Assembly (NCBI GenBank): GCA_036172245.1
Contig: JAYWIR010000031.1
Location: 2,108,001 to 2,172,000, forward strand
Reading direction: 5' to 3'
DNA length: 64,000 nucleotides
Source of the DNA: Raillietiella orientalis
Lineage: Eukaryota
Part shown: one piece after another, positions 1 to 64,000 of the stretch
How the letters are laid out: every line of letters begins with the position of its first letter
Position numbering within the stretch: position 1 is the stretch's first letter
Made by a program: the position numbers and the translations under genes
The notes under the pieces: model-generated
What the model was told of the DNA's origin: nothing
The model's input: only the letters and a program-made list of their open reading frames with translations
Databases searched by the model: none

Positions 1-185
1 TACTGAACTTCTTTAAACAGACCACTTATCTTTTGCATATTACAAATTGTTAATACAACGCTCATTAAACCAGGTATAAAACAGGCCAAGCTATAGTAAT
101 ACAAACTAGTACTAGATAGGCTGTAAACTAAAGTAAATGACAAAAAATATTTTATTGCAATAAATAACGCAATCTCCCTATTCAT
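1..185 (-). CDS. N-terminus of a hydrophobic, probably bacterial (Wolbachia-like) membrane protein ORF running off the window start
   Basis: 61 open codons MNREIALFIAIKYFLSFTLVYSLSSTSLYYYSLACFIPGLMSVVLTICNMQKISGLFKEVQ; SD-like AGAGG 7 nt upstream of the ATG; abuts the dnaA fragment. Family not recognised. Confidence 0.4.
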   Translation of the reverse strand, partial: MNREIALFIAIKYFLSFTLVYSLSSTSLYYYSLACFIPGLMSVVLTICNMQKISGLFKEVQ

Positions 186-255
186 AGAAGAACCTCTCTA
201 ATACATTTCCCAATAAATTCTTTAATTTTACCTACATTTTACCATAGTATTCACA

Positions 256-470
256 GTGGAAAAGCGCGTGGCAAAATCTGTGGATCCAATACTAGGTAGT
301 AACCCTTCATTTCTATATGATGGGGTGGGACTTGGTAAATCACACCTAATGCATGCTATAGCTTGGCATATAGTCAATTCTCCATCAGCAAAAAGAAAGG
401 TGATATATTTATCAGCAAAAAAGTTTATGTACGAAGCAAAGACATTATGTTATTTAAAGAGCAATTTAGA
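256..470 (+). pseudogene. dnaA: Wolbachia-type DnaA AAA+ domain fragment (nuclear insert)
   Basis: [57 protein letters not shown], then after a frameshifting deletion [13 protein letters not shown]. Matches DnaA [20 protein letters not shown]...YLSAEKF...FKEQFR; Walker A is mutated; truncated at both ends. Confidence 0.9.
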
Positions 471-614
471 TGGCATATTGGGTAGGAAGTAAACCAACTT
501 AATTTTCAAAGGTTCTATTGAAGAGCTAACCGTTGGAACAGAAAATGCCAAGCCAGCTAAGAAACCTTGTATTTGCTGTACTATTGTTTTGCACTGTGTG
601 CACCGTATGTCTTT

Positions 615-730
615 ATAAAATTTCCGTGTTTTTACCTATACAAGCCAAAACGCGCTTATAAAGCGTTCAAGACATCACCCAACGTCAAATTTTGGCATAA
701 AGAGTACAATAACTAGCAACTACAGGTTTT
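615..730. repeat. Wolbachia-type dispersed intergenic repeat fragment
   Basis: AGCCAAAACGCGCTTATAAAGCGTTCAAGACATCACCCAACGTCAAATTTT...AATAACTAGC resembles, from memory, a short repeat common in Wolbachia intergenic DNA; lies between dnaA and mgtE pieces. Confidence 0.5.
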
Positions 731-732
731 AT

Positions 733-950
733 TATTGGACAATAAACCAGTTGACAGAATTTTTGCGCAACTATAAAAATACACCAGAAAAGTTTCATCA
801 GGTTTTCATTATTGACTCCAGAATGGAGCCTATAGGAAGCGTCCATTTAAAAAAGGTAATATATCTCACTCAAGCGAAACACCAATGAAAGAGATAATGA
901 ATCAGGACATAAAAATCATTAAAACTGGAATAGACCAAGAGGAAGTAGCA
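733..950 (+). pseudogene. mgtE: MgtE magnesium transporter CBS-domain fragment, Wolbachia-like
   Basis: YWTINQLTEFLRNYKNTPEKFHQVFIIDSRMEPIGSVHLKKVI / frameshift near 860 / SHSSETPMKEIMNQDIKIIKTGIDQEEVA; ends in the MgtE signature DQEEVA. Confidence 0.85.
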
Positions 951-951
951 T

Positions 952-1080
952 GATTCGTATTTTTTTGTTCGTACCATCGCAAGAGCCAAAATTATGATGC
1001 CAAAGTCCTACATCCGTTTGTCAGCTGGACAGTAGAAAATGTCGGGTGAACTACAAGCATTATGTTTCCTTGATGGCGCT
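952..1080 (+). pseudogene. bioB: Biotin synthase C-terminal fragment with in-frame stop
   Basis: [42 protein letters not shown] versus the BioB pattern FIRTIAVARIMMPxSYVRLSAGRExM...QAxCFxAGANS; TAG at 1033-1035. Confidence 0.9.
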
Positions 1081-1219
1081 ACCCCTTCAACGTCGAGCAC
1101 TGCAAATGGATCTTTTCGAATATATTGTTTTCTTTACAGGAATCAAGAAAATTCACTGCATCGTCTCTTGAGAGCCCCACAGTGGTTTGGGTTAAATCAT
1201 TAGTGTCAAAACTAAAAAA
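1081..1219 (-). pseudogene. ppdK: Pyruvate phosphate dikinase C-terminal fragment, Wolbachia-like
   Basis: FFSFDTNDLTQTTVGLSRDDAVNFLDSCKENNIFE / frameshift / DPFAVLDVEG; PPDK signature FSFGTNDLTQ..GxSRDD...DPFxxLDxEGV with a G>D substitution. Confidence 0.9.
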
Positions 1220-1734
1220 ACATTAGTGACAAAATGCAGAAGGTTGAAAATTATTTTTTTAAAGAATGCATAATAAATAATCGTTTTTCATATAGGTTTA
1301 TATTTGAATGAAAAAAATCCTGGATCATGTGTTCTGATTAAATATCTATTATAGTCAACCTCTGCGTAGATATATTTCTAGTATATGTATTCCTAAAATC
1401 TAATCCTGTTGTATGCTTTGTATGATTTCGTAGAAGTGAAGACTTTTTAATTAGAAGTAAACAGAATGCGAAATGCATATCAACTGAAATCGGGATTTTT
1501 CCATCGTAAAAAGACTCATTTTCCTAACCAGTAACTTTCTTTTTTTTGCCCGGAAGCTCTAAGTCATTATGATATCAATGTACCTGTTGGCGTTTTGAAA
1601 GTCTATGTTGAATTCTTGCTTCGTTTTGTCCATATATAATGGCTAATAGTCTGACGCTGAAGGCAATATGTACAAAAGTCATGAAATCGCAACTACACCA
1701 CACTCGTATACTTCGGTATATAGAGATGATGTTA

Positions 1735-2520
1735 GGAAGGTTCACCCACATGACCCGCGATGTGTGGATCAACCACAACGACCTCGCGTGGTCTAGGGGG
1801 ACCAAAATAAACCTCCGAAGACTCATCAAAAAAGAGGACCGAGACATCAGTGCCCTCCAAGAAGCCGCCGATCGCTACGGGAGTGACCGGATCAACCTGT
1901 TAGCGATCGGAACTACGCTCTGGAGGAGTGACCTTCCGCCGGACACGCAGGACAACCTCCTGATGTTTTATCATGGAGGAATCCAAAGCGGGTCCAGTAC
2001 TTCAGTACTTCACCGGAAGACGGGAAGATCGAGACTGCGCAGCATATGGCGACACCGACAGGAGACTTCACGTCTTGACGTGTCCCACATTGCTACACGA
2101 CTGGCTGATCCTGAAAAGGATCATTGGACTCACCACCAGCTCCACAATGGAGATCCTCGCCGGGATGTTTCAGGGAGATGCTAATGTTCCCATGGTGAGG
2201 ACGACCATTGCCCTCTTCATCACCGCCATACTTGTGCGGTGGTGGAAGATGAGGAAAGCCAGGAGAGCCGCACCTCCGATGGAGATCCTTCAAGGACTCA
2301 TCAAGAAGGAGATCGGCATCAGGAATTGTGGGCGAATCCATGCCTGGACCTACCGATTCATCCTGAAGAGGATTGAAGACGACGCCCGGGAACAAACATC
2401 TGGAAACCCAACCTGAAAGCAGAACTTGTAATACCCCCAAGGACTTCAGAGTGATGTAAAGTGGGTATGTTGTATGAATGTGATTGTAGAATGAATGTGT
2501 TTTAAAAAATGGAAAATAAA
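1735..2520 (+). mobile_element. 5'-truncated non-LTR retrotransposon (L1/Tx1-like ORF2 3' end)
   Basis: GC-rich island in AT-rich DNA; overlapping ORFs 1639-2184 and 1973-2416 joined by a frameshift; degenerate CCHC knuckle CAAYGDTDRRLHVLTC; stop at 2416, AATAAA at 2515. Confidence 0.6.
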
Positions 2521-4355
2521 TTTACCCCACCCCTTGTGGGACTTGGGGAAAATCGCAACTTTGATGTTTCAATTGATTTGAATTTTTTGATTCAAAGGAT
2601 CACATATTTCCCAAATAAATTCTGTTTTAAATAGTATGCTATTTGTGTTCATTTCCTATTTAAAAAAATTTTTGATGTGAAATTGCTGACACAGGATTAT
2701 AAACATTCTGATGTTTCTTCATCTTTAAAAAAGATGGCAATATTTTAACGATTGGCAATGTTTTGACTGCTTGCTTATTATTCATATTTTATTTTTGTTA
2801 TTATTTCATGGGTTTTGACGGGTTATGTTTGTGTATTTTCGTATATTCTGATGAGAGATTGCTGTCAGGGATCCTCAAAATAAAGTGAATGCTTTTGAAC
2901 GTTCATACGGGCCTTTTAAGATGAAAACAGATTTTCTCTGTGAGAGATTTCTCTGGAACGAATCATCTCGTTTGAAAAATCTGTGCAGAATTCAATACTG
3001 AAAAAACTGTGATCTTACTTAGTTCTGAATAAAACCAAAAGTGTCTAATTTGAGAAAAATCTTTAGTCTAAGATTTTCGCTTCGGCAACAAGAAAACACT
3101 TTTTTCTAGAAATTGATACAAAAGTAACCGAGATCTTGAAAAAAGACTATGGAAAAATAAAGAACATTGGTAAAAATGAAGAACATTTCCTTATGAGAAG
3201 AAACCAATTACTTTATTGTGAGGATTAATATTGATTTATTAACAAGGCAACATTAAATTTTAAAAAGTGGATAGCCGACTGTTTTTTGCAGAAAAAAACA
3301 CAGAACTAAGCAGGGTATTTTTTCTGTAGTTTTAAAGCAAGTTAGTGGCTCGTTCCGTGTATCCACCAACGTTGAATTGAATAGTTGAGCACGTTTTTGG
3401 CCGAGTTTTGCATTTACATCTCGACTTAATGGTGTACTACTAAATTACTTTAAAATAGAATCAAAAAACACTTAAATTTTTAATTCTTCAGAATTACTAT
3501 CAACTCTTCAACATTAATACATTTTATCTAGGATGAAAACTCTAATTTTTGTAATTCTTCTTTGACGTTCTTAATATATCGTGGTATCCCCTGCTGAATG
3601 CCTTTTTTCCAAGGGGATCCTATCCACTTTTGCTTGTCTTTTTATGTATAAATGATATGGATTATTTAAACTGCTGCATTTGTATGGATGTGTGCACCCC
3701 TACATCGAATTTATAGTATTTGCAGAAAGCCTGACTGCTGGCACTTATTTTTTTATGTGAAGAAAGCATATTTTTAACAATCTTATGTGGTTAATAAAGC
3801 ACGTTCAAAAATAGGAGCTAACAATTGCCATAATATTACTGTGTTCCCAAAAACGTGTTTTATATCAAGTTTCTGTTTAAAACAAAAGTTTTTTATTTAG
3901 ATACATATATGAGGTTTGAAATTGATGATCACCTCACATTTCAACCAAATACTAACCTTTATAGCTGACATTCCTAAAGCTATGTCTTTTAATTATTTCT
4001 CAATTTAATATCAGTACTTAAGTGGAAAACAAACCGAATTAACAAACGCCTTGACTGATTGTGAAACCACGAATTGTGTGATTGCTAGTACTCAGAATTC
4101 AAGAGGTTACAGTGGGAAGTGAAGTAGCATTATAAAACCAGTATGCTTTGTCATTTAAGTGTCATGTTTTTCTTTTAATCTTGAAGCAATTTTCATCACG
4201 AGGGTCTAATGTAGATGAAAAGTTTTAAATTATTTCAGAACAGCCATGTGGCCTTGGCAGTTATCTTGCAAAAAGTAAAGCATACAGCATGGATATTAAT
4301 GTTTGTGAGAGTAGGACATGTAAAATGAACAGTTAATTATTTTGAAAGATTCACA

Positions 4356-7300
4356 ATGAAACAGCAACCAAATGCTAGCAGTATTCTCCCCTTCATCAGA
4401 GGGGTGGATTTGTCTGGAAATGATTTTCAGGTTTGACTGAAATTTCAGCTTTTAAAATTAATTATAATAGTGATATTACAAAGTTTAATTTATAGTATAC
4501 ATTTATAGTTGATATAAGAACAAATTTCTGACTGCATGATTGCGATAATTGTTTTAATTTGGTGGTCTGTTTCAAAAAAAAAAAAAAACTTGGTTTTTGT
4601 TATTAGATTGGAATATTTGTTTTGTGTTTTAGAATAAAAGTTTTCCTGTAAATCTTCCTCAGATGAGTAACTTGAAATGGCTATATTTGAACAGCAATAA
4701 TTTGGTTTATATTCCCGAAGAACTTGGAAAATTAAGGAATTTGGTAAATGTTACATCTTTTATTAATTTGTGTTGCAAAGTTTCCAGTCTATTAAATGCA
4801 ATGCAGTTTAAAAAATAACACATGCTTCAATATTTTCAATATTTGTGTGTTCATGTTGTTTAGTTTGACTTCTAAACCTTCAAGTGTTTTCCAAAATTAA
4901 TTACTGGAAACATTCCTGAGAGCCATATTTGATATGCAAAATTCTCTGAACAGTTTCTTTCTCATATAAATGTAATTGATGTTGAGCCTCATATTACAAG
5001 TAATTATGTAGTACCAAGGTTTCAGAATTGAAATGAATTGTATTGAATACCAAGCTGGATGAGTGTATCAACAAAGATAATCTCCCGGTACCTAATTGCT
5101 GCATTATTAAATTGTCTTTATTGCACCTTTATTGAATTGTTTTGAGATACACTGATTTACTTTACTAATTGCAACCAACTTTATAATGATTAGCAAGACA
5201 GATCAGTCAATATCTTTTTATTAATTTATTAGTACTTTATAGGCTAAGATTTTGTAATTCTTGTTTCTTTGAAAATCTAATATCTGAAATCATAGAGGCA
5301 TTTTATGGTAAGATGCAATTGAATGCCATTATATTTTGGTGTTTGATTAGGAAGCTTAAGAAATATTTATTGAGAAAGTATCATGTTGATTTCATCTTTT
5401 TCTTATACAAATATGAATTTGAAGCCTGTTACTCTACAGGTGACTGATTTTTAGGAACAGTTATCATTATCTTATAATAACATAACAAAAATACATGGAG
5501 AATTGACCCAACTTGATTGCCTCCGATCAGTGATTCTAAAGTATAATCAGTTGAAATCATCTGGCATTCCCACAGAGTTCTTTAACATTAAAGAATTGGG
5601 CATTGTAGACCTAAGTCATAATTCCCTGAATAAAGTGCCGGATGGGATTGACAAGGCAAAAAGATTGCTGGTATTGAATTTGAGTTTTAATGAGTGAGTG
5701 CTAAAATTAATTTGATTTCATTGTTTATGTTTTTTTGTTTATATAATTTTAGTTTAGAAACCATACCCAATCAAACATTTATGAATCTTACAGATTTACT
5801 TTACTTTGATGCAAGCAACAATAAATTAGAAACCCTCCCCCCACAGCTAAGGCGGCTAACAGGATTACAGACATTGATCTTGGACAACAATCCTCTTACT
5901 CATTTTCAGTTAAGGTATGTCCTAAAATCTTTGTGTATGTATGGTATATCATCTTACATATCTGTGTGAAGTTACATCTCTTATATGAGAGAAATTTTGA
6001 AATATAAGAGAAACAGTAATTTTCATTTTTTTATGGCTTTAATGTTTTTATGTGTGCCTAGACAACTTCCTTCTCTTCTGTGCATCCAATGTCTCAAGAT
6101 GAGAAACACTCAGAGGAACATTAGAAACATACCAGATAACTTAGAAATGCTAGTCAATTTGAATGAAGTTGATTTTTCCAAGAACCAATTGTGCAAAATA
6201 CCACCGGGTTTATTGTGCTTGCAAAATTTGAAAATTTTAAATATAAGTGACAATGACATTTCTGAGCTGCCACCATCCATTAGTAAGATAACCATACATT
6301 CATTAATATCAATATGCAATTCGAACTATTGTTTTTAAATATTTCATCTTCCAATTCTAATGACTTATAAGAAGTAAACTAATTTTGATTACCATTTTAT
6401 TATTAAGTTTATGATTAGGAAGCTTGTTAATTAGGTATCATAATAAAAGTTGTTTACTAGTGTCAGTTGCCAGATAACTTTACATCAGATGAATGTTCAT
6501 GTAAATGTTAGAAAAACCCTTATAGAAATCATATGTTCCAGGTTTTTAAAAAACTAAAATGTTTTTTTTTTTTGAAAAAAAATCATTTTAGTCACATTAA
6601 ATATCATTTTAGTACCATTTTTGTTTTTAAATGTCAGTGTATAATTTTTCTGATTGTATTTAAGTTAAATAGTTTATTTTCTGATTTGTTTTTATTCTTT
6701 TAGCTATCAATCTAACTTTGATTAATTTCAAATATATTTTTTGCTTTTTAGGTGTTTGGACAAAATTAGAAATATTAAATATTGGTCGAAATAAGATCTC
6801 AAGTCTCCCAACTGCATTCTGTAAATTGTCAAATTTAAGATGTTTCTATGCGAACAATAATTATTTAAATTTTGAAGGAATTCCTTCAGGAGTAGGAAAA
6901 CTTTCTAATTTAGAAGTATTCATGGCTTCAGATAATAACCTGGAAATGATCCCTGAAAGCCTTTTACGGTAGTCATTATTTTATGATATTATGTGTCTCT
7001 ATGATATATATGTAGGTAAATTTAGCAATACATCATCAAGTGTTCTCATTAATGTGGTGCGATTTTTCTTAAATGAAGTTGTACATAAGTGCTATTCAAG
7101 TTGTACATAATTGCTTTTTCCATATAACATCAAATTCTATTCATATGCCTTTTCCAGAATAAGCATAAAGACATTTTTGTTGGTGCAAGTTAAGATATTC
7201 AAATACTTGTGATAAGTGTGATTCATATCTTGTGATAAGTATTGTTTCCATTTAAATGAAACTTATTACATTGAGAAAGAATTTTGTAAAAAAAAACAAG

Positions 7301-10300
7301 AACCATAACTCTAGAATTATGCTAAGGCTTGAGTGAATCTGTATTTAACTTGTAATGCTAATGTGGTTACTTGTTTATTATTCTTGTTCAGAACTTTAAC
7401 ACAGTCAGTACTTTTAAATTCGTATCTTTTTTGTTTCTAGCAGATGCAGAAACATGTTCCATGAATAGCAGACTGTTTGAGTAGTTATTTATTTATTTGT
7501 TGCTTGTTAAGTATTTTGCTGATGTATGTATTTAGATAGAAGAATTTCTGAGGACTGTGGCAACTTGTAAATCATTTTTCATCATATACATAAGCTCCAT
7601 GTGCTATTTTTTTATAATGCTATCCAGAACAGCATCATGAATTTTCAGTATCATGAATACTTTGGTTTCTTTCTGCTGTTAGCATTGTCTGCAGTGATCT
7701 TTATTGTCCATTACTGTTACATCATTTTGGTTGCTTATAATTAATGTTGGTTTGATTTCATGTAAAAATGAAATCTTCAAATAGAATCATTTCGATCTTG
7801 TGGAACTCATAATTGTATGTTCTTTTGCATCAGTAATTCTGTGTTTGGTTTGATACATGTTTTGTGCATGTATATTTGTTTGTGGAAGAATTTTGACATG
7901 CGATCAAAGGATTTCAGATGTTTTTCAGATAATTATTGATGCTTTCAGATGCTGCTCTTTAAAAAAGTTAATCCTTTCCAACAATCGCCTTGTGACAGTT
8001 CCGGATACCATATATTTGACTGAAATTAAATGTTTGGACTTGAGTGGAAATCCTGATCTCGTCATGCCTAGGAAGCCGGATAATAAAATTAAAGAAACCA
8101 ATTTTTCCATTAATGGATTGCTAAATGAAAAGGAGATAGACAGCAATGTAAAGGAAACCATTTTTAATGATGAAGAGAGTGAGCATCAGTAGTTTTGTTT
8201 TTCTGATTTTATTTTCTTCTTAAATGTATCTGTTTTCTGATTTAAAGGTTGCATTTGAACATTCATAAATTTTAGCAGTATCAGCAAATTTAAATCTTTG
8301 ATAATATTAAGGATATTGTAAGAAAGAGCATCAAGTACCAAATATTTTGACAGAATATGCAGAGATTCCTAAAGTAAAATTAAATGGGGTTTTAAAAGCA
8401 CTTTTTTTGTACACTGAAAGGGGTTGATAATTTCTGCTTTTAAATTCAATATTGTTCTAATATATTCATTTAAGTAATGGGAGATTTGCTCCAAAAAAAA
8501 GACTTTGTGTTTGTAATATTAATGATCAGTTATTACTATCAAGGAAGAAATGTCCATTTTAATCAAGGACTGCATTGGGTGAACATGCAAAACTTTTGGT
8601 TATTGAATTCTGCATATATTGTTTTTTAATAAAATCTAATGTTGTTTTGTTGTCGATTTTAGATTGCATGAAAGATACAATTGCACGAAAATTGCGTTTG
8701 AGGCGATCTAGAAAAGATCATGAACAAGCTGATAAAGATCAAGCGAAAATACTGAAAGTAATGAAAATAATACTTCTTTCCAGTATATAACATTTATGAG
8801 TACTTGATGATTATTTTTAGAACATAAGTATTTTAAAATATTTGTTGTAAGGTCTTTGTTCATGAACATATTAGTGTGCTTAAATAATAGTCAGGAAACC
8901 ACAATTGTCTATGAATTTCACTTTAGTGATCATATAAAAGCAAAAAATATTTTACATGCTTGGGTATTCTGATTACCTATTGAAACAACCTATCATGGCT
9001 GTTCAATTCCTAGAATTTGTGCTTGGAAACCACATATGTAAAGTGTCGCACAAGTCGATTTTTTCGTTATTGATCTCAAATTTTCTCTTCTTTTTTTTCG
9101 GGACCATGATATTTTGACATACTTTAAGAGTGAATTCCAAACAATTAAATAAACAAGTATTTCGAAATTTCTCCAAGTTTCTTAGGAGAAAGATTGAAGA
9201 TGGGAATGTTTATCGGAACTTTACAGAGTAACAATATAAGTGGCCATATAAAAATTGCAAATAATTTCTGTGACTAATATATGCATTTATGCATGCTGTT
9301 TTTCATCTCTAAGGTTTATCTGTTTGTTGTTCTTGTGTGCTAGCATAAATTATACTGTTTGTTCTTCAGCAGTAGCTTGATTCATTAAAGTTTCTTTTTA
9401 TTATCTAAGTAGTTGCTATAATGCTTCTTAATATGGCTCATTAGTGCTTCTGTCTTTAAAACATTTTACAAATCAACTATTTCATAGATGCTAAGTGTGA
9501 CATGAAAGTCAAGGATAAGCTGGAAATGCAATTTCTGCATCTTTAATAGGTAATTGCTTTCAATAATGACAGATATCTCCCATGTTTTTAATTACTTTTG
9601 CTTGTATGTGTAGGCAGCTTAATTTTGCATTAGGACTTTTTACATTTTCAACAATATTGATTAGCATTTAGAAGAAGAATTCTATTATTTTCACTAGTTA
9701 TGTTATATCTATTAGTTTTAATCATTAAGCCTTAACACACTTTAAAGTAGTGAAAGCAGTGTTTTAATAATTGAAGTGCACATTATGTGCATACATTATA
9801 TATACTTTGAGTTCATATCAAATTCCGCTTATCTTTTATAATAATGGTTTATACAAATTTCTCTGCGTGTTTCAGTTAATATTGAGTATTTTCTGTATTT
9901 CTGAGAAAGCCTTGATATTTTTCCTTTCATCTAGGGGATGAAAGAAGTAACCAATGAAAAATATGGAAGTCATATAAGTCAAAATGATCCCAATCTGTTG
10001 AGGTAATTTTGTTTCTTCAAATTCTATTTGATTTGCATGCATTTTTAATTTTTATATGAAGATTTATGTGTCTTAAAATACAAGTTTAGGAGTCTAATCA
10101 GTTTTCAGTATTTCAAAGGGATGAAATTTTTGCTGCTTGTCTAAACGTTGGAAAAGATTTCTGTATTTTTGAATAACTAATGGATTGATTTTTATTGATG
10201 AAAACTATCATATTATCTCTTATTGCAGACCAAAAAAATGGGACGAATCCTTAGAGAAACCAAATCTTAATTACTCCGATTTTTTTGAAGAAGAGACTGG

Positions 10301-13300
10301 TCAGCTTCCTGGAATTACTATTTGGGAGATTGAAAACTTTCTTCCCTGTCAAATTGACGATAGTTTACATGGACACTTCTATAGTGGTGATTGCTATATA
10401 ATCCTCAGCACATTTGTTAATGAAGCAAATAATCTTGAATGGAAAATCTATTTTTGGATAGGGAGTGATTCAACTGTAAGTATAAATGTGGAATATTGAT
10501 ACCAAAGATTCATTAACTCAAAATTTACAGACCATGTGTAAAATACGTAATAAACAAATAACATAATTTATTCTTTGGTTATTGTAAATCCGAAAAATCA
10601 AAAATTTTAAATAATTCATAGCAATATTGCTCTATAAGATGAATGATGCAGAATTCTGTGGATAACTGTAGCAGATATGTAAAGCAGCCAATCTCCCCCA
10701 CTTAAGTTGATTGTCTGTTGCATTGATATAATATTGCTAGCAAGTGTGAGAAATATCCGTGGAGAGTGATGCTTTCATAGGACATTTTGTAGTTACTCAT
10801 TTAAAGATTAAAATTCGTTTTTTTAAAAAGTTTTGCTTGGCCAAACTAATTTAAAGTTTGCTTAAATTTGAAAAAACAAAGAAAAATGCAATTTCCAGAG
10901 CAAGTAATTTGAAATGAACGAAATTTGAGCATTCAGCCATAAGCATCGGAAAGTATATTATTTGTGTCGAGGGGAGTTCAAAAAATTTGCATATCTTTCA
11001 AATAAGCAGCTTACACAGAAGTATGCTTGGCTTGAAAAAAAATTTTTGCAGTATCTTTTCTTGCAAGAAACTTTGAGCTGAAGTCATTTCTGTGGTCATA
11101 TTTCCTGATAAGCATGTATTTTTCATGCCACCTTTATGTCAGCCATTTCCGTATTGGGGAAAATTCCTCTGGTCTATGTTAACTTCAGATTATGGGAATG
11201 AAAGAAGTGTTTTTTTCCTCCCCATAAAATTGATAGAACCAAAATTAAGATAGATCTTTGAAAGTCAATTTTCATGTTTTGCTTAAAGTGAATTAAAGAT
11301 GAGTAAAGTTTGCTCGCTTGTTTTACTTGGTTTTGTACTGAAATCCATGTTAGTTAATAAATGCATTTGTCAAGCGTGTTATTTTTAGATTGATAAAAAG
11401 ACGTGCTCTGCAATACATGCTGTTAATCTAAGGAATTACCTTCGGTGCACATGTCGTACCATAAGAATAGAACAAGGAGAAGAAACAAACGAATTCTTGA
11501 GTTTATTTGAGAATTTCATTTTGCTGCAGGGAAGCAGAACAGTTAGTGGGTTTTATACTGTGGAAAAACCCGTGAGTTATGTTTGTAATGAATTTTATCT
11601 ATAATTATTGATATCATTGAATCCATGATTGATCGAATGTTTCTAGAAGTGAAAATATATTTCATGAAATATTCTGATAAACAGCAGGGGGATGGAGTAA
11701 TTTCGAAAAATAGTCTTTCTGTTTACTTGCAAACTTTAGCTTGGAAGAATTTATTAAGATCAAATTGTACACAATATGATAAAATCAGGATTTTAGATTT
11801 TTATCTCTAATCCTCTTCTTCAGCAAATCTGTTTCGATATTAGATGTGAAGATATGAATTTATTTTAAACGATTTGCGATTTAAGATCAAATAAATCAAA
11901 TACTTTGATCTTGAAACTAACCAAAGGTTATCAGAATTTCATTGCAATTTGTAAAAACAAACACAAAGTGAACATTGCTAATCATTAAGTGTATAAAGTG
12001 TATAACATAATTCATTCATCTATAAACTATTTCTTTATTATTCTGAAAACTTATTTATAAATATTCGAAACTTTATAAGAAAATATCCATAAGAAGAATC
12101 ATAACTCTTCAAGTAATATTTGTGTGCACTAACTTTTACAGATGGTAAGAATAGACCTGTGTGAATGCGTATGATAATCACTGAAAACCTAGGTATACAT
12201 ATTCCTGAATTAAATTATGGAGAATGTTCATGGACCATTTTTAATTTCATGGATTCATTCATTTAGGTATTTGTTTATGATGTTTACAAAATTCGGTAAA
12301 CAACGGTATTCAAGAAATAAGAAGAAACACTACTCATGGTGTTGCTGTATTTATTTTAGCTTAAACAGCTGAACCATGATTTACTGTATTCGATGTAATT
12401 TTTATTCCAGTGTGTGTAGCATAGCATGCATCTAAATTGGAAGTCTATCATTACTATTTGTTGTTGAAGTATTCATAATTAATTTGCACTATATATTTGT
12501 GGCTTGGTAGTTCCTTAAAAATATTTATAATTATGTAAAAATTATTTTCATGTATACATTTTCTTCAATAGCGAGAGAGGGATGCAACAGCATTTTCAAA
12601 ATTGATATGTTATGTGTTTAAGGACTTTTCTATCTGTGTTGAGATATCAGAATTCTAAGTAAATGATCCAAGTGGAGAATGCATTAGTTGTGTTGATTTA
12701 AAAACGAAGAATGAATTTCGGCCATACATAGGTCTTCACAGTATTGTGTGGACGTTTTCTGGTACTTTTTCTACAGTTGATATAACTTCATTTTCGTTAA
12801 TTCATTTTTGCACATTTTGCAATAGTTAATTGTAAAATAATTCAGTCGCAGTATTCAATATAGAATCGTTATATTAGAAGTTGTTTTAAAAAGTGGATTC
12901 TTCAAATATTTTTTATGTGGATGGATTATATGGGAAAGGAAAACGAACTTCTTATTTGATAATTTTTGAACCATAGTTCGAGAACTGATTTGTCTGTTGT
13001 GGAAGGAAAAAAAATTAATGCATACATATTATTAATCAGTTCATGCAAGTATTGTTAACGATGTTTACAACAACTTAGAAATAAAAGTAACTTGCGATGT
13101 TTTGTAAAAATTGGTGTTAAATGCTTGAAGAGACATTGACTTGAATTTTCATCATAAAAAAAATGTTTTGAAAGCAGTGAGCATGCCCTGTTAATGGTTG
13201 TGGAAAACATCTTAAAATAATTTTCTTTCAGGAATATCCTCTGCGCCTGTATCAAATACATTGCAGTGGAATAAATGTATTTATGGAATCTGTTATGCTT

Positions 13301-16300
13301 CATCGCAAATCTCTGGATCAACATTTTTGTTACCTGCTTGATACTGAAAATAACATTTATTTATGGATGGGTGCATGCTCGAAAAAGACGGACCAATCTA
13401 AAACACGGTGTGGGTTCTACAAACCATGTATATAACACAAAGGATTATTTAGGTTACTGGCAGAAAAAATCAACAAAGTTGAAAAAAAAAGTTCCTCAGA
13501 CATACAGGTGTTAAGCTCGGAAAATCAGAATTCGGATTTCTGGGATTTCCTAACTCTAGATGATAAGGATTCTCATCAAGTGAGCCTGTTTTGCCGTTAT
13601 GCGTTTATATGTATAGTAATCACAATAAGGATAGCTTTATATGGCGGTAACTTTTTAATGTATGGGTATATATGTGCACCTTTCATTAATGCATGTAGCC
13701 CTTTTTTCAACTTTTAAGTCCTTACGTAATGTTGTAAAGTTACAAATCCTGTGGACCCTTGTTTTTAGTGTAAACGCGAAAGATCCCTTCTAGAAGTTAG
13801 AAAATTAAAGCCCTCGATAATTTATGCGGAATAATGTAATTGGCTTGGTTTTAGAGTGATGCTGTGAATGTAAAGCAGCATGATCTTATTTTGTTTAGCA
13901 GTGTATGATATTTATTGTGATCACTATAGGAGGCTGTTTGTCATACAATAACTTCAAAGCCCATTTTATATGAAGTTGGATTGGGATTAGGGTATTTGGA
14001 ACTCACGCAGATTGATAATTCCAGAAAAAGGTTGATTCCGTCTTTGTTACACACAAGTGGCTCATACATATTGGACTGCCATAATGATATGTTTGTTTGG
14101 TGAGTTTTCCTGTATTTATTTTAATATGAACATATTATGAAATCTTCAAATTGAATCAGAATTCATTGTTCCTTCGGTTTTACTTTCCTTATGTCAAGCA
14201 TTTTCCCAATACTTTGATTTGGTTCTGTAACTAATTACATGACTAGTAATGGTTCTTTCAGTGCTTCAAAATACTTCAATGGTACTTTTTTTTTTCTATT
14301 CATTAAATTTTTCCTCATAGAAGCCAACTATCAATAATGATTGGATAATTTATTTCAGAAGATAAATCACAGGTTGAAATTCTCAAAATAAAATGATCAA
14401 ATCTCAGGGTATTATGCACTGTTTTCATTGTCATGAGCAATTCAATTCTTTTCTTTTTTGTTGAAATTTTCGAACGATTGTAAATGATAATGTAAATGAT
14501 GATCGTGAGTCCGTGTGTGTGTGTGTTTTTGTTAAATGTCTTTGTGTTGTAGTGCTAGTAATTTTGAGAGCTAATAATTTTTGTCATATCCAGTTGAATA
14601 TAGTTCGGCTTTTGGTTTTTTGACACTATTGACATGCTTGTGCTGAGATCGCAAGACTATTTTACAGGCATCTTGGACTGCATTGCGATTGTATTTGATA
14701 TGTTTAGATCTTCTCAACTGTCTGAAACTTCAAGTAACTATTCCATTAGCATGAGCATTTGACTGAACTCTAAACTAGACGTGTGCCGTCTTCTTCATGC
14801 ACCAGCATTTTTACTAGTCATTACAGTACTCTAAAACTGAGTACGTTTGTTTTAGTTGTTGCATTGAAAAGCATGTAAAATCCGTGAACGCATCAAATAT
14901 CCGTGTATCGTATATGTATGCCGTCTTCTCACTTAATCATGTTGTAACGGTGTATGCAAACAAACTACTTCGTTAATCATTTCATAGGATAGGTTTGAAG
15001 TCGAGTCGCTTGTTGCGAGCTGCAGTCTTTAAACTGGCACAGGAGCTGTTCCGGATGCTGGAAAGACCCAGTTACTCCATGATCTACAAGATATTAGAGG
15101 GAACAGAGACGGTTGCGTTCAAATCGAAATTCACCGGATGGGATAATGTTATTGCTGTCGATTTCACGCGAACGGCGAATTCAGTTGCAAGGACGGGAGT
15201 GGATTTGAAAAAATGGGCAGAAAATCAGCCGATGAAGGTATGGGGTATGTATGTGACATGCTCTCATAGTTCGTTATGTTCTTGAGGCGGACCTGGTTGC
15301 CCTGTTCATGCCTATGCAACAAGTGATGCTGTATGAAGAAGCGATTCAGTTGTCCGATGAATGGAACGAAGATCTTGAGGTTATGGATGCATATGTTTTG
15401 GAAGGGAAGAAATTTGCTCGGTTGCCAGAAAGTGAATTGGGTATTATGAAAATTTTTCCAGTATACATCATACATTTGTGTGTTTGTATCATCTACATGC
15501 GTATATTTGCATAATTGTCGGCATCGCTAGAAGCCAACGTAAAAATTAGGGAATATTTTCAAACAGCTCCATGCCAGTTCACTTTCCCCGTTTACTTCTT
15601 TAGTCTTAGCTGGCATGTTCGGCGTTTTACCAGTGTACCGTACGCATAAATTTAACCCGTGTGCGGTGGAAGGTATGGAGGTGTAGCTCAAAAGATTGAA
15701 ATCCGAGGTTTCATATTTTACTGATACATTCTAAATAAGATCTTTATGTCGGAAGTAAAGTTACTATTGAACGAAGTTTTCATGCGGAGTCGACGGTTCT
15801 GTTTATACGTTTCATCATCATTGGTTCCAAACGATTAAATTTGCAAGTCAGGGGTGCAGAAATGACGAACTGCCCTTGCATTAGTTGTTGAGACAGTAAA
15901 TTGCATTGAAGGACTGAGGAATCTTGCAAGTAATTTGATGCATCCTTTTGAGAAACCGCAACTTATCCAACCGTATGCCTTTATGGTTGGATAAGTTGCG
16001 TGCGCCAAAAATTGTATGTAAATTCAGGGTACACTGATGTCTTCCCTAATGCTTGGAAGAGACCGAAGTTCAATGAAAATGTCAGTTTTTTCCATGTTGA
16101 GATAACGGATTGATGATACCCTGTATTTTCCTTACTTGACCCGGAAAATATTTGCGTTTCCCCGCGATTTCATACCTGGATGCACTTCGGTTTCCCACAT
16201 TCGATCGCCAGAGTTTATGTAAGAATTCCATCAAGAATTTCATTCCCCCCCCCTCCCGTGCTGTCCAAATGCCCATTGATTTCGAATGATTGCGACGGCA

Positions 16301-17845
16301 GCTGGGTAGTGAATCCGTGTTCCATTCATCCGATCCATTTCGTGTAAATTTGCTTTTCTAAAACTCGACCAGACGTACTCTGTTGAGGAAGCTGTGAGGA
16401 ATACACTGAATCTTTACAGGTCATTTTCACAGCGGGGATTGCTATGTGTTTCTCTGCCGCTACTGGCTGCAGTCAGAGTGTTCAAACACGGAGAGTAAAG
16501 AGGACGTTCCTTCTCAGGAGGATGATTTTCAGTGCATCATATACTTTTGGCAAGGTCGCCACGCATCCAAAATGGGATGGCTAATATTCAAATTTAATCT
16601 GTGGAAGAAGTTCGAATCCCTCTTCCCCGGAAAATTAGAAACCATAAAAATGTGCCAGCAGCAGGAAAATCTGAAATTCATGTCACACTTCCGCCGTAAA
16701 TTTATCATTCATAAAGGCAAACGATGTGACGCGAAAGGAAACGTCGAGTTCTTCCACATCCGCACGAATGGAAATCCTATATGTACAAGGTGTATTCAAA
16801 TAAAACCCAGTGCAAGTCTCCTGAATTCGTCCTTCTGGTATATACTTATGTTTTGTTTTCACGCTTTCCCTTCACTTTTCACTGCTACCACCTCGACTGC
16901 CCCCCGCCAAGGGACACCGAAAGGGCCTTCTTCTCCTTCCACCCCATTCTAACAGTTTCCGTCATTGGTTTGATTGTAATGCTTCCGTACCTTAAAGCCG
17001 CGGAGTTGTGACGGGGTGTACTGATTCCTGGAAATGGGGAATTTACCGTAATACGTGCAATTTGGAAAAGGAAAAGGGGAAAAATTTTGTGTGTCACTGC
17101 TAAGAATTTTTGAAATGTTTTGTAGCTACATTCTCATTGTGCATTTCGACTCCCAAATCGAAAATGGGATTAAGTATGTGTGGATTGGAGAGAAAGCCAT
17201 TCCGGATGAAGTTGCATTAGCAGAAGAAATAGCCTTAAAGCTTTATCCAAAGGTGTTTATGTGAAATGTCGTCATGACGAATTCTCAGTAGTATTCCATT
17301 CAGTTGGTTTGCGAAGGGGAAGAGCCGGAGAATTTTTTTTGGCATGGTTTGGGAGGCAAGCAGGAGTACGAAAAAGATGGCACTTTTATCCAACACTTGC
17401 GTTTGTTTCGATGTTCGAACGAGAAAGGCTATTTTTCCATCTCCGAAAAATGTCAGGATTTCTGTCAGGTATTATCTCTCGGATTTTCCTTCGTGCCTTA
17501 TTGATTTTCTCAAATTTGCTGTCAAGGATGATTTGGAAGACGAAGACATTATGATTCTTGATAATGGGTCTTCGGTGTTCCTTTGGTTAGGTTCTCAGTG
17601 TAGTGATGTTGAGATCAAAATGGCGTACAAATCTGTTCAGGTATGTGTGTGTGTAACGAATAAAGATACTCAAAATTGGTTCCCCCCCCCCCTTTTTTTT
17701 TTTTTACTTTTTCTTTTTCTAGGCATACATTAAACACTTAAAAATCAGCGAACCGGCGAAGCCAAGAAACCTGTATCTTACTTTCAAGTCCAAAGAATCC
17801 AAGCGCTTTCAGATGTGTTTCCATGGCTGGGATGACGACACATAG
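4356..17845 (+). CDS. FLII: Protein flightless-1 (LRR plus gelsolin repeats), about 21 coding exons
   Basis: Exon 1 4356-4430 [25 protein letters not shown]. Further exons approx. 4633-4743, 5455-5692, 5753-5914, 6062-6282, 6752-6968, 7949-8178, 8663-8757, 9935-10002, 10229-10475, 11389-11571, 13231-13408, 13453-13579, 13930-14099, 14988-15237, 15287-15440, 16421-16837, 17126-17252, 17292-17468, 17528-17640, 17723-17845. Motifs [39 protein letters not shown], terminal CFHGW. Confidence 0.97.
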
Positions 17846-18449
17846 CAACCCAGCCGATCACTGTGCTTTTGGAAAATATGACATTCTCTCATGCTGAATC
17901 CAAATTTACCGTCATCCGTACAGATTTTTGTTGCGTGCTTCGGTCGTTCCGAGTGCTTCTTTACATGAACTTTGCTGCTGTTGAAATGGCCATGAAATAG
18001 TCGAAATTGCATGGCTTGAAGTTATCAATTGCCGTTGCTATCTGTTTCGCTCTCCCATATGTTTCCCGCGTGTGTACACCTTCGGAGTGAAGGAATTCCA
18101 ATTTGCAAAAGGGCTTGGGCTGCAATGAAAGGATCGAATCTCTCCAGCCCTTCCTGCAACTACGTACGAAACACCCTGGAATGGCCGTGAACTTTTTTGT
18201 CAGGCCCGGCGCTTCCTGGTTAGAAATGGTTCAGAGGCGTTTCATTGAAAATGAATAAATCTGGACATGCTATTTTCAACCTTTCCAAGATTGCACGAAT
18301 TTTGTAAATATCTGTTCAGATGGTGCTTTGGAGGGGAGGGGGGAGGCAGCAACTCTCTCCTGCTACTTTTGATTAAATTCTGAAGTGGGGTTTTTTCCTA
18401 ATTTGAGGAGCTCGGTTTTTCAGAGTGAATGCTCGGGCGGAATTTTTTT

Positions 18450-20090
18450 GCTTGCCCCCCCCCCCCCCCCATCAGTTCGATTCCACTGCGTTGTGCAGTA
18501 GAGATTCGTGGTAATCGCACTCTATCAAATGATCCTGGTGAAGCACGATTTTGCAGTGGAGATGCGAGGCTTGTAGGGAGTGGGGAGTCGTTGAAGAAGA
18601 CACAGCCCAGCACCAGGCCAGCTTGAAGCCGCCAAAGAACCGCCAAAGCCGTTGAAAATTTCGCAAAAGACATGTGAGAGAGAGATCCTTGCTGTGAGGA
18701 TCTTTGCTCTCATTTCGATCGAAAACCTCGGCAAACGCGTGGTAAATGGTGAACCGAGGCGTGACGAGAATGCCGTTCGGATTTGGGATTCCTCTGTACA
18801 TTATGGTGCTCATTCAGAGAGCATCATTCGTTGAAACCTCTTCGGCTTTACCACGAGTGGTGCGCGAGAGTAAAGGTGCAGCAGCAGGACCGAGTGACTG
18901 GCAGAAACGTGATAAGAAATGGCTTTGCTGTGCATTCTTCTTTTGATTGCATAACGAGTCGTAAACGACTGTAGCCGCCACGGCCGCTTTTCAAGATCCT
19001 TCCCCGGAGGGAGAACCAGGTAGACACGAATCCCTTTAAATCCCATATATTTTGATTGCCAAGGACGTGTAAATTGAAATGAATTCTTGGCGTTTCTGTG
19101 GAGTAGTGTGTTTTTTTTTTTTTTGTTTTTTCTTCCTCCAGTTTTTGCATTCACTTTCATTTGTTATTGGTTTAAATTGACCACCGCTGATCCCCGTCAG
19201 TTCACGACGACGAATGTGCTGAGTGACTGACGATGAGCAAATCGTTCGAATTAGGAACTCTCTCATCTGTGGTGCCGCCGCCGCCGGTTGCATTCCGGAA
19301 AACGAAGGTTTATCTGCGGAAAGACGGAGTTCTGGCTCTCCACGGAAGGTATGGCAATGCTTTCAGGAAGATGGTGAAGCTAATCCCATTTTTCAAGTGG
19401 AGTAGCTCGAGGCGGAACCAGCTCAAAGCTCGTCTTGGTTTTCTCTGCTGACGATTCCAATCGGAATCAAACCACCGGCCACTCCTCCTCCAAGTAGGTA
19501 AGTTCTTTTCCGCCGGACTTTACGTTGACGTTAGTTCAGTTCCGATTCATATCGGTTTTTAGAAACGAACGTATCTGTTTTATGTTTCTTCACTCCGTTT
19601 TATCAAAGCGAAAAAAAAAAAAAAAAAAAAAAAGAAGCAAATCTGTGGTTTGCACTTTTTCTCAATCCCTCTCTTTCGCGTTGTTTGAACAAAAAAATAA
19701 GAACGGAGAAGACCCCATCGTTCCTTCGAGGCTGCCATTCGAAATAGTCTCCACTCGGAGGCCGCCTGAGGTTTGGTGGTACAAAAACTCCCATATGCCT
19801 GAAGGTGAGAAGCGTTCCCCGGAACCTGGATTAGCACTTCCATTAGGGGAACAGGCCGAGTAGCGTGCACCAGAAAAGGACTTGGTAACCAAGTACGATT
19901 TAAAATTCCTCATTTTTTGCTTTTTTTTTTTGCTTTTGTCGAGCTGAAAACGAGGTTGATGCGGACGTGTGTACAAATATCGTGGTTTCGTATACCATCT
20001 TACCGTAGCAAGCTTTTTCAGCTGATGGAGATGTGTTCTTTGCAGATCAAGAAGCGACGCCGCCCTTGTGGAATAAGACGCTGTTTCCAT
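18450..20090 (-). mobile_element. Highly decayed L1/Tx1-like reverse transcriptase remnant
   Basis: Frameshifted pieces in expected RT order: PVPLMEVL..PG/GIWEFLY (~19850-19780), DQxKAFDxV-like (~19430), HIRRRELTGI (~19200); interrupted by poly-A/T tracts. Confidence 0.35.
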
Positions 20091-20752
20091 CTATACGTTT
20101 GGAGAATTTAAAAACAGCACTCAATTTCTCTTTGGACCCCCCCCCCCCCCAAATTTTTGTTTTCCTCAAAGTAAGTTGATAAACTCGGCAGCGATAAAGA
20201 TAGTCACATTTCCGATGCTTAGTATGATTGAGGTCTCCAAGATGGGGTTTCCTTGAGATTTTCTGTGCGCAGAGAATCTCAAAAGATGCGGCATCTCATC
20301 GTGGTAAGAAGGGGGGGCGGCGGGGAGCATCGAAATCGAGTTTCCTTAATTGACTCAAATGAGTCGTAATAGATATGTGTTCATTGATATGAATTGTTAA
20401 AAAAAAACTTTGTTAAAAAAAGAAAAAAAGTCCCCCAAAAAATTGAAGTATTAATAATCCTCAAATAAAGTGCGCTATGGATTTTTAAAACAACAGTTCC
20501 TATTTATAAAGAAAAAAAAACCAATAATACATTTTTCAAAAATAACTGAACATCGTATAAAATCCCTGATCAATAACGGGAATTTTTTCACCTTTAAATG
20601 TGGTTTTTTTTTTTTTTTTTTTTTTTCCCCTCCTCCCCCCCGCCATACTACGCAGTGCAAGCAGTTTTTGTGTTCCAATTTGGAAATTTGGAAATGGTTC
20701 AACTTCATGGAAGACAAAATCAAATGCAAAGGGTCGCAAATCGCAGTGTGCA

Positions 20753-23700
20753 ATGTCAGATGCAGAATCACCAAGCAGGATATCGAGGCGGGTAGCCTTA
20801 TTTAATCAAAAGATAGACGAGCACGAGCAGATGCAACTGAAAAACCCATTCTCAGGACGATTTCAACGTGAAGTGCCCCACTTTTCGAAAGATGAAAAAG
20901 ATTATGGCAGGTACCGTTGTTTCGTGCTTTGCAGGGAAGAGCAATTTTTCCTTTCCCTTCGGAATCGGAATGCATAGAAAGGACCGAATCCAAAGTTTTG
21001 TGTGTCGAATCTCTCATCCGAAAATCGTTGCACGTCTTCGAACAGCCGATACACTCGAAATATCCCGGATGAATATCGCGGCGGCGGTCGCAAGGAATTT
21101 CCAAAAGGAATAGGGATACATGCAGCTAAGATGTTGTTGCTTCTTGGAAACCGGATACGGAGAAGATCCTGCAGACTGTCTAATTAGCGGATGAGAATCC
21201 CTCCTGATTGTGGATCGTCGTCATCGCTGCTCCTTCTCATCGCCGTGTTTTGTGAATTGTGATCACAGGGATCCAGGATGGCGAGGAACACAGTGGTGGT
21301 TGCAGTTTTCGCAGTGTGACGCTCGCGAATGCTTAATAGGCGAAAAGTTGATCGTTCGTGGAAGTTTGAGGTTAGCACGATCTGCTGTGGACCACTTTCA
21401 GTTAGCCTGCAGGGTTCGCACATCCCGAAGAGTTGGAAGTGTTTGGTCCTTGCTCTGGCTGTGCACTGCATCTTTCTATCGAATTCCTCATGCTGTACGA
21501 AGATGAACGTCTTTGACGGCATCCATTGATTCTCGGTGTGAATTGGAAAAAGAAATCATTGAGATATATCCAAATACACCCTTTCCAAAAAAAAAAAAAA
21601 GCTGTGCTTCAACTTGGAAAACATCAATTTGAATCTCAATTAATTTTCGGAGCAATTTTAGTTTGCTTGTATTTTTTGGCCCCCCAAAATGATCAGCTTT
21701 CTTTTCAGTGACCTGTGTGGTTTTTTTTTTTTTCTTTTTGGAAACTAAGTTTGTTTTCGTCAGCGTAGACTTCCTGTTTACCATTGCGGATAAAACCCCT
21801 AGCAGTGTTTTTTTCCTAATCACAATCAGTATTTTTTATTGCGACCCCCCCCCCCCCTTTTTTTTTATTGCTTATTATTCAGATGAAGGAAATTTAGTCT
21901 TAGGCAGTTGTATATGAAAGTGCGATTCCTAGTTTTTGGATTTCGGTGGCAAAATGTGAATTTCCTCAGACCCGTCGAAGGCTCGAAGACAGACCGTCGT
22001 GGTAAGCAAGCATCTGCACATGTCAAAAAGGAAATGAAGTTACTCTGCGATATTATCTACAAATACGGAGAGCAGTTTGATGATGGCACCGCAGTGATAC
22101 CATTCAAAGAAATCTTTCAGGTGAACGCATGCCTTCTCAAGTGAATTCAATCAAAACAGCTCTCGATCTTAGATATACAGCAGGATTTCGAACAAGTGCG
22201 TGGGCATCCTGTTAAGAGCTCGCAAGCATGACCTCGTGACCTTTGAAGGAGAGATCCTTCTTCAGGTAGCCATTTTTATTTTCCTTGCAGTTGGTTTGCT
22301 GTATCAGTGTTTGCAATGTTCTGCAGCTTGCATTCTTACTCTCAGCCCTTATTATTACTTGCGCCAGTGTAATAGAAAATTTTCAATTTTAATAAACGTT
22401 AAATAAGTCTGGTTTGCCTACGTGTAACGTAAGATAGAAAGATACCAATTGGGAACGCATTATTAGTGTGAGCGGTACTCTTAGTCTCATAGGTCATTAT
22501 GTATCCGGATTCTGTTTACTCAGTGTATTGCTCTGTCTTAAAGGTAAACTCTTGCACATTCCAAGTCTTAGAAACTGGGAAGTAAAATTGCTTAGAGAAA
22601 AATATCCGTACTTGTAATGGTCTGCGGAACTCAGTAGGCAGCCTGAAAATTTATTTACGTTGCTGTCGTAGCAATTCTGATACCAAGTAGTGAACGATCC
22701 GGAGATTATTCTCGCAGTTTGCATGAGAGGGTTTTTTTTTTTTTTTTTTTTTTTGGCATAATGATTCGTGGTTGCATTAATTATGGCGGGGATTTTTCTT
22801 GAATCACCATCTGGGTTTCGATTAGATACAGGTAGTCCTCGACTTGCGACGGTTCGCAATTACGACGGCCAATCCTCTAACTTTGCCTCCGGCACATACA
22901 TGCGTAATGTCAGTCTCGGTCCTCTCCTGATGCTGGTACCGGTGAATTCCCCGAGCTTGCTAGAGGAGTGCTGGAGGGGATTCTAAAGTTCCAGGGATTC
23001 TTCTAACTTATTGCAGCTTTTGGCGCGTTCATTGATCATCGGCAGTGGAAGTGTTCATTACGGTCGTTGCAGTTTTTGTGTTTCGTCGTAACGCTATTGC
23101 GTTTGGCAAGAGAAACGATGCTGCTGATGAAAATTCTAGCATGATAAAAAAGGCAAGGAAAGCTTTCAGCTTAGATGTTAAAATGAAGGTCATTAAAGCA
23201 TATGATAAAGGAAGGAGAAGTCCGTGAAAAGTATCGCGTTCAGCTCTTTCACAGCAGACATTCGAAGAGTACAGTGAACATACTATCTTCATGGAACAAA
23301 TTGATGAGGAGATCGTAAAAATTGCAAAAAAAGATGGATCTAGAAATCAAGATTACCGACATGGAAGAATTGGTAGAACACGAAGGAGGTGAACTTACTG
23401 ATCCAAATTTAATTAACAATTAATGAATTTCCAAAACGAAAGAGTTGAAGAAGAAGAAGAAGAAGAAGAAGGGAAGAATGAGGAGGAAGATGAAAAAGAG
23501 AAATCGTTAAAAGGATCGTACTGTAAAAGGATTTACTAGACGAAATCAAGGACTTCAGCCACTCGAAAACGTGGATCAAGAGACACGGGTCGCTTCTCCA
23601 AAGTCGAAAATTCGCGAAGCACTTACTTAAATGTTACCATCACGAAATATGTGAAGAAAAAAGAAAAAAACAACAACAGACAGCACTAGCTAATTTTTTT

Positions 23701-26700
23701 AATTAAAGACACTACTCCGGATTGCGAAAAATGATCATATCGTTTCTATTGGAAAATCATTTAATTAAACACCGTTAGTGAGTTTTCTGTTTATGTTTGC
23801 ACCGTTTTTGATATGTGTATTTTTTTTCTTAAATTTTCCTTTCTTAATTTTATACATCTTTATGTACTTACATGTACACTAATGAATAATTTATAAATGT
23901 TTCTGTAAGTATTCACATTTTTTTAAAACCATTTCAAGTTCATTGAAAACCAATCATGAATAGAAATCAAACCAATCTAGAATGGAAAAAAAAGTCCCCG
24001 ACTTACGTCAGAGCCGACTTACGACGGCGACGCCGTAATCCCATCGTAAGTCGAAGACTCCCTGTCCACAAAAACACGTGTCCTGTTTTCATCCCCTCCC
24101 CTCCCTCCGATGGGAAGCAGCTTCGAAATGGAATAGAAAAAGAAACGAAAATGTTACAGTCTCTCACATTACGATTTAAAATGAGGCGATTCATACTTCT
24201 TAATCGACTGTTTCAACTCCAAGCTTTTGAAAGCCATAATAGATTAAAGGAACAAAGAACTAGAATGGGGACCTGGCATTCCTGCATTCCACAAAATAGT
24301 CCAACTGCAAGGCACGAGGAGCTCCACTTTGCGTTTAAATTGGATTTTCCTTCTTCAGAGCACAATCTGCCGTTCCGTTTCACATACACCGTGGAAAATG
24401 GGTTTTTAGCAAAAGGCTGAGGGTGACTGATGTGATGATCCAACCTGTGAATGATGGAGAATTGTGGAAAAGCACATCTCATATGGGGTTTTGAAGAAAA
24501 CTCATTCCTCACTGCTCGTTACATGCGGTTCGAAGAAAGCCATAAATTTGCTGATAGAGCAAAAAGGGGAGGAAAGAAAAAAAAAAAAAAGGAGTGCTTT
24601 GGACTGCAAGAATTGTTAAGGACCTTCAACTTGCATTTACGAATCGAGTTCTTAATTTCGGGAATTCCTTGATTTGGGAAATCTGATGTTCACTGATGGA
24701 CTTTTTGGTGAAATGCCTTCACAAAATACAGCGTTATGAGTACCTCGAGTTTTCTTTTGGTAATTCTTAAATATTTAACAAGCCTGTAGGCGCTTTCTCT
24801 ACAACGGCTGATAATTCTCAGCAGGTAGTACGAATTCGATCCAATTCTGTTACTTCACCATTGTGCAAGAAGAAAAAAAGTGGAACCAGAAGGCAAGCTG
24901 CCGAGCTAGGTCGACGAAAACATTCTGTGAGAATAATCCGCGAAAGCAGGATTTTGCTTATGCTGTCTTCCTTTCTGTGCAAGCATCGGCCTTATTCAGG
25001 ACAGGGATGTTGTCGTGCTTTCGTTTCGAACCGAAATGGAGACATGCTGCTCTTTAGTACATTGGGACGTTTCCATCTGGTGGATGGCACCAGAAGAAGC
25101 CGAGTTTTTCTGTTCCTCCAGAGCAGCCCTTGGATCTTTCTACCTGTTCGCATCCAAACGGGGCTTTTTTCGAACATCGGGAACGTAGCGCGGCTGTAGT
25201 GGCATAGGATCCGCTCTGTACTGTTTGGTGAAAACTTTGAACCTCCTTCATATAGGTTTTTGAGAATATGGCGTGGGAGTCAAATTAGAGGTGCGGAAGC
25301 TGGAGTCCAATTGGAAGTGCTCTCCTGTTGAAAATTCAAAACTCTTACAGCATCTAGAAAACAACCGTGGTATGAATACTAGTGGTCCTTGTCATTCTGG
25401 ATCCTCTCTATCTGCTGAGACCATCTCTTCCGTGAATATTAGTGGGCGCGATGTGTCTGCATGCCGTGCGACCACAGATTGCATCGTTTAGAGGATCGAA
25501 GATCCACGTTGAGGCAGATGCAAAGTCCTGTCTGTACCATAATATCCAAAATAAGAAGGTATGCCTGCGACCCTTATCCCATGATCTTGGGATTTGAGGA
25601 TTGTTATCCCAAGGTTTTTCTGATCGGAGCGATGTGATAAAGGTACCAAACATTTGGTTTCCTGGATAATTTTGGTTCACACTAAAAAGGAAAATTTCGT
25701 GGTCAAAAGTATGGCCATCAAGTATTGAACCTTCACGGGTGAAGGTTCAATATGTGTATACATATACGTATACACACACAGAGAGAGAGACTCACTCCAA
25801 GTACTTGGACAGAGCGGTAAGAAATCCGTCGTTTCTGAGAAATGAGAAATAAGAGTGAAGGCACAAATAGTGCTTTTCTGTGTGAGCCCAATCGCTCGAT
25901 TCGGTGAAAAAGTAGGCATCTTTGTACTTTTCATTTTTGTGTTGATTTTACACTGGAAGAAAAGGAAGCCTCGTATTTGCTTTTGTCGGTTCCATACTTT
26001 CCAGTACTCTGTAGAATTGCTTTCTATTTAGCTTAAGGATTTCACGGTCTCTCCGAATGGTTTTCAGCGTTTGGTGCAAAGTACTTGGTAGGTGCACCGT
26101 TCCCATCCTCCTTATGTCTCCTGCGTTTGCCATTCTAATGATTTTGCAGGATATGTGAAATTCTGATGAATCTGTTGCAATGCAGTCGAAGTGGAGCAGT
26201 TTCACGGTTTAGTTTTCTTATAAGGTTCACCGCATTATGATTTTGCCATTTCTCTATGAAAGTTTTTTTTCTTCCTCTCTTTTTGGCTATAGAAACTGAG
26301 ACGATCAGTTCTTTGTCTGTTCATTTCTGTGGTAATGTAGTCTTGGATTTGAGAGCTCGAAAGTAAACCATCGACTTGCATCCCAGCAAACCGGAACATG
26401 TTCTTCGGCTAGGCCGTGTTCGAGACTTCCTCTCGATTGCTATGTTTTTTACTTTTATGCACAACGTCCCACCTTTTTAGGCAGTCTATCGATTCTTGTC
26501 TCGCAGAGAGCACATGAATAAAAGAACCCTTCTCCATTCTCTTTCTCTGAACAAGTGTCCCAAATCTTCGAGCTTGCTAGCTTTTGCAAACAGTTTAGTA
26601 CGTACAGTCTGAAACCACCTTTGTTATGTGAGGTCCCATCTCGAAGTCTTAAGCAAATCAGTGTGGGGTCTATCGGAGCCGCTCTTTGTCTAACAGAACC

Positions 26701-27393
26701 GCTTTCACAAACTGCTTCCAACTCGACCTCAGGCCTCAAGAATTGTTTCCGTACAGTTCAGTATTGGCTTCATAGGCAACGCTGGCATCACTTTCTTGAA
26801 AACCCACAAAGCATGCCCCGCCTTTCATAATTCCTCTTTCCCTCCCTCTCTTGCTTTTTTTTAAACGTGAAGAGGCATGAGGAATTGTTAGAATGCCTTC
26901 ATCACTCCAAACATCTATCAGAAGAACGCTATGTTAATCAGCCATTTCTATAACCGAAAGAACTGCAAATATGATTGCTCGGTAGATGTGGAGGGGGGGG
27001 GGGATTGCGTGTTGGATAACTCGGGAGTAAAGAATTCTCCATGGAATTACCATAAATTACATTGGAACTCATGTGCAGCAAAATTAACACAATAAAGTGC
27101 GTATCCTTCAATCTGTGATCTTTTCAATGTCGTACAAAAAAGAGTCCACGGGGCGTAGCGTTTTGTCATTTGAATTTGGCGCGTGTTGTCACGATTCCCA
27201 AAGTTTACTTACAGCTAAAAGCCATGATTGCTGTTGCTAGTATTCGATTTTGATTCGGGGCATTTTTTTTGTTCATTGTCCGCAAGGACTTTAAATATAT
27301 ATTTATTTATTGTACTAGAATCGAGATGACGAAAAAGCGATAACTCTGACAAGACCCATTACAGAAATCAGAAGTATTTGCGACGAGGAATAG
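20753..27393 (+). CDS. ABRA: Actin-binding Rho-activating protein-like (ABRA/STARS, Costars domain), 4 coding exons
   Basis: Exons 20753-20910 (MSDAES..QLKNPFS..DYGR), 21970-22120 (PVEGSKTDRRG..IPFKEIFQ), 22173-22265 (IYSRISNKCVGILLRARKHDLVTFEGEILLQ), 27319-27393 (NRDDEKAITLTRPI..EE*); all GT-AG and in frame. Confidence 0.92.
22829..24064 (+). mobile_element. Tigger/pogo DNA transposon, internally deleted, in ABRA intron 3
   Basis: Left TIR TA|CAGGTAGTCCTCGACTTGCGACGG; right TIR CCATCGTAAGTCGAAGACTCCCTG; CENP-B-type HTH start KKARKAFSLDVKMKVIKAYDKG (~23145) and acidic C-terminal remnant (23290-23500); no DDE core. Confidence 0.85.
24750..26900 (-). mobile_element. Decayed non-LTR retrotransposon remnant in ABRA intron 3
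   Basis: Coding-like composition, RT-like pieces (SEFHISCKIIRM; LGITILKS..HGIRVAGI) and a knuckle-like CLHRKEDSISKILLS near 24960; many stops and frameshifts. Confidence 0.35.
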
Positions 27394-29723
27394 TTGCTTC
27401 ACTCCAAAAAAAACGCCAAGTGAGAAAATGTTTTGTGTTCATTGCTAAGGAATTGCTAAGCTTAAACGCCAAAAGAGGTACCAAATGCGGTTGTAAGTGT
27501 TGCTAAATATATTTAACTTATGGTTGAGATTTAGGTAAATCTCTAATAATTGATAGGATTCATTTCATTCAATGATCTACCAAAACTAGGATTAAAACTA
27601 AAGTTTTAATTGCTTAGTCTAAAAAAATAAACATACAAAGTAATAAACATATGAAACTTCAAAGCAGTACTGGAAAACCATAGGTGTAGTCCATTAAAAT
27701 TATTTGTATTGGATAGTTCATTTGGTTTACCCTTTACACTTTGTATGCTGTAAATTGTGCTACAAGTTACTTGCTCCCTATATTACATGTACTGAATTTC
27801 ATGAGCAGCTTGTCTGGCATGAGAGCTGCTAGTCTACAAAATCGACATTAAGTATTTGGCTATGATAATAAAGAAATATCCAGTGTAATTACTTGTCTTC
27901 TGTGATTATGGGTGAATCTTACCAGGTTGCAAACTGTACTACAAAAAACCTTCAGTTATAGAAACATTATTTCTGAGAATAATGGAGTTCTACTACTTTT
28001 TTCACAAAGTTTTGTTGGAATTTGGGCGTTCAGTAACACTTTTTATCATAAAACGATGTTCATTAAACTGCTTGCCAAGCATTTGATCCTGCCCCATGCT
28101 CCATTATTCCCCATGCATTCTCATAGTTTTCGTTTTTATTTGTTTCAATTTTTAACGAGAGAGATTTTGTCTTTACTCGGAATTCTCAAATCTCTGCATA
28201 GAGTTTTAATATAGGCCTAGATCATGGGCTGAAATGACAAAATACTGTAGTCTCCTTTATGGTACTAGCAAGGTTTTATGGTTTCAAGCTTTACACTAGC
28301 TCAAGTCAATGGAAAAATTGAACCTCCATCATTCAATAAAAAACAGCACAGGACTTGATAGAAGCATTGGAATGTAAAAAATTGGATAAAAAACACTAAA
28401 TTTTATGATTTAGCATTAAAGAGGTTCCAAAGATTGAACACAGTTTTGTTGTACTATTTTTGAAACAGGTTTACAGTAAACTGAGAAACAGTTAATAGAA
28501 CAGGCTATACATAAGCACAGTCATTGCACAGAAGAGACAGAATACCATCAATTTCTTCAGTTGCAACATTCATGGTATGATCACCAAAGGTACAGATTTT
28601 TTTTCTCGAAGTGCTGAAGGATATTGGTTGCCTGATCATTAGTAATTCTTCAAGTATACTGATGAATGACGGTAAATTTCTTTCCCTTCAACTACAGTTT
28701 GTGATGGTTTCCCAAGTCTTATTTTTGGAATTTATCTTACAGCTCTATGCTCTTAAATTTCTGTAGATCTAGAACGTTCTTGAAGTTTGGTTAAGAAACT
28801 TTGGTAGGGTCCCAAGTGTTCAGTTGGCTGAGCATGCTAGAGCATAACAAGACTAATTGTAATAACCTGTTTGAGACCATCTAAAATACAACCACAAGAA
28901 TGATTTTCATCGAAAAGTTACCATTTCATTCAATAATTAAAATCAGCAGTGAAAAGGTCTCCAAACTAATGATTCTTTCTGTCACTGTATCACAAAAGTC
29001 TTTTGTGTAGTCCAAAAAGCATTTAGTCCTTTTTATGTTTTAAGACTCAAGCACCCCAACTGAATCTCAGTCAGTACTGATACGACTGATTATAATCGTC
29101 ATTTAACCAGTTTATTCAGATTCATTTTTCCAATGCATCTATTATTTTAATTGTCATGCAAAAGTACTTCTCTGTAGCTTTGTCTTCATGAATGACTAGA
29201 AGAACCATCCAACATCATGTCTGAATCTTAAATAGCACTCAAAAGATTTTTTTAGTGTACATCAGTGTACCAATTTTTGCTCTCAAACTTCTAAAAGCAT
29301 GCTCCAGCATACAACGAGTCAAAATTTCTCAACAACCAAATCGATTTAAAGCAGAATGACTTGAAGAGCTCATTATTTCATTAGATAAAGCAGGCACTAA
29401 CACCAGTTTTTGATTTTTCCCTATTGTCATTAATTTGTAAGCATCATAAGCATGCTATGACTTCATGCACTGCATAATACATAGTCCTTAACTTTTTTTG
29501 ATTACTTGAAGTATCCTTTCATCTGCACTCAAAATTTGATGCGTATTTCATGCACTGAATGTTTTCAATGAAGCAAAAACAAATGCAACTCCTCCAAAAA
29601 AGGTTTTATTAAAATGTAAGCGATGGCTTACCATAATTTTGGTAAACCACAAAACACGGAATTCATCACAGATAAACAGTTTCCTAACTGCATCCCATGA
29701 ATGAAATGGGAATACTTTTTTGT

Positions 29724-30731
29724 TCATGCGAGGAAGTTTACAAGTGCTTTTTTTATGTCCCCTGAGCATGGAAAGTAATGACCACCTGCATGTTTGATGC
29801 TTTTTGCATTTGTAAATAAACATTCTAATTCTTCACTCATTTCTATAGCAAATGGAGAAACAAACACTTATAATTTGGGAGATCACTGTATTCTTCAACG
29901 TACCTTTTGGTATGATGAAATCATTTTCACCATAGATATGTAATGTTGGAAGAGAAATAACTTTCTCAAAACAACTTTCGTGCAATTGGTTGCATGATTT
30001 AAACCCTGATATTAATATTGCAAACTGAAATGGATATTTGAATTCTAACCCAAAATGCAAGCAGGGTAAAAAGAAATTCTTAAAATGCACAATCAATCGA
30101 TTTCTTACTCTTCTGTTCTTGCAGTCCACAAAGGTTAGCAACCAATGAAGCTCCTTGACTGAAGCCAAGTAATCCATCAAAAGGTCCGAATTCCCAAAAA
30201 TAATTTTCTATCGTTTTCAAAGTTTCTTCATATCCAATGATGTCTCCTGCAGATTCACAGGGGTCAAAGCTTCCTGGGGCATTCATCCACCATGAGTAGT
30301 AATTTACTGATTCTATTTCAAATTTTGAAATGAAAAAGTCACATCATAATTTAAAATTCCAATCAAGTAAAAAATATAATTACTTAGAATGGAGAGATGA
30401 AAGAGATTATTTTTTTTTTAATTATGAACATGCGCTAGATTTGTTAACAATACCTTTCACATTTTTTATATCCAAGAACTCGTTTTCAATATGATTCGGT
30501 GCATTCACATAAAAGAACTCAAGGGAATTCTTGAAAGTTTTCCTAAATGCGCCTGTTTTCTCATAGAAGATCTTGGCGTTTTGCTTGTATCCATGAAATA
30601 ACAAAATCTAACGAAACTAGAGCATCATTTTGACAGTCAAATAAAAGATTGCATGAAGCCAAATAGATTTATTTGTCACTCATGTTGCAGCTTCCGTACT
30701 AATTCATACTCACTTTTTTCTTGGCAGACAT
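29724..30731 (-). CDS. OVCA2: OVCA2/FSH1-family serine hydrolase, 5 exons
   Basis: MSAKKK|ILLFHGYKQNAKIFYEKTGAFRK; GPFDGLLGFSQGA (nucleophile GxSxG); LPTLHIYGENDFII (Asp); HAGGHYFP (His); TGA at 29724-29726. Confidence 0.93.
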
Positions 30732-31859
30732 TTAAAGCCTCCAGTATACAAAATACGTTAAAATACTCCAAAACATGGCCATTCAAGTTTTGCTACTAAA
30801 AGTTTTTCTAGATGCCTTCCGCACATTTTCCAAGTTTCGGTCCATAATGCCAAGCACCACGGGTACCAATGGATTACCTACACAGTTTTCAATCAGCTGC
30901 TAAGAATTCAGTGATGTACAACAAATACTGTACAACGTAAGAGACAACAAATACTTTGAAAGCAATTTCGGGGAATTACAGAGAAATTAATTCTGCAAAG
31001 AAATACGACAAAGGCACAAGAACTTACTATAACGTTTCAGTTCCTTTTATACAACTTGTTTGCCTGCAAACTGTTGTACGACAGTGGGTTACGTAGTCTA
31101 ATGATTTTATCAAATTATGCAAAAAGATTTTTATCACGTCAATTTATTTACGTCAATCAGCGAAACTAATAGATTTCATCATTTTCCGAAGGTAAGGACT
31201 TTGAGTGAGTATTCACAAAGTGCAGAAAAATTATTTGCTTTGATACTCAAGAATCACATTTCATATTTGTCCACATCCATATCTTAATAATCAGAAATTC
31301 TCATGGCAGCTGCTGCAAGCAAGAATTTTCTTTTGCTCGATACACCCGTCAAAGAAATCTGGGATCCTGCACACCCCACATCTGTAAGCTTCTTCGTGCC
31401 CATCATATCTATTTTGCGTCAAAATTGTTTTGCCTTACATTATTTACACAATATTTACTTATTGTCTTTGATACTTCTGATATTAGTTCAGGTGGACAAC
31501 ACTAGATTCTCTTCCGTTCAAGGTCCGCCTCTCATTTGGTTGCTGTTAGCTGTGCTTTGCTCTTGCACAGGTTGATTGTATAATCTGTGTTAGGTAATGT
31601 AGGTTCCTGAAGAACTTCACATCTGATGTTAATTGCCTTTCTCAGAAAGATGTCAGAGATAGGCACTCATCTTCCCTGAACGTCGGCGTGCTCTTCATCA
31701 GCATCGCTTTGAAAAAGCCAGGACATGTACTGGGAACACATTTTCGACAGAATAGTAATTGGTTAAGAATGTGATGCTTAATTCTGGAATGTAAGTGGGA
31801 TAACAAGTTAATGGAAATTTTGGATAACTTTGGGGATGCTACCAAACATTTACCATATG

Positions 31860-33110
31860 TACCAAGAGGAATAAAACGGCTTTGAGAAAAAAAAAGACCA
31901 TTGAATTCTATCGTACGATTATCCCTTCACCTCAGTATCTCCGGCCAGAATTTCCACTGCGAAGTTCGTAAGTATGTAGATCATCTACTTGATAGAGCTA
32001 TAGTCATAGTCCAACATTCGGAAGATGAAGATGTAAAACTCAGTTTTCAACTCTCCGCGTGCCGTTCACAACTTGTCTGGTGGTTCTTTTGTCTATTATT
32101 TGAGTTTTGGGCCACACTAGAGATCTCCATGGTAGACGGTCAGGAGGTCATCCTGGACGTCAGTTAGTAGGCTTGCTTTCCACGGCACCGTGTCTATGGC
32201 AAACGGTCCTAATCTCTGAACTCCCCATCTCGCCCTTCTCGTCCTCTCCAAAGTTTGGTCAGGTGCTTGTCCCTGATTGCATTATGTATCTTCTGTGGGT
32301 CACCTTGTTCCAATGGCACTGCCATTGATCTATCCGGACTTATCGCGTCTTGTGCGAGAAGCATCCTTGAACTTTCTATTGAGGTAGTAAAGGTATATTT
32401 CGTAAGACGTTCCTTACCACAATGCCTCGCAAATCCCGATCTTCAAGTGTCGCCGGTGAATCAGCCACTCTACAAGAGTGTGCAATTGGAACCAAATCCA
32501 AAAGAGTTCTTGCTACTTTTTCTTTCCATGTGTCTTTGCTCCTGGAAATGATCATAAGCTGGAAGGGTTGCAATGTTTATTTCTTTTTTCAGATTGGTCA
32601 TTCCATGTGCCTTCAATGCTTGTGATGCATATAACAGATCTTCGGAGTTGTTCACCCTATGAACTGTTCTCTATGCACTGTATAGGGATACCCATCCACA
32701 ATGGTTGTTTCATATGTCCCATTTTTTGCAAGGAAAAAGTCCTTCGTTCTTGTACCTCATTCTTCACTGAGTCGTTCCATCTTAACCCTTACCTTCTTGG
32801 CTCTTCACCCTAGACCCCGCTTGATTTTGGAAATTTCTTCTTATGCTGTGCTATGCTTGGAAAGAGCTCCGCTCTGTAAGAAATCTTGGAAAAAAGAAGC
32901 CCTTTTAGAGATTCGTTCTTTCGTCATGGAAACAGTCATACCAGTAACTGTGAGGTTTTTGCGTCAACACACACACTTCTTTCCACTAGGTTTCTGTCTT
33001 TCTAAGAGGTAGACTCCCAGGTACTTTATCTCTTCCTGTTTCTGGAAACCTATCCTTTCGAGTATCGCGATGATCTCGTTACTCACTGATTACCCCCGCA
33101 TCATGCAAAT
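31860..33110 (-). mobile_element. Decayed L1/Tx1-like ORF2 3' portion
   Basis: RT motif EEIKYLGVYL near 33030-33010 followed by a broken ORF with a weak knuckle-like stretch near 32450. Confidence 0.5.
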
Positions 33111-33124
33111 GAATTCCTATTCCC

Positions 33125-34050
33125 TCACATAACAATATCTACGACTCGAATGCGGCGTGAAGCTGCAAGTGATCTGAAACCAATGTCCCTATAGCAAATG
33201 CTAACCCAATAAATATTATACCCGTTGACTCAACGTCGAACAGGAATTCATCTTTTTCACACCAACTTCTATTCTTCCCATAATCCCAGAGCATACTATC
33301 TACTATCGTCATTATGCCAATATTAATTATTGCGTTAGCCATCATGCCCATTCCATTGAATGCATGCCCTCAGCAACCAAAGTGGACGAACACCAAAGCA
33401 GATATCGTCGTAGGTGCCGCCACAGCTTCAGAGTAATCAAGCACGAAATGGCAACCGCCATTTCGTGCCTACTCTTCGTAGTCCTTCTCCTTCATATAAC
33501 TACACAGAAATATCAACTGCCAACCTTGGAGAGAGCATATAATTTCAAGAACCCTCGAATACCATCCTTCCAACACCCATCAACAAAATTCGATCCCCAC
33601 TACGATCACTCAAAAACGTAATCAAAGCTCTACAACTGGAACCACGACTTGTGTTACAAATCAGTAGACAATAAAAAAATAATCCCCAATCCATCTCATT
33701 CTAAAACATTACTCATTACCCTTCTACTTATAATTAATAATACCATCCTCACTACAAATGAAAACTACAAAACATTGAAACGCTATTCTGTCTTCATTCT
33801 ATATAATCTCAACTATGAAACGTAACTAATAAAGATACTACGAGAGCATACCAAGCTAATTGCAAACATTTATGATCAAAAAAATAAACAATATTCCTTA
33901 TTCGAATGCCCCCCTCCCCCGCTCTCAGAATCACCCCCTCTAATACTATGACTCGATCCTTACACACAACTCACAAACCCACATTCACAACCACCACCCC
34001 ATCTAGTCCTCGTACATAAATCAAAGCCAAACACCACCTACGATACCAAA
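33125..34050 (-). pseudogene. nad5: NUMT: decayed mitochondrial NADH dehydrogenase subunit 5, N-terminal half
   Basis: With TGA=Trp: WDGLGII (~33695), xRxGD (~33600), TKS..LPFRAWL.EAVAAPTTISALV.SSTLV (33480-33375), STLSQ.GMMF (~33240), HLQLHAAFES (~33170). ND5 motifs in correct order, strong G+T strand skew, multiple frameshifts. Confidence 0.9.
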
Positions 34051-34149
34051 AATCGGCGGTCTCGTTAAAGTACTTTGAAACCTATACATAATTGTTATCG
34101 TACTAGCCATCGCACAAATAACGCTAAGATGCAAATTTTTCAGCATTAC

Positions 34150-37100
34150 CATCTCTGTAGAAATCGCTGAAGGAGGGAGGATGGCAAGAGGTCTCCCCCC
34201 TGCCTCTTCCAGATACAGAAAATCCGATTCTTGTAGGTTGATGTTCGCATCCAGGCATCATGCCATGTTTTCTATAATATCACTTTTTGGTCGCAGATAT
34301 CGGCCTGGAACACCAGATCCTATGAGCAGACCGGGGGTCGAAACCACTGCTCACCGATTTCCAGTCTTTACAATCCTCGGGGTCTCCGTGAGCGCCAATG
34401 CTACTCCCATGTGTATCAGGAAGAGCTACAGATTCATTGCAACTTCCTCTTTGAATCCTAGCTTCGTTCTGATTTTATTTGAGCTCATGCTGCTCATTGA
34501 AATGATGAAACAGGCGTCATCGAGCAAATATCTCAAGAGAAAAAATTGTAGCTAGCCCTAGTTTAACCAGGTAGTTCTAGTTCTTCATGCCCGTGTGTGT
34601 GTGTGTGGGGGGGAACAGTGCTGTGTTTTGGTTGCACTTACGACAACTTGGAATAAATTAAATGTTCTCTCACATGTACCGTCCTAGGATGAAATGCGTC
34701 TGTCACAGTTGCCATCTTATGTGCTACCCACTTCAGGAGGTTCTCTCGCACGATTTTTCCAACCACCTGGCAACATGCTGAGACCGGAAATGGACTCTCA
34801 GTGAAAGTCCTTGGCGAGGTCTCCATCTTTTAGAATAGCAGCGTGAAGCCTTGACATAAGGAAGATGAGCATGTTCCTTCCTCATGGATTCTTAGTTTTT
34901 CAGTCAGGACTACGTAGACATCAAGATGTGCCTAAGGCACTAAATGGAGATTGATCGAAACGGACCTATACAACTTTCTTCATCAGGTTATATGCTCGTA
35001 AAAAACACTGTCTAGATACCTTCATCGTTGAGATGGTTACAGACCAGGAATAAGATCGTGTCCTGCTGAGTGAGTTCCTCTGAATCCTAACTGTAGAGTC
35101 TGTCCTAGTAGTACTTGAATTTTGGAGCGTCATCTTCGTTGACACGTTCTACTTCGCACTCTATTTGGAAACTGTCATAAACGTTCGGCTTTTCGAGTAC
35201 TCCCACGCGTCGTTTCCCGTGAGAGCTGACGAACTCTTCTTGGAATTCGTGGTGAATCTGGTTATGAATCTGGTGAATGTTATGAATCTGGTTGTATAGA
35301 GATCTGAATGTATGCTTGTTGTCAAAGCTGAACATTTCCGTGATCCATCTCCGGGAAGAGATGGACTGTTTGTTTGAGGCACCTCCCAATCATCGACCTT
35401 CTGGATGGTGGCAGCGAAAGGTCAAGTGGAACAGGTCCTATTGGATCGGACAGATCTCGCTCAAAGATCAGCTCTTCCTAGAGCAGGATTCCGAGATTCT
35501 CGATCTCCATCCCGAACCATTTCGACCGAACACAGAGAGACCATTACCCTCCTCCAATCTGGTTCCAAAAATTCGAAGATAAAAGAACATGATCGATGCT
35601 GCTGGAGTTTGTGCTCAGAACTCGTCTTCTAGGTGACAGTTAGTCTTCATCTCCAGTCAGGTTATAGGTCATAGGCGGTTGTTCAAATCGGCATTCAGAT
35701 AGCTTTCCCGGATGAAAAAGTCCTTTGATGCGGGCCCCTCCTTGCTCATGAGGAGTAGTAAGCAGCTCTGCTTTCTCTTGTATGGTCTTTACACGTTCCC
35801 CAGGGAATCCAACAGGAAATTTGCGAGGCTTTCACCCTAACATGAAACGTTTGTCCCACAGAATAAAATCTTCCAGAATAGAAGATGGGAGCTCATTCTT
35901 TACGTGGATCGTCGCCCCTCGTCGTGTGTCGCATTCTCTGACTACTAAAGACTTGAGCATTCACGAGCCGTTGCAGCTCTCCTTCATGATCTCCTCAAAA
36001 GAATTCTGAGTCTCTTGCAGGCACTCGATGCTGAATTGTTTGATTCTCTGAATGATTCTTCGATGCTTTGCAGATCCCCATAAGGCGAAATTGAGTTTTT
36101 TTCTTTTTTTTTTCTTTGCAGCGACAAATGCACTGCCATTGCTGGGTAGGCAGAAAGTTTGCGCTCCTCTGAATAGGCAAACCCTTTTGTCAGTATGTGA
36201 AACTTCCTATAGATGCTGTAAATATCTCCCCAGCTGCTACACACTTCAACTTCATTGGTCTCTCCAAATAAGGTAGATCGTGAAGATCCTGGTTACATGT
36301 AGCCTTGTCTTCCTCTATCCAGGACAGTCTTGTGTGCCTCCTCGAAGACCTTAGTGACAGTCTTGGGAGGGTGTAAATTCAATTTTGCACCCAACTCTCT
36401 ACCAGTGTGACCATTATATTTGGTACGTCCAACTGTCCTTTTCTATGAAGTTTGAGAGTAGATCAGGCCAGCTTCTCTATTGCTTGTCGACCATGTGTTG
36501 TTGGCCGGCGTGGGGTAGTTAAGCGAAATCTTCCAGCGCTCGACCTTTTTGGATGGTACCCTGAGCTTCACTGAAGAGCTTGCCACCATCTCTATCTGAG
36601 ACTCCGGCGCTGAGGCGCTTTAGGCGCTACTCCACAGAAAGATCCTCAAGCTTCTTCCTCTTTCCTTTGCGAGGTTTCCCGAGCAGCCTGATTCTAAAAT
36701 TTCCTCAAGGATTTGTTTGGGAGGAATGTCCACGTCTGGGCCGTTGTCCCTGCTTTTATCCCTCTTCGAGTGGCTTGTCGGGAACGCCACCTATCAACTG
36801 CTTCCAGGCCATTTATTTGGGACTCTTGCACATGGTGCTGCTTAAGGAGCCATGCAAAGTACCATCTTAATGATGTCTCTCGGCGTTGGTGAGGTGGTCT
36901 TGCTTACTGTACCTGGTGCACCTTCGGATTGGGTACGCGGTCCTGAGATGCAAGAAACTCATGCTTTCTGCAGCTACTTTTTGTGAGTGGCACTTCAGAG
37001 ACGTGAGTGCCATCTGGAGTGTACTCCAGATGTGAGCGTCCATGTATAACAAGATCTTCAGTAGATATCTCTCGAGAGGATCTCATCTTGTACGTTCTTC

Positions 37101-37760
37101 CGAAACAACCTGATGACATTATCTTATTTTACGAAGGCCTTCTGGATGACCTAAGCACTGGTTTGGAGGTTGCTATTGAAAATCTGTCACAACAAAGCAC
37201 CATCGGTCTCGCGCACATTCCTCCCGTTCACGACGAGGTTCTGATCCATCAGTTCGTCCACGAGCTCTGTCTTTTCTGTTCAGACGTAGAAAACTCTTGA
37301 TGAAAGGGGAGATCGCGCCTGCTCCTTCCAAATTTACCTTTTTGTTATGCAACTCGTAGTAAATTCCGAGCAAAGACTGTTCATCCAGAGTAGCGTGCGG
37401 AAGCTCATGGAACGTATATTTTCCGATTACGGGCTCTCAGAGTGATCACCAAAATACTTTCCTGTCAGCAGCTCCATTGTGGGAGATGGTTGGGAGCTGC
37501 CACTTAGGACGGCTTCACTCCGGAGATTAATACCGTGGCGATGTTGGGTTCGTTCATACGGTGTGGTCCTGATACGATTAGCGTAACTGGACCAAATTTG
37601 ACAAAACAATGTGCTCTGCAACGCACTGTACACAATGGCTATCGACCTGGTTCGGTGTCCGGAGTGTGACTTTTCACTGCCCTCTGTACACTATTCCTGT
37701 CTCACTATGTACTCCGTTTTGGCGAGAAAAAAATATCGTATTGCTTTACGTTGTTTGGGC
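34150..37760 (-). mobile_element. Decayed L1/Tx1-like element(s): endonuclease to C-terminal zinc region
   Basis: GKYFGDHS (APE SDH-like, ~37450), PFIKSFLRLNRKDRAR linker, KLA*STLKLHRKGQLDVPNI (~36470), zf-RVT-like TFRSLYNQI (~35300); separate RT piece LRYLLDD near 34530. Confidence 0.55.
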
Positions 37761-40089
37761 AGGACATTGTGTAGAGTGTTCAACTAAGCTTATCAGATGG
37801 AACAGAGCAAAACTAGAACTAGAATTGCGATTTAAATGAGTTGAAGAAGTATTCTAAGCACAGGTTTATGAAAGAGCGTTGACATAAGACGGGAAGAGTT
37901 TTGAAATGGTGGAATGCGATTAAGTGCTTACATGGTTTCAGAAATGGATGAAAGTGGGGATCGTCCCGAACGAACTCAGACATCTGGAGCAGAAAATACT
38001 GCCGTGATCAGGAACAACAGGCGCTTTATCTGAAAGTTCTTGGGAGCTTGGCATCAGTTATGGGTCAACAAATTCAATCGCGTTATGGATATAATAATAT
38101 AATAAAATGGGGATATAAAAAGATGCATGAAGATGGGTACAAGATTAGTTGTCAAGAGAGCCTAACTTGAAGTATGAACATGAATGCATACAGCAATTAA
38201 AGAGATACAGAAATGAAGTAGGATTTCTAGTGGATAGTCACTCGTGATGCAAGAATGGATTCATCATTTCTTGCCAGAAAGCAAAGGACAGTTGATGGGG
38301 TGAAACATCCTCAATAGTCGAAATCCCTAAAATTCAGCTCAAGTGAATTCCGTAAAAAAGGTTGATCAGGGATTTTCATGGGTCTGTACTAACCCCATTT
38401 GCATCCTAAAGAAACCACAATAAGAAAAATTAAGGGAAATACTTTGGGGAGGGAGGAAGCCAGAGAAAAGCAGAAGGCAAGGTAAGCTCGCTGAGAGATT
38501 AATCTTCCTGCATGACATTGGTGAAGTTCCCACTTCTCAAAGCACGATTCAGCTTTCAGAAGAATTAGAGCTTCCCCATGGAGCCTTGTTCCAATGCGAC
38601 TATTCCTGTTTCAACTAGTGAAGGGTGAATTCACCAAGCAATACTTTCCCAAGTTGCAAAGAATTGAAACAGTGGTGCCACATTTTTAGAATACAGTCTT
38701 TGTCTATACGAATACAGGACCTGGTTGAGGGATAGGCCAATTCCATTGAAAAAGAACTGATTGCATAGAAAATTAGTACAGTTGCTTTTATTCTATTTTT
38801 TTTAAATGAAAAACCAAAAAAATCCTATCATGTCTTTTTCGATTTACACTCGCATATAAGTACAGCTAACACTTTTCAACATGGCCGCAAACTGGGAAAG
38901 TCAAACCATATCGGAATGATCTTTCAGAAAACACTAAACTTCAATCGTCTATTGATGACATTTCATTCATGTCCTCAAAAGCTGCCATTGTTTAAAATTT
39001 AAGGGATACTGTGGAAATGTATTTCGTACAACTGCATGTTCTGTTCTCGTGTGCTAAGGACAGTGGAGCTTCCATCACTGTGCGCGCAATCCACCGCTTC
39101 CTCCATTTGCGTAGGAATGGTCGCTGCGAGGGTGCCAAATTCCAAATTGCGTCATAGTAGGGAAAACTCCTCGCGGAGTAAACTGACCATTTTCCAAGCA
39201 GTTGCAGTGTGGCAAGCGGAAGCAGTGAATGTTTTCCAGGAGGAGCAGGAAGAAATGGTCAATAATGCACAGAGCTTAAATGTTTGCAACCACAACTTTA
39301 CTATCGATAGTTTGATTATTAGGGCACTTATTATTTTCAAGTACTCCAGCATAACTCGCCTAGTCTCCCGCGTTTTTTTTTTTTTTCCATATTTGCCGTC
39401 AGTTTCACTAGCCGTTCTCAGTTTAAGTGCCTACGGAATCTCCCGAGGAAAATACGATTTCACACAAAGGGAGCTAAAAAAGCAAAGCACGGACGTCAAA
39501 TACAGGGATGCGTTTTGTGGCTTATTACATCACCCTCCGTCTTCATACACCAAAAAAACTCTCAAAACATCATATATATTCTCGACAACATTTTCGCTGC
39601 ACTGGACTCTCAATCCTAATTCCGGAGAGAGGTTTCCTTTTTTTTTTTTTTTTTTTTTCCGCTTGGATCTCTGATTGATCCCTTGACTGTACGTGCTGCG
39701 GAGAGCCGTTGACGAGTGAACCTAAACTTCCCCAAAGGCATGGTATTATCAGCATGGAAATTCAATTCATGCAATTGAAAATTTCGTAGCGGCTCCCCTA
39801 ATCACGACGAGAATGATAGAAGAAGAAGAAGAAAAAACTCCGAGCGAACAAAGTTTCACGTTTACTGCCAGCTCTAGTTGGCCCAAAAGACTGGTGAAAA
39901 TACCGAATCAAAGAGATGGAGCTATAAGAAAAGCCTTTTCAAGTAAGCTTTAAGAAAATGATTCAGTACAATGAACTTTCAAATTTTTTTTTTTCGTTCA
40001 TGTTCAGATGCACTGAACAAGTATGGATGCTTGTAGCAATGATACCTACGAAACACATGTGGTGTGCGCTCCTCCTCCACTCATCCTTT

Positions 40090-41100
40090 TCTAACCCTTC
40101 CTGGGTTTGTTTCGAAATATTCCATGATTACAACAACATGCAGATGATGAAAACATTTCTCGTATGGAGATGCTCGGAATTCCCGAACGAGATGAGATCC
40201 TGTGCAGCTCCCGACGTGTGCATTTGTCCGTTGCATACGAAACAGAGGTGTACAACAACAACATGAGTGCGCACGCCCAATTTGCAAGCACGTCCGGGCG
40301 CCCCCGGCTGGAAATCCACTTTGCAGGCAGTGTTTTTCGGCGTTGCGTGCACCTCTCCCCCTACCTTCCGTTGGAGGATGTGATGCAAGACCAGGTCAAG
40401 TGGACTAGCCTGGCTGCCACTCCCCTTGCCGCAGCGCTGTCTGCCCTAAGGGCAAGAGATGGCAGCCCACCGGCAGGGTGGGAGGTAGCCTGCACGATCT
40501 CAGGAGCAACCCGACCCATGGACGGCTGGAGGACGAGAGAGCTGTTTCATGTGTCCCCCGGAGAACTCCTGATCCCTCCCTCGTGTGCGGACACTTCTGT
40601 GTTGCCGCTTCTGTGGAAACAGGACGTGATCTTGCTGGTGCATTGGAGCCTCCATGGCAATCAGCGCGCGAAGATTGTTTCCGGGGGAGTTGCCTCCCCC
40701 GAACTGTAGAAGGTGCGGAGCCGTGGAAACGCTCCCGCACCTGCTCTTTGACTGCGGTGCCCTGCACCAGGGGCAGTGGCGGAGGCTGCCTTCAGCGCTC
40801 CTGCACCAGGGGGACACCACAAGGAATGTGATGCGCCGCTTCTTCAAGAGAGGCAGCCTTTAGTAAGGTGCAGTCATCGCAACGATTTGTTGCATCCGCG
40901 CCATCGTCACGGCTCGCCGCCAGCTGGAGCCGCGGGCTGTTCCTAAAAAGGTCACCGAAATCGCCGACGTCAACATGAGGACGGCTGTCAGGTGGCCTCA
41001 TCTGACGGAAGAAGGGGGGAAGGAGATCTCTGGCATCCAACGGCGATTCTGAAAGGAGGGAACGGCAGAGCCCAAAGTCCCCAGCCACCATGTCTTTTTT
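40090..41100 (+). mobile_element. 5'-truncated non-LTR retrotransposon 3' end
   Basis: GC-rich; ORF 40164-40709 frameshifts into CRRCGAVETLPHLLFDC (intact CCHC knuckle), stop 40863, putative 3' UTR ending at a (TA)n tract. Confidence 0.7.
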
Positions 41101-41534
41101 TGTATTTTATATATATATATATATATATTTGTGGCTCCTTCCCTCCCGTTCGGCACTTTCCGTGTGACCGACCTGCGTGTCGGACAGCGCTCCCCTCGAA
41201 CTTCTTTTCACCTTGTCTGGGAACTCTTCCCGGATAGTTTGTTCTCTTTGTGGAATAAAGGCCCCGGCGCACCCGGGTGGAAAGCAGTGTTTCAGGAGGT
41301 TGCTGAAGTTTGTCATCTGGATATGGCGGGGCAATGATCATTAAAATTTTTACGCAAAAATTTTATAATAAAGTCTCGAATTGTGGTGGAAAACTCGGTT
41401 CTACCACGCTGGTCGCTGAAGTAGGCCGCACAATTGAAAACGACTACTAGACTTACGTCACCACAACGGATCAACTTCAGTCTCGGATCCTGCATACGTG
41501 CAAAACACATGCACGTGTGCAAAACTTTTACGAC

Positions 41535-41606
41535 CTCCCCGGCGGGGAATCGAACCCCGGTCTCCCGCGTGACAGGCGGGGATACTAACCACTATACTAC
41601 CGAGGA
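41535..41606 (-). tRNA. tRNA-Asp (GTC)
   Basis: TCCTCGGTAGTATAGTGGTTAGTATCCCCGCCTGTCACGCGGGAGACCGGGGTTCGATTCCCCGCCGGGGAG; intact cloverleaf, A/B boxes, T-run about 10 nt downstream. Confidence 0.97.
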
Positions 41607-41694
41607 TCTTGCTTAAAGTCTTCGATCTGCTATACAAATAGCATGAATAAGAAAGACTTCCCGTATTTCTCTGCGAGGTGAAAGAATAGACCCG

Positions 41695-41702
41695 TGACGT
41701 CA
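41695..41702. promoter_or_regulatory. CRE/ATF palindrome TGACGTCA in the putative eEFSec/UBL5 promoter
   Basis: Perfect palindrome between tRNA-Asp and eEFSec; function inferred from position only. Confidence 0.3.
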
Positions 41703-41901
41703 TGCTACTACTTTGCGGTTCAGTGGTGTTTTTCACGTGGGTACCTTACACACCGAGTGGACACAATCGTATTTACTGTGCCCACGATAAGGTTAATGCT
41801 TGCAGAGGAACATGCTCACATATTAGCACGTGGAGGCATTCTTGTGGACGAATATTAACACATCTAGTATTACGAAGGATTTTGTGTGTTTTAGATTGAG
41901 A

Positions 41902-43961
41902 ATGAGAAAAGTTTTGAATTTTAATATCGGTGTTCTTGGTCATGTTGATTCAGGCAAAACTTCCTTAGCAAAGTGCCTTAGTACTATAGCAAGCACAGCG
42001 TGTTTTGACAAGAATCCCCAGTCAAAAGAAAGAGGAATAACAATAGATTTAGGATTTAGCAGTTTCACTTGTAATCCCCCCGATCATATTAGAAATGCTG
42101 GATTTTCAGATCTTCAATACACATTAGTAGATTGTCCTGGACATGCTTCACTCATCAAAACCATCATTGGAGGTTTGATATTTTCTGATTCGAGGTGAAT
42201 CGAAACCTATAATTACGATTATGCTTTGCACACAGGATCCCAAATCATTGATCTGATGCTTTTAGTTCTTGACATAACCAAAGGTATTCAGACACAAACT
42301 GCCGAATGTCTTGTAATTGGGGAAATTACGTGCCCCAAAATGATTGTTGTTCTGAATAAAATCGATCTGATTCCCGAAGGTAAACTTACAGAGACTATTC
42401 ACAAGGTGCATAAAACTTATTTATTTTCTATGTTGGTTAACCAAATTTCAATTTTTTTTTAAAATCCTGTTTTAATCAAAGAAATTGGTGTGAAAGTGTG
42501 CAATGTGAAATGTAGCACAAAATCGCTGTAAGGTTATTTGCATTATTCAAACACTTGAGTCTCATGTATTTCAAATGTTTCATGCATGTAACTTATGCAA
42601 AAGCTTTGGCAATTTGGTCCGTTAAAAAGGCAAGACCGTTTTGCAAAACTGTAGTAGTTTGTTTTTCTAGATGACAAAGCGTCTACAAAAAACACTAGAA
42701 GTCACATGTTTTGCTGGAGCACCAATTGTAGCAATTAGTGCAAAACCTGGTGGTCCTGAGTCAAATCTTCTTCCTGTTGGTGAGATTAAAGAAGTGCAGT
42801 ATGTGTAATGCAGTTGTGCTGATGCAGATGTGAATCAGCTGGTGGATGTTATTCGTTGCCATACATATATACCACAGAGAGATTCATCTGGCCCATTTTT
42901 GTTTGCTGTTGATCACTGTTTTAGCATTCGTGGACAAGGAACTGTGATGACAGGCACAGTACTACAAGGTTGCATTGCTGTTGGTGATGTAAGTTGGTTA
43001 CAGTTTGGTTGAAATGCTGGATCAATTTCAGATGGTGGAGATTGCATTTCTCAAGCTTAAAAAAAAGGTCAAAAGCATTCAGATATTTCATGAGTTTCAA
43101 GAATCTGCCCAACAAGGAGACCGCATTGGTGTATGTGTAACTCAGTTTGATGCTAAGCTCTTAGAGAGAGGCCTGGTTTGTACCCCTGGGTTCCTTTTGT
43201 TCACTTATGCAGCAATTGCCTCCATTACAAAAATTCCTTACTTTACAAGTAGTTTATTGAGCAAAAGTCGAATCCATGTTAGTATGGGTTACACAACAGC
43301 CTTACCACAGATCACTTTTTTTGAGGGTTGTGAGGAGGATCTTAATTGGAATAGCGAGTATTTGTACAAGGAGGAGCTCAGCTCCGAGGGTTATCAATTT
43401 GTTCTCATGGAATTTGAGCAACCTGTGATAGTAGTTCCTAATTGTGTCCTTATTGGATCACGCTTAGATGGAAGCATTCCACCAAATTCTTGTAGACTGG
43501 CTTTCAAAGGACAACTTAAGGAGACATTTGCAGAAATTGGTTATAAGTCCAAGATACTCTCTTCGCTTAAAATATACAAATGCAAACAGAAGCAAGGATT
43601 AGTAGATCGAATCTGTGGACCTCACGAAATCATTGGCAAGAACCTGTTCAAAAAACAGACCAATGTGCAGCCATTTATGGGTATGCAAGTGCATCTATCG
43701 ACTGGTGAACAAGGAATCATTGAGAGTGCCTTTGGACAAAGTGGGAAAGTAAAAATTAGGATACCCCGTGAGTATTTCTCTTAATATACAAAGTGACTTC
43801 TTGTTCTAGAGGGTCTTCATGAGTCCACTTTAACATTGTTGGATGTAAATAGAAAGAAAGGGAACAAAGCAATCGAAGAATCTGTCAAAGAAGTGCAGTT
43901 GACAATTAACTTCAAAAAATATCTATTCGATAATCGGAAACAGTCTTTACAAATTAAGTGA
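41902..43961 (+). CDS. EEFSEC: Selenocysteine-specific elongation factor, 6 coding exons
   Basis: NFNIGVLGHVDSGKTSLAKCLST..FDKNPQSKERGITIDLGFSSF; LVDCPGHASLIKTIIGG; VVLNKID; AVDHCFSIRGQGTVMTGT; CRLAFKG; FGQSGKVKI; TGA 43959-43961. Confidence 0.96.
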
Positions 43962-44076
43962 AAGAAATACCAGAACTAAAATGCACTGTTTATGGGGAAG
44001 GGGGAATGGTCACATGATTAATCCTGTCAATAGAGTGTATTGTTATCTCTGTTTCAGAAGCAATTAATTAGAAAAT

Positions 44077-44344
44077 ATGATTGAAATCACATGCAACGAT
44101 CGTCTTGGAAAAAAAGTCCGTGTGAAATGTAACCCAGAAGATACAATCAAGGATCTTAAAAAACTGATTGCTGCTCAAACTGGTACTAAATGGGAGAAAA
44201 TTGTGCTAAAGAAATGGTATACCATCTACAAGGATAACATCACATTGGAAGATTGTATCCTTTGTTCAGTTTGTGGAAGGTGTTTCCTATTATTTTGTAG
44301 ATGAAGTACATGATGGCATGAATCTCGAGCTTTACTATCAGTGA
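44077..44344 (+). CDS. UBL5: Ubiquitin-like protein 5 (Hub1), 73 aa, 2 coding exons
   Basis: Exons 44077-44254 and 44301-44344 give [73 protein letters not shown] with the di-tyrosine end. Confidence 0.98.
44255..44300 (+). other. U12-type (minor spliceosome) GT-AG intron, 46 nt
   Basis: 5' site GTATCCTTT is the U12 consensus; branch-point-like TTCCTATTA shortly before AG; removal restores the UBL5 frame. Confidence 0.85.
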
Positions 44345-45939
44345 CGTGGCTTCCGATGTGGTTCAGAAATACATTGCAAAATCCCTAAATGTAATTAAAT
44401 TAACTGTACTTCATTTGTTCGTCTCGTTTACTATTATGTGTTATTTTAATGTGACATAGCGTAAGACACTTGTGTGGATATTGGGGTTGACTTGGTTCCT
44501 ACTCCGATTATACACACCTCGTCAACTCTGTAATGTGGAAATTGATCTGAATTTCATTTTTTGTCAAGCAAGTTAGACGAGAATGCATACTGCAGAAATT
44601 ATAATAAAAACAGCTGTTGCATCTGCACTGAAATCGCGTATGTTTTGTTTTATTGAGGTTTCTTTGTGGGTCTCCCTTTTTTTCCTCTGCAGAAGATTTC
44701 CAAAGTACGATGGAAGCAAGCGGTGTTTTGAAGCTATAGATGGCTGGTTTCATGGGCTATTTAATGCGTACAGAAAAACTTGCAAGATTTGTATCAATAT
44801 ATATTTTTTACACCCAATTTTACGATTTCTGTTGCTAGAGTTCCGCAGAGTGCTCGTTGTTTTTAAGTAGCCACTGATTTCCCATTCCTGAATCCCATCT
44901 CTGCATAGATTCAATTTAGAACACATGAGACATTAGTGGTTTTAAAATTGCCTGTACTCATGTTGCGCGGGGATAGTTTTACTGCATTCCTCGAATTTCC
45001 TCAATAATTTCAAGCTTTCCAGGTGGTAAGATTCATCTTTAAAACGAATCTTACCACCTGTTCCTTTTAAAGAAGACGCTAGACACGCCGAACGTCTGGA
45101 TCTGCAGGATTCCTCAACACCGGAAAAGAGTTGGACATCCTGCCATTAATTTGGGTAAAGCGTCACCAATACTCGCTCTGGTTGTCATTTTTTCAGTCAT
45201 GAATGTTCATTCCCGTATCCTTATTGAGAGAATTGGGTTGGGTAATAAAGAGTAACGAGACTATGCATAGACTAAAAAACAAGAGTAAACATCGTTTAAG
45301 GCAATTCCTCAACTTTGTTGGAATTCAAAAGAGTGCATAATAAAGTACTATATAAACCAAAGTTAGCATGTACTGGAACGAAAATGTAGATTGCAAGGTT
45401 TTTAAGGCAATTATGGGCAGGTGCTGTAATTATAAGCCGCTGATCCTTTTATGAAAAATGATTTTTCCTCTTATTAACAAAGGTGGGCCTCCATTATCCT
45501 CCCGAAGCTTTCTCAAAGTTCCGGAGTAAACTTGGAATTAATATCGGAAGACTTGAATTCGAGGTCTTTTGTATGCGTGCTTCATGAAACGGGTTTTGTG
45601 GACTCTGCTGTGATCATGTACACTCGGGTACGAAAAGAAACATTGAATAAGGTAACTGGGCGGCCAACGACTGTAACGAAAGTTCGCTGCTTTTTCACAT
45701 GTTTTTTTAATGGAGATGAAAGACAACTGAATTATATTTACAGGCTGATAGCTGTTTAAGCCTGAACAATTAGTAACAATTATAACTTGTCCTTGTGCTT
45801 CTCAGGCCACAAGTTACTCATGTGATGTGTGAACATTATTTTTGTTAGCACCTTGAAGCTTCACAAATCCTAATGGCGCATCAGAACTTAGTATGTGCGC
45901 CTGCTAGATAGGTGCAGGAACAGTTTTAAAAACCTCAAT

Positions 45940-48252
45940 ATGCCATTGTGTAGGCGAAAAATTGCTTATAGCGGAAAAGCAAAAAAATTGCAACTGAGAA
46001 CAAAAAGAGAAAGGGTTCCACATACACGAAGGGAAGGTAATAAATATTACTAATACGAGTTTGTTTACAATTGAATATTTTGTATTTAATCGTCTTTCTG
46101 GCTTTTATTGCATTCTTACATTGCTTTGAAAGTTTCAGTAGAAATCCACGAATGTTATATATTTTAGATCATGACAGTGAGCCAGTGCTTGTGCCAAATG
46201 AGTATAATTTTAAGTCTGAAGGATTGTCAAGTGTGCGTAATATATCAGTAGGAGATCTAACAAGAGCCGACAGGTAATGCTGTTTGTATTTTGACTGTTT
46301 TTCCCTTTTATTTGCCCTTAGGTATAAATTAATTTTCCCTTATGAAAGTAAAGCCGCCATTGAGGCTGGCAAAGCAAATGCCAAGAATCCTTTAATTTAT
46401 GTCAGTGATGAAAACCTAGAGATAGAGTTTGATAGGTATTTTCCGAAGGAACTTGATGTACCCAAAAGACCTGAATGGAATTATGAGATGTCCAAGACTG
46501 AGGTTGACCTTCGGGAACAGAAATATTTCAAAGTAAGCCATGAGTGTGTGACATGTATTTTAAGTGCAAGTAAACAATGCTTTGGAATTTTGGAAATTAA
46601 ACTTTATACTACCTAACCATGCATGCTGTAAGCCCAGTTTGCCATTATGCATTGATCAGCATATTTTAGAAATATGCAAAATGTTTTTTTGTGATTGAAT
46701 GATTTGTACCTATGTTTGGGAAAATGTGGCAAACCCGGATTTCATTAATTTCAACTTTGAACGATAAGTGACTTCATTCTCTATGCTGTAAGCCAAGTCA
46801 TATGACGTCATTTGTTTTCAGGAGTATGTTGATTCTATTCTGCACAAGTTTCCATCACAGATTTCCTATTTTGAACTAAATTTGGAAACTTGGCGACAAA
46901 TGTGGAGAGTGACAGAAATGTCTGATATCCTGCTGTTTGTTGTGGACATTCGTTTCTCGGTAATTTCTCCAAGTAATTTGCAAAATTTTTGTTCTTGCCA
47001 GTCAGTGTTGTTTCCTCCTTATATGTACAAATATATTGTAGAAGAGTTAAACAAAAAACTTATAATAGTATTAAACAAAGTTGATTTGGTTCCTGTTACT
47101 GTCGCCTTGGCATGGCAACAGTATTTCAAGCAAACCTTCCCTTTAGCAGATACTTTGTTTTTTGTTTCTACCAAATTTTCTCGTTCACATCAATCATATA
47201 GTAAGTGAACAGTATCATGCTGCGGAATTTTCGTGTTAGACAACTGTTCAAGGTACAAAAGCAGAGCTCAAGCGATCAAGAAATTGATCCAACTATGTAA
47301 GAGTGCTGAAAAGCAAGGTGAGAAATTCAATCAGTGAACAACATGCTTTGTAATTTAGTGGATTTAAGCTTGTGGGACCAAAAGGTGGCACATGTAAGAG
47401 ACAGTGACACAGAAATGAGTTGTACATATCAGGAAAAATGTAACATTGTTGATTGCAGCAATACAAGTTTCTCATGTCAGAGATCTCAAGATGCTCTCTT
47501 GGTTATTGGTATATTAGGATATCCTAATGTGGGAAAATCAGCATTGTTAAATGCTATTCAGGGGCAGAAAGTGAGTCTTGAATAATTGTTTGTCAGGCAC
47601 TCAGTTTGCTTCAGGTAGTAAGTGTTTCATGCACTCCTGGACACACCAAGCACTTCCAAACTATTTATGTAACTCCCAATGTAGTTCTGTGTGATTGCCC
47701 TGGATTGGTGTTTCCTTCTTTGGTGCCTAGGCCACTGCAGGTTCTTTTAGGAAGCTACCCAATTTCTCAACTTCGAGAACCTTTTTCATCAATACGTTAC
47801 TTGGCAGAACGCTGTTCTTTAACATCTTTATTGCACTTAAAGTTAGTGGACGAGGAAAATACTTGTCAGTCCCCGTGGGACATTTGTGAAGCTTGGGCTG
47901 AGTTGAAAGGTTATAAAACTACCAAAGGTGCAAAAGATGATGTAAATCGAGCTGCCAATCACTTATTACGAATGAGCCTTGCAGGTCATTTAAGTTTTTG
48001 CTTCAAACCTCCTGGTTTTCATCAGAATCAGGGTAAATGAGAAGCACTAATATTTGTTTATAAGTTTGGTTTCCTACAGAACAATTTGAAAACCATCCAG
48101 AGAGAAGAAGCATCTTGGAACTTCTAGATCAAGTGGGTGGTAATGCTGAATCATCTGAACTAAACTCCACAACTGACAGCAGTGGTGAGGAGCAAACAGA
48201 AGAGCCTTTGCATGTAACAAACAAGTTCTCTGTGTTAGATACGATAGAGTAA
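45940..48252 (+). CDS. GNL1: Guanine nucleotide-binding protein-like 1 (circularly permuted GTPase)
   Basis: MPLCRRKIAYSGKAKKLQLRTKRER; PKRPEWNY; FELNLETWRQMWRV; LNKVDL (G4) before GYPNVGKS (G1), TPGHTKHFQT (G2), DCPGLVFP (G3); terminal NKFSVLDTIE*. Confidence 0.95.
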
Positions 48253-49386
48253 ATACATGCAAATTCTGTTGTACTAAATGTTAATATATGGTGAGTGCTT
48301 TTTGTGCAAATGATTTCGACAGTGTAAATTTAGCAAATACCACAGAAAGTACCCAAGAATCAAAACGTCAGTAATCAATAATTTACATGAATTTACTTTC
48401 ACTTCTAAATGTGATAAAAATAATGCTGCAGGAAAAACACAATGAATGAAAAGTTGGAACAAAATAGTGGAATCACATGGGGAGTCATTTATAATCTACA
48501 CTCAGCAATCTGTTAAGGCTATCACTCTGCAAATTGATTTTACCTGGACTAGACACATTCTCTTCATCTTTCCGATTTGAAATTAACACACAAAAGTTGA
48601 AATGAAAGGGCACACTCCATAAAATTTTATACATTTAAAATCAAAATATTAATCAGTTGTTTACTGATATCAAAATATTTTTATTAGAAGAAATAAAAAC
48701 TAAAAAAAGACAGAATATGAAGTGGAATTAGAGAAATAAAAAATAAACATCCATAACAGCTCTTGATCAAATAATACAAAAGCTCAGAGATGAAAAAAGA
48801 TATCAAAATTAATTATTTATGATTTCAAGATATTTAAATGCTTGAAACATTATCATTAAATGACTGATTAAAACTTAAAATTATGCTCTCTTGATTCATC
48901 ATTGCCACAATATTAAACCGAGATATGAAAATGTTTCAGGTACTTAACATCTTTCTATCATTTACCATATTCTATTAACAGTTATTCAACAATCATCAGT
49001 TTCTTAAATAACAAGGGATAATTGGCTTATCACTTTAAACTGCACACATTGCAATTTACATCCTTCAAGTGTCTACATCAGTACTCAGTTCAAAATCTAT
49101 TCATATTAAATCATGAAACATGGACTGTTTAAATTCTCAAATAATTTCACTGTCCACGAATTAATTCCAAAATGCTGTATATACAGTATTTCTAAATGAA
49201 TTCCAAGTTATTTCTAAATAAAGGTTTATAAAAAATATGCAAACAAATGAAAAATTAAAAACTAGCAATTTTCAGAGTTACATAAAATAAATACTAAAAG
49301 TAAGCTGGCATCAATATGTATGTCAGACACTACATACTTTCATGCAGCATAAATCTGCATTGAATAACAACATGAATGTCTACATG

Positions 49387-52300
49387 TCAATGTAATTTTT
49401 GGTGCCGGTTCAACCCATCATTTCTGCGAAATGTCTTTTTACAAATATTGCATTCATATGGCTTGATATTTTGATGGATCTTTAGATGTCTGCTTAAATG
49501 ATCTTTGCGATAAAACACTGCACTACACACCTGACAAGTAAACTGGTAGTAATGTTCAGGTTCTTCATTCTTATCATGATTTTCCAAATGCCTAAGCAAA
49601 TTGTATTTGCGATGGAATGTTTTAACGCACATTGGGCATTGAAATGTGTTTTCTTCTAAATGCTCCTTCATTTTGTGGCCATTCAACATAGATAAGGTGG
49701 GAAAACCTGCACTACATGAATTGCATTTGTATTGATTGGGATCATTTTGTGTTTGGGGCACATGTACGTGCTGGCGAAATGCATCAAGATCTTTGAATTT
49801 CAACTTACATGTTTCACAAGTATAGAGAGGAGGAATATGTCCCAAGTCTCCATGTATTAACTGGACATGGCTAGCTAAATGTGCCCACCAATTAAACTGT
49901 TTATGGCAATGTTGGCATTCCAGTGGGCCTTCTGATCTATGATGACGCATATGATTCATTAAGCCAGAACGTGTCTTAAAATGAGCTTCACATGCTGATT
50001 CCGGACAACAGTAAATTGTATCATTCAAACCAACTAATTCTGAAGTGTTGTATGATTTGGGGAAGGAAAGGCTGCTGTTCAGAGGAAATGCAGGTAAAGA
50101 TGAATTGTATCTGCCATTATGACTTTCTAAAATGGAGAAAGTCTTCTCATTTGCTTCAGAACAGCCATTGGCTACAGAATGATTTGGATTTAACTGGGAG
50201 TCGCCATCCATCTTGGGATTAGATCTCAGGTCATTGACATCTGCTTTATTGTCCCACTGAAGAAACATAAATTCATCATATGAGAGAGAGAGGAAAAAAG
50301 ATCCACATTATACATAAGTAGATTTACTAGTAAATAAAATTGATGTTTTAAATATCATTTTAATGAAATGCAAGTTTTATTTTTTTTGATGACCCCCTCA
50401 ATTTTATCAAAGATCTACCTGTTTCACCTATCAAGAAAAATCATTTTTATTCCTCTATCAGCAAAATGCATGCAGATATTACCTTGTTTGTCACTTGACA
50501 TTTATTATTTGGAATGCCAAGATTCTAAACACTTATAATGGGCTCACATTTTCTAGACCACAGTATTCCCAAAAATCCTTTTTCAAAACAATTTTTCGAT
50601 CCTAGCATTTTCTTTTCTTTGAATTAGAATGCCTCAAATCATACAAAACATTATAAACGAAGTCTACACAACAATGAAAAAAAGGACCTTCATAGAACTT
50701 TCAAAAATCACCATTCAAAGAAAGTGCTCACCCATACCATCACGTTTATCTTTTCTAATCATCTGAATTTACAAGCTACATCATGCTGAGCAATGCTATA
50801 GAAGAATTTAAAGTCACTGCATTCCAAAATTCTAAGATTGCTTACTGTTTCTTCTGTGTACAGTAATAGGTGCAAAATAGTGCTAAACAAGTCTACTTCT
50901 TGGATAATTTACACAGAAAAACAGTTAAGAAATGACCACCATACGATAAAATATTTGTATGGAAAGTAAGGTTTCTGCATGGGATTTCAGGATCACAGAT
51001 TCATAGAAAAATTCAAAAGGAACTATACTAGTGTCACGAAATCAACTGCAAATAAGTTAAATGATTACTGTCATGATACAAAAACAGCATATTTGTACAT
51101 GTGTGTACACATATAGGATGATCTACATACAAAACATATAGCATGACCAGTAACAATGCAAACAATAACTTTTAGCAACAGTAATTCAAGCAATGTATGC
51201 ATGAAAATTCAAGAATTTTTGAAACATCTATGTACATTGGGTATACATGCAAGCACTGCAACCATATGGATCATATAAACATGAATGAATCTGCCTATGA
51301 ATCACCTTAATACATCAAAAAAGCCAAATACTTAATTTATTTTGAGCATTAAACCAGTATGTGCTACTAAATCATATTTTGGACTTACAGCAACACTCTC
51401 AAAATCCCGGAGTTCTTAAAAACAACACCTGACAATGTTTACTTAAAGCTTACCTGTCCTTTTGGTTTCTTGCCACAGAGTACATTGTCATCTAAGATTT
51501 GAGAAATCCAACTAACTGGTGTTGATGAAACATTCGAATTTTGTACAAATAAATTTGCATTCAAGTTAGCAGGCAGTTCGTTTTCTACGTTAGTCAATGA
51601 TGATAACCTCTTGAGAGCATTCTGAGGATCAGCATTTCCTTCTTGTAATTCCACCCTACAAAGATTACTGACATCAAGAGCTCGATTATCACTGGAATTC
51701 GGATTAAAATGTACAGCACTATAATTAATGATCGATGTTTGAATTGCACTGGTATGTCTGACTGTGTTAGGATCAAATGGAAAGTATGGCATATTTTCAT
51801 AATTTGTTGTCAATGATCCTACATCTGAGAGTTTCGATATCACAGCTTGTTTTTTCCCAAATGGTTGAATATTAGTGAAAGAACCATTGTTTTTTACAAC
51901 AGACTTATCTTGATATAATTTTCGTATTTCTTTTTTGATTTGTACAACTTTAACTTCAAACGAATCCACCATTTCAATCAAGTTTTGGCATCTTTCACAA
52001 ATATACGATTCACTTTGATGGAATTCAGTGAAGACGCCAACAAGTACTTCCTTTAAAAATTTTAGAAAAACTGTACTTGTGCATGCTGTTCTAGATCCCA
52101 ACATGCATAAACCTTCAAAACTCCCATTATCATTATTTGGTATTGTCTTTCCACAAACAAAACAGACTATATCAAAATTTCCATGACTGAATTCCATTTG
52201 GGTCACCAAGCTTCCATCAGATTGTCTGTATTAAAGAAATATTCTTTAAGGAGAAATATGCATATTTACATCACATTTATGGAGATTTTATAATTTTATT

Positions 52301-52963
52301 CTGATAACACATTTCAATCCACATATTATTACTTCATTATGAAAGTGAATACCAAATCATTTAGCATGAAAAAGAAAATTAAAATTATAGCAAAGTTACA
52401 AATTTCACAACAGACTTAGGCTTATAGAACAAATAAAAATTTGATAATTTCATTATAGAAACTCAAACCTTATATGAGAATGTCTCATATTAATCCGGCA
52501 TAATTCTTTTGTGTGGGTGGGAAGTATTGTAGGTATTGAATTTTCTTTCAGTATTTTTTTTCCTGTTTCATTTATGCAGGGATGAAAATCGTTTTCAGTA
52601 AAATGCAGTGCACAAATGCGTGACGGGGTTTCTATCTATAAATATATTTGCAAAAACAAATTAAAGAATCAGTTACATTTGGATCATGGAAGGCTACGGT
52701 TCATTAACACTGAATGATATCTTAAGCTTGATGACAGTCACACAATAAACAGAACGAATCACAATTCAATTATACGTGCGTTTAATTATACAAAAAAGTG
52801 TAACACAAAAAGAATATCAAAAAATTACCGAATAAATATTAAGTTTCATGCTAAGGATCCATTGCTTCTTTAACTCATCATTTTCGGGGAAGGGAAATAA
52901 GGTTACAGATTTATCGAAATGCTTTTCATTTGGACAACCAGGAATACAGCACAAGTAACTCAT
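49387..52963 (-). CDS. THAP + ZAD + 7 C2H2-type zinc-finger transcription factor, 4 exons
   Basis: Exons 52963-~52829 (MSYLCCIPGC..FPFP..KQW), 52635-52469 (ICALHF..SIPTI), 52225-51454 (CFVC..ICERC, ZAD-like), 50256-49387 (seven fingers, the third atypical); splice phases join in frame. Confidence 0.88.
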
Positions 52964-55900
52964 TTTGCTATTTACGGCTTTATTCAACTGATGGTTAATA
53001 TACCTCAAATTCAGTCAAAGCATATTTTAATTTTAAGTTTAAACTCACTATTACAATACCAGCAATTTTTGCTTATCACAAGATTATCGTTTCATTACAC
53101 ATTTCAAAGCTAGCCAAAACAAGCCGCCATTCTTACCGGATAAACTTAACTTACGTGCATGTAACTACTAAAAAAAAAATATTGAATTGTTTCCAAACAA
53201 AATACCGTATTAATCTTTAATCAACGTATAGGTAGCTATATTTTCATATAGGAATTTATACAATAAATGTCAATTACATTAGAGCTAATTTTTGGTCTCC
53301 AATAATTAATATCATTGCAATATGATTCCTATGGGGGGGGGGGAGGGGAACGCTGTATCACATACAACAAATGATAATTAAAATATCGACTCCACTTCAA
53401 ATAACTAGCTAGAGAAAATGTTACGGGAAATTTGCAATAATGATTTCTGACACGATTTCAGTTAATTTCAAACAAGTAAATGATGAAGCTATTTTTTTTA
53501 AAGACAAATGTCAAATATTCAAAATGATCATGACATATGTTTTAGGTGGTTTCGAAAGAGAAAACAGATAGCAATTTGAAAAACCTTATATAATTAACCG
53601 AACCCTTGATAATTCTATTAAGTGATAAATCTTCCGTATAATTGTTAAGGACACGCTAATGTCAATGTTCATATAACGTGAATGATAAGAGATTTAAAAA
53701 GCTTATGAAAGCTAACTAAAGTGCATACAGAAAGAGTCTTCCAAGAATATTAGGATATATAATAGAATATATAATAATATTCCAAGAATAGAAAAGGAAT
53801 ATAAATTTAATGAACTTTCAATCAAAATTCCTAATTTGTTTTACGACGACAGCTTCATTAAGGTGACCGAAGCTGTGTTCTATAATGAAAATTTTTAATA
53901 GCTTTGAAAATTTTCCTAGTTGAGTTCATTTATGCAAGTAATGAAAAAGATCATAAATTGTAATAATGTTGATCAGTGATCGATATTTTTCCAATTGTGG
54001 CTGTAAAAACAACAAGGGTGAGTGAAGCATTAATTACACATTCCGTACAACATTAAAAAAATAAATAAATAAAAGGAGCAAAGGAAGGACAGTAAAAAGA
54101 GAATTATAAGGTAGAAAAAGAAAGCAATTACTTACAGGAAATAAGTATATCTTTTATCAGTGATTAAGAGTACAACTATTGCATCTGAGAGAAGAAGCAA
54201 ATCGAATAAGATCTCCTTCTAGATATTGACTCTTAAAGCACAAACACAAAACATAACATTCATGCCCTAGTAGAAACAGCATAACTATACTCACGAATTT
54301 CACAAGCAACTCTCTTGTTTCACTCTATTCACTTTTCGTTTATTGTGCTTCCCAAATACAGTTTTTAAAATACATTACTGCATAATTTCTTTACGAAGAC
54401 AAGAATTTCCATAGATCTGGACTCATACCGAATGACATTAGGTATAGCCTAGACATCTGTCTTTGAGACCGATATGTGACATCTTCATAAATATTTACTA
54501 ATGAGACTATTCGAAGTTCAATCAAGAGAGAGCCCAAACAAGAGGCTTCCCTAGGGTCTCAACTGAAAATAAAGTGAAATAAACCTCGGACGTATTAGAA
54601 CAAAGAGTTTTTAGCTGGTGACAAATGAGTTCAAATATCAATGCAAGAAATTATTACAAGCACCTGAGTACCTGATTTTGCATTTATTTACACTAAATAG
54701 AAGACTCTCGTAGTACATCTATTTGTCAGAAAATACAATGAATTTTGATTATGACTGGCTATCTTGATCTTCTATAGAATGTTGATGACAATGACTTGCA
54801 ATCGAATCCAGAAAATGAAATTATGAAGGCTGAAGCAAAATTATTTCAACGGTACATTTAAAGGTTATAATGATTGAATGGCTACCTCCACGCTTTATCA
54901 GAGATATCTTTATCTTATCTTTCCCACACTCCCAAATGAAAATGAATAATTAGGAGGTTGCATTTTTCATTTATTATATGTTCATAAGGAAGAATTAAAT
55001 GAGGAAACAGGCAAGCAAGTGCCATTAGCATGTCGTGATTCCCTGTCATCCATCAGAATATATCTAAACATTTGGGAATCGAAATTGCGATAGAAGCTAA
55101 ATTGAACTTTAACGGAACAGTGATTCCAATCTGATTCAACACTGCATTCAATACAGAAATGGTGCTTCACTCGAAAAAAATCAGTCAATTTTCATGTTTT
55201 GGTGCAACTTGAATTTTCGTGTTTGAACGTCAGCGAAAGTCTACGGATATCCATCCAGAGCAGCCCATTTCGATTGCTCCGAAGCATTCGCATGCCGACG
55301 AATGTTGCTGAAAGGGCTCTCAACAAATTTGGATTTTTCTTTTCGAAAAAAGGTTGTTCATTCCACTTCAAGCAACCGTGAAGAGAAGAGATTTTCATTC
55401 GGAAGCCTCAATTTCCCGATTTATTCGTTCCCCCCCCCCCCCCGGAAGAAGGAAAACATGGACCCTCAAGCGAAAGAGTCGCGTGTGTGCGTGTCTTGGA
55501 TAACTGTCTTGGTGACTGCCAAAAAGGTGAAGCATGAGAGAGAGATCACACCGTTACGATCATATTTGCATAAACAGTCTCTAATCATCACGGAGTTTGA
55601 ATCTCGATTCCAAAAAATGTCCCGAAGCTTTTATTCATTTAGAACAACCTATTTATAAGTCGTTTTATCGGTTTCTTTCTTAAGGAATCCGCTGACTCGG
55701 TGAATAGAGAGCTCATCCAAGCAGGACGTTGGTAATGAACACTGCGTGTAAGAGACAACCACGGGTGTTTCTTTCCTTTTTGAATCGACGCTTACTTGGA
55801 ATTCTTGCTCACTACCTAAACAACACATATACCTTTCATGGTGTTCTTTAGTGTAGAGTATATATCCAGTAACCCACGGATAATTTGAGGTACATCGTAC

Positions 55901-56471
55901 ATAGTACTTACGTCTGTGAAGCTATTTGATATTAACAGATTACCATTAGAATAGTTTGAGAATTTCACCAGTGTCCCATCTACTACTGACCCATTCGAAA
56001 CTCAAGTGATCAATGCATAGATACGAATTTTTGGGAAGATCGGGTTGCCCCCTCATTCTTTCGAACCGAGCCAGTCTCGAATGGACGGCCTCGACAACTT
56101 GAGGGTGCCCAAGTGCACATCCATGTGGAGGTGCATCTTGGTGAAATGGATCCAGTTAGGCCCGCTGCTGGCTCTCCTTCCCGAAGCCGTTTCCTCCCGA
56201 GAGCACTCCTGTTCTGCAACCGGGGATCAGTTCCTCCGTCCGACTCAGCGTGCTCTGTGCAGGCGCCCGCCTGCTCCAGCGGGGCGCAGCAACGTGAATG
56301 TGTGCGTGCGCGTGCATCTGCAGCAGCAAACATCCGAAGCACCTCTATCGAGGAAAAATCTCTATTGACCAGATACCCTTTGCTCGACAAATAAATGCCA
56401 GAGCAGTTGGATGGAAATGCCGAACGCACTTCCATGAGGCACAGGTCGGAAGACACGCAATTGGCATGCTG

Positions 56472-56480
56472 ACCACCACC

Positions 56481-56512
<32 letters not shown>

Positions 56513-56520
56513 CAACAACA
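56472..56520 (+). repeat. Compound (CAC)n(CAA)n microsatellite
   Basis: Direct reading. Confidence 0.95.
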
Positions 56521-57084
56521 AAAAGACAAAAAATGATTGCGGTTCATTAATCCTTCGCGGTGAAGTCCATTTCTGCGGTCGGATGTGCGATTCAGAGTGC
56601 CAAAAAACGTGCTGGCAAAGGTCGGCGATTCATTTTCGAACCATTCTTTTCCCGGGAGATCAGCATCAGAAATCTCTCCTCTTCCTCCCCCCTACCTCCC
56701 CTCCGAAAAAACGAAAAAAAGAAACAAAAAGAAGAAGAAGAAGAAGAAGAAGAAGAAAAAAAACGTCCTCGTGAAAGGCTCATTACCATGAGGAACAAAC
56801 CAACGTTTCGCACAGAGTCCTCCAGAGAGCTCGTAATCGTTCGTTACGTTGCCCTTTGCCGTCTTCTCTGCTGCCGATTCCTGTGTCATATTTTTAGCCT
56901 GAGGACGCACAACTGATTAATCCTTCTTCAATCAGCTGCAGAGGGAAAACACTTCTTTTCCTTGAGAAATACAGATTTTCAATCAGCTTGCGATGATGAT
57001 TCGAGACTCCTTGCATTTCATCTTGGCGTAACGGCTAAAAAAGGAGGTGGAGGGGGGGGGGAGTGGATAAAAAAAAAAAAAGGA

Positions 57085-57091
<7 letters not shown>

Positions 57092-57152
<61 letters not shown>
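57092..57152 (+). repeat. (GA)n microsatellite
   Basis: Direct reading, about 30 units. Confidence 0.97.
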
Positions 57153-57158
<6 letters not shown>

Positions 57159-57499
57159 GAAGACGAAGAAGCTCTTCTTCCGAGAGCAAACATTTGCGAC
57201 TCCCCAGTTGCCTCCATGTTTGAAGCTGCGCGCAGACTGTACGCGCACTCGCGCATGCGCGGAGAGCAAACATCAGGTCAATCACATGCAAATCCGTACG
57301 CGTAGGCAACGTTTTGCACGGGGAACACCAAAGATTTTTCTTAGCGAGGGATCCACATCTGGAACCGCGCATATGCGTCGCTTTTCCGGAGGGTGTTTTC
57401 AAGGCATACAGATCCAGAATCAGCTGCAGAGAGATTCCTCGAGGTTACAACGACGCGTCTTCTCGCTGGCAGCAGATGGTTGTGCATCGGACGGATCGT

Positions 57500-58700
57500 T
57501 CCTGGCTCGGACGCATTCTTCGTAGGGAGCGTGAACGATGGCAGCCGAGCCGTGCTTTCCAGCTTCCCTTCCACCCTCGCCTGCTCTCTCGCTCCCTTGG
57601 CTTTTACCTAGGAGTTGGCTGTGCTGTTGGAAACCGGAGGATCGCTGCCCAGGCAAAACCTTTGCTTGCAGGAGGACGTTGTTGAAGGCCACGTTCTGCC
57701 GGCTCGTCTTTGCTGCCGCCTTGTTCCTGCGAGAAGCATCCGGAGCGCAAATGGTCCAGAATAGAGTTGTCCGTCTTGGAGACGTCTTGGAGGAGGATGT
57801 CAAGGAGAATTCTTCGGCAGAAACGAATTGTAGCAACATTGGCTGCTGCTCTTTGCGAGTCGCTTCTGTTTCGTTTTGAGGCCTACTTTGGCTTCTGAAT
57901 GACCGAAGAGGACATGTTTCGAAAAGGAACACGAAGGGCAAGCAAATAAACCAACAGAAAGAAGGCAAGAAGACCGAGAAAACGAGGCTGCGGGATGGAC
58001 CACGAAGGCTTGTGGAAGACAAAGGGAGCAACACCAAAAGGCAGAGCGCGAGAGAGCGAACTGTTTTCAAGCGTTCCTTCATCTCCAAGCCATCCTTTCA
58101 GCATTGGCTTCCATTTTCGTTTTCGCTTTCGTTTTTTTCCTGGAAGAATCAGTTTTTCGCTGAAAGAAGTGACGGCGCCGAAACGTGCCACCCACAGTGC
58201 GGAGTTGGGGGAGGGTTCGATCCGAGATCCCTCCAGCGAGAAGGATAGGATGGAAGTGAACGAAAGCCAAGACTTCACTTGGCCTGATGAGGCCAAGTGA
58301 AGTCTGCTAGGCGTGCCAACAGAAAGTCTTCCTGATCCCCGCTCCCACGGCCGAATCCACCGCTCTTTGGTTAAGCACACGAGCGAGTCTTCTTTCGTCT
58401 AGCGATTCCTCCAAACCGTAGAAGACAGGAATTGGTCTGAAGTACCCGGGAAAAGCACCAATGGCAAAAAAAATGCACGGACTCCGTGACACGGCAGCTA
58501 GAGGAAATGCCTTATCGGAAAGATCCAGGTTCACCCTTGTCTCGTGGAAGTCAGACCACCGAAAGAGTGTGGCAAAAGGAGCATCGTCCCAGCCACTGAG
58601 TAACTGCAGCCATTCTCCTATCTCGAGAGCTCTCAGACGATCGAGATGTCCATCTATTAAGGTCGACTTATCTCGAGGTAATCCTGAGCAGCATCGAGAG
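57500..58700 (-). mobile_element. Probable decayed tyrosine-recombinase ORF of a DIRS-like retrotransposon
   Basis: LGLIRPSEVL (LRxSE box, ~58290), KTSPRRTTLF, SSGFQQHS...EAGKHGS...PY (HSxR..AGWS..Y-like); stops and frameshifts present. Confidence 0.4.
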
Positions 58701-60749
58701 CAGCATTTGTACATACACATGGGATTCGTGCGTCCTTCCTCTGTTTCCTTCCCATCATCCTCGTTATCGTCTTCAGCGAAAGCTCCGGACGAGTCTTCAA
58801 AATGCACCACAATTAAATTTATCTTGCGGAGACATCGCCTCGCAGCTCTGTTCTGGTGGTCCGCATTTGAAAATTGTCCCGAGGCCGAGCAGTGGCGAGA
58901 CGTTTTTCGTTCCGATTGCTGCCCTCTCGAACGCTTCGGTTAACCGCGCGCCGCCTTTCCCTGCTTGGGTCTCCCCCCTCGTCCTTCCTCGCCGGCGCGA
59001 GTTCCAGATGGAACTTACCTGGGATCCCCACCACATCCTGCGAGGCGTGATGTCCTTCGTGTTCCGATTCTTCCCCACGGCATCCTGCAGGAACGGGGGG
59101 GGAGGGGCACCCCGGGGGGCGGCGACAAAGTGGATTCAGTCGACCTGCCCTTTGCTCTTTGGCTTTATCGCTGTTCCTTCGCTCTAAGTGAGGCAGCTTT
59201 GAGAAGACAAAAGAAGGAAAAAAAGAAAAAACTGCTGTCCAACACGCGGCGGGGTGTGATTCCCATGTCGTCACGGACACTCCTCTCGAAACACGCCGCG
59301 TGTTTACCGAAAAAAGAAAAGAAAAGAAGAAATCGCACCCAATTCTTTGCCAACAATGCCTCCCTTTGACAGACCGCGAGCCTTCGGTCGAACAAAGCGT
59401 ACATCGCCTGTACACGTTTATAAGTACAGAATTTCTACTATCAACTTTTAGATGGCGATTCGGAGTGGACGCAAATTCCTAATCGCACGCCCCGGTGCAT
59501 TAAAATTAGTCACGACGGCCGACTCCATCACACCATTCACCACGACGATTAGGGTCTTTCTCCACGAAGAATTCTGACCGACAGTAATCCCAAGCTTTTT
59601 TCTTTTTTTCCCCCCTTTCCTTTTTCGCGTTTACGACAACGGCGTGTGCAGAACAAGAAAAATTCACTAAGGAGCCGGGAAAGTGGCAGGGTTCTCTTCC
59701 ACTCCGGGTTGCGACCCGCGTTCCCCTCTCGAACGCCTCCCAGCGTCCGGCGATCTCTCCGGGATCCTCGGACGGCAAGTTCCCCTCCGAAAGTTAGCCG
59801 TCCTTCGTTAATTACCTATCGCCGCAAGGGAAACCGCTCGTTTGCGACGGGGCTTTCGATCCGGGACCACGTTCGAACGCCTCTAGGAGCAGGCTGCGAA
59901 AATGGGAATGCCCGCGTTTGGCTTTCGAGGAGACCCGCGTCGTTCGTGCTGCGCGTCTTTCCGTCCGCGTCCCGGCGGCCGAGCGCGGTTCCCGGAGCCG
60001 CACGCCAGAGTGCGCTGCGGACGGGGCTGGCCCCGAAGACAAGCGCGCGCACACAAAGGTCGCAACCGGACGTGCCCCACCGCCATGTTCGTCCCGCGCA
60101 GCGCAGCATCCGGAATTTTCGCTTTGCGTTCCCGGCCCCTGCGAGGAACTGCTTCCCGGGCGGACGACGCGCGCCCGCGCGCTATCGCAGCGCTTCTCTG
60201 CGCATCGCTGTTGTCGTTGCCCTGGCAAACTCTGCGTGGGTTGTTTCCCCGTTGTCTGCTGAAAAAATTCCTGGAGCCAGCCTTCCGGAGAACGCACGCA
60301 GCGCCTGGCGGCGGCAGGCGCGGGGACTCCGGTGGGAGCAGGCGAAGGCGGCGTCCGAGCTCGGGCGAGGAGGAGGGGCCGGCGAAAAGGGCTCGGAAGC
60401 TCCGCTCACGGGGTGCCCGTCCAGGAACAAAGAAGTGGCCGCCGTTTGAAGTGGAAAGGGATACACACGGCGCAGCTAGCTGCTGGCCTCTCTACCTTCC
60501 CTCCCCCCTCCCCTCGGTTAATCGCGGCCTGAGCCAAGACAAGGCGCGAGCGCAATCCCTCCTGATCCACTTTGAGCACGTCGGGCTTCCGGATTTTGAG
60601 CTTGCCGTGCATGCGCGAGCTAGCTCAGGATGAACAGCGAAGACGTCTGGGCAGCGAGGCACCGTACGTTCTCACTGACCTCGGGATTTCTGCATTCTTT
60701 CATTTCTGGATCGAATCGCTCTGTGTAACTCTTCAAGTTAGGGGAAGGG

Positions 60750-61300
60750 GGAACACTCCGGGAGGGGACCACCCTACGAATCCAGGAAGACTGCGGAGGA
60801 AAGAGTCCTTTCCTCTTACGCTTGGGAGGGAACCCCGAAGGAAAACTCCCCCTTATTCTCCTTGGAGGTCCCCCGGAAGGGGTCCACTCTTTGTTTCTTT
60901 TGCGAAAGGAACCCGGAAAGGAGTTTCGCTCTCAGAGTTTCTTCTCGGTCTAGAACCCGCGAGGGAATCGCTCCTTGTTTTTCCTCCTCCGAAGAGAACC
61001 CCGAACGGGCGCTTCCAAATCTCTCTGAAGGATCCACTCCCCGAAGGGAATAGTGCGCTTCTTTCACACTCTGGAGAGACATCGATCCACCAGCTCCATG
61101 GTGTTCGATGTGCACGCTCTGTCACCGCAAAAGGGTCGCACCCGGCGTGAACCGTGGGGGTGTTTAGCAAAATGGCTGACGATACGCGCAAGCGCCCGTC
61201 AAGTAGCTCCTGGCGTTCTCCGGCTTTCCCGAGGAGAGAGCTGGACCCGAGGGAAGCAGTCGCAAGGTGCCCGACGTGTCGCGGGCAAAGCCAGGATGCC
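60750..61300 (-). mobile_element. Probable decayed DIRS-type RNase H region
   Basis: In order: LTGAC (TDAS-like), HI[N]TMELV with one extra base (HINxLEL, ~61110), GGGKTRSDSL (QGGTRSxxL), NxxVDP (NxxADxLSR-like). Confidence 0.5.
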
Positions 61301-62675
61301 TGCGCGGTCGCCTGCCGCCGGGGGATTCCGCAATCCTTTCCGCGTTACGGGAGTGCTCTCCGGAGAGGGGAAGCCTGCTCTTCCATCCTGTCTCTTTCCC
61401 TTTCGGTCCAGCCGCCCTTCCGGATAAGAGGAGTTCGCCTTTCCAGAGCGCCTTCCCGGTTGGAGCCGCTCGCCTACTCGTCCACTCGCGGTTTCGGGGT
61501 GCGTGGTCGCTTTCCTGCCACCCAAACCGAAGGCAAGAAAGCAGGAAAAGCTGTCCTTCCCCCCTTCCTAGCATCCACGAATCCACAGGTGCTTTTCCGT
61601 TTTCGATCCAGGGAGGCAGAGGCCAGACTGCTTACTGGTCGCGGTTGCGCCACTTAAGCGCCCCCGCGGCTGGAGACAGGTCTCCGGCGGCGCGATCCAC
61701 CAAGGGAGCTTCGCGTTTCCCTCTCCCGGTTCGCCGATGCGTGAGCTCCAGAGCCGTGGAAGCGCGCGTGGAAGAACGGGGAAAAGGGGGCAGAAAAAAA
61801 AGCGGGGCTGCTGTGGGGCTTTCGACCCAGAAGCTGCTGCTGAGATCGCTGCGCCGTCTTCCTCCTTCTCCATCCCCGCTCTCCAACGACATCGCCCTCG
61901 TAAGTCCTGGGAAAAAGTCGGGAAGAAACATAGAAAATAAAAAAGAAAAGAAAAGAAAACAAAGCCAGAGTCAGGAAAACTGGCGCCCCTGCGAACACGT
62001 GTTCCGGAACGACCACCAGAATGCCAAACGCGAAGCCACGTGATCATCCAGAGAGAGACTCCGACTCCGTCCGACCCGACGCAGCGAGCAGGGATGAGAA
62101 CTTTGAGCCCATCCCAAGCAGTGAGGCCACCTGGTTCTCTCATCTCTACTTCCCTCCCCTCCTCTTCCTTCCTCCTCCTCCTTCTTCTCCTCCTCAGAAG
62201 AGGAAATGTGCCCAAGAGAAACGCTCCGTCGTTTGCGTGCCAACGTGCGGAGTCATCCCTTCGAGGAGCCACCAAATGCAGCGGTTCGGTCTGAAGTGAG
62301 AACCCCTGGCTTTCTTTCTGGAGCTGCTTTGGTGCACCGGGCTCAGTGCTGTTCCCTCTCAGTTTCCCTTCCTCCCAACGTTATCCTCCTTTTGCTCCTC
62401 CTCCTCCTCCCGGAATGGCGCTGGAGTTGGTGCATTCAAAAGGGGAGAAAAGAGACCGGCAACGAAAAGATGAAGCCGAAAAGAACGCGAGAATCCGGGA
62501 GTCCGCACCCGGAGGTCTCCCTGGATCTCTCCCTCTCTCCCCCTCCTCTTTCGACCAGTTCTGCCCGGCAGGGGATGCCCCCTCTCCCCCTTCCCCTACC
62601 CCTCGGGTGCGCGTGCGGCCCGCTCCTCGCCTTCCTCCTTGTGACGTCACGGAGAAAAATGGAAATAAATCGTGT

Positions 62676-62876
62676 TCACTTTTTTTTCTCTTTTATTGAT
62701 TTTTTGGGGGTCTCCACTTTGGGCAGGGCCGGGGAGGCGCTCTTCAGGTTCTCGTACATGTCCTCGATCTGCGGTTTGAAGTATTTCGCGATCTGTGACC
62801 TCTTGTATCTGCAGTTCGGCGTCAAGAGATCGTTGTGGATGGAGAAGGGGTCCGGATGCAGGTGTATGTCCGCCAC
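62676..62876 (-). CDS. Last coding exon of a long-chain fatty acyl-CoA synthetase (ACSL1/5-like); upstream exons lie outside the window
   Basis: Acceptor TCCATCTTTCAG|GTG; VADIHLHPDPFSIHNDLLTPNCRYKRSQIAKYFKPQIEDMYENL matches the ACSL C-terminus VKDIYLHPDPFSVxNGLLTPTxKxKR..YFKPQxEDMY. Confidence 0.88.
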   Translation of the reverse strand: MADIHLHPDPFSIHNDLLTPNCRYKRSQIAKYFKPQIEDMYENLKSASPALPKVETPKKSIKEKKK

Positions 62877-63099
62877 CTGAAAGATGGAAGCGGACCGTCA
62901 TCCAGCGTCGGCACTCTCGGGAGGCTACCGCTACGCATTCTGGAAAATCTGCCGCCTTTTCGGGCTGGCCTGTCGGAAGGGACGACGCAGCGGGCGCCGG
63001 CGGCGGTATTCCCGTACGGCTTAGGAACGGGATGGGGAGAAGGGTGTGTGGTGGGGGGAGGGAAGCGAAGAAGTGGCTCCCATATCCGGTGGATCGGAA

Positions 63100-64000
63100 G
63101 GGTGGAGAGAAAGAGAGAGAGAGAGGAGGGGAGGGGGAAGGCTACGGAAAATGCAACCACTGGCTCGGTTCTTCCGTCGCCTTGGAAACTCTTTCCTCTT
63201 CCCCCTCCTCGTCCAAAGAGGAAGGGACAACCGCACTTCGGGGGAAGGGCCTGCGAGGAGACCCACCCGGGAAGCAGTACGCGTTCGCTACACAATGCCT
63301 CCTCAAAGATCCAGGCTCTACCCACTTCCTCTTGGGTGGGGCGGTATCCCGGGAACGCCGCGGATTCGTGCTGACCCGGAAGGTTCGGACGTCCGCGAAC
63401 GGCCTCTGGGAGCGGCGAAAAGGAGGAGAGCGCCGGAAGCTGCCCGGCACCCAAAGGGCTCCCGTCCTGGGAAACGGCCGGAGGCGAGGCAGATAGGAGG
63501 TTATCGGTGCTCGAAGTCCGCGCGGGATAGGTCCGGAGGTCAGGAAGGTTTTCTGCGCGCGGGATTTTCGCACTGGTCGCAGGGAATTTTCCCCCAAGGC
63601 GGTGGCGTCCCCGATCGCCCCATGGATTAGACGGTCACGATCTGCACAACGAGGGGAGGGGGGGAGCCCTTCTTGCTGCACAAGGGCGGGAGGAAGCCGC
63701 GCGGAGTTCACAGCAAAGGCTAGAACGCCACCGTCCCTCTCTTGCCTTGCACTTTGGGTTCAGCTCTCGGCAGGCGGAGAAGAGAGGCAGGGGAAGAAGG
63801 GGGGATAGAGAGAGACGCTCCCTACGTGCTCTCAGGAAGTGGCTCTCTATGGGAGAGGTGCCTAAGTCACGTGGCAGTCGCGGGAGACCCGGACAGGGAG
63901 GAGTCTGGTGGTAGCAGACGGCCGGAGGGGAATCCGAAAGGCGACTCCGAAAACCGGAGACCCGAGCGAGTCCATGGATCCGGTTGGGAACCGGAACAAC
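63100..64000 (+). mobile_element. Possible second decayed DIRS RNase H/MT remnant inside the ACSL intron
   Basis: LGWGG (~63330), ANGLW (~63400) and LVVA (~63905) in DIRS order, heavily frameshifted. Confidence 0.3.

Follow-up and report, generated by a model that had tools for sequence, protein, structure and literature searches.

The window, which is the whole 64,000-nt stretch of Raillietiella orientalis contig JAYWIR010000031.1 analyzed here, opens with a mosaic of bacterial sequence; all coordinates count from its first letter. From position 1 to about 1220–1231, the window consists of seven abutting DNA pieces of 93 to about 245 bp apiece, in the order CPBP/Rce1-like, dnaA, fabD, multi-copy repeat, mgtE, bioB, and ppdK (Table 1). 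Piece boundaries were taken from local alignments, and gene identities were assigned by running Pfam on the Wolbachia ORFs underlying each match. The first-pass annotation had described about seven short Wolbachia-like pieces lying end to end, and all seven were present where it had placed them. The piece that it had left unassigned proved to be fabD, and the end that it had set at 1234 had to be moved, as Wolbachia similarity stopped at about 1219–1231.

Table 1. Pieces of the mosaic and the adjoining flank, in window coordinates
Feature	Position	Strand	Remark
Piece A: N-terminus of CPBP/Rce1-like membrane protease	1..244	-	runs off window start
dnaA fragment, AAA+ ATPase region including Walker A stretch	245..471	+	19-nt frameshifting deletion
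fabD fragment (malonyl-CoA-ACP transacylase)	467..559	+	in-frame TAA, 3-nt insertion
Internal part of non-coding multi-copy Wolbachia repeat	559..733	no strand	76-91% identity
mgtE fragment, CBS-domain region (by position in Wolbachia ORF)	730..953	+	2-nt insertion, TGA stop
bioB (biotin synthase) C-terminal fragment	951..1079	+	TAG stop
ppdK (pyruvate phosphate dikinase) C-terminal fragment	1079..1231	-	1-nt deletion
AT-rich flank, taken as host DNA	1232..1611	no strand	no Wolbachia match

A blastn search with positions 1–1300 gave a match in five of five Wolbachia genomes; positions 730–1240 matched in all 60 Wolbachia genomes and positions 1–560 in 59 of the 60. All pieces except the CPBP-like one were 81–90% identical to Wolbachia at the nucleotide level, with E values of 1e-18 to 1e-69. 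The dnaA piece was 82% identical to its best match (genome G009; E 6e-69) when the 19-nt deletion was counted and about 88.5% identical over the aligned bases; its best protein-level hits, at 80–82% amino acid identity, were in Wolbachia, and its closest relatives among 526 confirmed candidate stretches were again Wolbachia. The underlying Wolbachia ORF carried the Pfam domain Bac_DnaA. The ORF that had been read as dnaA (256–492, 78 aa) does include this fragment but is itself a chimera, made up of dnaA, frameshifted dnaA, and the first fabD codons. The fabD piece, aligned to the Wolbachia sequence DSILGRKLSHLIFNGPIEELTITENAQPA, matched once per genome in most of the Wolbachia genomes, with a best identity of 81% (G005), and the ORF beneath it belonged to Acyl_transf_1.

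The repeat piece corresponded to a sequence present in dozens of copies per Wolbachia genome. Three of these copies (L091, L096, and L092) stayed similar to one another beyond both the 559 and the 733 ends. No ORF underlay the match in L091, an Rfam search of two Wolbachia copies returned an unrelated tRNA only and no family for the repeat, and Rfam gave no match in positions 1–5000 of the window. Best identities for the remaining pieces were 86% for mgtE (G060 and G056; E 1.5e-69), 90% for bioB (G049), and 87% for ppdK (E 1e-43), with Pfam assignments of MgtE_N, CBS, and MgtE, of Radical_SAM and BATS, and of PEP-utilizers_C, respectively. The bioB piece was matched in only 12 of the 60 Wolbachia genomes, and Wolbachia BioB made up the majority of its organism-named top protein hits. 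As judged by these comparisons, six of the pieces demonstrably derive from Wolbachia rather than from another bacterium, in agreement with the initial reading.

Piece A is less clear-cut. What had been noted as a "membrane ORF" corresponds to the N-terminal part of a CPBP/Rce1-like membrane protease (ATG at 185, frame open as far as the window edge). Its best matches were in Wolbachia, at 43–46% amino acid identity with 280-aa ORFs of genomes G020, G057, G017, G038, and G007, which belong to Pfam PF02517. The protein match spanned positions 3–185 on the minus strand, and the unassigned bases 168–244 may be upstream DNA of the CPBP gene itself. The homologue is an accessory gene, found in five of the 60 Wolbachia genomes at E<1e-3; in an order-level sample, two of 301 genomes matched, one of the two being Wolbachia. 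A Wolbachia origin of this piece appears more weakly founded than that of the others because nucleotide identity to the accessory gene was only 61–65% (positions 1–167) and none of the 14 candidates in a global protein search scored.

Next, we tabulated the spacing of the donor loci in 12 Wolbachia genomes. Donor loci of adjacent pieces lay at least 19.8 kb apart in all 12, mostly by hundreds of kb, and the closest spacing between neighboring pieces ranged from 19.8 to 62.5 kb. Neighboring pieces switched donor strand in 11 of the 12 genomes; G005 had the four genes all on one strand, yet their order was still non-monotonic within one genome turn. All piece ends fell within genes or within the repeat unit. 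The pieces come from scattered donor positions, non-adjacent and in mixed orientation in the genomes tabulated, and the expectation that these genes would not be neighbors in the donor was borne out.

The joins between the pieces were direct. Overlaps at the five mapped joins were 3–5, 1, 1, 0–3, and 1 nt with no filler; five joins are too few to separate microhomology from blunt joining or to show an excess over chance. The 0–3-nt value belongs to the mgtE/bioB join and the last 1-nt value to the bioB/ppdK join, the two joins that had been singled out as direct from the outset. In the public short-read DNA run X1, which is possibly the very sample behind the window assembly and hence not independent, a 281-nt contig (depth 6) was identical to positions 654–934 and spanned the repeat/mgtE join, and a 151-nt contig (depth 3.4) was identical to positions 978–1128 and spanned the bioB/ppdK join. 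Thus, two of the six joins between pieces were bridged, which argues against an assembly chimera. Conversely, X1 depth was 0 over positions 1–536, 1207–1608, and 2681–4000, the second of which includes the mosaic-to-host join, so that physical linkage to animal DNA comes from the assembly alone.

Every well-matched gene piece carried a stop or a frameshift: the lesions noted earlier in dnaA, mgtE, bioB, and ppdK were all found, and fabD bore one as well. In total, the mosaic contained about 7–9% substitutions, five indels, and four stop codons. At sites invariant among Wolbachia, the window was altered at 8.5%, 6.9%, and 12.4% of codon positions 1, 2, and 3, respectively, and this near-equal change over the codon positions indicates neutral decay. 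Differences from the nearest Wolbachia were distributed over the codon positions as 26:20:59, versus 17:10:73% among living Wolbachia (chi-square p=4e-4). These pieces evidently have been pseudogenized and released from bacterial purifying selection. A tree built from 468 columns gave the window an end branch of 0.16–0.17 versus a median of 0.028; the window sequence lay near the base without placement in a donor lineage, and five of the eight inner forks of the tree were open. Divergence figures of this kind combine later decay with divergence that preceded the transfer in an unsampled donor lineage, and the two are not cleanly separable. Decay at invariant sites did not differ significantly across the five pieces compared (chi-square p=0.19 for positions 1 and 2, p=0.30 for all), in a test that excluded piece A and is weak for pieces this short.

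The boundary between the mosaic and the host sequence lies between 1220 and 1231: nucleotide similarity to ppdK was gone past 1219, and a protein-level match (FFSF) extended to about 1231. No Wolbachia match was found in the rest of the window (1201–64000; 1201–21000 was searched in three Wolbachia genomes). This remaining 62.8 kb carries intron-bearing animal genes, including LRR and gelsolin exons, a eukaryote-type eEFSec exon, and a C2H2 zinc-finger gene. The eEFSec exon was about 45–50% identical to the best named proteins, which came from insects, a mite, a cephalopod, and fish; the host is thus an animal, probably an arthropod. The mosaic itself occupies intergenic DNA, with a flightless-I-like gene about 4 kb downstream and a LINE-like fragment at a distance of 400 bp. 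Pfam assigned no family to the ORFs at 1612–2413, which we take to be LINE-derived from their copy number in X1 and a motif.

Together, these results suggest that the locus probably arose by a nuclear Wolbachia transfer (NUWT) of a complex mosaic type, now old and non-functional, in which shredded DNA was end-joined. Wolbachia may have lysed in a germ-line cell, where its DNA would have been cut to pieces of about 100–250 bp. At least seven of these, from unrelated parts of the chromosome and in either orientation, would then have been chained by host end-joining repair, using 0–5 nt of microhomology without filler, and the chain would have been captured at a chromosome break, presumably in the germ line, in the intergenic DNA upstream of the flightless-I-like gene. 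After capture, the sequence would have drifted without selection. The mosaic probably encodes no protein and most likely has no function. The first-pass annotation had proposed concatenation and capture at one break followed by decay; the direct joins and the neutral decay agree with this proposal, but the single event is favored rather than proven. It is favored because decay does not differ significantly among the pieces and their sizes are uniformly small. The sequence would also be compatible with later rearrangement or with template-switch copying.

One such history would begin with a large colinear Wolbachia insert, from tens of kb to more than one genome in length, that was later whittled down by deletions and inversions. 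Large NUWTs subsequently fragmented "by neutral genomic processes" are on record in the portion of the literature covered (PMC12693587). Two donor arrangements would also accommodate this history: in G049, fabD and mgtE are on the same strand 30 kb apart, leaving room for a repeat copy in between, and in G005 the shared strand of the four genes means that deletion alone, starting from a concatemer of more than one genome length, could conceivably have sufficed. However, six joins within 1.2 kb would have to leave just 93–245 bp each, and deletion does not explain why the remnants are so small and even. Stepwise deletion also fits poorly with the strand flips in 11 of the 12 donor genomes, with the non-monotonic order in G005, and with the presence of neither filler nor host DNA between the pieces, and we regard a whittled-down insert as unlikely. 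The pieces could instead have been copied, not ligated, by a polymerase switching templates on free Wolbachia DNA via microhomology (MMBIR or polymerase-theta type) during the repair of one break. Joins with 1–5 nt of overlap, short segments, and mixed orientation, as seen here, fit template-switch repair, and no sequence feature tells such copying apart from fragment ligation. Nevertheless, two or three of the joins overlap by only 0–1 nt, and segments of 93–245 bp are long for polymerase theta templated insertions; template switching, too, seems improbable as the source of the mosaic.

A mis-assembly or contaminant, unlinked to the animal chromosome, might be suspected from the position of the mosaic at the very start of the window and from the lack of X1 cover over its join with host DNA. 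Against this, the stops, the frameshifts, and about 8% change at invariant sites mean that the pieces cannot stem from a living symbiont in the sample, and chance graph overlap cannot have made the two 1-nt-overlap joins found in X1 contigs, which were built from 31-letter words. The depths of the mosaic contigs (6 and 3.4) were also below those of copies of the neighboring dispersed repeat (7–35 per contig), the comparison being confined to repeat sequence. An artefact is accordingly very improbable. We give slightly less credence still to retention for a function, whether in regulating the downstream flightless-I-like gene or in producing piRNA-like small RNAs directed at the symbiont. With some pieces forward and others reversed relative to their genes, a transcript of either strand would run antisense to a subset of Wolbachia mRNAs, and the LINE-like fragment is close by; yet decay looks neutral at all codon positions, no second copy of any piece, inverted or direct, occurs within the 64 kb, divergence of about 12–17% from living Wolbachia leaves few perfect 20–30-mers, and the surroundings are gene-rich rather than a transposon graveyard. 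Least probable of all is the most elaborate version, in which the 1.2 kb would be the edge of a longer upstream chain of nucleosome-sized shreds, sampled from across the genome of a single ancient symbiont with the biotin operon, that was taken up in one catastrophic capture and retained as a source of small RNAs antisense to symbiont genes.

As a relic of DNA passing from symbiont to host, the mosaic is clear-cut but unexceptional. It provides a clean, junction-resolved example of symbiont DNA that appears to have entered an animal chromosome as short, end-joined shreds and not as one block, a pattern familiar from organelle DNA and transfected DNA. The bioB piece indicates that ancestors of this host harbored a Wolbachia with the biotin operon, which only 12 of the 60 reference genomes searched possess. 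The age of the transfer has allowed about 8% neutral change to build up. Wolbachia screens based on PCR or on reads can mistake such mosaics for a live infection, and the mosaics can give rise to spurious ORFs, such as the 78-aa dnaA/fabD chimera.

The literature already contains nuclear transfers of Wolbachia DNA, among them cases in which neighboring pieces trace to separate regions of the donor genome (PMC3849323, PMC12693587). In accounts of filarial nematodes and arthropods, NUWTs are short, degenerate fragments that carry frameshifts and stops and average a few hundred bp in length (434 bp in Onchocerca); several may group into one "region," and in Brugia malayi a pair of neighboring nuwts derives from distinct stretches of the Wolbachia genome (PMC12693587, PMC3849323, PMC4046930). 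The pieces of the present mosaic are likewise short and degenerate, with frameshifts and stops, on a contig with animal genes. Unlike the NUWTs described in those accounts, however, the mosaic packs a run of at least seven pieces into 1.2 kb, each directly adjoining the next, with their joins mapped. The host also differs in not being a filarial worm, its eEFSec being about 50% identical to arthropod proteins, and the mosaic includes a piece of the biotin operon, which few reference Wolbachia genomes carry. Within the part of the Wolbachia literature covered, we found no junction-level account of a multi-piece mosaic, and we make no claim that none is in print.

Complex organelle insertions (numts, nupts, and "numins") offer a further parallel, consisting of non-adjacent donor fragments joined before or during integration by non-homologous end joining, with short-microhomology signatures at the joins that erode with age (PMC6215612). 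The mosaic resembles these insertions in that its pieces come from non-adjacent donor positions and are joined directly, with at most short microhomology and without extended homology. It differs from them in its donor, the free-living-style bacterial chromosome of an endosymbiont, with all visible pieces coming from one genus. In transgene arrays produced by transfection or biolistics, foreign DNA is similarly shattered, and end joining links the short pieces into a chain at one locus, with their order and orientation left to chance; whereas those arrays are experimental and recent, the Raillietiella mosaic appears to be natural, old, and fixed in the germ line.

Local alignment of window 1-1300 with five Wolbachia genomes reached via the dnaA piece, and then with 60 Wolbachia genomes, set the limits of the mosaic pieces, whose genes were named by Pfam searches of the Wolbachia ORFs underlying the matches (see the table). 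The list of pieces in the first-pass annotation was right, all of them being matched in Wolbachia by alignment; the piece that it had left unassigned is present but does have an identity, fabD. E-values of the six well-matched pieces against Wolbachia ranged from 7e-18 to 1.5e-69. The only sizeable ORF of the mosaic (78 aa, 256-492, plus strand), previously described as dnaA, does contain dnaA codons but is a chimera, in which these are followed by a frameshifted stretch past the 19-nt deletion and then by the opening codons of the fabD piece, whose TAA ends the ORF. Automatic annotation might label it as a dnaA-like gene.

Features of the mosaic and of the DNA downstream (window positions; overlap is that at the join with the following piece)
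Feature	Position	Strand	Best nucleotide identity to Wolbachia	Lesions	Overlap
Piece A, CPBP/Rce1-like membrane protease N-terminus	1 to ~244	-			
dnaA piece	245-471	+	82%; ~88.5% over aligned bases without the 19-nt deletion	19-nt deletion	3-5 nt, TAGAT
fabD piece	467-559	+	81%	TAA; +3 nt	1 nt
Multi-copy Wolbachia repeat, internal part, non-coding	559-733		84-91%		1 nt
mgtE piece	730-953	+	86%	+2 nt; TGA	0-3 nt
bioB piece	951-1079	+	90%	TAG	1 nt
ppdK piece	1079-1219, protein-level trace to ~1231	-	87%	-1 nt	
AT-rich DNA, ~400 bp	directly downstream of mosaic				
Dispersed-repeat fragment with overlapping ORFs of 190 and 150 aa	~1612-2550	+			
LRR exons	5455-8189	+			
Gelsolin-repeat exons	10173-10496, 13181-13432, 16410-16949	+			
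Eukaryote-type eEFSec (selenocysteine elongation factor) exon	42993-43781	+			
Multi-finger C2H2 zinc-finger gene	49390-50307	-			

The weakest match was that of piece A, which showed 43-46% protein identity and 61-65% DNA identity to a ~280-aa Wolbachia ORF (Pfam PF02517). Such an ORF matching piece A was found in 5 of the 60 Wolbachia genomes at E<1e-3; in a sample of the order, two of 301 genomes matched, one of them Wolbachia, and a global protein search with piece A gave no match. Judged from these similarities, piece A is best read as a so far unsampled variant of a Wolbachia accessory gene, an assignment less certain than those of the other six pieces.

The Wolbachia repeat matching window 559-733 (loci L091, L092, L096, and others) is non-coding, at least 180 nt long, and present in dozens of copies per genome; it has no family in Rfam, and the reference genome G001 carries mostly its 104-nt core (window 587-690). 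A bioB match was detected in just 12 of the 60 reference genomes, G044 and G035 having two copies apiece; the donor therefore belonged to the minority of Wolbachia with a biotin operon. Biotin synthases filed under the spider Trichonephila clavata and the scale insect Parthenolecanium corni (P0139, P0160, and P0152) matched the bioB piece at 74%, as closely as many Wolbachia BioB proteins, and may stem from contaminating symbiont DNA in the assemblies concerned or from additional transfers there.

No Wolbachia match was detected in window 1201-64000 against three Wolbachia genomes, and no further copy of any mosaic piece within the 64-kb window. Neither ORF of the dispersed-repeat fragment belongs to a Pfam family. 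In X1, a public DNA sequencing run stored as short-read contigs, diverged copies of this repeat are numerous, at contig depths of 7-35 and with 4-12 differences apiece. The fragment carries a Cys...Cys...His...Cys stretch, CAAYGDTDRRLHVLTC, that resembles the motif at the C-terminus of ORF2 in non-LTR retrotransposons; it is probably a LINE truncated at its 5' end, and lies 400 bp from the mosaic. The LRR and gelsolin-repeat exons follow what we take to be the domain order of flightless-I, placing the mosaic ~4 kb upstream of a flightless-I-like gene. The eEFSec exon (~45-50% identity to the best named animal proteins, and ~50% to those of insects and a mite) indicates that the host keeps selenocysteine machinery. 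With these and the zinc-finger gene downstream, the mosaic therefore sits in gene-rich animal DNA, the animal being probably an arthropod. Window 55000-64000 has a GC content of 50-63%, versus 27-45% elsewhere, and long overlapping ORFs on both strands, in which Pfam identified no family except a weak Atrophin-1-like low-complexity match (56917-57522).

That the mosaic itself is Wolbachia-derived and decayed is near certain, and its location is likely nuclear. We propose that Wolbachia DNA set free in a germ-line cell would have been cut to ~100-250 bp, chained by end joining with order and orientation left to chance, taken up at a break in a chromosome, and then left to decay neutrally. We consider this whole account, from cutting through chaining to capture at one break, rather more probable than its rivals together. 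One rival, a once-large Wolbachia insert reduced by stepwise deletion and inversion, has to be weighed with the donor positions of dnaA, fabD, mgtE, bioB, and ppdK, tabulated in 12 Wolbachia genomes. The smallest spacings were 19.8 kb for dnaA-fabD, 30 kb for fabD-mgtE, 62.5 kb for mgtE-bioB, and 21 kb for bioB-ppdK, bearing out the earlier claim that these genes are not neighbours; in most cases adjoining pieces lay hundreds of kb apart, and their strand relation flipped in 11 of the 12 genomes. All ends of the gene pieces are intragenic, and the repeat piece ends inside the repeat unit, because Wolbachia copies stay alike past both of its ends. Cut in this manner, dnaA, fabD, and ppdK are impossible in any living genome. 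Another rival, copying of the pieces by template switching during repair, concerns the joins. Ungapped views through five of them revealed no filler DNA; the mgtE/bioB and bioB/ppdK junctions are direct, as first described, with overlaps of 0-3 nt and 1 nt. Direct joins without filler are what end joining would be expected to produce, five being too few to display a microhomology excess over chance.

The rival that the mosaic is an assembly artefact is addressed by X1, although this run may come from the very sample that was assembled. A 281-nt contig (depth 6) equals window 654-934 and bridges the repeat/mgtE join, and a 151-nt contig (depth 3.4) equals window 978-1128 and bridges the bioB/ppdK join, both with zero differences and with 49 nt or more to either side of the join; cover was zero over the remaining internal joins and the mosaic-to-host join. 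One shared base is too little for an assembly from 31-letter words to create a join falsely, so these two joins are present in real molecules, in few copies. The last rival, retention for a small-RNA or regulatory role, is to be set beside the decay. Alignment confirmed the reported stop or frameshift in dnaA, mgtE, bioB, and ppdK, and fabD is damaged too. The window differed from the nearest Wolbachia at 26, 20, and 59 sites at codon positions 1, 2, and 3, versus 17%, 10%, and 73% of differences among living Wolbachia (chi-square p=4e-4), and sites invariant among the references were changed at 8.5%, 6.9%, and 12.4% of these positions. In a tree from 468 columns of dnaA and mgtE, the window had an end branch of 0.16-0.17 versus a median of 0.028, with no firm placement. 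From these substitution patterns, we read ~7-9% neutral change since transfer, plus the usual divergence at third positions in a donor lineage so far unsampled. Insect neutral rates are a few times 1e-9 per site per generation, from which the age of the transfer may be estimated, rather than measured, as on the order of 1e7 generations. Decay did not differ across five pieces (p=0.19 and p=0.30), a weak test that agrees with one event. The first-pass interpretation is upheld in part: the matches and lesions support a decayed Wolbachia-derived mosaic, and capture at one break is favoured.

Nuclear Wolbachia transfers are common, and the portions of the literature considered here describe short degenerate fragments grouped into 'regions' in Onchocerca (mean 434 bp; PMC12693587), two adjoining nuwts that derive from separate parts of the Wolbachia genome in Brugia malayi (PMC3849323), and fossil fragments with frameshifts and stops in Dictyocaulus (PMC4046930), as well as complex, mosaic organelle insertions bearing end-joining signatures in plants (PMC6215612). 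The mosaic is one more transfer of this known sort, unusually clear; it is valuable chiefly for illustrating shred-and-join capture and as a fossil of a Wolbachia that bore the biotin operon. Compared with the published nuclear Wolbachia transfers, its seven pieces in 1.2 kb with mapped joins offer finer detail than the descriptions found in those portions.
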